Source: Ruditapes philippinarum (Eukaryota). Taken from it: a stretch of DNA of 64,000 nt. Both the position numbers and the translations under genes were made by a program. Positions 1-64,000 of this stretch are shown here, piece after piece (the first letter of the stretch is position 1; each line of letters opens with the position of its first letter). Below the pieces are notes generated by a model, which saw only the letters and a list, made by a program, of their open reading frames with translations, did no database searches and was not told where the DNA came from. The stretch spans positions 1-64,000 of the forward strand of contig NW_026866095.1 of the NCBI RefSeq assembly GCF_026571515.1. Reading direction: 5' to 3'.

Positions 1-229
1 GATTGAGCTGTACATTTTTGTCTGCCCTTCCAAAAAATTTCTGATTGAAGGTATTAAAATTTTCACTTGCATTTTGCAAGTATGCAAATTCTTTAAGACA
101 AAATTAAGTCAAACTTAAAAAAATATTTATCAGAGATGACATTATGCATTATTTGTTAGACATGACACAGATGTTATGAGATGGAATTTGAAACTAAAGA
201 CATATCTAAGAGTTTATTATGTTTTCCAG

Positions 230-6312
<6,083 letters not shown>

Positions 6313-7151
6313 AGGCATCAAGCTTGCAATCATAATGAATTTGGCTTGAAATATAAACTCTAGCAAGTTAAGTGTGACAGAATACCAACTGTGATAATTG
6401 TGATAACCACCAACAACTGTAAATGTGCATTAATGATCACTATGTAGTTTGTTTCAAACCAAGAGAGAGGCAAACAAGGACTTTCATTGACAAGAGACTG
6501 TATCATTTACTATATTGTATATACAAAAGTGAAGTTCTTTATACCTACCCACATTGTCACTGGTCACGTACAGATACTGCTTTTAAAGGGGATTGATCTA
6601 CAATAGGAACTTTTTCCATAAGTATTTCAAATATTGATAGAAATGTATCATTGGATCTTCTTATAAAATAATTCTCTACAGTATACATGTTGATAAGGTT
6701 CTGAGTGATTAAGTATGAACATTTTTTCATGTTTGGTTCTAAATACTATCAACATAATTATTTATGATATTACACATCTTAGTTAATGGACTAATTTACT
6801 TAAAACATGGAATATTCTTACACAGTTACTAGGCAAGAGTATATAACTCATATTTTTGTTATAGTTATGCCCCTATTTTGACTGACAACTATTCAGAAAT
6901 ATTATATTATACTGCTATAATGAACAGAGAATAGTCCAGTAGATCAATAAATTGACTTTAAAATACTTTAGATAGACAACAACTATACAGCTCAAGATCT
7001 GTAACTCTAGCTGGACCTTTTTTTTTAAATATCTTTTCATTTTTTTGTAGAGTATAGGTCAGTTAAAATATGAGAGATTTACTTGTTAATAGGAAGTAAA
7101 TAGGAGAAGTGCAGTGTCAAAGAATTTTAACTGTACTTTAAAAAAAATGTC

Positions 7152-7396
7152 CAAGGCATTGACTTGAAACTAAATGTATGTAAATATATAGTTAAGAGGG
7201 AAGGTGCATTGTCTAATAATAGTCTACAAGGCATTGACTTGAAACTTAATGTATGTAAATATATAGTTAAGAGGGAAGGTGCATTGTCTAATAATAGTCT
7301 ACAAGGCATTGACTTGAAACTTAATGTATGTAAATATATAGTTAAGAGGGAAGGTGCATTGTCTAATAATAGTCTACAAGGGAATTACTTGAAACT
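7152..7396. repeat. Minisatellite, about 3.2 x 75 bp, in the putative NVL 3' UTR
   Basis: Near-identical units caaggcattgacttgaaac...aataatagtcta start at 7152, 7227 and 7302, with a partial unit at 7377. Confidence 0.95.
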
Positions 7397-7570
7397 CGTG
7401 ATAAAGACATCTTAATTATTTTTTAGAAACCACATCATGTTTTTTGTAAAATGCCAACTTAGATACTCTAATTCAAGACTTTAAAGATTTTAAAACAAAA
7501 ACAAACTTTCAACAAACTAGCTTGTACAATTATTGACCAAGTCATTGTTTAATTTATTATTTTATGAAAC

Positions 7571-7606
7571 AATAAAAGATATTAGGAGATGTTTTGTTGT
7601 TTGTTG
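7571..7606 (+). terminator. Probable NVL polyadenylation signal
   Basis: AATAAA at 7571-7576 followed by a GT/T-rich element (gttttgttgtttgttg), about 1.26 kb after the stop codon. Confidence 0.5.
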
Positions 7607-7814
7607 CTTCAGAGAGTAGAGCCCCTTGGATGATGGTATAGAGTATATTTAAATCCTGTTAGTGAAGTTTACAAAGTGGCTATAGCTTTGTTATTTATGA
7701 AAGAATTGTCCTCATACATGAACACAATCCATGGGGATACACCTTCAAGTTGATGAGACTAACATTGATCTTTATTCATAAATGACCTTTACTTGCCAGG
7801 TCCAGTTATTGATA

Positions 7815-9191
7815 TTTTTTATGCCCCCCTTCGAAGAAGAGGGGGTATATTGTTTTGCTAATGTCGGTCTGTCTGTCTGTCGGTCTGTCCGTCGGTAGAC
7901 CACATGGTTTCCGCTGATTATCTTGAAAAGTGTTTTTCACAAAGTCTTCATATTTCACATAGTGATTGGTCATAACTAGTAGATGACCCCTATTGATTTT
8001 GGGGTCACTAGGTCAAAGGTCAAGGTCACAGGGACCTTAAATATCAAAATGGTTTCCGCTGATTATCTTGAAAAGTATGTATCAAAAAGTCTTCATATTT
8101 CACACAGTGATTTGTCATAACTAGTAGATGACCCCTATTGATTTTGGGGTCACTAGGTCAAAGGTCAAGGTCACAGGGGCCTTAAATGTCAAAATGGTTT
8201 CCGCTGATTATCTTGAAAAGTATGTATCTCAAAGTCTTCATATTTCACATAGTGATTGATCATCACTAGTAGATGACCCCTATTGATTTTGGGGTCACTA
8301 GGTCAAAGGTCAAGATCACAGGGACCTTAAAATGTCAAAATGGTTTCCGCTGATTATCTTGAAAAGTATTTATCACAAAGTCTTCATATTTCACATAGTG
8401 ATTGGTCATAACTAGTAGATGACCCCTATTGATTTTGGGGTCACTAGGTCAAAGGTCAAGGTCATAGGAGCCTTAAATGTCAAAATGGTTTCCGCTGATT
8501 ATCTTGAAAAGTGTGTATCACAAAGTCTTCATATTTCACACATTGATTGGTCATAACTACTAGATGTCCCCTATTGATTTTGGGGTCACTAGGTCAAAGG
8601 TCAAGGTCACAGGGACCTTAAAATGTCAAAATGGTTTCCGCTGATTATCTTGAAAAGTATGTATCACAAAGTCTTGATATTTCGCATAGTGATTGGTCAT
8701 AACTAGTAGATGACCCCTATTGATTTTGGGGTCACTAGGTCAAAGGTCAAGGTCACAGGGGCCTTGAATGTCAAAATGGTTTCCGCTGATTATCTTGAAA
8801 AGTATTCATCACAAAGTCTTCATATTTCACATAGTGATTTGCCATAACTAGTAGATGACCCCTATTGATTTTGGGGTCACTAGGTCAAAGGTCAAGGTCA
8901 CAGGGGCCTTAAATGTCAAAAGGGTTTCCGCTGATTATCTTGAAAAGTATTCATCACAAAGTCTTCATATTTCACTTAGTTATTGGTGATAAGTAGTAGA
9001 TGACTCCTATTGATTTAGGGGTCATTAGGTCAATGTCACATGGGCCTTAAATGTCAAAATGGTTTCTGTTGATTTTTCCATAATTGAACACTTCCATGTA
9101 CCCATTTTTGGCAAGTTTCTGTAATAAAATTACCAATTATGTGAGTCAATGGCTAGAAAGGGGGGTATATGTGTCGTTCGACATTCTTGTT
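7815..9191 (+). mobile_element. Helentron-associated non-autonomous element (HINE / pearl / DTC84-like) with a central tandem array
   Basis: T-rich insertion site; 5' subTIR atgccccccttc with adjacent palindrome; (GTCT/GTCC)n microsatellite; central repeat array; 3' subTIR gaaaggggggtat; terminal hairpin tgtcg-tt-cgaca; cttgtt end. Confidence 0.85.
7904..9068. repeat. Satellite-like array of 8 x 145-146 bp inside the HINE
   Basis: Units start at 7904, 8049, 8194, 8340, 8485, 8631, 8776 and 8921 (last one shortened), with a partial unit at 9059. Confidence 0.95.
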
Positions 9192-10642
9192 TCAAAATTT
9201 TTGATGTAACTGACTACAACTTTATTATTATACCTTCCAAATCGATCTCAGGAACCGGCAGATAAATTCACTTGAAATACAATAAATAATAAAATTATGC
9301 AATATCAGAATGCACTATATGTTTTAAGTTTGATTACTCTAATAGGTACTTTGACATAATTTAGTCCTTTATTCAAATAGGCTTCAAAAGACTAATTTTT
9401 CTTTTCATTAATTATCTCCCATCTTTTTCAACGAAAAAAAGGTTAGCAGATGATTATACTCTTTTTAGCAAGGCAGCTAATTGTAATTATTATTGGTACA
9501 CATTTGAATTATCATACAATATAGGCCCAGTTCAAATTTGACTTCAAACCGCGTAATTTTCAAGTAGTTAGGGTGGGGGTATACATTATCTTCAGTGATA
9601 GTTTCTTTAAGAAACACAATTTCTTAAAAGTCATCACATTGATCGGAACTGCCAGTAAAACCACACTGTCTGACTGTAACACCAATCATCTACTAGAATG
9701 GGAGCATGATGTTAGTATATTCTGTTGTTTTGAGCTTTACTGTCGTTACGATGAAACGGCCTTTTGTCGGGCTTTATTTTAGCTTTTTTTAAGGATTCTT
9801 TTCTGAAATATGACAATATGTTGAAATCTAATTAGGTAGTAAACGTATACTTGCCTGCCATAATAACATAACGGCAAACTTCTTTGCCTTCTGAATGACC
9901 TGCGACATAAAATGACGTCCGACATGATCTTGAGTTAATGTCAAATACAAAGTTCAGAAAATATTTCAGGACATGTAAGCTTTATGATATGATCGGGTTA
10001 TTTGTGTCTTAGTTAAGGAATCAAAACTTAATGCGATGTCTAGCCATCAACTTGGCGATAATAATCATCAAACAGAAAGAAAGTTACACACCCTAATTGT
10101 CTACCCTTACATTACAATGCCTTTATTCCCAGAATATTTTCCTATATATCGAGTTTTCTTTTTATTGCTCTTTATGGCATTTTGTAACAGACATTTGTAC
10201 TTGACATGTTACCATGATCCTGTCCGATGTAGAGGCAAGTTATCACGAATCTGTCCGCGACATTTGATTGGCTGGCCTACAAAATGTACGAGATTTGTCA
10301 ATATGGATTGTTCGTTGAAAACAGAATGCGATGTCGACAATAATCGTCAAAATTTTGACGTGTGCCGGTTTGCACAATTTTTGATTTTTTAAATAAAAAA
10401 TTAAAACGTTTTTTTTTTCTGTTAAATTTTCCGTGTTAGATATTTCGAGTGAATAAACTATACTAATTCTTACGCAAAAATGCAAATACATGTAGTTACA
10501 TTTTTAAATCGAGCTTTAGATATTTCAGTCGTAACATGAAATTTCCGATAATCTTTGGTGTAATATTAATTGTTTTCAAGATTTATGTCAGTTTATTCGA
10601 GACCAGACACTGTTGTATGTATAAATAATTGATACAAATATT

Positions 10643-10881
10643 TGAGCCGCGCCATGACAAAACCAACATAATGGGTTTGCGACCAGCATGGATCCAGACC
10701 AGCCTGCGCATCCGGGCAGTCTGATCAGGATCCATGCTGTTCGCTATCAGTTTCTCTACTTGTTATATAGGGTTTGTAAGCGAACCGCATGGATCCTGAT
10801 CAGTCTGCGCGGACGCGCAGGCTGGTCTGGATCCATGCTGGTCGCAAACCCATTATGTTGGTTTTGTCATGGCGCGGCTCA
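10643..10881. mobile_element. Palindromic MITE (family A)
   Basis: Long inverted arms tgagccgcgccatgacaaaaccaacataatgggtttgcgaccagcatggatccagaccagcctgcg / reverse complement. Other copies at 40533, 44067 and 56933. Confidence 0.9.
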
Positions 10882-11641
10882 TTTGTTATTTATTTAAGTT
10901 AATCCTTACGGAGTAGCAATCGATCTATTAGTTACGTATGTAGCGGAGTGCTTGCATGGTCATACACATGAATGCATACTTTTACAGAATGTTATTTTAG
11001 TGTTTTACATGTTAAAATATTCATTGTAGAAGCTTTCACAAAAGTAGTTTTAATGCATTATTTAAAATGAGTTTGTCGAGCAATAGATGTAAAAACTTAT
11101 AAAAAAAATTCTAGAATTCCGATTTCTAAATAAAGTTAAAAGCATGAGTCCGAGAGATGTGTCAAGATATCTTAGTCACGTGACGAACTTTAAAATACAA
11201 GGGCAAATTCTTCTAATACGAAGTGATTTAATATTTTGACAAAAAAGTCGACCAAATAACAGGAGTTGTCACGACCTGGTAACCTAGTAAAATTGAAATC
11301 AAGACCCCATGTTATACCAGTCTATTAACCAAAAACAATAAGATTGTTCGTTATTGGAGGGTTATAGTATATTGATTTCATGGTTTGTCTCAAGATTGCT
11401 TATTATTGAATAAGTTACTCTGTGACTAGTTAAACTAGTGCCTAATTACGCTGCACTGTACATATGTAATTAGTAATCTGATATATATATATATATATAT
11501 ATATATTCGTCGTATACGTCGTAATGTGTGTATTTTTAAAAGAAGTACGGAAATAAACCCCCAAATTGTATATATTGTTTTCATGCACTAGTATTTTTGT
11601 AAATTATCGTTGTGGTCTATTATGTCTGACGACAAACTTAA

Positions 11642-11949
11642 AGGCCCATTATGCCTCAGAAATGCTACCAATTTTATTTCTCAAAACCTCTTTATGTTTG
11701 GTATCTTGTTATAGATTCTACACTTAAAAAACCTTATCAGCTGTTTCTCTGTTGGCAAGTGGTTTAATTATAGTAAGTATTTTGTATGGAAGTCAAAATA
11801 CTACTTTGTTTACATTTTGCTACCTTTAAAATACATTACTAGATGCTCAAGGCTAACATGCTTTAAATTTATTATCTAAACATTATTAAACACATGTTTG
11901 ATATTTCTAAAGAATTGAAAGGTATGATTTTTTGAGGCATAATGTGCTT
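11642..11949. mobile_element. TTAA-flanked non-autonomous DNA transposon (Kolobok/piggyBac-type ends), family B
   Basis: ttaa|aggcccattatgcctca ... tgaggcataatgtgctt|ttaa. Related copies at about 38510-38826, 42130-42442, 55122-55484 and 57855-58215. Confidence 0.65.
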
Positions 11950-13811
11950 TTAAAGTGAAACCATTCAGGATATACTATCTGCTATTTTAGCCAATATTTT
12001 CTTTTGAATGTTGTGGCAGCTCTTAAGAGTGTGTGGATGGTAACTTTATTAATAATCTCTTGAGCAGACGACAATGAAATCATTTAATGGCAGATTTCCG
12101 AATTATTATTATCCATGTATTATTATTATTAATTCTGGTGCTATACATGTATTTATAGCGTGTTCTGTATTTTAGCTCACCTAGAACAAAGTGTGAGCGG
12201 TAAAACTGAGTAGGTGATAACTAATGTTCTAATGTGCCACTTGGCCAATTATATGAATTCATGGCATCAAACACTTTTATGCTTGTTCAAATAATTAAGC
12301 ATCATGCAGAAGTGCATGATAATCTCCTGAAAGACAGTTAGGTACATGTATATAGTTCAGATATAGTATGCTGTAACATTTCCTTCCGAGCCTCTCTCAC
12401 TTGTACTTAGCGTGTTCAACTTAAGACTTTGGGGACTAAGGATTCTTGTTTGCAAATATCTTCTTTCCTGAATAGTCTTAGAGCTTAACAATTTATCATG
12501 TCATTCACTGTAAACCTGTATATCATGACACTGAGGTCTTTCCTCCAAGGGTGTCATAATTGATTCCTTCCAGGGTGCCATATGTTTGGAAGAAAAATGC
12601 ACTGTCATTTTACAATAGCTTATAAACTGATAAAGGTGAAACTATGAAACCATGTAATTTCATACAGACCTAACAAAGGAGAAATAATCTCCTGTTTGTA
12701 AAACATCAAACAACAACCCCACAAAAGCCCCTGAGACACATTACAGCATGTACATGTAGACATTAATGCGTGTAGCATGGCTTTGTGGGTCATTCTTTTC
12801 ACGGCATGACTTTTTGGGTGAAAATGGACTATGCCATTGACATGTAGGTATAGTTATAAACTTTAACCAGGTGAACCATAAAAAATCAATACAGTCCTCT
12901 TGTTCCAATGATTTCTACTTTTTTTCCATCTTAAGAGTGAATGCATTTTCAATGTTTTGTTAGGAAAGACGACAAGAATGAGTGTAAGTAATTGACTATT
13001 ATTTAAAATACAAATATTGAGCGTCCCTGACTTAATAATGACAAAGATTTTTTCAAAATAATTCTTTTATTGCATACAGAACTGTTTAAACTTTAACAAC
13101 AATATCACTAAATGTTTAATATGATAAACAGTTTTGATTGTACATTTTGTAAAGAATGTATTGTATAAAACATACTAAATTTATATCTCAAAACGATCGA
13201 AAATACATGATGTGGTTACATATAAGTATTTACATACATGGTCATATATCTTGACAGATTTCACTTGATCTTAAACTGTTTGAATTCGACAGTTGAACAT
13301 CTTTGCATTTATTTAGTCACTATTATAACACGCAGACGAAAATCTGACATGTTTATTTTGGATTTGTTAAATTCTTAAATTTCACTCGACAGTTGTACGA
13401 ACTGGTACCGCGGAAGATGACCATTTACCCTGTGAAGATGATAAACATTAGGCCTTTGTATCTATTTTATAGATATTTAAATCGCCACGCTGTGTCAAAA
13501 CTTAAAAAATGTAAACTTTGAGGTAAAAAGTTCAATCTAACAATACATAGTCTTTATAAGCGCATCATTTTAACCAAATTCGTGTTGAATGGTCAGTTGC
13601 AGCCGCGCATGAATAATAAAGATGACTTCCATAACGTTGTATGTATCCAATCTTAACGTAATATGACGTCATACTATGATGTCACACTTGATTCAGCGCA
13701 CCGTGAAGAACTGTGCATCACTGATGCCACACTGATTACGTTCTACAGATCATAATGAACATTAATATAACACTTTGCAACAACACTGACAACAATGTAT
13801 TTGTATTTTGT

Positions 13812-16800
13812 TCAAGTTGGATTTAAAGTTAAATCATCACGTTCGTCAGAGTTCAATCGTTCTTTTTTCCTGTCATACAGAATCATACACATTGCACTTA
13901 GGCTGAAAAGAGCTGATATAAGTGCACATACACAACCAAGGCAGCTGGCCACCAGCGAATATGGCGTCGAATACACTATATAACTATCCCATTGCCGTAG
14001 TATGTCCAATAAACGTCCTATTGGAATCATTAACAGTGCAGCTGTAAATAGAAAATAACTGATCAATCAATCAATCATTCGATCAATCAATATGTTTCAG
14101 CCACCCATTTGTAAAAATAGTAAACAGTTCGTGTTTTTGGTAAAACGACAACGCTTTCATACAACAATAACTCGGACCTTAGAATGATATATGAATATCA
14201 ACTCAATATATTTTCATAAAAACATGAATTTTTGAAAGGACGTTGAAAAACACCTATAAATTATCAGGAATTTAATCATTTGGATCATATATCGCTTTAT
14301 AAATAACTACTGGAGTAATGTTAGTATTTTACCAGCTATAAAACCTTATTTTAAAAAAATCCACCAGCGGTCTGCACCAATACATGCAGTCTGACCAGCC
14401 TCTATACTGTTGGAAGCTCAATTTTTATATGGCATGCCTCCAATTTTGACCGATTTACTCCAAATATAGAGTTGCGCAAATCCATTATGTAAACTCAGCA
14501 GAGTCAGATGGGGAAAAACTGGTCATCATGATATCTCCAATGTAAATAAACCCCCTGCTGACTCGACATAAAATACTAAATCTTGTTCAGTGCATGATCA
14601 CTTAATTTGTAACATTTACATTTTTTAAAGAGATCGTTGACTTTAAGCTGATTAGTTTCAGATTATCTCAATAGTTCAACAAACTTACAACGTTAATACT
14701 TGTAAATTACCTACATAACATCATACTAAAAGTAAAGTCAAACAATTATCTTTGTGACAATGATCTGATAGGATCTTATTTAAAGTGTGACCTAGAACAT
14801 AACACATAACCCTTAATTTTATTTACAAAAGTTAAAGGTACACGCCTCCAAATTTTCAGCAGATAACAGTAACATAAATGATAATAATAACGATGTATAT
14901 AACATCAGAAAAAACGTTGTATTAAATAAAAGTGTAAATATTTAGCATAAACACCATGCGTTTTTAAAACTACGTTGTTTATAAACCATACATAATGATC
15001 GTCAAATAAACCTATTTTCTAATCATTAACTTACCGGAAATGACTGATGCGAGAGCTGCCCAGCCAAGGTAAGATTTCGGACTGTGTGACATGTGTATGA
15101 ACCCATTCACCGTCAGTAAAACACCAGCAATACACAAAACAAATGCCAGCGTTACCTCAACTTGTAACTCTACCCAGTTTGTAAAATCAACTGAAAATGA
15201 ACAGAACAAATGAAATGTTTGCATAACCGTGTCAGTGCCTGACTCGCCCCTCAACGCTGTGCGTTCGAGTCCCGCCAAGGACCTTTGAATATTTCAGGAA
15301 AAGAAACTATCCAGCTAGCTTACGGTATATCGGTGGTCCGCTTGTGACTGAAATAATGCACGGAGAGTCACCTGAGGTTTTCCTCGACCAGTATAGCTGG
15401 GGAAGTCTCAATGTAACCATAACATAGTCATTAAGCATTAAAATAAACTAAAAAAAGTCGTTTACATAATTATATGTAAATACTTGCATAATACAGACTT
15501 AATAAGTAAGACACTTGGCAAATTTGTATGCAATGAGTGATGTGCATATAAACACCCGTATTGAAGATATCTTCAAATACGTTATGAAAGCATTGAATTA
15601 CTATAATGAATAAGGCTGCGTTCATATGAAATGATTGAATATATTAATCGATTTTAGTGATTTTACATCGACAAAGGCTTAGAGGGATAATCTTTATCTG
15701 ATATATAAGGCAAATAAGTCAAATCTACATACGTCACGTTTTATCTCTCTTTTCTCTCCAGCTCACATTAGTTACTATTTTAAATTTTTATTTGCCTATC
15801 GACTCATCGTATCTCATGAAAGCCTAGGCTGTCTTATAATTATAAAACCGAACGTTGTTATGTTCAAATAGCAGAATATTGAGTCAACATTTCTTTATAC
15901 AATGTGCACTCATGAATATATTATGTGGAAGCATCCGTTCATGAATTCAACTAAATATGATGTCAATGTGTCTTTATATGATGTCAATCTATCATGATAC
16001 GATGTGCATTTTTGAATATATTATGTGGAACCATCCTTATATAAGATCAATATAACAATATATTATGTCAATCTGTCCTTATATGATGTCAGTCTGTTAT
16101 TATATGATGTGAAGTTATGAATATATTATATGAAATAATTCTTATACTCGTATAGAGTCAATAATATATGATGTCAATGTCTCCTTATATTATATCAATC
16201 TATCATTATACGATGTGCTTTTTTCAGTATATTATGTTAAACCATCCTTATATAGAGTTAAAATACAATGTACCAGTATATTGTGCCGAATCATCCTTAA
16301 ATAGAGTCAACATAACAATGTATGATGTCAATATGTTACTATATGATGCCAATCTTTCATTATACATGTGCATTTATAAACATACCATGTCGAACCATTC
16401 TTATGAAGAGTCAACTTAACAATATAATTATGATGTAAATGTGTCCTTATAATTATGATGTAAATCTTTCATTGTATGATGTGCATTTATAAATATACTA
16501 TGTCGGACATTCTTATATAGGGTCAACATAACAATATATGATGTCAATGTGACCTTATATGATGTCAATCCTTCATTATATGATGTGCATTTATGAATAT
16601 ATAATGTTGATCATAGTGTTGATTATATAGAGTCATAATAACAGTATATTATGTCAGTATGTCCTTATATGATGAGAGTTTTTCATTATATGATGTGCAT
16701 TTACGAATATATAATGTGGGACCATTCTTATATATAGAGTTAGAATAACATTAATTATGTAGAATTGTCTTTATTTACTTAACAATATATGATGTCAATG

Positions 16801-18172
16801 TGTCCTTGTATGATGTCAATCTTTCATTATACGATGTGCATTTATGAATATATTATATGGATCCTTCCTTAAATGGAGTCAGAATAGTAATAATTATTAT
16901 ATATTATGTCAATCTGTCGTTAAAAATGCAAAATCATATCATGATAGATTGACATCATATATATTGGCCGATTATATTGTTAAATTAAATACATATAAAG
17001 ATGTTTCCAAAAAAACATTTATAAGTCCGCATGGTATAATGAAAGATTGACATAATATATTGATAAGTTGACACTATATAATAATGCTCCCACGTGATAT
17101 ATTCATAAACAAGCCGTCCGGTTAGCTCAATAGGTAGAGCGTTGGACTGTGAATTATGAACCCGGGTTCGATTCCCGGACGGCGCAGGTCACTTTCGTTG
17201 TAATTGAAATCCTTTCTACGGTCATTCGCACCGTACCTCTGCTCTGGCATGTACAAGGCAACTAGTACTCATAAACTGCTTGTCAGCCTGCCCAGGAACG
17301 ATGCGATGTTTGATCTGTGCTCTGGCGAATTCAATGTGGCTTACTGTTGTGATCCGGAGTGAAAACTACCACCACCACCATCACATATATTCATAAATGC
17401 ACATCGTATTTAAGAATAGATTGAAAGATTGACATAAGATATTGATTAAGTTGACACTATTGAGGCTACCACATAATATATATTCATAAAGTATTCATAA
17501 ATCCACATCGTATAAATAATAGGTCGACATCATATAAAGACACATTGACATCATAATTATATTGTTCAGTTGAATTCAAATATGGATCTTTCCACATAAT
17601 ATATTCATGAGTGCACATAGTGACATAACAACGTTCTTTTTTTATAATCATAAGACAGTCAAGGCCTTCCATAATATTTTGTAATTCAATGCGTTTGAAG
17701 TAATACAATGAAAACAAAACCCAAAGTCGACCCAAATATCTCAATGTATATCGTCAATGGTTGTAATTTAAACAACAGTATTTAAGTATGCTTTATCATT
17801 CGATGACCCTCCAAATGGATAAAATTTCAAGTTCACTGCAGGGTCACTCTTCGTCATGTAATTAAAGTTGGTATGTTTTATATATTTAACAAAATAAAAC
17901 TTACTTTTCGTATCACCGGCAACGTTGAATGGATTCACGACCCTCGTCATAGATGCCGTGCGGCATTGTGGAGAGTTATTGCACACCTGGATATACCAGA
18001 CCCCGGCACTCACTGTAAACCCCGACGGTTGCGACAGAACAATCCACCCTGGAGTCACAAATCCGATAAATTGCAATAATAATGCTAGGCCACTAGTTGA
18101 AACTGAAGTAATCAGAATAGTTCTGTACCAGAAATGTCCGTCTACTCTAGAACGTTGTCGTGTTAGAGGCAT
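13812..18172 (-). CDS. Claudin/PMP22/EMP-like four-transmembrane protein, about 217 aa. Exons 18172-17905, 15190-15035, 14041-13812.
   Basis: TM1 followed by TPGW...GVW-YIQVC-NNSPQC (claudin-superfamily ECL1 W-GLW-C-C signature), then TM2, TM3, PYS motif, TM4 and a charged tail. Both introns are phase 1 GT-AG and join into one open frame. Confidence 0.85.
15250..15425 (+). mobile_element. tRNA-derived SINE, family S1 (resembles molluscan RUDI/V-SINE), degenerate copy
   Basis: B-box gttcgagtccc followed by ctatccagctagcttacgg...gaaataatgcacgga...cacctgagg core shared with other copies in the window. Confidence 0.7.
15814..17674. mobile_element. Foldback-like element with inverted arms built of about 105-110 bp degenerate tandem subrepeats
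   Basis: 15814-15960 is the reverse complement of 17550-17674. Subrepeats (tatgatgtcaat...gatgtgcatttatgaatatat) run forward over 15900-16920 and reversed over 16935-17620. Confidence 0.75.
17113..17380 (+). mobile_element. tRNA-derived SINE, family S2, with (ACC)n tail; inserted in the foldback element
   Basis: A-box tagctcaataggtagagc, B-box ggttcgattcc, body tttctacggtcattcgc..., tail actaccaccaccacca. Second copy at 48961-49206. Confidence 0.85.
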
Positions 18173-20468
18173 ATTTAGAATAATTCAGTCAACCAATGTA
18201 TGCATTAATTATTTACCCTATTTACTTCTTAAATAGTTTCTCCGGCATTTCGCTTTTTCACAATTTTGTATCCATGTTGTAAACTGTATATGTATATTTT
18301 AAACGACACTGGAACATCTCAACCATTCAATTGTATGTTATTTTTTCTACCCGCATATTTGACCGCTTTTTATCGTCCATCCGTTAACGTTTCAAGCTCC
18401 AGTATAATTCCTATATACTGGATGTTTGTTTGTAGCGTCATGTAACCAGTCGTACCATACAGTTTATGTATGAACGTTGATCCATTGATCACCGATATAA
18501 TACACACAAGAGAACATTGGAAAACCCAAGTCCACTATTGTTACGGGGTATTGATTTATCCTTTTACAAAACTGTTTAACATAGTTGTTTACTACACGAT
18601 TCAGTATGTAAACTTCCTTATTTAACTTTTTATTAATTCTTTAGTATCGTACGATAAAATGTAAAATGTATTGCTAACAAGTCGCACCCTGTTCAGAATA
18701 GATGCTTTCATGCCGATGTGCACAGAATATTCAATTTGATTTTACAGAGACACGTGCTCGCTGTGATGTCATTTGTGTTGTTCACTTTAATACTTGTCAT
18801 ATCTTAAAACATTAATGTGCTAATACTTTGCATATTTTAAAACATTTATGTGTTTTCAATAAATTTATTTCTATGAAATGGTATAATTTCGAATCATTTG
18901 CTTGCGTGTCTTATTAAACTTAACATTATTGTATTATATTATATGATTATATATGCGTCTCCACTCAACTAAGGTCTAAAAGCCTAAAAACATAAAATTT
19001 GAAATTCTTACTTAACATTGAAAAATATGCAAATGATAATAAGAAATACTGTTACACTCAGAATTAAATCTAAAATCGATTTTAAGCGATATTTTGACTG
19101 ATTAAAATTAATATTTAGCGTTTAAATGTTTTTCATTTTTGGTCATTTTGCAAAATAAAATTGATTATTTTGGGGAAAAAAACGAAATAAGCAAATGACA
19201 CACGTTATTTGTACAGACACAAATCTCGAAAAAAGAAAAAAGAAGTTGTTATGTCAAAAATCTCTGTTGAGCCCCTTAAATTTCATGTAAATGTCATTTT
19301 TAAATAAGGCATTCAAATTAAGTTTTTTCAAATATATGTGTCACACATAATACAAAGTATTTTTTCCACAATTGTCACATGGTGTCACTGGTTTCAATTT
19401 GATATCAAGGTGTTCATGAGAACATATATTTACGCTTTAACCACTCTCCTAGACATTTGAATGAATTAACCAAATATGCATATATTCATTTGAAATAGGG
19501 GAGGCAATCCATTTGACAATGTAAACTTGCACACAAACGTTATATTTCTTTATATTTCTTCACTAAATAAACATAATATAAATCAATATATAATTAAAAC
19601 GTAGACAAATACTATTATTGCATAATTTGTTGAGTTAAGAAAAATAACGAATAAATATTTCTTTGTTAATATTTCAGTATGATTTGGGTTTGCAAAATTA
19701 TAAATTCAACATACATTGTACCATTACTTTGCTAATATTTAACTATACATATATTTATCCTAAGTTAACGTAATCGAAGTTTTACTGTATTAAAAATCAT
19801 TGAATATGTTACGCACGTGCGTCAGTAATACGAGTATATAATAAATGTATTTATCCTTGTTTCTACACGTTGTTATTTGCACGAAATTTACGTGCTGTGT
19901 TGATATATAAGTTAGCGGATCGCTATAGTTAATCATTCGAGCTCTTCACACTGCATTGCAAAGTCAATCACGTTTACAAGTTTGATCCCCCCTCCCCCAC
20001 CCGAAAGGCGATCATATTGATTTCAGCTTTTATAAGAAACATTTTTGAAAAAGTTAGATTGATATTTAATTTGAATTAAATTAATTAATTAAGTTATTAG
20101 ATATATTTGTTACAGAATTTCATATTTTGAGCCTTTTCAGATTTATTAATTATTATAGTGATGTATGTACTGGATATTTACAGAGTCAAACGATTATGTG
20201 TTATGTTTCTATATATTATATTTATGTTTAAATATAAAATGTTAAATAGAATAAATGCAATGTGAATGACTGATTCTACATATGTGTTTGTGTTTTATTT
20301 TCTTAGTTTCTGTAGACTAAAGGATAAATGATTTATTTCCGTTTGAGCGAAAGCGAATTAGGAAATAAAGTCGGTTAGATGTGTATATTATTGCACTATC
20401 CTCCAAAAAATAAAATGACTAATACTCTTCTGGAGGACTATGCATATAGGCAGCCGGTGGCGAGTATA

Positions 20469-20490
20469 AACACGCACACACACACACACA

Positions 20491-20522
<32 letters not shown>

Positions 20523-20537
20523 CACACACGAACACAC
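20469..20537. repeat. (CA)n/(CGCA)n compound microsatellite
   Basis: Directly visible. Confidence 0.95.
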
Positions 20538-21189
20538 GTGTATATCATCAATGCTACACACGTGTACTTTACTGCGTTATCCCACCATCCTCCCGAAATG
20601 TGCACACAGTACAAAGTAGATTTAATCTGTATAGTAACAATGATTTTACTTGGTTCTACATATAATGACCATTTTTATTTTTTACTGTTTGGGCGAGAAG
20701 ATTTTCGCTAAATTATCTACTTTAATTTTAAACAACAGGTTTATCGTGAACAAAATACCTCGAAATTAATAAGGAGTACAAACCCGAAATGCAATGGAAG
20801 TTCTAAATTTAGAATGACTTGATTTTATTCAGGCATTGTTTGTATGCGCAGGGGTAACGCGCTCGCTGAGAGAGTGAGAGGTCTGGAGTTCGAATCCCAG
20901 TCGAGGAAACTTTTTTTTTTTAATTCTCTTTTAAGTGTCTTTGTTAAGGAAGTAGCCATGATATGCAAGGATAAAGTGTGGCTGTCATAAAAAATGAACA
21001 TAAATGATTTTTTGATGCAACTCTAGTTATGCAAAATTCCGTATGTATCAAACTCTGGTGCCTTGCAAGATGAATTATAGTACATAAAAATAAACTTATA
21101 CAGGAAGATACATACAGATATACAGCACCGATTTAGATTGCAAAGATCAGAAAATACCACAGAGCTTGCAACCCTTTGATTCTTTATAA

Positions 21190-22727
21190 ATATACATGCT
21201 TATAGTAAGCTCCAGGATTATTTACATCTGTGTTAAACAACAGTTAAAGTCGTTACAAGTCCTAATTTAGAATAATATGGTTTTCTTCAGGCCGTTCACA
21301 TATAAATTCACCGTGGCTGAGGGGTTTTTGCGCTCGCTTAGGAAGCGAGAGATCTGGAGTTCAAATCCCAGTAAAGGCAACTCATTTTTTTCAAATTGTT
21401 TAAATCAAATTTGTTTGTTTTTTGTATATTGGGTTTTACGTCACATCGACACATCGACGTTCCAGCTTTACTGGTGGAGGAAGACCTCAGGTGCCCTTCC
21501 GTGCATTATTTCAGGCACGAACGGGCACCTGAGTAGAACCACCGACGTTCCGTAAGCTAGCTGGATAGCTTCCTCACATGAAAGAATCCAAAGTCCCTGT
21601 CGGGATTCGAACCCACAGCGGTGAGGGGCCAATGGTTGTTTAAGTCAAATAAACATTGGATTGAATATCAGTGTTGCAATTAGTCTTATAGCCAATTTAC
21701 TGCTATTAAAACGCTTGAAAGCATTGGTGGCACTATACATATAATCTCACAACCTGTACCTTTCTTACATTCTGAGACCCAAACAAATTCAGCGCCTTCT
21801 GTGCTTTGATTATTTGTTTGGGTCGTCCGACTAAACAAATAATGGTAGCGAAATTTCAGACTCTGATGCTGTTAATTGCAAATGCCGAAAGTAGTCCGCT
21901 TTTTTGAAGCGGTTACTTCCCTTTATATGTTCACTAACGCCGAAAAATTCAGGGGAGATCACTGCGTAAAGATTGTCAAATGACAGGCGCATTAATTTTC
22001 AAGCAAAATAGTTCCCGAATGGTCGAAGATTTCTAATATTGTTTCATTCTTTACAGATATACATGCTTATAGTAAGCTCCATGCTTATTTACATCTGTGT
22101 TAAACAAGAGGTTTAGCGTCGAAATACAGTCAAACGTGTATTAAGCGACCGGGCAAGGGAAGCACCCAAAACGGTCGCTTAATGAAACGGTCTTTTAAGA
22201 CAGTCAGCATTATATAAAAGTCAAAATTTATAAATGACATCTTTTTTATTCGGTTGGATTGTTTTTCAACTTCATTTTTATAAAAATGTTGAAAAAATAC
22301 GCTCCAATAATCTAAATGGATGCAAATGAAAAAAATAACTTTCTGATATTTATTGACAAAACAGTTTCAAGATCCATTACGTCCATGTTGGACATTTTTT
22401 CCAGAATTTTTTGTAGTTACAAACCCATAGTTTTCTTCAGGCCGTTTACATATAACTTCACCGTGGCCGAGGGGTTTGCACGCTCGCTTAGGAATCGAGA
22501 GGTCTGGAGTTCAGTTAAGGATAATTCATTTCTTTTTTAAATTGTTTAAGTCAAATAAACATTGAATTGAATATCAATGTTGCAAGTAGTCTTATAGCCA
22601 ATTTACTACAGTTAAAACACTGGAAAGCATTGGTGGCACTATACAAAAACAAATTGGTTTATAATCACACAACCTTCACCTTTCTGACAATCTGAGACCC
22701 AAACAAATTCAGCGCCTTCTGTGCTTT
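21190..22727. repeat. Local direct duplication (21190-21807 vs 22058-22727) containing a tRNA-Pro-like head
   Basis: Both copies share atatacatgcttatagtaagctcca ... aaacaaattcagcgccttctgtgcttt. Each copy carries a different insertion. Confidence 0.85.
21411..21635 (-). mobile_element. SINE family S1, 5'-truncated, with 15-bp TSD
   Basis: TSD ttgtttaa(a/g)tcaaat at 21396-21410 and 21636-21650; (AAAC)n tail. The paralogous empty site is at about 22542-22556. Confidence 0.85.
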
Positions 22728-23307
22728 TTTATATTCTGTACATATATAAGAAGAGACTTATAATTTTACACGTTTTTGTAAAATGTTCTGAACTTGTTCG
22801 TGGAAGGCGTGCAGTTATTGAGCGTACACATTCGGCTTTTAATTACATTATACATATTTAAGTGGCTTATTTTTATGGGTCTTCTCACTAAATTATGTCA
22901 GAACACTTACGGATCCTACTGCGTCCCCCTCCAACGATGGAGTAGGGTTGCCAGCCGTCTCGCAGCATACTGACAGGGAAAGTACGTTCATATAACTGTG
23001 TATTCCATGTTGATGTACGTTATAAAGATATGAGATTATTGTCAAGAAAGACATTTTAGATTTACACCGATTTATGAAACGTTGAGATATTATTGTCATG
23101 TATGCTGTTTCTAAGATATATAATTATATTAGTAATGTAGATATACGGCAATGCAGATAACAAATCTAAAAGGTGAATTTATGTGTACATTTGTTGTTCT
23201 TTCTTCCTTCGATTGCCGTTATTATTAATATTAATGATTTATTTACGTTTGCGCGTAGCGAATTAGGAAATAAAGTATGTTTATGATATGTGACTTATAT
23301 ATATCTG

Positions 23308-23520
23308 TACGGTTCCCCGTTAGGGCCGTCCATCGTAACAAACATATGACTCGAAACAACGAACACATGAAATAACGATGATAAAAAGTTTAAATGGTGA
23401 AAACTCGAAAGTACGATGGTGAAAACACGAAATTATATCAAGTTTTCACCATCGTGGTTTCGTTATTTCGTTTTTTCACCATCGTACTTTCGACTTTCCA
23501 TCATCGTGGTTTCGTTATTT
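23308..23520. mobile_element. Remnant of a TACGG-ended MITE with inverted internal subrepeats
   Basis: Starts tacggttcc; acgatggtgaaaa repeats are mirrored by ttttcaccatcgt repeats. Confidence 0.5.
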
Positions 23521-23666
23521 CTCAATCTTAATAAAATGACAAATGAGGGTAATTTTTATCGGGGTCAAAACTTGAAACCGACTTTAATTTTATCAAACTA
23601 CATGCACATATATAGTTACACGTTAACGTATACACTCTTTTTGTTGTTGTTGTTGATGGTGTTGTT

Positions 23667-26600
23667 TTAGTTCGTAACTGCGGTTTTCTGTTTGTTTGCA
23701 AAATTCCTGAGAATATCTCTGATTCTCCCAGAGTGCTTTGTAGATTTTGCCTCCTGAAAAATTATGTTATTTTTGCTCCTTTTATTTGTGTTATGCATGC
23801 ATAATTGTTTTTCTCCTAATTAATATATGTAGTAGAAATGCGTACCTTAAATATTATTATAATATTTTGTGAAAGTTATATTTTCTACAAAGACAATAGT
23901 TTCCTTGCAAGGATACAAAGAAATAATAAAATGAATTTGATCTCGTCAACTGAGACAATTTGTATATATATACCTCAATCTTTTCCCCTTTATCGCAAGA
24001 AGATGGCGGTGTGAACACTGATCTATCTTTTATTCCAGTGGTAAAGTCATATATATCTGCCACAGTTATGTCGACATTCTTGTTGCTGTCAAACACGTAC
24101 GAGTCGGACACTGACATTCTAACTGGGGTACATTCACCGTTATCATTATCTAGAGAAGGAGATGTTGACATTTTGATATTTAAACAAGTGTGATAACTCG
24201 GCAAACATCTTCAATGGAGCCGTAACAAACACGAAATATACCTTATATTATATATTATATTGCAACTATAATTTTGTTTAAACTGATATATTGAAATTTA
24301 AGACAAAAATTTATTTCATGTTAATACTAAACTAGAGATTCGCATGTCGGAGCATTTAATGCCCGAAGTATGTGGTGTCGTAAGATGAGCAGTATTAAAA
24401 TGAGAGAGGACACGATGGGAAAAATGTAAAATAAAAAAGATTTTACACTTAGTGTCAGTGTGCCCTTAACATTGTGACCTCAAAACCATAGGGGTTATCA
24501 ATTGCTATGGCTGTTGTCCTACCAAGTTAAACAACCTAGGCTTATTTCATCTCAAGTTGTTGATATGGTAAGGATTGTGTCAGTGTGACCTTTGATCTTT
24601 TGACTTCAATATTGATATCAAGTTAATCTGCTGGCCAAAGATAATATATCTTAGAATGTTTCACAAACTTTATATTCCGTCTCAAGGTATTGGTCGTCAA
24701 GGATTTTACTCAGTGCCACTGTGACCTTGAACTTTATCTTAATTAACAAATTTAGGTCAATTCTTTCCAAAGACAAAGTGCTATTGTGCGGACAATGATT
24801 TTACATTACATTAAGTATCCCTGTGACATTGACCTTTGATGCTATGGGCCAGGTTTTACTGTGACCAAGAACTTTGACCTAACGAACTAAAATCAATAAG
24901 GGTCATCTACTGGCAAGGCAATGACCAGTCTCTCTCCTAAGTATGAAGACAACACACCAAAAAGGTTTTAAGGTGTTCAACGGATATCGTTGTAACTACC
25001 AACAGACAGACGGACAGACAAGCGCCATATCATGGTACATGTACTAAGTATCTTTCAGGGGTATAAAATGGACTTAAAATGACGTCATCATTATTATGTG
25101 AGTGTCGTCGAGAAAAGTAATGTTAAAAGTGTAAAATTCAAGATAAAAACACATGTGCCTAAAGTGCAAATTTTGAAAAGCGACATTCTGTAGAGCAATA
25201 TTCATCACATCTTGATAATTTTTTCTCAACTTAAGACTTCACAATAAAGTTTACCTAAAGCAGCACCTCGCCGTGACAATCAAAGCGTTTGTTTCTCAAA
25301 GCAGTGGTTGTATTAAATTTACCTATTTACAATAAAATTTTGTACCTGACATGATGACTGTCACAGTTATTTCATATGGGTCCAGGTAAATACGGTCATG
25401 GAACATGAATGTCTTCATGGCCTGTCCGGTTTGTGCAAACATTCCTTCACTGATTAATGTAGCATTACCTGAAATGAGTTCATCAAAACAATCATAGAAC
25501 GATTCTACAGGTAGCTTACAATAAATACTGTACACTGTATAGAAATTTTAAAGGGTAACAAATTTTGCCATGATTCGAGTGCGCCAAACTGGACTTTTTC
25601 TGCTCAAAATGTGTAAATAAATGTACACTTGTCGGATCATTCTGATGTGTCACATTTTCATAATCATAATGTAACATTGTAATTAGAATCTGTCAATTTT
25701 ACTGTATAATTATGTATGTTATCAATAATAAATTATCATCATTACATTATTCTTGTACATTTGTATATGCTCTCATTATATACTTTGTTTATGCTCTGTA
25801 ACACCGCACTTTGGGGTCAAACCCCAAAGTGCGTTAAACTTCGCACCGCACTTTGGGGTCCAACGCACTTTGGGGTCAAAATCGAGAAATTGACCCCAAA
25901 GTGCGTTAATATGCTACATATCAACGCACTTTGGGTTCCAGAGGTCTAAAGGTGTCATCTGAGTTCTGCTTAAATACTGAGTACTGACTTATTTTCGATC
26001 TGCGACATTGAAATATTTGAGGTGGAGTTCAAGATGGCGGTCAATACTTTGATGATGCTTAAGTGATAAAAGTTTCATTAATTTTACCACTTGAAATATC
26101 TAAAAATTGTGTTCATATAACAAAATTACGGTGGCATAAAAGTGACATTTGCATTTTTTTTTTAGTTTTGCATACATATTTTTTTTGAGTTTTGCATTTT
26201 TAGTTTTGCATTCATATTTTATTTTAGTTTTTCGTACATATTTTATTTTTGTTTTTCGTACATATTTTAGCCAATCAAAACAGCCTTCACATCTCATAAC
26301 AGCCCATAGTTGAGTATAAAACTAGCACAGTGGTTTGGTCACATTTCGGCCCATTTTTGGAATCGGCCCAGTCGTTTTCGGCCGGGCAAGTCTGGTTTCG
26401 GCCGACCCTTTTCGGCCCATTTTTTAAATTATATGTATTTTATATAATTATTGTTTTTTTATTATTATATACTATTATATTAGTGTCTATTTGGAAAGGG
26501 CTGTTGATTGGTGATCAGTTATTATTCCATGAATATGCACCACTCAACCCCACCCCCTGAGAATAACGGGGAGAGGGGCATTGACTTTAAACCAAGCCGA

Positions 26601-29600
26601 CCACTGGTAAAATCTTAGCCCTACGGAGGATACTCAGATAATAACATTCCTGCCTTATGCCCCGGAACAGCGCAAACATCAAAACACGGTTATTTTTTTA
26701 ACCCCCACTCCCCTGGGGGCGAGAAAGGTGGTTACAAATGACTGGTGTATTACAATAATGCACAATAAAAGATCTAACTAGGTCCTTATATTCCATTGAT
26801 TTAGAAAAAATGCTTAAAGGTTTGAAGGATTAGCACATCCAGATAATTGGCAGAACTTATATGCCAGGTGTGCCGGCTCAAGGTCGGGGTCACACCTATA
26901 GGTCAAAGGATTAAGACTTTGAGTTTCATGTCCGCTCCTTATCTCCTAAACCCAATGAAGGATTTTCATGCACCTTGTGTCAAATGTTAACCACATCAAG
27001 ATCATATGCAGAACCTTTCTTTGGGTTACCGCGGACTATATATATATACAGTCGGCATCGTACTTGCGGCCACCTTTATTAAGCGACTTTTTTATTAAGC
27101 GGCCGCATAAAATCCCTCCCGATGATTTTTACTATTTAATTTAATTCCATTAAACGACTATTTTATATCGCGGCCAGCGGCCACTGAATGTCGGCCCAAA
27201 TGTACAAAATTAACTGTTAAAGTATCTATTAAACGGCCGTGACAAACAATCGTCCCTGCGGGCATTCTCACCTGTGTAATTAGCGAGTAGGTTAGATGTG
27301 TACAAGCAAACAAACAAATAATTTTCATGGTCATTGGTCACAAATAATTGTCGTTTAAAAACGAAATGAATAACAATTGCAATCGTTTCAAAATCGGATT
27401 TTCCGATCGTAATATTTATTGTGACATATTTTGTCAGAGCAATAACGTATCACAACACCGCGTTTGCATAGTTTTGTCACCTGCTGAGAGTGACCTCCCT
27501 GTATATATACACTAGAAAGTGTTGTTATTTTTTTGATTACTCCAAAAATGAAAATGTTGGTATTTGCAAATGGCAAATGGGGTACTGTAATTTACAGATG
27601 GCAAAGTGTTTGAAAATGGTGTTTTACAAATGGCGTAATTATCCAAACCTCTACTTAGCAAATGTATGGAAGCCTTGGAGGGTCACTTTTGAGTTTCGAC
27701 TTATATATTTATTTTACTATTTTCTTATGACTTTTGATTTATGACTTTTGATTTATGACTTTTGATTTTTGACTTATGGGTTTTGTTACTGTCCCACGTG
27801 CTTGTCTCATTATTTCCAAGGAAAATATGGCAGAATATGACAACGATTCAGACGAGGTAAGTTCATTTACCTAAGTTTCTTGGAGACTTATTTAAAAACA
27901 AAATATGTGGGTACATATGCAAGGACAGATGTTATTCTTATATAAGCCTTTTTAATTGATTAAGAAATTTTAAAGAAAATATTTTGCTTGCATTGCATTG
28001 CATTTGGTATCCATTCTTTATTTTGATTTCCGGAACAGGGATATATAATCTCAAATTGACATACAGCGTATGAATCAAACGCTTTATTTTTTTATATAGG
28101 TTCCAGTTTTAAATCCAAATCAGTATCGCATTGTTGTTTGCTGCAGTTTCAATCGGTTTCCACCCGTAGTTCATTCTTCGTCCATCTTATATTGATTATG
28201 GACCAAATTATAGGCCCTATTTTGACAAAGAAATTTGTAATTAAGAAGTTTCATGAAACATGGTATTTCAAAAACAGCTTTGAAACTTCACACACTTCAG
28301 ACACTTAAGTAAGAAACCTCTGTCAGTCTGAATTGCATTGTTATCAAAGTATGCCTCTTTTTCGACTTTGAATTTGTTGTTTAGAATTTTCATGAAAAAT
28401 GGTTTCGAAAAAACTATTTTAGCGATTCCTTTGAAACTTAAAACACATATTAATTGTGACATCTAAGGTCAATGATCAAGTTTCGTATGAGTGGCTCACA
28501 ATTTGACATACTTATGCCCATTTTTAAAGCTTAAATGTTTTGTCAGAAGGTTTATGAAATATGGTCCCATAAACAAGTTATGATATAATATTGAAACTTT
28601 ATTATTCACTTGTTCAATATCAATAACTTAGGACACCTACCAAGTACAAAGTACATGTTATTTGTATAATTATAAACTTTTGAATACAATTATGTATTAA
28701 GGGATTTTTTGTATTTCATTTTGTATATATATTTATTTCATTTCAATTGATATAACACATACTTTTAATGCTTTCAATTTAAATTCTAGTAAAGCTACAT
28801 GTAGGGATTAATGACGTGATGTCGAATGCTTTCAACCACAAAGCAGTTGCAAGAGCATCAGCAATACATATTTGTCAAGTTTTCGGAGCCAGTTTAGAAG
28901 ACTAAGAGGTTTCATTGCAAAACAGCGTTCGTTCCGAGTGGAAAGTAGTACAGTTTAGAAAATGCAAAATGTCCAAACACTGGTGATTTGGTTTTCTTCG
29001 TTATTGTCTATGGAAATATTCAGACATTTTCGGAATACGAGGGTTATCCTTTTCACACTTGTTTCAGACGCTCGACAACCCCACCATTTATTGTGGACGC
29101 TTATTGGAAACACACAATGTCACGTATCGCCACGTTTATTTTATACTGTCCATATCTCCAATATGGTATAAAACTTGTATCGATAGACAGGTCATCGTGA
29201 GACAAAGAAAGGTGTGAAAAATCATGAATTCACAATTCTGGCTTTCATAATTTTCAGTATTTGCCCATTGTAAATTAAAAAAAACTTATATGAAAGGTAT
29301 CGAAATCAAACTTTGTTTGTTCATATAGCTCGGCGAGGCAGTAAGAAACATACTTCTTAGCTATCATAAATTTTAGAAAGTCTTGTTTTTTATTGTTTTT
29401 TTATCTCAAAAACTGTTGAAGGCATCAACTAGAATTTACTGGCAGATATATCTCGGCCAGACAGAGTGCATTGTGTTGTTAACAAAACTTTTGATTATAA
29501 CATTAAATCGTTCTCCTAAGTTAAAAATTCCCTTTTTCGACATGGACATGCCGTGGGTTGGGGGTATGCTCATTACGAAAGACCATGAAATTTCCATTAC

Positions 29601-32600
29601 ATATAAAATTGGTCATACTTAAAAAACAAAACAAAAAAACGTGTGGACGTTAACTAGGTTAACTAGGAAATCTTTGGCAAGATACTGTGTTTGTTTTTTC
29701 TTTCTTTTGAACATTTAGAAATGAGGAAATAACGCTCTGACAATGATTTTAAAAATCTTGACTTCAATAATAATAATAATACAAACACTCTAGCGTTGCT
29801 AATTCACCTAATTTATCTTATGTTTTCAAAAGCTTTGTAAAAACACTCATGATTTTCTTAGTTTTTCATCAGAAACGTATCACAATGTGTTGTTTTGTAG
29901 AAACATTGCAAGATATATGTCTTCTGTGACGTACATATATATATATATATATTTACATATATGTAAATACTTGAAATTTTTGTTGATGGCAGTGTTCAAT
30001 TTTAGCTGTTCCTTAGTGTTAGCTTTTAAGTAAGGCATATGTGCTATTTTAGAAAATAATGCTAGCCTCTGTATTTCTTATCTCTTTTAAAAAAAAAAAT
30101 TAAATATAATGAAGCTCAAATGCAGTTTGTTTTGCATATCTAATACATTTGTTTTCTTATAAGACAACAATTTTGTTAAACAAAATAAAGCACGGTTGTA
30201 GAATTAGAAATGTTTGTTGTTATCTGTTTAAACGCATTTATTCCAAAAATTTATTGATAGCTCTGCCAACCTGTCACGGTCTAGACCGTGAGGTAAAAAC
30301 CTTTGGTAGCGTGGTCTCTCGGTAGATGTATATTTAGGTAGTCTGTTGAGGGAGTTGGCAGTTTACTTCTATAGTGATTGATATTCTATTTCTACTTTGC
30401 TCATTGTAACATCTTACATATAATTTTAATGGAACATTATCTCTACATAGATAAATAAATTCTCTGTAACATTTAAATACTGTTTATTCCGATAGTAAAT
30501 TGCAAGTTTATTTTGGTTATAACAAAGTTACAATAACACAATAATAAATTGTCAACAAATGAGGACAATGTATTTTTATCATTCAGGACCAGATTAAATA
30601 TGCATTTTTCTACTTACAACATTGGAAAATTGATATCTCACTCGACCTTCGGTCTCGCGAGATATCATTTTTCCACCGCTGCTCGTAGCAATATACAAAG
30701 CCTTAAAAAGCTACTACTACATAATATTCCGTTTATATCTCCTTTAATTTAATGTACATGTATTATAATGCCTAATGCTTGTTCCCTCTTTAATAGTGAA
30801 CACGGAAAAATAGCGCACCAGTCAACCGTGACTAAATTCAACAAAAAATTAAATAATCTATTTCAAGCTGTAAAATGGTAATGAAAAATTGTAATAAGAC
30901 TACACATCTAGAAAATAGCTCAGAACTGTTTAATCTGAATAAAAAATTCTTATTTATCAATAACAGTTTATTTACTTTAATACTTAATGCTGCAGACGGT
31001 ATTTATGAATGAATGTCCCGAATTAAACCTTCTATACATATGATTTTACAAAAACAATTGATGTTGATTCTTCACGTAAAAAAGATCAACTATCATATGA
31101 TAAAATCATATGAATGCAATAATTATAATGCAAAAATGAGGCTAGTGGCTAAATGTACTTGTAAACATTATATGACTTCAACACCACTCTCGGCTTATGT
31201 GCTCCCTTGCATTTGGTGACTGTGTCACAAATTTGCTTATTTTGCACTAATCTAAAATCAAGTAAAACTAATGTTTATACCAAGGTAAAGAGTAACAGCA
31301 AATGACAAAAGTTATAAGTCAAAAGTCAAAAGATAAAAGTCATAGGTAAAAAGTGATAAATTATAAGTGAATAGTCACAAGGCAAAATTTAATAAAAAAC
31401 GAGAAAATTTATTACAAAGATCAACTATTATTTTTGAAATAACAATCATATATATTCCTTTTACATATAGTTACCATAATACATTCTATAAAGTATGGTT
31501 GCTATTTGTTGCGAATGAATAAGACGTTTAAATCTAATTACACATACTTGAAATTACACGTATCACTTATATGTCACGGTACGAATCTATTCAGTAGATG
31601 AAGTGCACTCTCGGTCGGGACAGAACTAGCCCTGTAAGGGGGTTGCGGGTTCGAATCCCGGTATAGCTGCATATCTTTCTCCCCCTGTGGCATTTGGTAT
31701 AGTGGAAAGTGTCCCTGCCAGTCACGCGGGAGACCGAGGTTCTATTCCTAGCCGGGCAGCCTTTTTGTAACCAGGGCTTGATATAGAACAGATACAGGTT
31801 GTGGGTTTGAAACCCATAGGAGAAAACTTTTTTTTTCTTCGTTTTTTCTTTTAACAGTATTTTTGTATTTTTCTAACTATATTTAGATGGAAAAATATGC
31901 TCGTTTTCTATTATTATCATTTTTTACAGATATTCATTGCCTAATCAATGCTAAATATAAGAGCAAATACGACATATAACATTTCAAATGCTTTACATAT
32001 TACAAACAAGCCGGTAAAAGCCTTCCATATTTCTCAGAATGAATCAATATACTTCTAGAAAGATTTTAGCAAACTTTGAAACAAGCCCTTTGACAAATGT
32101 AATTTTAGTGATTTTCTAAATTTAGAATGATATGATAGAAATTGTTCAAATGGGTGGGGTAGAGAAACATTTCCATGCATATTTCTATCGTGTCGAGAAA
32201 AGTGATGCATTTAACATACATAGTTCATTACTAGAATGTTATTTTTTGCATCTAAACAAACAACACTTGCAAAACATGTTAAACAAGAAGATATTTTTAA
32301 GACTTTCAATACATGTATTTCTTTTTAAAAGCCTTTTTGATGTATATGTTCTGACTCATAATAATGCCTACAACTCGTAATCCGTACGGTAAATTTTGCA
32401 TACAGGTGTCCTTTAGGTATACCACTTAACAATGTTGTCAATTTTATATACAATCCCTTATAGTGCAAATTAGAGTGGTTATAACTTAAATGATAATTTA
32501 CAAATATATTGTAATTTGCTAAATATTTACAAACCAATATCTTAAAACAACCATAAAATGAAGTGAAATCGTAGACTATCGTCTTTATGATTTTAAAACA

Positions 32601-35600
32601 TCTTTTTTTGAAACTTAACCTATAGTAATCTAGAATATATAAATAACACACAATAAAAATTAGCCGTTTCAAAGCGTATTTATATTAAATCTACTCTCAA
32701 AATTAAATCGTTCAACTCGGTACACAGTTGTAGTGCTGTTAGGCGTCCAATGGCATCTGTAGATCTGGCTTCAGAAGGGGTGCTAATTCTACGAATTCCT
32801 CACATTGTCTTTTTGGGCGTGAATACATGTTCTTTGCAAATATATACGTCTCTCAAGTTAACTGCATTGCCGAAGTCGTGAGTTTCATACAGACCTGGTA
32901 CAAAAAACAGTGTATCAGGTTTACCATAAATAACAGAAGGTTTGTTGCCTTATTTCATGTGCAATCCGGTCTAACTCGGTTTGTATGAGGTCCATAAAGC
33001 AAAATTTTAAGTTCTCACATTGTATCGGGTCTAGATCATTAAATGCACATGTATCGCGTAAGTCTTTGAAAAAAATTAATCCACCAATGGATTTCATTTT
33101 GTCGTAATGTACACCACCACTTCTCAATGCGTTGGTTAGATGTGCTTTTTCCAACTACAACGCTTTGAGTACCAGCAATCGGATCTGTAGAATCGTGTCT
33201 GAAGTATTCCTGCAATAGTAAAGCAATGCAGTTTTCCCTACCAACATCACAACGTAGTATTGGGTGGGGGGACTTGGTATTGTTCATTAAAGGTGTCGAA
33301 AAGTATCTTGAAATAAGGCGTGGGTCGTTATTTGAATCCGAAACCTCTAACCATATTATTTTTTCTACTATACCTATTCACAGCAATATTATGGCTGTCC
33401 ATATGTCATATAAAACTGGTCCTTTGGCGTAGTATACGCGTCGGCATAAGCGATAAGCTTTCCGCACCTCAATATCAACTGGATCAAGCGCTCTCATTAT
33501 TTCCATGACGCCGTCCCCCTTGAGGTACATGTGGTAATCCAGCATTAACCTACGCCACATTGTGCGGTATCCTATGCATTGTCCACTTGTTTGTATTTCT
33601 CTGTTTATAACATCAGACACAGTCTCAAATGGAGTATATATTCCATTACGCCGTTTTAAATTTAAGCGTTTAAAAATTCTATTCACTGTACTTAATGACG
33701 TCGTAATGCCATGCCGTACCAGAAAGTACTCTATTATCAGCAGAGTTTTGTTTCTTATAAATGTTGAGGGTAGGTATCTTGGCACGGTAGCTTTGGTAAT
33801 GCCGAACAGTATAATGATGAAGACACAGATCAACATCAAGGTTTTCATCCTCGTTACCTTTTGTCTAGTAGTTGTGTCTGAAATAAGAGTATATCTTTTA
33901 TTTAAATCTTTATACATTCATAGTATATAAAATGGGTAAATCTTCTAGCTCCGTCTTTTAAAGATTGAAAGGTACGAAAAAATATAACATTTAAAATGCT
34001 AGTAGGATATTTTGTTCTAACTTGTCCTGTATCTATGTTTGTTCTTATAGACAGGAGTGATTTTAAGAAAATATTAATGCTAGATGCATTTTTAGTACAA
34101 GTAATATATTGAGTGTTTTAACCTAATATGGGTATGCTGAAGACGATGAGGGTGGATACCAAGAAAATAAAATTGACCTTGACCTTCTTAAGGGCAATTC
34201 AAAATGGCCGCTTAAAAATACTAAAATAGGTCATTAAAACTATGATACAATATGATGCAATTAATTATTCTTGTCAAAATCAAATGGTTATTCAATATGA
34301 TCAGATTTTAATGAGATTGGCAACCATATATAGCGATTATAAGCCTAATGGCTCAATTAACAGTATATACAGTACTGTTTTACTAGCACGTTAAGGTATA
34401 AGACTAAGATTGAAAAAAATCACTTTAAATTTTTTGTTAACTTGACATGTTTATCGAACAATAAACTTAGTTTATAAATATTACCAAAGAATAAATATCT
34501 CGTAATAACAAATTAATATTTCGTAATAACAAATTAATATTTCGTAATAACGAATCAATTCCGGGAGAAAGTGTGGAAAATGTCACTTCATGTGTTCCGT
34601 AATTTTCAACATTATTTGTAGCTATGATTTTTTTAAGTTGTTTATTTTGTTTTCATATATTTTGCACTAATTATGGTATTTATGGTTTAAAATGAGTATT
34701 TAAAATTATTTTGAAATGTTAAAAAGTGTCATTTCAATGCCATAAACACAACACAAACCGAGACAAAAAGTGTTTTAAAAATATACTGCGCCCCCACAAA
34801 AAACAAAACAAAACAAAAAACAACAGGTCTTAAAAAATGGCAACAGTAGGAATCGAACCATAGACCTCTCACACATCAGTCAATCACTTAACTGGCTGTG
34901 CTACTGCGGAAGTTACGATGACGTTTACAATTTTAACAGGTATGACTTTTACTAACATTAGTTTCATAGTTTTTTTTATTTTATGCTTTTCAGTGGATTA
35001 CTGATTTATTCGTGAAAATTATATTTGATAATTTCACAGTGAAAATTATCAAAATATAATTTCACACTTTTCAATGACGAAACTACTTTCTTAAGATTTT
35101 CCCCATGTGGTACCTCAATTTTATTTTTGCTGACAATTCTGACAATGTCAGGCTGTTTCGAGAGAAGCAAAGCTGAAATTGATAAATAACTTAAATGCCA
35201 AAAGTAATAAAAAGAAGAAAACTTACTTCTATTCATCTAAATTACCAATCACCATAAATATCGTCTCTTAATTTTTTTTGTTTCATTTTTACAATCTGAA
35301 AAATACATTCCTTCCACATGCAGAACTGCTCTTGATGACATTTGGGCATATTTAAGTTTACCATCTTGTTTAAAAATAAGTGACTATTTAAAGTTAGAGT
35401 AAAAAACAACAACAACAATAACAACACCATATTTTAATGGAGTCATAAAATGTCTGAAAGTGGGAGATTGCTACGTGTACTTGGTATACCATAGCAGCTC
35501 TCGAAAATTTTGGAATTCAGTCACGGTTTTGAAAAAATTCTACAAGAAGATTATCTCATCATTTGATATACATTAGCATTCCGAGTACCCTCCAATAAAT

Positions 35601-38600
35601 CCAGGATTTCTTAAAGTAACAGCATAGTTATCTATAAAATATTATTTGTTATAAATCGAGTAATATTTTCTTTGACCATATAATAGTCACGTGGGTTGGC
35701 TACATAGTAGAGGTGTTAAAATATAATTGAAATACACCCTTTGTTAGCCATTGAAATAGTATTTTATGTATAAAGGATTTTCAAAAATGGTTATTATTCA
35801 GAGCGGGCGCTATGGTGCAGTGGTAACACTGTCTGCCTACAAATCAAGGGGTCGTGAGTTCGATCCCCCGCTACTCCACTGAACGAATAAATGACTGCAA
35901 GACTGACAAAACCAGAACATAGAAACAGAATGACGGCAACGATAGAAAAAAGAGAAGACCTTAACGGAACAGGAAACAAGTACCGAAAATACAAGACCGA
36001 AGACGACGACCGATAACAGAAGGAAGAACAGAGACAAGGACCGCTAACAGAAGAAGAGAGACAGAGACCAATAACAGAAGAACTGACAACAAGCGAACAG
36101 AGACGAGGATTGATAACAGAAGAACAGAGACAGGGACCGATAACAGAAGAACTGACAACAAGCGAACAGAGACGAGGACTGATGACAGAAGAGCAGGGAC
36201 AGGGATCGATAACAGAGACGGAAACCGATTACAAAACAGGACAGGGAGTGATAACACAGACGAGGATTGATAACAAATCAATACAGACGAGAACTGAGAA
36301 CTGAGACTTATGAAGAACGAAGATCACGACCAATAACAGAAGAACTGACAACAGGAGAACTGCGAAGAGGACCGATAACAGAAGAACGAAGACGACGACC
36401 GATAACAGAAGAACTGACAACAAGAGAACTGCGTAGACGACCGATAACAGAAGAACTGCGACGAGGACTAATAACAGAAAAACGAAAGTCACGACCAATA
36501 ACAGAAGAACTGACAGCAGAGAAATGCGACACAAGAATAAAAGTCACGACCAATAACAGAAGATCTGACAGCAGAGAAATGCGACGAGGACTAATAACAG
36601 AAAAACGAAAGTCACGACCAATAACAGAAGATCTGACAATAAGAGAACTGCGACGAGAACCGATAACAGAAGAACGAAGACGACGACCGATCAGAAAAAC
36701 GAACACCAAAACCCAAGAGTGGGTTTATAATGTATATTTTGCATGCACACGTTTTAACCTCCTCATACATAATTACGCTGTGCAAAATAAGTAGGCATCT
36801 GAGTAGCCACTCTAATGCTTGCATAGAGTGTCAGATAAAATCTAGCAGATAGGACAGGAAAGAGTGTAGTGTTCGCTGCGTAAATATGTTTAAATTAAAT
36901 TTTCAGTACTATCTTTAATATTACTTCTATATTACTATTATATTAGCCTATAGAAAAATGTCTGCCATCTTGGATTTTTCGCCCATATTGGATTTTTTTT
37001 TAAATTATGTTTTGGTGTCTAATTTGTTTTTACCTAAACATACTTTGTGACAAATTTCAGACTTTTCCTTTCCTTAAAAATTTATTTGAAAAATTATCCA
37101 TTTATGATAAAGAAATTTGGCGGCCATTTTAGTGGTCATTTTAAATGGACATTTCAATGGTCAAGATCAAGTTTTTCAATTAGGTATCCAACTTTATCGG
37201 ATTAAGCATACCTTAAATAGGTCAAATACATCAAGATACCGCTTGTACTACAAAATGCCTCTAGCATCTTATAGAGAGCCAAATTTTCAAAATCAGTCCT
37301 GTCTATTAAGTGTTTTTTTCTCAATTGTTAAAATATACAACAAAATTAGTCATTGATGCTAAATGCAAATGTGCCTCGATCACAATTATAACTTTGTACT
37401 TGTGTGTATGAACATAGCACTTGCTGTTCATTATGAAATTGGTTAGCACTATCTTAGTACTTCAAAGAAATACTGATTCTGTGTTAGCTAAATAAAATTC
37501 TGAATTGCGATACATGTTTAATACTGTGAACCATGCCATTTTAAGACGTAAAACTTGTATTCCCTATCTACTTGTAAAACAGTTATTTGTTTGTTACTCA
37601 TGGACAGATTTTGTGATGAGGACAAAAATGTGTAAGCACTAATATAATGAACATATTTAGAACATAGAAGCTTGTACAAAACACACAGTCACACTTGTAG
37701 AATTAAAGTCTGATATATTACCACTATGGTATTATATCAAATAACATTAATTCCCTCCTTAACACATCATCTCCTCCATGACAACTCTCAATGAAATTAT
37801 TTAAAACGTTTAAAAAACATACCTGAAACCAAAGTTGCTGCTTTCATCTTCTAAAAAACGTGTAAAATGGGTTAGCCAAAAGTCATAAGACGTAAGTCAC
37901 AAATCAAGAGTCAAAAGTCGAAAGTCAAAAGTAAAATATCCGTAAGTCGAAACTCAAAAGTGACCCTCCAAGGCTTCCATACAAATGATCATGTACAAAT
38001 ATGTACAAAAAAACTAAAATAAATATGCATGCAAAACTAAAAAAATATGTATGCAAAACTAAAAAAATAAGTATGTATTCAAAAATATGTACGACAAACA
38101 AAAAACAAAACAAAAATATGTACGAAAAAAAAAGTATCAAAAAAATTGATTGCAAATGTCACTTTTATGCCATCGTTCGAAATACTCTAGTACAGAAATT
38201 GTGTATTCCTAAAATTAAAAGATGCTGCGAAAAATATCCCGTACTGTTAGTCATTTACTTGATAACTTTTGGTGCCATATTGAGCCCCATTTTAAATATG
38301 TTGGGAATGAAATAAAATGCAGTTAATATTTTTTCCCGAAGAACTATAAATATACTCTATTTCAATGTTCTGGTGAAACATCAAGTTTTTCGATCGGACT
38401 TTAAATAGTGATTTTTACAAATACATTATTAAGCTTATCAACACAAGCTTAAGGTTTTTGTAAGCTCCGTAACAACCGTTCGCTAGAGGCTTTTAATGGG
38501 AAATCTTACATACTCCTTTAGACTGAGCAAACATGAATTTTAAAATGTTAAAATAATGGTATCAGAGAAATGTAAGATGCTTGTTACCTGAATAAAATAG

Positions 38601-41600
38601 CGTTAAATGTGAAATTATTTGTCAAAAAAGTAGTCAAAACAATGTAGTATTTGATTTCCATATAAAATACTAATTCACTATAACTGTACTCAGCATTGCC
38701 AAAAAGCAACAGATGAAAAAGATGGTTCAGGTAATTGGCCAATGTGTATTTTTTGGATAATATAGAAGAACACTAAAATAAAAAAAGCTTTTAAGAAAAA
38801 CAAATAAAAGCATAATAGGCCTTTAAAACGTTATTTTTAACCCTTGGGGATCGATACCCACAATCTCCTCTATACCCCAGTGAGAATTTTACATTATTCT
38901 GAAGCTCCGCTCTAAATGTGCGACTACTTCATTAGTTGATATTTTAAGTACTGCCTGTACGGACTAACTACTTAAAGCCGCATCTACACCTAGTCAAGTT
39001 TCTTATGTATTTAGCTAAATAAATGGCTATTTCAAACATATTATCGGGCACATTTTTACTGAAATGTCTTACTAAGATTACCCAGAATTTATACCCTTGT
39101 ATATGCTAAGACTTTCATATTTCTATAAAATGTGTAAATAAAAAAGGGAAATGATGCATTTAACTAAAAAACAATGGAGTTAATGAAAGGTGTACATTCT
39201 TTTAAAATAAAAGGAAAATTTGAGAAAAAAATATTTAAAGTCTGAATAATTGATACAAAATCTTTATTTGGTGATTTATTTGGTGAAAGTTCTTCACTTA
39301 CTAAACATGACCATTTTAAATCCTACTGATTCTACTATAATTCGGGGCACATGTTTTGCGTCTATTTAATACCTTGAATTTTGTTTACCATTGGCGTTGA
39401 CTACAATATATTATTTAAAACATAATGAACATTAATTTTCTCTGACCCCAAAGTGCGGTCGTTTGCCTGATGTTAAAAAATGCATATGTACCTGTTTAAC
39501 GCACTTTGGGGTCGAAATTGGACCCCACATTGCGTAACGCACTCTGGGGTCGGACCCCAAAGTGCGTTTGACCCCAAAGTGCGGTGTTACAATGCTCTTT
39601 TTCCATACTTTATATATCCTGTCATTATATACTTTTATGCTCTCATGACATACTATGTATATGCTCTCATTACATACTTTTTACATGATGCTTTCATCAC
39701 ATACTTTGTATGCATGCAAATGTAAACTATTATTGTTTAATCAATATGCGACTTTGAACCGCTTCTCCTCACTCCAACCAGGGACTTTGTTCCTTTTCTT
39801 GTGAGGAAGCTATCCAGCCAGCTTACAGAACATCAGTGGTTTTACACAAGTGCCCGCGCGTGCCTGATACATTGCACGGAGGTGCACTTGCCAATAAAAC
39901 TATGTTATGCTATGATTAACAAAAAACTGTTGAAATATTTGCTACAAAGATGAGATAAATCGTCTAATATAAACACCTAGCTAATGAGCTTGTGACGTTA
40001 AAAGGTGCAAAACATCTAACGATCGATTGATTACTGACTTCAAAAAGCATTACAGATGGAAGATACAGCGCCTAGTCATTGTCATAATGAGTGCGTTCAT
40101 AGTAAATCCATTGGCTACCATTGGTAGGTTTATTTACCATTAGCACATCAATGGTACAAATGTTTACGGACAAAATTTGCCTTTTGTAGATTGATTTGCA
40201 GACGGACTAATTCTGCAAGTCTTACTTATGACGTCATTCATGTATGAAAATTAATTGATCATATAAGGCTGAAATAATATTACACATTTACAAAATGTAA
40301 AAAAGTGCAGATTTGCAAATTAACAAGTTATTTATCTTTTTTTTTGGATAAAATTCATTTATAACAATTCAGATTACAATAAAAACTGGACCGTACTTAA
40401 ATAGGACCAAATTATTATCAAGGTCAGGTGTCATTGTTGCAATAGGTTCACCTTTGGCAGCAATGTTTATTATATTGTCAATTACAATTAAAAATCCGTC
40501 CGGAGTAAATTTTCAACCAGTGGTACCAATATATGAGCCGCGTCACGACAAAACCAACATAGTGCGTTTGCGACCAGCATGGATTCAGATCAGCCTGCGC
40601 CTGCTACTTGGATTTTTTTTTTTAAATTATGTTTTGGTGTCTAATTTGTTTTTACCTAAACATACTTTGTGACAAATTTCAGATTTTTCCTTTCCTTAAA
40701 AATTTATTTGATATATCATCCATTTATGATAAAGAAATTTGGCGGCCATTTTAGTGGTCATTTTAAATGGACATTTCAATGGTCAAGATCAAGTTTTTCA
40801 ATTAGGTATCCAACTTTATCGGATTAAGCATACCTTAAATAGGTCAAATACATCAAGATACCGCTTGTACTACAAAATGCCTCTAGCATCTTATAGAGAG
40901 CCAAATTTTCAAAATCAGTCCTGTCTATTAAGTGTTTTTTTCTCAATTGTTAAAATATACAACAAAATTAGACATTGATGCTAAATGCAAATGTGCCTCG
41001 ATCACAATTATAACTTTGTACTTGTGTGTATGAACATAGCACTTGCTGTTCATTATGAAATTGGTTAACACTATCTAAGTACTTCAAAGAAATACTGATT
41101 CTGTGTTAGCTAAATAAAATGTTGAATTGCGATACTGTGCACCATGCCATTTTAAGACGTAAAACTTGTATTCCCTGTCTACTTGTAAAACAGTTCTTTG
41201 TTTGTTACTCATGGACAGATTTTGTGATGAGGACAAAAAATGTGTAAGCACTAATATAATGAACATATTTAGAACAAATCAGATTGTACAAAACACACAG
41301 TCACACTTGTAGAATTAAAGTCTGATATATAACCACTATGGGATTATATCAAATAACATTAATTCACTCCTTAACACATCATCTCCTCCATGACAAATCT
41401 CAATGAAATTATTTAAAACGTTTAAAAAACATACCTGAAACCAAAGTTGCTGCTTTCAGCTTCTAAAAAACGTGTAAAATGGGTTAGCCAAAAGTCATAA
41501 GACGTAAGTCACAAATCAAAAGTCAAAAGTCGAAAGTCAAAAGTAAAATATCCGTAAGTCGAAACTCAAAAGTGACCCTCCAAGGCTTCCATACAAATGA

Positions 41601-44600
41601 TCATGTACAAATATGTACAAAAAAAAACTAAAATAAATATGCATGCAAAACTAAAAAAATATGTATGCAAAACTAAAAAAATAAGTATGTATTCAAAAAT
41701 ATGTACGACAAACAAAAAACAAAACAAAAAATATGTACGAAAAAAAAAGTATCAAAAAAATTGATTGCAAATGTCACTTTTATGCCATCGTTCGAAATAC
41801 TCTAGTACAGAAATTGTGTATTCCTAAAATTAAAAGATGCTGCGAAAAATATCCCGTACTGTTAGTCATTTACTTGATAACTTTTGGTGCCATATTGAGC
41901 CCCATTTTAAATGTGTTGGGAATGAAATAAAATGCAGTTAATATTTTTTCCCGAAGAACTATAAATATACTCTATTTCAATGTTCTGGTGAAACATCAAG
42001 TTTTTCGATCGGACTATAAATAGTGATTTTTACAAATACATTATTAAGCTTATCAACACAAGCTTAAGGTTTTTGTAAGCTCCGTAACAACCGTTCGCTA
42101 GAGGCTTTTTAATGGGAAATCTTACATACTCCTTTAGACTGAGCAAACATGAATTTTAAAATGTTAAAATAATGGTATCAGAGAAATGTAAGATGCTTGT
42201 TACCTGAATAAAATAGCGTTAAATGTGAAATTATTTGTCAAAAAAGTAGTCAAAACAATGTAGTATTTGATTTCCATATAAAATACTAATTCACTATAAC
42301 TGTACTCAGCATTGCCAAAAAGCAACAGATGAAAAAGATGGTTCAGGTAATTGGCCAATGTGTATTTTTTGGATAATATAGAAGAACACTAAAATAAAAA
42401 AAGCTTTTAAGAAAAACAAATAAAAGCATAATAGGCCTTTAAAACGTTATTTTTAACCCTTGGGGATCGATACCCCACAATCTCCTCTATACCCCCAGTG
42501 AGAATTTTACATTATTCTGAAGCTCCGCTCTAAATGTGCGACTACTTCATTAGTTGATATTTTAAGTACTGCCTGTACGGACTACTACTTAAAGCCGCAT
42601 CTACACCTTGTCAAGTTTCTTATGTATTTAGCTAAATAAATGGCTATTTCAACATATTATCGGGCACATTTTTACTGAAATGTCTTACTAAGATTACCCA
42701 GAATTTATACCCTTGTCTATGCCAAGACTTTCATATTTCTATAAAATGTGTAAATAAAAAAAGGGAAAATGATGCATTTAGCTAAAAACAATGGAGTTAA
42801 TGAAAGGTGTACATTCTTTTAAAATAAAAGGAAAATTTGAGAAAAAAATATTTAAAGCTGAATAATTGATACAAAATCTTTATTTGGTGATTTATTTGGT
42901 GAAAGTTCTTCACTTACTAATCATGACCATTTAAATCCCTACTGATTCTACTATAATTCGGGGCACATGTTTTGCGTCTATTTAATACCTTGAATTTTGT
43001 TTACCATTGGCGTTGACTACAATATATTATTTAAAACATATTGAACATTAATTTTCTCTGACCCCAAAGTGCGGTCGTTTGCCTGATGTTAAAAAATGCA
43101 TATGTACCTGTTTAACGCACTTTGGGGTCGAAATTGGACCCCACATTGCGTAACGCACTCTGGGGTCGGACCCCAAAGTGCGTTTGACCCCAAAGTGCGG
43201 TGTTACAATGCTCTTTTTCCATACTTTGTATATCCTGTCATTATATACTTTTATGCTCTCATGACATACTATGTGTATGCTCTCATTACATACTTTTTAC
43301 ATGATGCTTTCATCACATACTTTGTATGCATGCAAATGTAAACTATTATTGTTTAATCAATATGCGACTTCGAACCGCTTCTCCTCACCTCAACCAGGGA
43401 CTTTGTTCCTTTTCTTGTAAGGAAGCTATCCAGCCAGCTTACAGAACATCAGTGGTTTTACACAGGTGCCCGCGCGTGCCTGATACATTGCACGGAGGTG
43501 CACTTGCCAATAAAACTATGTTATGCTATGATTAACAAAAAAACTGTTGAAATATTTGCTACAAAGATGAGATAAATTGTCTAATATAAACACCTAGCTA
43601 ATGAGCTTGTGACGTTAAAAGGTGCAAAACATCTAACGATCGATTGAATACTGACTTCAAAAAGCATTACAGATGGAAGATACAGCGCCTAGTCATTGTC
43701 ATAATGGGTGCGTTCATAGTAAATCCATTGGCTACCATTGGTAGGTTTATTTACCATAAGCACATCAATGGTACAATTGTTTACGGACAAAATTTGCCTT
43801 TTGTAGATTGATTTGCAGACGGGCTAATTCTGCAAGTCTTACTTATGACGTCATTCATGTATGAAAATTAATTGATCATATAAGGCTGAAATAATATTAC
43901 ACATTTACAGATTACAATAAAAACTGGACCGTACTTAGGACCAAATTATTATCAAGGTCAGGTGGCATTGTTGCAATAGGTTCACCTTTGGCAGCAATGT
44001 TTATTATATTGTCAATTACAATTAAAAATCCGTCCGGAGTAAATTTTCAACCAGTGGTACCAATATATGAGCCGCGTCACGACAAAACCAACATTGTGCG
44101 TTTGCGACCAGCATGGATTCAGATCAGCCTGCGCATCCGCGCAGTCTGATCAGGATCATGCTGTTCGCTTACCAACTCTATTACAAGTAGAGAAACTGAT
44201 AGCGAACAGCATGGATCCTGATCAGACTGCGCCGATGCACAGGCTGGTCTGGATATATGCTGGTCGCAAACACATTACGTTGGTATTTGTCATGACGCGG
44301 CCCATATGATACTTTAAGTTACCAATAGTAATTTAGTACCACTGTGAATACTCTGAACGCTTTCATTACACTTAGAAAACCTTTGTTCATTTAATTATTG
44401 AATATTTAAATAGTAAATTAGTGAGATATAAGAATTGTGAAATTATGAAATAAAATGATATGGCATTGTCAGATATAAATATATATTTAGCTAACCGGGT
44501 ATACATTCCTGATATAACGGCAATCCTACGTCAAGTTTATCACACGACCCATCTGCATACACACGCCATTGTTTATTCTAAAAATTGCAGAAAAATGAAA

Positions 44601-45184
44601 GAATGATTTTAGAGAAAATATACAATCACAAAAGTAATAATAAATAAATTTGTTACAACGCTCACATCTTCTTTTATATATGTAAGACAAGAAATCTATG
44701 TTGTTGGATACCATTGCACTTGTGTTTTGAATAACATATTCTTCATCATTAATACAATGTATAAATTTAATTATTTTAAATCAATCATATCACCAGATGT
44801 AGAAATGATACCACCGTATATAAATAATATAGCATAAAGGGTGTGTACCTGCTAAGTATAGATTCTTATCAATTAAAACATACTCACGTTTATGTAGTCT
44901 AAAATATCAATGGAATCCAGTATAACAGGAATTGGCCACACTGACATAAAGCTCTGAGAATGTTCGTGCACGTACGTCAGCTGATTAACGCCATCAAACG
45001 CTGTTTTAATTGTTCCGTTAGCGTATCCATATCCGTACCCCACGTCACCAGTTCCGATGTCAACAATACCCTGTGACATGAACATAAACGTCTCAAACTG
45101 GTTCGGGAAGCAACATATCGGGTTCGGTTTTACACTAAAGCATGTGATCACTTTTAGACATATCAATATAATGTATATTCTCAT
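23667..45184 (-). CDS. Ependymin-related protein (EPDR family), 254 aa, secreted/lysosomal. Exons 45184-44888, 44577-44496, 25468-25346, 24149-23974, 23753-23667.
   Basis: Signal peptide; CCFPNQF; AFDGVN; LDYINNKQWRV..GSCDK; ECIPGNAT; CTPV; FTTGIKDRSVFTPPSSC. These match ependymin-family motifs. Exon lengths 297+82+123+176+87 = 765 nt give an open frame with phases 0,1,1,0. Confidence 0.88.
24329..25068 (-). mobile_element. Old HINE-like element in EPDR intron 3
   Basis: aactagag start, degenerate tgtgacct(t)tgacctttga repeats, (GACA/GACG) microsatellite and ggggtataaaa end. Same layout as 7815-9191 in reverse. Confidence 0.7.
30623..30675. mobile_element. Palindromic remnant resembling a Crypton-type non-autonomous element
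   Basis: ggaaaattgatatctc-actcgaccttcggtctcgc-gagatatcattttttcc style hairpin; family assignment is from recall only. Confidence 0.4.
31688..31759 (+). pseudogene. tRNA-Asp(GTC)-derived pseudogene or element head
   Basis: gtatagtggaaagtgtccctgccagtcacgcgggagaccgaggttctattcc resembles metazoan tRNA-Asp, but the B-box is mutated and the acceptor stem is broken. Confidence 0.65.
32700..33860 (-). pseudogene. Decayed DDE integrase-core transposase (IS3EU-type)
   Basis: Frameshifted fragments: SGQCIGYRTMWRRL, MRALDP, RRVYYAKGP, FI*HMDSHN (WHxDG, first Asp; TGG>TGA), ILRCDVGREN (second Asp), GKSTSNQRIEKWW (Glu), WINFFKDLRD, LKFCFMDLIQTELD. Confidence 0.85.
35803..35879 (+). other. tRNA-derived Pol III promoter head
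   Basis: A-box tggtgcagtgg and B-box agttcgatccc; no complete cloverleaf. Confidence 0.6.
35900..36710. repeat. Strand-asymmetric modular minisatellite (ccgataacagaagaac + variable modules)
   Basis: More than 20 copies of (a/g)ataacagaa(g/a)aac. Explains the overlapping ORFs at 35961-36824. Confidence 0.9.
36988..44134. repeat. 3.6-kb tandem segmental duplication (A 36988-40600, B 40608-44134)
   Basis: Near-identical copies differing by scattered SNPs, an 11-bp and an about 80-bp deletion in B. The ORF track shows duplicated ORFs (37117/40739, 39480/43096). Confidence 0.97.
44067..44305. mobile_element. Palindromic MITE family A, full copy (truncated twin at 40533-40600)
   Basis: atgagccgcgtcacgacaaaacc ... 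tttgtcatgacgcggcccat. Confidence 0.9.
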
Positions 45185-45974
45185 TCTTCTACTGGTTCGT
45201 TTTTTTTTTCTTGAAAAAAAACCCCAACGATTTACTGATTGATATTAGATATTTTATACGTAATATAAATAATACTATCGATCTACTTATGACGTTTAAT
45301 GCGTGTCATACTTTATTATAAGGGGTGAATGATACTTTAACCCTATATCCATATTGATAATAATTGATAACAAGTCGGGTCATTTTTTAGGTAATGTGAC
45401 ATATATAACATTCAAGGTTCATACATATCTGAAAAAATGTATAAATCGAACGGACAAACGAACGTACGAGCGAACGAAGGATGTAATGAAATAAGGAAGA
45501 AATAACCAAAGGAAGAAAGGAACGAACGAAGGAACGAATTGAAATAAATGTATCGAACGATGATAAACAAATCTGAAATAGGTACATGTCTTTCGGCAGA
45601 TATTTGAAAACAAAACACTAAGAAAATTACATTATACGTATATCTATCATATACATTGAGTGGAAGTTTGAAACACCATCCCAAGTATTAATTAATTTAA
45701 AACATTAGACAATACTATGCAAGTGTGGTTTTCAACGTCATATTGGAGTGACGCAATGATCTCTTTCATTTCTCAGTTATAACATCATAACCAGTCTTTA
45801 ATATAAGATCTATCAATAACAATTATAATTCTGTCTATGATTAAACATGTTAATTAGTACAACATTTGATGTGGCATTGAAAATGTTATGAATAATTCAG
45901 AAATCATAAAATCGAAAAGAAACTTAAAATCTTCAACATTGTTTGTGAACAATTCTTACAAATAACACTCGCAG

Positions 45975-45980
45975 TATAAA
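45975..45980 (+). promoter_or_regulatory. Candidate TATA box of the kringle gene
   Basis: TATAAA 31 bp upstream of the ATG at 46006. This would leave a very short 5' UTR, and the background is AT-rich. Confidence 0.25.
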
Positions 45981-46005
45981 CTTTGGAGTGAAAAAACATC
46001 ATACT

Positions 46006-49000
46006 ATGACAAAATTAAATTTAGTGATAATATTTGCAATTTTCACTCTTGTTAATTTACAGGACGTTTTCTCTGCAGGTAATGTTTGTTTTCGACATTT
46101 TTTTCTCTCTAATTTTGATTTTAAAAAGTGTTCTTCCTCACAATTTTAATGCGATACTGTTGGATTCAAATATTGAAGAATATTAATTAGCTTTTTTAAA
46201 GAAGGGTTTATCAAAATACTTCAGATCTCTGGTTAATATAAGTAGAGATTTAAAATAAGAACAAATTGGTGTATGACTTTTATCTTATTTGTAAAACTAG
46301 GTCTCAAATACATACATGTAAATAATATTTAGTTTAAATTGTTGCTAGGATTCAGTCACGTGTCAATCAAGTCGTTAATTGGTGATTTTAATTGTATAAA
46401 TTGATCGTGTTCATCCTACAGAATGTGACGTCACATCAGTAAACGTGACGACAGATAATGCCTGTACTGACGTTGATTATGACGCCATCGTGATGCCGAA
46501 CATAACAGTAGAAGGAACCACCATAACATATCCCTGCAAAAGCTTGTTGATACATACAACAACTCATACTGAATATTGTCCTGTACAACTTTGTCAAGCA
46601 AGTGGTATATGGAGAGAAGCAACATTGTCATGTGGGGGTAAGTCATTTCTAATCATTTTCTTCCCTTTTTCCTGCCAAATTTTAGATGTCTAATGTGCAG
46701 CTTTACGTTTATAATTGGTTCAACTTTATCTCTTTACAAACAACTGCATTTTAATTAGATTCTTCTAATGAACTTATAAATATTGTGAAAACACCTTATT
46801 TACTTTTGGTAGTTTTAAATAAGTCCAACTAGAATATTTATCTCGTACGACACCCTGATCTTGTCTCTGAGACAGTATAAAACAGTAAATTCATGAAAAG
46901 TAGACTGTGGTTTATTGTAGGTAACGATCATTCTTACAAATATTGTAACTTGTATAGGAACGTGTTTATGAATCTTTCGAATTTACATAATTTTGCACAT
47001 ATTCTTACGACTTGGTCCACGACCATTTTGCTTTACAGTTTCTGAATGCATCAAAGATTCATCAGAGGATTATATAGGAAAAAGAATATGCACTTTTTCC
47101 GGCAAAATATGTCAACGATGGGATAACTCCTTGTTCCAAGAATATGATATGAATAAGGCGCATAATTACTGCCGAGATCCAAAGGGATCTAGGGGCACTC
47201 CTTGGTGCTACACAGAAAACAACAGCACAGAATGGGAATTTTGTGGCATACCGGATTGCACAGGTATCATTTAACACTTTTCTTACAATTTTTTTGTGTT
47301 GGCGATCATCAGATAGCCTGATTATAGTTATAACCATATTTTCCAAATCGTGTTCTTCCCTTCGTTTACAACAATTTACAATATTCATACTACCTTTCCG
47401 CATTTTAACTTACCAATTTGAAGCTTCTTGTCCAATTTCAAGCGATTTTTGTGATTTTTGTGGTCCATCTTTCAGGAATTCTGTAGTATAGCCGTTTAAT
47501 GCCACACGGGTAATATGGCAAATAAATGAGGAGTCACACTTCTTGTAATGGAATTATATATGATGTGAATAGATTTTGTGCACAAGAGCTACAATCACCA
47601 CTTTTCATTTGCTTCAATGACAAAATAAAATACAATAAGTTTGTCTTCTTTATAATTTGTTATATTCCATACTGAAAACTTACATTTGAGTTACATTATT
47701 TACATGAATTACCTAGAAATTGTTGTCATTTAAACAGAATCCATATAATATTTTTACTTAGAAACAATCTAACATGAATTGTAACCAATGTGTTAGAATA
47801 CTTTCTTTTAGCAGAATGTAAACGTTTAATATAAATCATTTTGTATGTTTAACCTACAGAAAAATCCCGCACATTTTCTTTTGCGACAAGTTCTTTCCAA
47901 TAACTACAAAGGTTTTAATGTGTTTAATAAGATCTGCAATAAAAATGATAATCAACTCTTTATACAAAGTTTACACAGTAAGAAGTATACTTATTTTCAG
48001 GACGGCCTTCTGATTTAACAATATCAAAGAAAAAATGTAGATCTATACAAAATTTAAAAAAAAAATGTACAAAAAAAGACGGAAATATACTCTTGAATTT
48101 AAAGGTTAGATATTTCATCATTCATCCAACTGACACTCAGTAATTATAGTAATTATAGATAAACTCGTAATGATTAAAAAATGATAATATCAGCATTCAC
48201 AACAGTTACAAAATTAAGTAGTCAATTTTCATCATGTATCTAACTGTAAACTTAGAAAATAAATGATACAGTTGTTTTTGAACGATTGTAAAGTCGAACA
48301 TTGTTTGATAGTAATGAGTAATTTGTTCCAAACGTCAATACTGAAATAAGAAAAAGAATCCTTGAGGTTTACTTTTCAGAACAAGATCCTTATGAACGAT
48401 TGAGCGTTAATTATGTAATTCATTGTATTTCCCTCATATACAACGGTGACAGATTGTTTAAAGATTTCCACACCATAATTACTGTGTGCTGTGTTAAAAA
48501 GATCTAATGTTGGTGAACGTATCGGTCTGTTAAGTATAATTTTGGCAGCTCTTTTTTGGATTGAATTTACTTTATTGATGTATGAGTTTGTGTCCTTTCC
48601 CCATACCGTACAACAATAATCAAGCACAGAAAGGATGTACGCATTGTAATATATCATTTTACTTCGTCAGTAAGGTAAAAGAAATCATATGTTTGAAGAG
48701 GGAAATTTTTGTATTTACTTGTTTTTTTTTTTGTTTTTTTTTTTTCAAACAGAGTCTATTTGATAATGCAAGTTTAATGTTTTATCTGCATAAATGCCCA
48801 ATAACTTTTGAACTGTAACATTTCCTAGAGTTGTTTAATTTATTTTCAGTAGGAGAGGATTACATTTCTTCCCCTTTTTGAAGAACCAATTGTCATGCAT
48901 TATGTTTTTATTGGGTGCAATGACATATTATTAAGGATACACCAATCATTTACATTGTATTCGATTCCCGCACGGCGCAGATCACTTTCGTTGTGATTGA

Positions 49001-52000
49001 TCATGAAATCGTTTCTACGGTCATTCGCACTGTACCTCTGCTCTGGCATGCACAGAAGTTTCAGTTCCTTGCGAAAGTGAAGGCAACTAGTACTGGTAAA
49101 CTGCTTGACAGCCTGTCCAGGAACGATGCGGTGGTTGAACTGTGCTCTGGTGAATTCAATGTGGCTTACTGTCGTGATCCGGAGTGAAAACTACCAACAC
49201 CACCACCATTTACATTGTATATAAGTTAAATCTTTTTTTGTAAATTATCTTGTATTTCTAGTAAACAGTCACCGGATTGGTTAAGTGTAAAGTTATCTGC
49301 ATACAAGTCTATATTAAGATCATTACGGAGTATAGATGTACCATTGATATAAATCAAAAATAGTAAGGGCCCAAGAATGGATCCTTGAGGAACTCCTGAT
49401 TCAACCACTAAAATGTCAGATTTTAAATTACCTACTTGATATGTCTGTTTTCAGTTTGATAAATAGGAGCGAAAAAAATGCTCTTTCAGAAAAATGATAT
49501 AATTTTAATTTGTGCATCAAAATTTCATGATCGACAAGATCAAACGCTTTTCTTGAATCAAGGAAAATAGCACCTATCATTTTACCATTATCAATATCTT
49601 TGATCCAGGCATCAATTTATGTAAGTAATGCTGTATTACAAGAGTGATTTTTTGCCAGACCCTGATTGTCTGTCATGTATAACTTTTGTATTTTGAAAAC
49701 AAAAATGCCCGAAGATGTGACGCTATAGTCGTTCAAATATTTTTGAGATGGTAGGTAGAATTGAAATTGGGCGATCATTTTCAGAAAAGATTAAACACAG
49801 GCAAGACACGAGCTTCCTTAAGTTTATCAGGAAAATACCCATATGAATGCTATTATTTATAATAGATGTTATGCACGGAATAATATTTTAGTTTCCCCAG
49901 AACTTTTTAAAATGCGGGTCCAATACCATAAAGGCATGTGTTAACTTTTGAAATACCATTTTTTTAAAAGGAATATCAAATACGCGAGAGCCTAGCAATG
50001 AATCCATTTTTTCTTTTAAAGTGAAAAAATTGTTTTCAGAAAAAGTAGTTTTGGTAATAACAGTTAAAATATTAATAAAATGTTTATTTAGTTCATTATA
50101 TAATTCATTTTCAATTATTCCATCATTATTTTTTCTATTATTATTCCTTTAGTATGATTGATGTTAGAAGCTTCTTTCAAGTTTTTTCCATGCATACTTT
50201 GTCTTTGAGTCCTTATTCTCTTCAATGGCATTATTACAGAATTTTTTCTTAGCCTTTCTAACCAACGCCTAAAATTCTGTACTGATCAAAGTCTCCTTTA
50301 TTATGACACTTACTGCGCAAATTTATCTGTAAACCAGTCGAGTTACATGTACGAACAATTTTAGACCAGTATTTTATAATTTAACTAAGATTCTGTGAAT
50401 TTGTCCGCTTGCAATATGTATAACGGTAAAGGAATGATTTTCGTGAATTTGATCATGTTCGCGCTGTTGACCTCAACTTATTGTCGACGTTTAATTGTTT
50501 TTACAGATAAAAACAACACAATATTGTTGCACTGACCCCCATGTCCGTTATTACGTGGTTTAATGGAATCGCACTAATATACAATACAATATACAATATG
50601 TATGTTTTTTTCTCCTTAACTGTTAAAGCATTTTAGATCAGAAGTAAACAAATTGCCGTTCTTACCGGCATAAATATGTTATTGCAATTAAGATCAAATA
50701 TTTCAAATGATGTCATAGAGTCTACTACAAATAGAAGTGAGCGCATCCAAGTTCCGTTAATTTCCCGTGAATTTGTAAATAGAATACTTAACTGTAATTA
50801 TCAACTACTCATTTAAATGACCATATTTATGCAAACTTCAAAATATTTTTTCAAATATTAAGGAATTTACTATATTCATCAGATTTACAATAAAATTTTA
50901 AAGACAAAAAATGTTGTTTTTTTATGTTAACCTTAAAGTGATAGATAGCAAGTTCATCTGAATTAGTACTTTGATCTTTCATTCTATATATACTCCTTTC
51001 ATCATTCAGACGACTTTTTTTATTCGGAATATGCGTTTTATAAACATTGTCTGGCCGCACATAAAGCTCTCCGGGGAGCTCTCCACTTAGTACAAACAAA
51101 TTAGACACAACTGGAAGCTTAAATTTATTGGTTAACAACATGCATCGGTTTTGCCTCGACGAATAAAGATGTGTAAATAAAAATGTTTATAACAATATTG
51201 GTTGCCGACGGCAACTAACATTATTTGAGGTTAGTGTTGCCACTTCTTTTACAAACTCAATACTGGTCACTAAAGAATAACATCATCACCTTTCTTTTGT
51301 CACAGAAACTGATTCTCCGCTTCTATTAAATTTACGGTTTTTATTAATATCTTAGTCAATTTTGATAATTTTGGACACTCAATAATCACTTTCTGACTCT
51401 TTGTCATTGTGATCGGAAAGGGAATCTAAAGGTGTTTTTTCTTCTTTCTAACTTTAAACACTTACTATAGTGTTTACAACATACATCTTGTAGGCGACAT
51501 CGCTTTCATCATCATATTCACAATTAACCCATTATCAACATTATGACTATAACCAGCGACTTTGTTGTCATCATCGTCTCCGTCGTGGTCAAAATCTATA
51601 TCTCACTCAGTTTAAAACAGTGTGATATGACTTTTATTTCACAGATATTTTAGAAAAGACAAAGATAATAAATAAAGGATTGATAATATATAACGTGCTC
51701 TTATTATTTAAGATACGCTACACTGTATCACTAAGCAAAAACTGGAAGAGTTTGAGAAAATATAAATACAGTATATTCTCGTTTCAAAGTGAAGATAAGA
51801 GTGGTAATAATTTATCCAGATGGTGATGACGATGATGATGATGATGGTGACTGATGATGATGGTGGTCCACTTTATTTGTTTATGTAATTGCTATTCTCA
51901 AATAAGAAAGAAATATATAAAACCTTTTTATTTTGTCAATCCATCTGTTTTTAAATTTCATGATTTGCTGACTTCTTCAAATAAAAATGATATTGTTAAA

Positions 52001-55000
52001 TTATGCAAATGTATATGAAAGAGGCATTTGTTATACCTGATGCGTTTTTATTGTTATACTTATTACCTTACTGTCTTTGTTATACATGTATGCATTATAT
52101 GTAAATATATGTTAAAGTGCATATGATTCAACTTTTGTAATATGTTCTAGATATGTGACATGTTTAACATTGGTGTTTATGTATAAAGTTGATATACTTA
52201 TGTGTAAGTCTAATAAAATGTATGTTCTGTTCTGTTCAATATGGAATTATAATCAGTAATGAAGCGAACTTAGTACATTGACTATAATTCAGGAAGGAAT
52301 AGTCGACAATGTGTTATCTACGGAAAGGACCGGAAGGTTGCGATTGTTAGCCGTTTTGAATTTCATTGTTTAAATGCTCATTACGTTCGACCATTTTAAA
52401 AAAGTGACTTGTTTTTACAAAACGTTATATCCATTCAGTTAAACTTTATGAACCAGATTTCATAGTAATTACAAAATATATAAATACAACAATAAATCTA
52501 AAAAATTGAAATGTAAGTGTTTCAAAGGTTTAAAAAATGTTTATTACAGATGTAACTGTTAACCAAGGCATTTGTCCAGACGGTGAGTATTCCCTTATAT
52601 GGTATTTATTGAAAACCTTAATAAAATCTTCATTTTAAGCAAAATTTTGATAACACGGAATTATCTCAATATACAGTCAAACTTTTATAAATGTTATTTT
52701 AGTAAATGATTTATTCAACGAGTTTAGTTATTCGAATACTTAATTAACAATAAACTTCAATGTTAATAAACACACGAAATATATATATATATATATATAT
52801 ATATCTAAAAGTGAACACGTTAAAACGTGCATTGTGTATTTATCGATATCCATTAGGTCCCAGGAACAATTATATACATGACCAACTGGTACATAACAAT
52901 AATATGTCCGAGGTTTTACGAAGTTATTAATGATACATATGATACACAAGAATATAAAACAATATTGTTTGACACTAAAATAGATTACTGTGGAGATCCA
53001 TCACCAGTTCTTACCACAGACAATGTGTGTAGCCAAACCAAGGTCGCCGGTGATTACCTTAGAAACATCGATTCTATCATAAAGTACGTCTGCAAGGTGC
53101 TGTTAAATGGCTTCTACTCATCGGGCAGTTATTGTCCGGTAAGGACTTGCCAAGAGAGCTTATTCTGGAATTCTGTGTCACTTTCCTGCGGAAGTACGTA
53201 TATACATGAACATGTAGTTTCTTTATTTTCTCAAGTTTAAAATAACCAAAACTTAAACACAGTGAAAGCAGATGTAAGAGGTTTTGCGTTACACTAACAA
53301 TGTAAAGGTCATATGATTACTTTCTAGCTTCATTGGTGGAGGAAGACCTCAGATGCCCCAACCCCCGTACATTATTACAGGCACGAACATGCACCTGAGT
53401 AGAACCACCAAAGATTCATAAGCTAGCATAAATTGCTTTTTTTACATGGAAGAATCTAAAGTCCCTGGCGGGATTTGAACCCACAACGTGAAGGGCCTTA
53501 ACCACTCGGCAACGGACGACCCATATATATTATTTTGCAAAAGGCAATGTAATATATTCGTCGTAATGAATATTTTTTAAGAAATTATTTTTATTCTAAA
53601 TCAAATCTAAAGTATTTCTTTTTAATGTTTTTCGTCAATAGTTAAATGTTGTTTATTTATTAAGTTATGTTATCGAACCAATTAAGGCCTCAAAACGTGT
53701 TTATATAACAGTATGTTATACTTCAAAATCGTGGCTGTAATATTGTTGTGTGAAATTACTTTATAAACTAGTGAATGAATGCTATGATGCGGGACACTCT
53801 ATGTATTAAACTGGTAAAAGGACATGCAGTGCCAGTGGACAAGCCTGTCTACCTTGGAACACCCTTTCTACACAAGCGCACAACTTCACCTCATCTGACT
53901 TCCCGGACACTGATAGTATGCTTTTGTATTCTATATGATGAATTGAAATAGTTTGGTTGTCTATCATCATGAAAACTTTATAGCTTTTTTTAAAAATTTA
54001 CTAGTCACAACATACTAATACATGTACACAGCTTGTTGATCATTTATTCGATTTAAAACATGAGTACTGAGTAGTCATCTTTCATGCAAAAATTCTTAAT
54101 CTAATCATAATTATAAGCAAAGAATAACTGCGTATATTTTACTGTTTGCCATTGTAAACATAATATATACATTTATATGTATTAAAATGCTGCGTTTGTA
54201 TTTTGAATATTTCAGTTCACGAGGCTGGCACATACTGTAGAGACCCGAATGGTACAGAAGGTCAGCCGTGGTGTTTTATAAACGAAACGACCATGGAGTA
54301 TTGTGAAATCCCGGAATGTTCAAGTAACGAATCTTTTTCAAACTATTTATAAAATATTTATGTATTTATATATCTTTTATATAAAACTACAGCAATCTAT
54401 GTATAACGTATGAAATAAATCACGAAGGCTTATCTGAGGTCTTCCTACTCAAAAAATGGGGCTCAACCCTAAACCCGCTTAATATCTTAATTAAATAGAC
54501 TGTCTATTTCTCAATCTCTACAAAACTATTTAACACGTGAGCAACAACTTTGAAATATATGTAATGATCTAATAGCGAATGTGCTGACCATGAACACACG
54601 GCAAGAATGCATGTGTGATGTTGACTAATTGATATTTTTCATGAATAAGCATGATCATTTTTAAAGTATGTGTATGATATCTATTGTGATTTGGATATAG
54701 TGGGCATCTGTATAAAACGGTCATTTTAATGAAGTCCCTTATCTGAACACTAGAAACAGGTTAGACTGTAATCATGATTTAATGAGTATAGATTTGTTAC
54801 TCAAATTATCAAATTTTCTTTTTCTTCTATAGCACTGCCACTAAATTTTGGAAAGTGCGAACCTCCAAGTAAGTATAAACGGACTTGATTCAAATTTTGA
54901 AAAGTCTCGTGTTGCATTAATCAGATATTGTTGATGTGTGCATGGGCTGGTAAAATTATCAACTCGACATTCAAAATTGAACGATAATAAATAGTGCCTT

Positions 55001-56186
55001 ATAATGAATTCTTCACAGTGATTTTAAAGGTCCTGTATGTTGTAATTAAGGTTGTATACCACACTTAAGTGAAATTAAACAGACATTTTATGCAGTAGCT
55101 CTAATCCCCTATATTTTCAAACTGGCACATTATGCCTTAGAAATAAATAAACTTCATTCTTTACCAAGGCCAAACAATAGTTTGATAATGTTTCAATAAT
55201 GACTTTTGGGCATGCTAGATGCTGACCAACTGACGAAAGTAGAGCTGAATGTAATTTTGTTTGTCATAAAAGTAGTAAACAGTAAATAAAGTAGTATTTT
55301 GACTTTCATTCAAAACACTAATTCTGTATAAATGTACTTATTGCCAATCGCAGCACAAGTAAAGATGGTTAAGGTAATTTGCCAGAGAGTAACTTTTAGG
55401 AAACTGTACATAACAGGACACCAGAAATAAAATGTTTTTGAGAAATAAAAATAGAAGCATTTCTGGGGCATAATGGGCCTTTAAGTAAACTGTAAATTGT
55501 GAACAAAGTGACACTCCGATGTATTGCGGTCTACAATGAAGATTATGGAAAATATTCTATTTCTTCTATTGAGACTGTAATTTAGATAAAAATGATTAAT
55601 CTATCTCATGAGGGGTTACGGACTTTACTTGTAGAAAAAACCTGCATACAGTAAACCTATTATTCTTAAAAAGTCACTTAAATTTGGGTTCATCTGCGAT
55701 TCTGTATCAAATGACTTGTTTGTATATGTGTAAAAATGTTTATAACATATCATTTTCAGAACAAGCAATGCTATAACACTCGGATATATAAAACTATTTA
55801 TTAGGAAAATAGCAATTCATTTGAATATCGTTGGGGCATCTAGCTCAAATATTGCATATCTTTATTGAATTTTCTCGTGTAATATCGCTGGTGTTACCAC
55901 TGTATTATAAACCATTACGTTATTTTACGTTCTAGAGATAAGAGGTGTGCGATACAAACTGCTGAATAAAAGTACAAGTGGCTTAGACTTCCTCGACTCG
56001 ATCCGGTCCATAAGAACGGCAACTTCATGCTGCCACCTGTGTGACCAGCGTCCATCATGTGTAATGGTGATCTATAGCAACTCAAGCGGCATCTGTAACT
56101 TGTACAAGGAAAATCGTACAGTTTTAGAGAACGTTGACTGTAGTACAGTTAAATGCTATCTGAAAGAACACTTGACATGGTTATAA
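46006..56186 (+). CDS. Secreted modular protein: signal peptide - sushi/CCP-like - kringle - linker - sushi/CCP-like - kringle - linker - PAN/apple (431 codons), with in-frame TAA at 53807-53809. Exons 46006-46078, 46422-46637, 47039-47263, 52550-52582, 52984-53193, 53772-53915, 54216-54323, 54833-54868, 55936-56186.
   Basis: Kringle motifs SGKICQRW..HNYCRDP..PWCYT..WEFCGIPDC and SGQACLPW..YCRDP..PWCF..EYCEIPEC; paired C..Y.C..YCPV..CQ...W...LSCG modules; PAN pattern CCHLC-x5-C...CNLY. All eight introns are phase 1 GT-AG. Confidence 0.85.
48350..50270 (-). mobile_element. Decayed L2/CR1-clade LINE reverse transcriptase
   Basis: SGVPQGSILGPLLFLIYIN, LYADN (YADD), LDYCCTVWG..IQKRAAKII and upstream KAFDLVDH-like sequence, with many stops and frameshifts. 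Confidence 0.9.
48961..49206 (+). mobile_element. SINE family S2, 5'-truncated, inserted in the LINE
   Basis: Exact 14-bp TSD catttacattgtat at 48947-48960 and 49207-49220; body matches 17113-17380. Confidence 0.9.
53280..53522 (-). mobile_element. SINE family S1
   Basis: ggtggaggaagacctcag...cacctgagtagaaccacc...gggatttgaacccac, matching 21411-21635. Further copies at about 39750-39890, 43367-43505 and 62622-62810. Confidence 0.8.
55122..55484. mobile_element. Family B TTAA-type element, reverse orientation
   Basis: ggcacattatgcct ... ggcataatgggcct|ttaa; internal sequence is the reverse complement of 11642-11949. Confidence 0.65.
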
Positions 56187-56932
56187 AATATCAACACATT
56201 TGAGCCGTTGGTGCTCCTTTTTTCCGTAATTCAAGTTATGTAATGCTTAGTTTAAACATACTTCCTTAAAAAATACATTGCATGAGTACAAGTAAGGACT
56301 GGGCAGAAAGCCACAAACTCTTATAATTGCAATCTCCTATATATCTACTAAATTATTACAAGTTCATCTAGATATTAAAATGTGTTATACTTGATTGTAA
56401 ACTCGTATCAATAACAATAATACTTATAAAATAAATATCGCTTGCTGTATAAAAAAAAACTTTTTAAATGTTGTTTTTCAATAGAAAAGGGAACCGTGCA
56501 TTTTTCTTTCATGACTAATGAATTCATATACTAGCGAAAATTGTATCAAAATAACGCTAGTTTTTATCTCTTAAAAATGCTTGAGTTTCAGTGATGTGTT
56601 TACATTTCTCTCACTTAGTCATCACTATTTTTGTAGCAGATGATAATCAGAAAAAATCAACCTCTTTTTGAAAAGTCACAGATAGATACAAAGCCACGGA
56701 ATCTCAGTTTGGCGTGTTTAAACAGCAATTTTGTTCATTATCTACATAATTATAAAATACAAAGAATTACATAGACAAAGAAATATAACCAATTTTCAAC
56801 ACCATCAAATTAATAATTTTTTTTTTCTGGGGACATGGAATTAGAAAATGACGCCTACACCCTAAGATTCTTTATGAAACAGATAAGATGTAATCCGTGG
56901 CCGTATAAGTAATAACGTTGACTTCAAGTAAT

Positions 56933-57073
56933 ATGATCCGCGTCACGACAAAACCAACATAATGGGTTTGCGAACAGCATGGATCCTGATCAGACTTGCG
57001 CGGATGCGCAGGCTTGTCTGGATCCATGCTGGTCGCAAACGCACTATGCTGGTTTTGTCGTGACGCGGCTCAT
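56933..57073. mobile_element. Palindromic MITE family A, internally deleted
   Basis: Arms are retained and the central spacer is absent, giving a near-complete 140-bp hairpin. Confidence 0.88.
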
Positions 57074-58843
57074 ATAATGATACGGTATATCTGGCTGGGG
57101 TTCACACTCTTGGCTGGATGGATACAGAGAGGAGAATTAGTGTACTTATCTACTAATTAGATTATATGTTATGTTGGAGGGACTTAAATCTTAAAAACTA
57201 AAACAACACAAATACACATGGTATTATAGATAATTTAAGAGTACTATATACATGTACATACATACTCAACAGCGATGATTATTGAATTATTCATACTCAT
57301 TTATTTTAGGAAGTTTGGTTTTAAGACACAGTGAGGTTATGATGACTCCATGTTTTTTATGCAAAAGGACCTAGCGGTGTGACTACCTGCATAATTAATT
57401 CAAACATGATTTCAAGGGCCCCTGAACGGAACATCAAGAAACGCTTAATGAAGAATCAGCTTTAAATATAATTAATTATCTGAAAGATAATTGTAATTCT
57501 AAAAATATATCTGCAGCAATGCCTGTCAGTAGATTATCCCACATGCCGTCAGTAATAACTCTAAACCTGCTAAATCTACGTATTTTATGTGTTTGTCCTA
57601 ATCTGAATTGGAAATAGTCCGTCAACTGGTAAAACTGCACGGATTTACAGGCTAGTCTGGCCCTATACTGGTGATAAAGGCTGATCACGATTTTTCATCA
57701 GACAGGTTAAGGGTTCAAAGTATCAAACAGAAAATTTGCGTAATTGAGAATTTATCGGTACAGCTAAAAGTAATGAGCGGATTTGAAGAACTTGTGAGGT
57801 TAAAATGTCTTTGTTTGATTTGTATGAACATTTAAAACGGATATATACTCTATAAACACATTATACCTCAGAAGTAAATAGATTCTTCCCTTCTTTAGAA
57901 AGGTCAATCATCAGTTTTACGACATTTTAGAAATTGTTTTAGAGTTTGTTAGATGTTTATCACCAGGAGAAAGTATAGCGCTGATTGTAGAATAACTTGT
58001 CATAAAAGTAGCAAGATGTAAAATAAGTAGTATAAAAATACTGATTAAACCGCTATTACCTGTACTTTACAAATGCAAAAAAGAAACGGAAGCAAAGATG
58101 TTTCGGGTAATTGGCCAATGAGTAACTATTTTTGAAATCATAACAGGACACCAAAAATACAAAGCTTTTGGGAAATAAAATCAAAACCATTTCTTGAGCA
58201 TTATGGGCCAATTAATAATAATATGGCAAGTATATATTTATGTGTTTTATCATGTACCTTGAAGATGTGTAACATGGATTATACACTTATTTATAAAAAT
58301 AATTTCTTCTGCAACTAACGTATTTGGACTTTACCTTATGACCAATTAACTGGGCCAAAAATTGTTCAAAGAAAAGTTGCCGGAATTGTCAAAAAATAAC
58401 ATTTGCAAAAAATGATAACATAATGAATTTTGAATGGTTATCTGGCCACCAAAGTGGAGGATTTGATAGCTCAGATATGTAAAAGTAGGCCTATTCTTTG
58501 CTTCACCATCACCATTCGCACAACGTCAAAATAAAAGCGACATATAAAACTATTTTTCAACACTTTGACTGATAAGTATCTGCCAAAGCAATTTTTTTTT
58601 TCCTCTTCAGACGCAAGTTGAAACACGCAAAGAAGCAAAAAGTAAAGAGAACAAACATCAAAGAGCAAAAAGCAATTACGCTTGGTCACGCTGGGAACCA
58701 GCCTAACATAGATTTCTCGATAAAATCCAAGTACTTCCGAATCTAATTAAAAATGGCTGCTTAACTTGGAAATCGAAATTTATTCGAAATATTTTTATAG
58801 GTTCTGTATTCTGTCCTCAATACTGACTTAATTTTCCTTTGAA

Positions 58844-61800
58844 ATGGATACAGTAAGTTATAGATAATGTTTTTTTGTTCTAACATACAAGTTATTTTCC
58901 TTCATTTGTGTAGTAAACATCTAAATATCTGCAAATTATTCATGTTTGCACAGGATTTTTTGTCTCAAAGAATATTTTTTTTACATTTTGACTGGTCAAT
59001 ATTTATGATACGGATGAGAGGTGGGTGCAGAAATGTGACTGTATTGATGATGTTGTCCATCAATGGATTTTACATTTATAACAATACAGATAAACCATGG
59101 TTTCTGTCAAATTAAAAAATTATTTTTGCAATGTTCTAATGTTATTGTAGCGTAATCAATTCGGCGTGAACGGTTTGACCCATGCAGTTTACAGACTTTT
59201 GTTTTCTTACTGTCAAACCATTGGAAAAAGACAGCCCACGTCCATAATTATCCCGGTGTCTTTGACAAGTCTAATTAGTTGGACTAGGGTTATTCACTTA
59301 TTGTTGTCCCCAGTATACTCTATGAATCTATGATTCTATCTATCTTTTGTTAATGTCAAACCCCTTGCAGGGACGTAGACATGTGATATAGTTCAACTAA
59401 TTTTTCTACGGAACAAGATATTGTGCTATTTTGTGTCTAGGCAATATCTCGCCTCTAAAAGTGAGATTTTGACCCAGAACGAAAATATCTAACTTTGGCA
59501 TGTAATATATTTTGACTAACATATCATACTGCTTCAGAATCATTTTTTTGTTTTGTTTTTTTACGATTACACTAAGCAGGTAATCATTGTATACATTGCA
59601 TTGAGAGACAGCTCTAAGTCTAACTCTAACTGTATTATCTGAGCAACTCTATTACCGACGTACTCTCAGTATTTTGTCATATGCAGTCATATATACAGCA
59701 GGGGTTTTTTTTACTAACAAATTGACACCGATAGTCGGCGTCTTCCCCTCGGTAAATAGCCAAGTTTTTTCCCCCAAAAAATTCTATTTTCCTTTAAACT
59801 GGATCAGATTTAATAATCACATGGTTTAAAATATTATTTTTCTTCATTTTATGCAGGATAAACCACCAATTGATGTTCAAAATAACCAAAAACATTGCAG
59901 GAAACTGCAAGTACTGTCTCAACATGGAGGCAGCCATTTTTTTTTTCTTGGCTATATCCCGTACTGAACGGTACTATTTCTGGAAATCAGTTGCAATCAA
60001 AATATTGTCATTTTTTTGGTTATTTTTAGTAAAGTAATATATTTTGTACTTTTTATTATGAAAATGACTTATATGGAGCTAAAGTGTGTCACAGATACAC
60101 TATTATACCTATACTGTATTAACTTTCATACAAAAATAGAAGTATAAAAACCATTCACCACCATACATATTAAGAAAATATGTTATACTGCAAAGAATAT
60201 TTTGCATGATGATAAAGTTTTTAAGGGGAAAAAGATATAGTTGTAACTCTCTACTATGTAGTTAAGTATATAGTATAAATAACGTCATAATAAAGTTTCC
60301 CCAAATTGACTTTTTTCGTATATTTTTTCCCCTCCCTACCAGCGTCCAGCGTCTTCCCCTTTTCCTAAAAAAAAACCCTGTACAGTGAAGTTAAAAATAT
60401 TTGATCACATTCAATAAAAAATGTATTGATTAAGTTAATTTGTTCTGTTTCACACAAGATATTTATTATGAAAAACATCAATTAAATTCAATACAGACAT
60501 ACAGAAAACGTTAAGTACGCTAATAATACGGAGTCACATGCTACTACTTTAGGGCCTTACATAATCTTTAAGTCTGCTAGGCAGTACCCATATATTTGAA
60601 TGGTAAAATAATAATAAAGAAATAGAAATATCACAATACTAATAGCTCTGTCCACTTCATTAGGTGCAATTCACCAGAGCTAAATCCTTAACATACTGGA
60701 AAACAGAGTTAAGTTATGTTTTTGAAAATTTAATCTAGCATTTACTGAAAGAAAGGGGGCATAGATCTATATCACATTAGCTTTCTTAAAAAAGGAAGGA
60801 TGAACGGCATAATGTGATGGACCAGGTATGTAGCATGCAACAGATGTTCCAGTTTGGTGAAGGGGAACATTTAAATCTACAGGCTGAAAATATAAACCAA
60901 TTTTAACAGCATTTCATCTGATAATATGGATCTGTTAATAATGAAAACCCAGTTTTGTTACTAAAATGTTCATGTTTTTCTGACACAATAATCAGTTATT
61001 ACACTTATGCATACCATTCTGTTTCTATTTAATGCCCACTGAAACTTGGCTTTTTAAGCTCGACTATTCAATAAGAATAAGTAGAGCTATTGTAGTCACC
61101 CGAGCATCGGTGTCGGCGTAACCACTTATGTTAAAGTTTTTGTAATACCTCAAATATTTTCAAAGTCCAGTGACATATGGCTTTGAAACTTTGCACACCA
61201 TCATAACCCCAACCTGTAGACAGGAGGGGGTAACTGTATCAAGCATTTTGACAGAATTATGCCCTTTTTTCGACTTAGAATTTACATTCAAGTTTGCATA
61301 CCACCTCAGATATTTTCATATTCTATTGACATCTGGCTTTGAAACAAGTTGAAATTTTATACTCTTCTTTGAGAGCATAATAAGACTCTCTCCAAGGCCT
61401 ATAACTGTAACATGAATTTAAGAAAAAAATTGCCCTTTTGTAAACTAAGAAAATTTTACATTATCAAGGCTCTTTTACTATCAAGCACTAAGAATAGTCG
61501 AGCATTGCTCTCCTTCTGACAGCTCTTGTTTCAAAACGGTGATGCTAATAAGAGCTATAATTTTTTGCTGTAAAATATGTTATACATATTTTAATTTCAA
61601 TTATTTTTTTGTTTATTACATATTAGCTAAAAAAACAACAACAAAAACATTTTATTGATAGTCACTGTCAATAAAATGTTGTTTTTTTTGTTGATTGGGA
61701 CTTTTAATTAAAATTAAATTTACTGTGAGTAACCGATAAGGTAAGATTTTTTCTGCAAAATGTGGTAGGGGGTGCTTATTAGAAGGGGCATTACTTGGTT

Positions 61801-63280
61801 ACAATGCTATAGATATTATTATTATTATAAAGCTAATATTTATTCATATGATCACTATATAAAAATCATTATAGATTTATATCTTTTTGTAAATAAATAA
61901 TTTATATTTGCAGGGATGGACACCAGGTGGTCACCGCAGTAAACAAAGTAAGGTTGTTTTTTTCATACTGGTGAAAATTTCCTTTTAGACAGATAAATTA
62001 TAATTTTTTGTACTTTACATGTAGTTAAAACATATTTTATATTAGTTTCATTGTCTCTGAAAAGTACTGTAACAGTCACAGTGAGTAATAAAAGTAAATT
62101 ATAAAAAAATTTCTGTATTATAATGGTCTTTTTATTTTCTAGGAATGTTTGTGTGTCACAAAGTGATAATTGTAATAATAAAAGATTAATGTCTTTGATA
62201 ACTTTTGGATTGCTAGATCAGGAGGACATACAGTTTTAAGTTTGTCTGTTTGTCACAAAACTTTATGTCTGGTTATAATCTTGATGTCCTTCCACCTTCA
62301 TATACAGCCTCCAAACTTCACAAACATACATGGCGCTTGTGTCTGCTTTTTGCACATGTACACTTTATTATTTTCTAGGATCTGCTGCTAAAGACCCATT
62401 AGATGATTTACTTGGAGATCTTCTAGATGATGGTAGGTATCTAATCTTGCCACATTGAGAATTTTGGATAGTATAACAATCAGTACTTGGTAAAATTGAG
62501 CATATATAGTTCTTCCTCTATTAACCTACTTTGTTAAAGAGAAAAGTTAGGCATTAATACATTTGTTTTACTCTTATTCATAACTTGTGATATTAATAAG
62601 ACCAATAATTTCCATGATGTAGGACCATCCATGGCCGAGTGGGCTAGGTCGCTGCATTCAAACCACTTGCCCCTTACCGTCATGGGCTCTAATCCTGCCA
62701 GGGACATTGGATTCTTTTATGTGAGGAAGCTATCCAGCTAGCTTATTGAAAGTCAGTAGTTTTACTGAAGTCTTCCTCCGTTTTCCATATGATCTCTTGG
62801 TGCGACCCAACATTGCTCATTGGATTTGTCCAACATTTAAATTTGGAACTGTCTTATTTTAAAATTTAGAGAATGTAAAATAAAATCAAGTAAGATGAGC
62901 AAGCAACATTAATAACATTGCTGAACAGAAAGTATATATCCTTTGCCACCATTATAGAGCAGTCTGATCAGGCGCTAGAATGGTAGTAGCTAATTTTTCT
63001 TATTTTAATAATGAAGTTCCTTAAACTTTAGAGCTGTAGCTGATATATGGATTACACTGTTCCAAATTAAAAGCTTGGCAAATCCATTACACAAATTCAA
63101 CAGTTTAGGTTTACCTGGCTGTATTCTGGTTACATTGACAAATCTTAATCATAATGCTACTTTGATTAATTACTCATTTCAAATTTATCATATTCTTTTC
63201 TCTCCAGATACAGGAAGCCCACCAAAAAAGCCTTCAAATGGCAATGCTGGCAGACAACAATTTCCTGCAAAGAAACAAAG
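58844..63280 (+). CDS. FBF1: 5' exons of a probable Fas-binding factor 1 (ciliary transition-fibre/distal appendage protein). Exons 58844-58852 (tentative), 61914-61947, 62379-62432, 63208-63280; the gene continues beyond the window.
   Basis: Spliced frame MDT-GWTPGGHRSKQ-RSAAKDPLDDLLGDLLDDDTGSPPKKP. DDLLGDLL.DD resembles my recollection of the vertebrate FBF1 N-terminus (SIDDFLGDLLGDD). Splice sites are strong, but the evidence is short. Confidence 0.55.
59699..60380. mobile_element. Non-autonomous hAT-like element with 5-bp TSD (hAT5-type)
   Basis: TACAG|caggggtttttttt ... aaaaaaaaaccctg|TACAG, with subterminal gcgtcttcccct at both ends. Confidence 0.7.
61051..61530 (+). mobile_element. 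HINE-like element, third family
   Basis: subTIR gctcgactattc (61058-61069) / gaatagtcgagc (61492-61503); (GGCGTC)-like microsatellite; degenerate core repeats; ctcttgtt end. Confidence 0.75.
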
Positions 63281-63295
63281 GTATGTTCACATGTA

Positions 63296-63870
63296 CGAGG
63301 GGTTATCCAAAAATTCGTGGACTTTTAAATATCTCTTGAACGTCAACGTGTATTGTAATGAAAATTTATCAGCATACATTGTAGAATATTAGCAACACAT
63401 TTTGAAAGGAACAGTTAATTGTGTCAATAAATAATTATTTTCTATTGCTTTTAAATAAGTACATACACGGCACCCGGCGCACGGTAGAAAAGTGCAGTAA
63501 GTCATCGTATATTTCTTGCTAAAGAACTAAAAAATTAACGTAGAAAACCCGCTGAACATCGCATGTTTCTTTTATGATGTCATTTAAGTAATTCTTTAAA
63601 ATAATGGACGTCCTTGATTGCATAACGTTGAAGCACAAGTTGTACGTTAATATTATGACGTTGACGTCAATAATTTTTTGGAGTGCGCCGCTGTCACCGA
63701 CATGTGTTTATGTAAAATTAAATATTGTTGTAATAAAAGTAGCTACTCACATGAATTTTTCGGTGTTTATTTGTTATTAATTCTTCTAAGCAGTGTAAGA
63801 ATTTCAAATTAATATCTCAAATAAATTTTACGCAACAAAGAAAGTCCAAGAATTTTTGGATAACCCCTCG
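63296..63870. mobile_element. Tc1/mariner non-autonomous element, TA TSD
   Basis: TA|cgaggggttatccaaaaattcgtggacttt ... aaagtccaagaatttttggataacccctcg|TA. Confidence 0.9.
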
Positions 63871-64000
63871 TATATGTCCGAGAAAAGAATTTTAAATGAA
63901 TATAATTTCAAAAATGACACTAGATTACATGTAGATCTGACAAAGGGCGTTAAGTTCAACAAAGTTTGAAGAACAAAGTGTAAATATGTTGAGAAAATAG

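Follow-up and report, generated by a model that had tools for sequence, protein, structure and literature searches.

An AGGTCA-type box shared by the core repeats of a bivalve HINE and dissimilar element families

The core repeats of a non-autonomous Helentron (HINE) in a 64,000-nucleotide stretch of the Ruditapes philippinarum genome (hereafter the window) carry a box of AGGTCA half-sites that has been kept, spacers included, across dissimilar non-coding families. The element belongs to a well-described kind and is otherwise an ordinary HINE; the box it carries is not ordinary. We consider it highly probable that the box is under constraint at the level of the element, and we lean towards a nuclear receptor as its predicted binder. 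The fuller reading, that the box would be a conserved cis site kept for the element's copying, probably by way of host receptors, rather than for regulation of the neighbouring gene NVL, is in our judgement evenly balanced. Bivalve HINE arrays have already been published (PMC7492417, PMC8268682, PMC3879986, PMC5139131), and low-variability core segments and Helitron-borne factor sites with shown function (PMC6927752) are likewise known. What published accounts, cited here for portions of their text, appear not to report is the depth of the constraint on the box: the literature covered, outside which lie the original pearl and BIV160 reports and consensus figures, gave no reading of the box as a receptor site, nor of its spread. 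An earlier description is possible.

Anatomy of the element and its array

The original prediction had assigned the array to a Helentron-type element, and the anatomy read from the sequence bears this out: the element is 1.37 kb in all and almost certainly a HINE, and the array is its core (Table 1). It displays features that define the group (PMC4067079, PMC7492417): subTIRs of 11-15 bp at both ends, a 5′ hairpin (-8.4 kcal/mol, z -3.9; equally stable in 1/200 shuffles), a GTCY-type microsatellite ahead of the central tandem repeats, and an interspersed, high-copy occurrence, with the left module at roughly 12,000-13,000x single-copy depth in runs X5 and X6. The 5′ subTIR plus T7819 is the 12-nt subTIR listed for oyster Cg_HINE_8. 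The 3′ palindrome has a 5-bp stem at the expected place and the stability of shuffled sequence (z 0.04, 91/200 shuffles as stable). T runs are present at both junctions, no target-site duplication was seen, and read depth rises ~15-fold from bin 7801-7823 to bin 7824-7846 in all three DNA runs. No empty allele was found among the read rows listed, which cover the left junction alone, and the left-end 19-mer returned 0 matches in viral contigs.

Table 1 Coordinates of features in the window.
Feature	Position	Strand	Remarks
Inferred last coding exon of NVL	6262..6312	+	inferred stop at 6312
AATAAA signals	6946 and 7571		
T-run, left junction	7815..7820	+	Helentron target; no target-site duplication seen
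5′ subTIR TATGCCCCCCTT	7820..7831	+	
Partial inverted repeat	7837..7848	+	pairs with 5′ subTIR (hairpin)
GTCY-type microsatellite, left module	7862..7894	+	precedes central tandem repeats
Core-repeat array	7904..9074	+	8 units of 145-146 bp; unit 8 degenerate
ATATTTCA	7950..7957	+	in every unit; degenerate counterpart of AAAYTTGG-type block of other families
AGGTCA box, unit 1	7984..8029	+	everted half-site (7-bp hairpin stem), then DR2, DR1, DR0
Core 20-mer of unit-1 box	8010-8029	+	
Box repeats	8129, 8274, 8420, 8565, 8711, 8856	+	box partly deleted in unit 8
3′ subTIR AAGGGGGGTATA	9158..9169	+	complementary to 5′ subTIR at 11/12
3′ palindrome TGTCG-TT-CGACA	9172..9183	+	weak
Inferred 3′ end TTCTTGTTT	9184..9192	+	running into T
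Older related HINE	24329..25068	-	own left module and microsatellite; four decayed core units ~140-145 bp apart

The array lies where it had been predicted (7904-9074, period 145, 8.1 copies, 92% matches). Units 1-7 differ from one another at just 5-11 positions: the array is young. An assembly artefact was rejected on the strength of these differences and of the abundance of the family in three independent DNA studies. The composite motif that had been ascribed to most units, TGACCC-n12-GGGTCA-CT-AGGTCA-A-AGGTCA-AGGTCA, is complete in 5/8 units and incomplete in the other 3; DR2 with its CT spacer and DR1 each occur in 7/8 units, and DR0 and TCAAGGTCA in 6/8. About five RGGTCA half-sites had been proposed for each unit, and the counts are 5, 5, 4, 5, 4, 5, 5 and 2. 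Chance was rejected as the source of this cluster. When a single unit was shuffled 20,000 times with its dinucleotides kept, five half-sites were reached in 0 cases; since all eight units are copies, the result counts as one event, not eight. Across the window RGGTCA occurs 92 times versus 34 expected, and outside the array 57 times versus 33. Inside the box 3/46 array columns are variable, versus 20/100 outside it (Fisher p 0.049); in unit 8 the box is more damaged than the remainder (76% vs 89% alike). Units fold no better than shuffles (z -1.2, -0.4), and a 7-bp stem is present in each.

Persistence of the box had also been claimed for two older sites in the window. The older related HINE retains it in part: it is homologous to the element, and its boxes are 61-80% like those of the array, versus 40-52% for the rest, but they are decayed, with one perfect repeat left (the DR0 AGTTCA-AGGTCA) and no perfect DR1 or DR2. 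At 26878-26910 the claim fails, as the AGGTCA half-sites are differently arranged there and form no perfect DR0-DR5 pair; this segment gave no alignment to the element in sensitive blastn. The stretch at 26840-27020 is a remnant of another repeat with AGGTCA half-sites, for which no ends were found and which we take to be pearl-like.

The box in reads, metagenomes and viruses

Three DNA runs (one from each of three studies) were aligned, together with RNA run X22, to 7410-8099 at 80% likeness; runs X18-X21, with small or zero word share, were left out. Depth is maximal at 7985-8030 in 4/4 runs. The box bins (7985-8030) are 25-57x deeper than the left module (4/4 runs) and 21-31x deeper than bin 7916-7938, an excess of 11x once reads on a second copy of the 7916-7938 part are added. 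In X5 and X6 the box reaches ~410,000-fold single-copy depth. Depth summed over contigs does not count copies, and this figure and that of the left module are taken as orders of magnitude. Most aligned RNA reads (93%) extend into unlike sequence. From the loose ends, several other families adjoin the edges of the box, in some cases with AAACTTGG at precisely the ATATTTCA position; loose ends also lie at 7962/7963, near the ATATTTCA block. Among the 40 of 130 variants listed, none falls within 7975-8031. The original prediction had named its own test, namely that the box be more conserved than the unit flanks across copies, and it was passed in this and other genomes. In X22, 119,698 of 12.9 million RNA reads (0.9%) match 7410-8099 at 80%; the matches fall on both strands equally and almost entirely on the box.

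The core 20-mer is present in ~52,000 metagenome stretches, an estimate from 1/64 parts scanned, and 121 loci were fetched. They are almost all non-coding: the first 80 of the 121 loci supplied the 140 longest frames, 2 of which gave Pfam matches (a piece of an ABC transporter and a dynein exon). The metagenome loci form 62 sequence clusters. Box identity is inflated, because the box itself served to choose the foreign loci and to define the array units; the spacer-2 half-site, the AAAHTTKD block and the GTCY tract were not among the features searched for. A perfect half-site stands at spacer 2 in 41/119 loci and at spacer 1 in 7 (background 0.002 per position), and the spacer-2 DR2 is found in 19 of the clusters. 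The AAAHTTKD block lies at -75..-40 in 49/116 loci (background 3.4%) and at exactly -60 in 24/116 foreign loci; in other families the AAAYTTGG-type block is likewise 60 bp upstream of the core 20-mer. An upstream GTCY tract accompanies 37/116 loci versus 2 and 5 of 111 controls. Further half-sites in foreign loci number 244 on the same strand and 60 on the opposite one, and an everted half-site is found in just 16/116. Of 14 loci printed at length, most have HINE-type left hairpins, with subTIRs that differ; the termini of box-bearing elements are completely different from one another.

Searches of GTDB returned 49 loci with the 20-mer, most of them AT-rich eukaryote-type contigs inside bins; about ten single matches in apparently genuine bacterial DNA were set aside as chance. 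Some loci have complete HINE anatomy (L194, L202, L249). In seven eukaryote-type arrays, identity outside/inside the box is 0.67/0.90, 0.72/0.90, 0.61/0.96, 0.74/0.98, 0.86/0.91, 0.93/1.00 and 0.63/1.00. The usual box spacing is ~147 bp; it falls within 140-159 bp in 51/64 intervals of bin arrays and in 20/53 of metagenome loci. Locus L222 contains eight successive exact boxes in units ~61% alike elsewhere, which the definition of units by their box is hard put to explain. In L222 and L200, two unit types alternate that have little in common beyond the box and the -60 block. Imperfect boxes (n=50 and 21) have spacers conserved as strongly as half-sites, and a mismatch spectrum without clear fit to receptor tolerance. 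A helical-phase test on 38 non-independent spacings gave p about 0.05 at 10.5 bp.

As to hosts, bin G004 includes an intron-bearing Arp2-like gene whose product is 88% identical to a stony-coral protein, and an element with boxes 145 bp apart, which we infer to be coral DNA. Its contigs C457 and C613 (L249, L250) carry whole HINEs of ~895 and 824 bp head-to-tail, the pattern expected from rolling-circle copying. Eukaryotic DNA is plentiful in this 12-Mb bin, which gave 113 reverse-transcriptase matches. Bin G001 (L239, L240), assigned to a bacterial species, contains two divergent eukaryotic 18S genes, both of which scored best as general eukaryotic SSU; no actin was found in it. The eukaryote behind the arrays of G001-G003, the largest foreign set, may be non-animal. 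A Helitron_like_N domain, which would mark an autonomous partner, was not found in five eukaryote-contaminated bins.

Viral matches to the 20-mer in IMG/VR are confined to three related 6-kb contigs, at both ends of each; one of the three carries a densovirus NS3 gene. The 20-mer belongs to a group of 9 half-sites and lies ~45 bp inside the terminal hairpin, and the match counts as one independent event. Densovirus-type terminal repeats (L001-L006, L283-L284) have 9-12 same-strand RGGTCA half-sites beside TGACGTCA, a short way in from the terminal hairpin. In a 208-kb virus that has a VLTF3-like gene and is presumably iridovirus-like, a 17-mer of the 20-mer is repeated in tandem between genes; at L024 590-800, between its kinase and VLTF3-like genes, intergenic 44-50-bp tandem repeats read TGACCT-TGAA-AGGTCA-A-AGGTCA-AGGTCG. 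Single viral matches number 12 loci for the box 17-mer and 6 and 31 for control 17-mers. Runs of AGGTCAN occur at 82 viral loci versus 45 for a control heptamer; most are pure heptamer tracts in GC-rich contigs of presumably prokaryotic viruses, which means that no receptor is needed for such runs to arise. A 3.6-kb viral contig that we take to be anellovirus-like has three DR1-spaced AGGTCA near TGACGTCA (L315 400-440), and a GC-rich end.

Candidate binders and rival readings of the box

Nuclear receptors are present in oysters and are, to our knowledge, metazoan-specific. The DR2 with CT spacer had been called a Rev-erb/E75-type site. The repeat itself is there, in the 7/8 units given above, but specificity for Rev-erb/E75 was rejected: the base before the first half-site is G, with the flank TTTTG before GGGTCA, and the DR2 spacer is AA in 35/42 foreign loci. 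RORE/RevDR2 sites have an A/T-rich 5′ extension, with a T needed directly before the first half-site. The SF-1/FTZ-F1/ERR monomer site that had been predicted is matched by TCAAGGTCA, which we take to be the consensus for these receptors and which, with AAAGGTCA, presumably makes overlapping receptor monomer sites. A unit of 145-147 bp leaves no linker beyond the nucleosome core, whose length is 147. The predicted DR1 also holds: AGGTCA-n-AGGTCA is a canonical RXR/COUP-TF/HNF4-type site, and RXR, COUP-TF2 and HNF4 are documented to bind DR1 (PMC3384313).

That the box is kept across dissimilar non-coding families points to selection at the level of the element, and hence to a box that likely binds a protein aiding copying; selection on the element itself explains the conservation more simply than a benefit to the host. 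The box would help the element itself get copied and would be kept for that reason: copies with an intact box would spread more than copies without one, the selection acting on the element and not on the host. More tentatively, the binder may be a host receptor of the COUP-TF/TR2-4/RXR/HNF4 or ERR/FTZ-F1/NR4A type, which is favoured both by termini that change while the box stays and by the close box variants in animal viruses. Overlapping DR1, TCAAGGTCA and AAAGGTCA sites would account for the conserved spacers. A bound receptor could then open chromatin or recruit repair factors, as COUP-TFII/TR4 do on GGGTCA repeats in the case of repair factors (PMC6785246), after which RepHel supplied in trans would nick and copy the element. 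Any effect on genes of the host would be incidental to the scattering of roughly 10^5 boxes.

The box could instead be an iteron-like site for the Helentron RepHel, or for another non-receptor protein, its receptor likeness being coincidental. Its orientation is fixed, as is its distance from the left end and the -60 block, its half-sites favour one strand (244 vs 60), its spacers are conserved, and its densovirus copy sits ~45 bp inside a terminal hairpin; HUH origins typically have short direct repeats close to a hairpin. We nonetheless think this rather unlikely, since most oyster HINE clusters are without the box and a close variant occurs in the large DNA virus with a VLTF3-like gene, a group that we do not know to use HUH Rep. 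The box is, moreover, constant while the subTIRs, which define Helentron families (PMC4067079), differ.

Distinctly unlikely is an origin of the box as an inherited promoter or enhancer of ancestral autonomous Helentrons, through which receptors drove RepHel transcription and which was amplified in non-autonomous derivatives, with little current function. The position just inside the left end agrees with it, as do the densovirus and L315 clusters that adjoin TGACGTCA in non-coding DNA, and the same has been proposed for the heat-shock elements of Caenorhabditis Helitrons (PMC6927752). However, the eight exact boxes of L222, in non-coding units ~61% alike, need ongoing selection or conversion, and the box decays in dead copies only.

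Arrays that serve the host as receptor platforms (enhancer, silencer or sink), with that of the window acting on NVL, would make use of perfect DR1, DR0 and TCAAGGTCA sites at high density; Helitron-borne HSF-1 sites do alter nearby gene expression (PMC6927752), and 0.9% of X22 reads match the aligned stretch. This role, which the original prediction had put forward, found no support and is very improbable: conservation tracks the element and not the locus, the older boxes in the window have decayed, the insertion is young and its family numbers roughly 10^4 left ends, and the nearby poly(A) site is without RNA support. A slippage-born micro-repeat or hairpin, acting as a recombination or conversion hotspot that needs no protein, is hardly credible: AGGTCAN runs do arise in presumably prokaryotic viruses, every unit has its 7-bp stem, and in DTC84 and CvA a palindromic or microsatellite-like segment close to the end of the core is conserved (PMC3879986), but the irregular 8-7-6 spacing recurs unchanged in the 62 sequence clusters and in distant hosts, which sets it apart from pure heptamer runs, just 16/116 loci have the hairpin half, and unit folding is that of shuffles.

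If the box is indeed a docking site for host receptors, one could picture, speculatively and with more doubt than belief, a major animal Helentron lineage that has carried a fixed DR2-DR1-DR0 dock at ~147-bp intervals in its transposition origin since before the cnidarian-bilaterian split. The host-factor requirement would have been reinvented in densovirus terminal repeats, and ~10^5 docks in marine invertebrate genomes would tie transposon activity and receptor availability to hormone/organotin signalling.

HINE core repeats are commonly regarded as passengers. An internal box of 20-28 bp that persists among families with dissimilar ends offers a direct way into what Helentrons need in cis beyond their termini. 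If RepHel binds it, the box would be the first internal Helentron origin element. If receptors do, hundreds of thousands of perfect RXR/COUP-TF/ERR-type sites would affect molluscan ChIP and motif enrichment, and would be relevant to how RXR-targeting pollutants act. In prokaryote bins, the box also serves as a marker of contaminating host DNA.

Known systems and the surroundings of NVL

The Cg_HINE elements of Crassostrea gigas (PMC7492417) resemble that of the window in their left module with subTIR, IR and GTCY tract, their short tandem array, and their 3′ subTIR, palindrome and T-rich target; ends and core are combined differently. Cg_HINE_6 (CL6; Repbase Helitron-N18_CGi) has a 146-147-bp repeat, similar in length and, by eye, in block order, with GGTCAAGGTCA. 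It is without DR1/DR2 (0 matches for GGTCAAAGGTCA in the oyster table). As 870/871 matches to the exact GGTCAAGGTCA 11-mer in that table fall in CL6, 12/13 successful oyster HINE clusters are essentially without the box. Judged by these counts, the box is evidently not required for all HINEs. The covered portion of the Cg_HINE account (PMC7492417) does not discuss receptor sites. In the pearl (CvA/CvE/CvG), DTC84 and BIV160/Cg170 families (PMC3879986, PMC5139131), compared here by description alone, core repeats likewise have low-variability segments: one lies near the core end and is palindromic or microsatellite-like, and the segments are read there as rearrangement or CENP-B-like signals. 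DINE-1/HINE of Drosophila and mites have the same defining HINE structure (PMC4067079).

Helitrons of Caenorhabditis are a further case of a rolling-circle transposon spreading a dense host-factor motif, the heat-shock element, for which binding and gene effects have been shown within one genus (PMC6927752). The window box, unlike that motif, spans much deeper lineages and is known here from sequence alone. Single HNF4/DR sites have reportedly been found in Alu, a retrotransposon. Tandem GGGTCA variant repeats in ALT telomeres are bound by the NR2-class receptors COUP-TFII/TR4, which promotes repair-linked copying of DNA; unlike the box, these are pure DR0 runs in human cancer telomeres, and no conserved composite in a DNA transposon (PMC6785246). 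Terminal repeats of lepidopteran ambidensoviruses contain the exact 20-mer (three contigs) and a one-strand half-site cluster by the rolling-hairpin origin; the comparison covers the box and its half-site cluster, and convergence or chance may account for the likeness. The covered portion of the JcDV paper (PMC5978394) is silent on terminal repeats, and a receptor element of proposed viral origin is described in PMC10995137.

The upstream gene had been named as NVL, with which the best PDB match of one exon agrees (E 7e-16). The array had been placed about 250 bp past the NVL poly(A) signal: the AATAAA at 7571 is indeed 243 bp before the element, but its use as an NVL poly(A) site is not supported, because X22 depth is near zero there (0 at 7410-7478 and <5 through 7662, in one individual, which may differ, and with NVL exons outside the aligned stretch). 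A location of the element in the NVL 3′ UTR was rejected, the suggested link between array and NVL is unsupported, and we regard a role of the array on NVL as most improbable.

Other repeats surround the gene and the element. Downstream of the NVL stop, a tandem repeat with a 75-bp unit occupies 7152-7396 (3.3 copies, 97% matches). The fragment at 7663-7820, which adjoins the element on its left, is moderately repeated, at tens to a few hundred times single-copy depth; X5 and X6 contigs end at 7696-7697. A 3.3-kb tandem duplication of 97.8% identity (36988-40292 and 40608-43909) is either recent or an uncollapsed haplotype. Palindromic MITE- or foldback-like elements are found at 16786-17080 and 56931-57075, and one is present twice, at 10630-10901 and 44055-44321. 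Nested 21/110-bp repeats occupy 15883-17621, and a 27/69-bp purine-rich repeat region lies at 35979-36709.

Follow-up and report, generated by a model that had tools for sequence, protein, structure and literature searches.

The locus described here raises the question of how a single intron of a clam gene came to be filled with transposons lying inside one another, and whether such a nest reveals how these transposons choose their targets. The window (the whole stretch of 64,000 nucleotides of Ruditapes philippinarum DNA that was analysed) carries an ependymin-related gene on the minus strand. Coding exon 1 (44888-45184), which encodes a hydrophobic N-terminus, is open from its ATG to a GT donor; exon 2 (44496-44577) has AG and GT boundaries and continues the reading frame of exon 1 into exon 3; exon 3 (25346-25468) is in frame, as is the acceptor of exon 4 (23990-24149, the 3' end being approximate). 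Exon 4 matches Pfam PF00811 at E=2.6e-5, its 24.8 bits falling short of the curated cut-off (32.3), and the Atlas look-alikes of exon 1 include two ependymin clusters, which at a score of only 0.77-0.79 constitute a lead. Intron 2 (25469-44495, minus strand, GT..AG) contains both the nest and a tandem duplication. The length of 19,027 bp given for it in an earlier note on this DNA is correct; removal of nest and duplication leaves 1,587-1,610 bp, slightly less than the roughly 1.7 kb claimed there.

The same note described three TIR transposons, each with a 6-bp TSD, and the ends and TSDs of all three sit where it placed them (two random 6-mers of the window are identical with P=5.8e-4). The three tiers are real, but the depth was underestimated: a fourth tier is present, and a transposase, a TA-flanked MITE and a decayed internal end had also escaped attention. 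The reading that we favor, with a probability of roughly 65%, is that the TIR transposons of the nest, at least four in number, inserted independently of one another into dispensable sequence, a short, A-rich target preference being the only likely bias.

The outermost element, A (25797-39591), is a non-coding TIR transposon with TGT..ACA ends, a perfect 26-bp TIR and subterminal repeats; about 1.74 kb is its own sequence (25797-26126 and 38184-39591). Its TSD is perfect, with ATGCTC at 25791-25796 and again at 39592-39597. A plus-strand 24-bp minisatellite lies on both sides, its left part (25768-25796) ending in the left TSD and its remainder following the right TSD (39592-39711). When A and one ATGCTC are deleted, the 24-bp atgctctcatta repeat is back in register, just as had been claimed for a degenerate repeat on the two flanks. 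The possibility that A is a solo LTR was ruled out by the 26-bp TIR and by the subterminal repeats in both orientations. IS3EU elements always have TA..TA termini according to Kojima and Bao 2023 (PMC10045372); A departs from this rule and is not filed as IS3EU or assigned to any other superfamily. The TIR of A had no matches in viral_contigs or genome_contigs, and no empty site of A occurs among the 15 of 898 joints listed, which is no evidence of absence.

Element B (26127-38177; own sequence 26127-27664 and 37988-38177) is non-autonomous. Its left end reads TACGG, 26 of the first 30 bases of its TIR match, and the right terminal base is mutated (AAC instead of TAC); its TSD, CAAAAT (26121-26126) and CGAAAT (38178-38183), agrees at 5 of 6 positions. 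Within B lies the TA-flanked MITE (27049-27501; joint 27043>27505 in three of four runs), whose CAG..CTG ends presumably mark it as of Tc1/mariner-pogo type. The 27-bp end of B recurs at five metagenome loci (L001-L005). L005 is a 98-bp element with a perfect TSD, TTTAAC/TTTAAC, and TSDs also flank L002 (AACTAC/AACTGC) and L004 (AACTAC/AACCGC); L001 and L003 have no clear partner, and no transposase was found in any of the five. Neither these loci nor the TIR of C supplied an autonomous partner with the TIR of B, the TIRs of B and C having only the frame TAYGG..RAR.GT.AC.TTT in common. The assignment of B as IS3EU-like is supported by its ends.

Element C (27665-37981, about 7 kb of it its own sequence) is a decayed, autonomous-type IS3EU transposon with TAT..ATA ends, a perfect 39-bp TIR (TATGG..CCATA) and the TSD CAAATG (27659-27664 and 37982-37987), whose 6-bp length is read from one copy. 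Contigs stop sharply at its right boundary, 37981. On the minus strand it carries a broken IS3EU DDE transposase (32689-33848), recognized by Pfam PF24764 (E=3.7e-6), by homologues, by alignment and by tblastn. The homologues number at least 100, the best having E=5e-106 among the matches listed, and the figure for a Mya arenaria cluster is 72%; D224, E265 and GKSTSNQRIE are invariant or nearly so in an alignment of 11 sequences. Lesions include a 13-codon deletion, a deletion plus frameshift around the first catalytic D (readable only in a shifted frame), one in-frame stop, and further frameshifts in the C-terminal third. By eye, the core has the motifs of IS3EU-1_CGi, IS3EU-1_DR and IS3EU-1_HM in the supplement of PMC10045372. 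In the portions of that paper that cover Crassostrea gigas IS3EU-1_CGi and zebrafish IS3EU-1_DR, the elements resemble C in their TA..TA ends, 6-bp TSD and core motifs WLE..NDP, R.D.G.EN and GKST.NQRIE, and resemble B and the orphan end E (below) in the TAY end with 6-bp TSD. They differ from C in that this copy is dead and interrupted and no second gene is recognized in it: a six-frame Pfam scan of A, B, D and the remainder of C, 18 frames in all with stops read as X, gave no relevant family (a lone match at E=0.28 was taken as chance) and no support for a HECT-like second gene suspected by eye. The IS3EU identity proposed in the earlier note is supported, since C has a matching transposase core and the end of B is also found, flanked by 6-bp TSDs, in other DNA. 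C also contains a decayed C-like right end on the plus strand (31250-31400, by local alignment to 37830-37990), with subterminal CAAAAGT repeats and an eroded tip. At 32029, a 10-base resemblance to TATGGAAGGC was put down to chance.

The fourth tier, element D (34048-37305), has an imperfect TIR of about 170 bp (71%) and the 3-bp TSD TTA/TTA. We take its TAG..CTA ends to be the Academ end signature; no coding match to an Academ transposase was found in its Pfam frames, and from the ends D may be called Academ-like only. AcademX, as treated in part of PMC10045372, has TSDs of 3 or 4 bp, which the 3-bp TSD of D resembles, D itself being without transposase; Academ has expanded in bivalves (PMC10294476). 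Within D lies element E (34490-34601, minus strand), the further orphan end that had been proposed: it is IS3EU-like, lies at 34601, reads TACGG..AAGTGACATTT, and has 21-bp subterminal repeats and the flank GAAAAT; no partner end was found. D also contains a tRNA-like head (SINE-type by eye) followed by a 27/42/69-bp tandem array (35800-36720, plus strand), with no tRNA gene or Rfam family recognized there. Smaller joints with no clear TSD occur at 26564>26830, 30564>31122, 31664>31846, 31783>32241 and 38337>38465.

B, C and D are separate insertions, because contigs of the A, B and C families join across the respective sites in all four other runs. A-family contigs skip B (joint 26124>38202), B-family contigs skip C (27664>37989, an empty site with one CAAATG), and C-family contigs skip D (34044>37306, with a 3-letter overlap). 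All of these families are multi-copy, with summed depths in the thousands compared to about 20 for unique flank. Containment puts A first, followed in turn by B, C and D, and this is an order only, not the place of each step. Conceivably, part of the nest was built elsewhere and travelled as a composite, A bringing B, and perhaps C too, into the intron. This scenario, which is compatible with independent insertion, would fit the mutations in the end and TSD of B beside the perfect 26-bp TIR and TSD of A, although two mutations versus none are too few for dating. An X2 flank contig that departs from the window at 25790 fits a haplotype without A, and L002 and L004 show a mini IS3EU-like element at the identical place in two copies of one host repeat. 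Yet neither A|B nor B|C appears as a multi-copy junction among the rows listed; one contig among the loose ends listed (18 of 110), from X15 and 50 letters long, passes from C into B, and its depth of 41.5 corresponds to about one or two loci. Large composites also transpose less often. We consider a ready-made nest unlikely.

Might the nest instead be an artefact of assembly, with repeats collapsed or misjoined? The region consists almost entirely of repeats, and the neighboring tandem duplication (36962-40600 and 40601-44134, plus strand), in which the right ends of D, C, B and A occur a second time, may itself be a false haplotype duplication. However, a misjoin would not produce TIR pairs whose TSDs match at each of four levels, contigs of other animals enter A from unique flank, and one crosses C|B with no differences; an artefactual nest is highly improbable. 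The flank-to-A contigs, which extend 21-29 letters into A (left side in three of four runs, right side in two of four), and the C|B contig all fall under the 31-letter bridging rule. The two copies of the duplication are 98.7% identical over aligned bases, with 19 indel events; the duplication is present in the assembly and was not seen in other animals. In X1 and X15 its unique sequence stands at single-copy depth, the contigs there resembling copy 2, and no contig among those listed crosses 40600/40601. The 3.6-kb duplication may thus be an assembly artefact, or else real. A transposase-driven origin was rejected because neither breakpoint coincides with an element end, one lying inside D and the other inside a MITE.

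The nest had been taken to suggest a preference for insertion into related elements. As a fixed-site preference this finds no support: flanks of C-type ends are heterogeneous (13 contigs in X1, 9+3+9 in X2, 7+4+7 in X15) and agree at 0.45-0.58, against 0.44-0.59 in equally many random flanks, in a test whose 271-bp stretch is blind to C insertions elsewhere in B or A. C-type ends also do not have most of their copies at one host site, as a target-specific transposon does. The similar CAAA-starting targets, earlier read as a sign of such preference, are more plausibly explained by a short bias in target sequence. Flanks of the form (N)AAA (stops at +4 as opposed to +0) are over-represented, at 9 of 18 in X2 and 7 of 14 in X15, compared to 0.008-0.053 (about 5%) at random; the +4 counts come from X2 and X15 only, the loose-end rows listed are 18 of 110, and the alignment scoring behind the flank counts is unspecified. 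The +0 flank groups have the consensus GAT in three of three runs. CAAATG is about five times as dense in B (0.0063 per base) as in the window (0.0012). The motif alone nonetheless accounts for little of the nesting, because SAWWTS is just 1.5-fold enriched in B and SAWW occupies 5% of positions; B-type flanks in other DNA (CTTAGC, AACTAC twice, AAAATG, TTTAAC) fit it poorly. Under the independent-insertion reading, an IS3EU transposase acting in trans on B would make a 6-bp staggered cut, mostly at sites starting [G/C]A[A/T][A/T]; B, richer in CAAATG, would be a somewhat better target; and insertions within an intronic element would likely be neutral and persist.

Several observations do not sit easily with independent insertion. 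Four IS3EU-like units, namely B, C, E and the decayed end at 31250-31400, all lie within 13.8 kb, and no B- or C-like end turned up elsewhere when the window was scanned for TIRs. By rough arithmetic, chance predicts about 0.2-1 B-in-A nests per genome and 0.6-80 nests of one IS3EU element inside another inside a TIR element of any type, according to the IS3EU content assumed. For the exact families it predicts only about 0.01-0.06 C-in-B nests per genome and, for C-in-B-in-A, 1e-5 to 1e-4, figures that are rough, being derived from depths, which are not copy numbers. This low expectation would suit a model in which IS3EU transpososomes are attracted to their relatives, for example by binding subterminal repeats, the nest being a footprint of that attraction; so would the fact that C adjoins the right subterminal array of B at its inner boundary, the decayed C-like end inside C and the orphan end inside D. 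The model must contend with C-type ends that have many unrelated flanks and no common site, with the TG..CA ends of A, unlike those of B, C and E, and with D, the direct host of E, which is not IS3EU. A-, B- or C-like flanks were found at none of the five metagenome B-type ends, which belong to another organism and align only in the end region. The locus was, moreover, selected from a scan of many windows, a strong look-elsewhere effect. Attraction is in our judgment doubtful, with perhaps one chance in five left to it.

Related systems bear on the target bias. GingerRoot belongs to the same lineage as IS3EU, as stated in the relevant part of PMC10045372. It has a 6-bp TSD and, in 5 of 77 intact elements, TG..CA ends like those of A, and shows no nucleotide preference and GC-rich TSDs (PMC6839031); A has no coding sequence and so is not placeable there. 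Styx of Zymoseptoria, an IS3EU-derived element of 7.9 kb (against about 7 kb for C) with a 6-bp TSD, is active, unlike the decayed C, and has no detectable insertion sequence preference; its degenerate copies are still mobilised in trans (PMC10853768). The absence of preference in Styx and GingerRoot was counted against a target-sequence bias; none is described for IS3EU in the sections of PMC10045372 concerned with it. A literature search found no publication on IS3EU nesting with target sites, nor on the Academ TSD with TAG ends. Nested MITEs were reportedly used by Jiang and Wessler in 2001 to infer insertion preference; the logic from nesting to preference is the same, and it needs genome-scale counts, the present case being one locus.

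Two clam families of IS3EU type are defined by this locus; in the main text of a bivalve TE survey, IS3EU has 0 occurrences. Nested transposable elements have swelled a 1.6-kb intron about tenfold with the reading frame intact. The short target-sequence bias is the one new lead, having been reported absent in the IS3EU-lineage Styx and GingerRoot. More tentatively, and we would not expect it to prove correct, clam IS3EU elements might combine a new target bias with attraction to the subterminal arrays of their relatives, giving pile-ups on one another's ends and composite, multi-ended elements like C with its decayed internal right end. Attraction to relatives' ends, if true, would amount to a rule of target choice in a superfamily that has been little studied.

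The nest of TIR transposons in intron 2 of the ependymin-like gene is real and well resolved, and its three claimed tiers were all found where the earlier note placed them. The outermost, A (25797-39591), has TGT..ACA ends with a perfect 26-bp TIR and carries ATGCTC on both sides. It contains B (26127-38177), which is flanked by the TSD CAAAAT/CGAAAT; the TIR of B matches at 26 of its first 30 bases, and the right terminal base is mutated. B in turn contains C (27665-37981), with a perfect 39-bp TIR and CAAATG on both sides (two random 6-mers of the window are identical with P=5.8e-4). There is also a fourth tier, D (34048-37305; TAG..CTA ends, TSD TTA), and the further orphan IS3EU-like end that had been announced is present as E at 34601, inside D, with flank GAAAAT. 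B additionally holds a TA-flanked MITE (27049-27501), and inside C its own right end occurs a second time, in decayed form (about 31250-31400). The data allow that A transposed with B already on board, as an end of B is decayed and those of A are perfect, though on counts too low for a verdict.

The transposase remnant of C (33848-32689, minus strand), with D just upstream of its start, matches Pfam PF24764, and in a comparison by eye its core agrees with the IS3EU-1_CGi and IS3EU-1_DR proteins shown in the available supplement of PMC10045372. It has at least 100 homologues; the best among those listed is 72% identical in alignment and lies in a cluster with Mya arenaria proteins. The gene is broken by deletions, one stop and several frameshifts, and Pfam found no other coding match in 18 translated frames of the rest of the nest. 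The transposase begins with a hydrophobic, signal-peptide-like stretch (33780-33848, minus strand), shared by most close homologues and odd for a nuclear enzyme. As far as the available text of the sources goes, IS3EU ends are always TA..TA with a TSD usually of 6 bp, and AcademX TSDs measure 3-4 bp (PMC10045372); the fungal IS3EU end reads TAYGG..CCRTA (PMC12730594), GingerRoot ends are TA..TA in 72 of 77 and TG..CA in 5 (PMC6839031), and for bivalves Academ is described as expanded and IS3EU goes without mention (PMC10294476).

Contigs from four sequencing runs of other animals (X1, X2, X4, X15) were compared with the window over 24800-40750. Among the joints listed (15 of 898), all four runs contain joints that skip B (26124 to 38202), C (27664 to 37989, with GCG in between) and D (34044 to 37306, overlapping by 3 letters), and three of the four skip the MITE. 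Thus, every one of the inner elements was inserted into a family of which copies lacking it occur as well. For A itself, contigs from the unique flank reach 21 letters inside its left end (X1, X4, X15) and 23-29 letters inside its right end (X1, X15), under the 31 letters of the bridging rule. One X2 flank contig departs from the window at 25790; a haplotype lacking A would account for this, but is not demonstrated by it.

The host gene lies on the minus strand, with a frame open across four exons; it is called ependymin-like from a PF00811 match (E=2.6e-5) under the curated cut-off and weak Atlas look-alikes. Its intron 2 (25469-44495) has exactly the 19,027 bp claimed, and the 24-bp flanking minisatellite does come back in register once A and one ATGCTC are taken out. 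Removing the nest and the tandem duplication shrinks the intron as predicted, to 1,587-1,610 bp rather than about 1.7 kb. An adjoining gene has a Kringle-domain exon (46972-47274, plus strand; PF00051, E=1.4e-15). Exons at 210-944 and 1351-1689 (plus strand) resemble, by a 17-letter protein motif, an AAA-ATPase of the NVL/VCP type, and a hydrophobic ORF (17768-18184, minus strand) looks claudin/PMP22-like from its motifs FVTPGW... and VSAGVW, with zero Pfam matches at E<=0.1.

Across about 3.5 kb, the two copies of the duplication (36962-40600 and 40601-44134) are separated by 47 substitutions plus 19 indel events, and both breakpoints lie inside elements. The junction, which shows a short microhomology (CTGC) with D, cuts a very high-copy palindromic MITE at 40600 (10630-10901, 40521-40600, 44055-44321, 56921-57083). 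Unique sequence in the duplication has a depth of 18-24 vs 19-24 in the single-copy flank in X1 and X15, and an ambiguous 35-41 vs 18-27 in X2. No contig among those listed crosses 40600/40601, and an X1 contig lacks the 79-bp insert of the first copy, like the second. The odds are about even between a duplication private to the sequenced animal and two haplotypes joined in tandem. Other repeats are a dispersed one of ~300 bp with GCATAAT..GGCCTTTAA ends, presumably a Kolobok-like TTAA MITE (11636-11947, 55125-55486, 57857-58209 and, inside A, 38513-38825), and a satellite-like array of eight 145-bp units at 92% (7904-9074), with related sequence at 24859-25020.

The 27-bp end of B also occurs at five metagenome loci, apparently from another animal, since alignment is confined to the end region. 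One (L005:392-489) is a 98-bp IS3EU-like mini-element with a perfect TSD TTTAAC and a strongly decayed right TIR, and another (L002) a 202-bp element with AACTAC/AACTGC; a clear partner end was looked for in L001 and L003 and not found. An IS3EU-like mini-element of ~190-200 bp occupies the identical position in two host-repeat copies (L002:1284-1980, L004:1358-1878), and is a passenger amplified along with the host repeat, which in L002 is bounded by 80-bp inverted repeats.

The earlier note further proposed that IS3EU-like elements prefer related elements, citing similar CAAA-starting targets. Flanks of C-type ends were compared over 37925-38195 in three runs, with 18 of 110 loose-end rows listed. 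Among these, C-type ends stop at 37981 with varied flanks (13 contigs in X1, 9+3+9 in X2, 7+4+7 in X15), and one contig, from X15, crosses the C|B junction. Flank agreement is 0.45-0.58 vs 0.44-0.59 for equal numbers of random flanks, so C is not tied to one target site within B. The opening letters of the flanks are non-random and suggest a [G/C]A[A/T][A/T] bias: the +0 groups have the consensus GAT in all three runs, and among listed contigs stopping at +0 or +4, 9/18 in X2 and 7/14 in X15 stop at +4, an (N)AAA flank. Four scoring schemes put the random expectation for this ratio at 0.053 or less, though the actual scoring may differ; if 0.15 is assumed instead, the binomial P is still 5e-4 (X2) and 2e-3 (X15), for runs that share insertions and are not independent. 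Because of these shared insertions, the assumed scoring, +4 rows from X2 and X15 only, and the pooling of left and right ends, the bias is a lead, not a logo. The targets do resemble one another, and a short target bias is a likelier cause than self-targeting, which stands unproven. In their available text, related groups are described as having no nucleotide preference (GingerRoot, PMC6839031) or a 6-bp TSD without sequence preference (Styx, PMC10853768); Helitron self-insertion is a marginal parallel (PMC5148889). We found no literature joining IS3EU, nesting and target site, and Repbase Reports, which describe most IS3EU families, may already record a target consensus.

That the nest reflects attraction of IS3EU elements to relatives is unlikely, at a probability of about 0.2. 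Four IS3EU-like units within 13.8 kb, and the placement of C at the edge of the subterminal array of B, keep it in play. By chance, 0.2-1.1 cases of B in A, 0.01-0.06 of C in B and 1e-5 to 1e-4 of the exact triple are expected, a rough guide from summed depths rather than copy numbers, with an assumed genome of 1.2-1.4 Gb; for any IS3EU element nested in another that itself lies in a TIR element of whatever kind, the expectation is 0.6-80 (assumed IS3EU share 0.2-4%). The locus was chosen for its striking appearance out of a scan of many windows, and the density of CAAATG in B is five times the window average, that of the broader SAWWTS only 1.5 times. Together, these points neither demand nor preclude such attraction. 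The nest was probably built by successive cut-and-paste insertions, with a 6-bp staggered cut of weak A-rich bias; an IS3EU transposase acting in trans may have moved B, and the nest would survive because insertions within an intronic element are neutral. The structure and function of IS3EU are, in the accessible part of one account, largely unexplored (PMC11934779); the superfamily is already known, and the clam nest adds to it.
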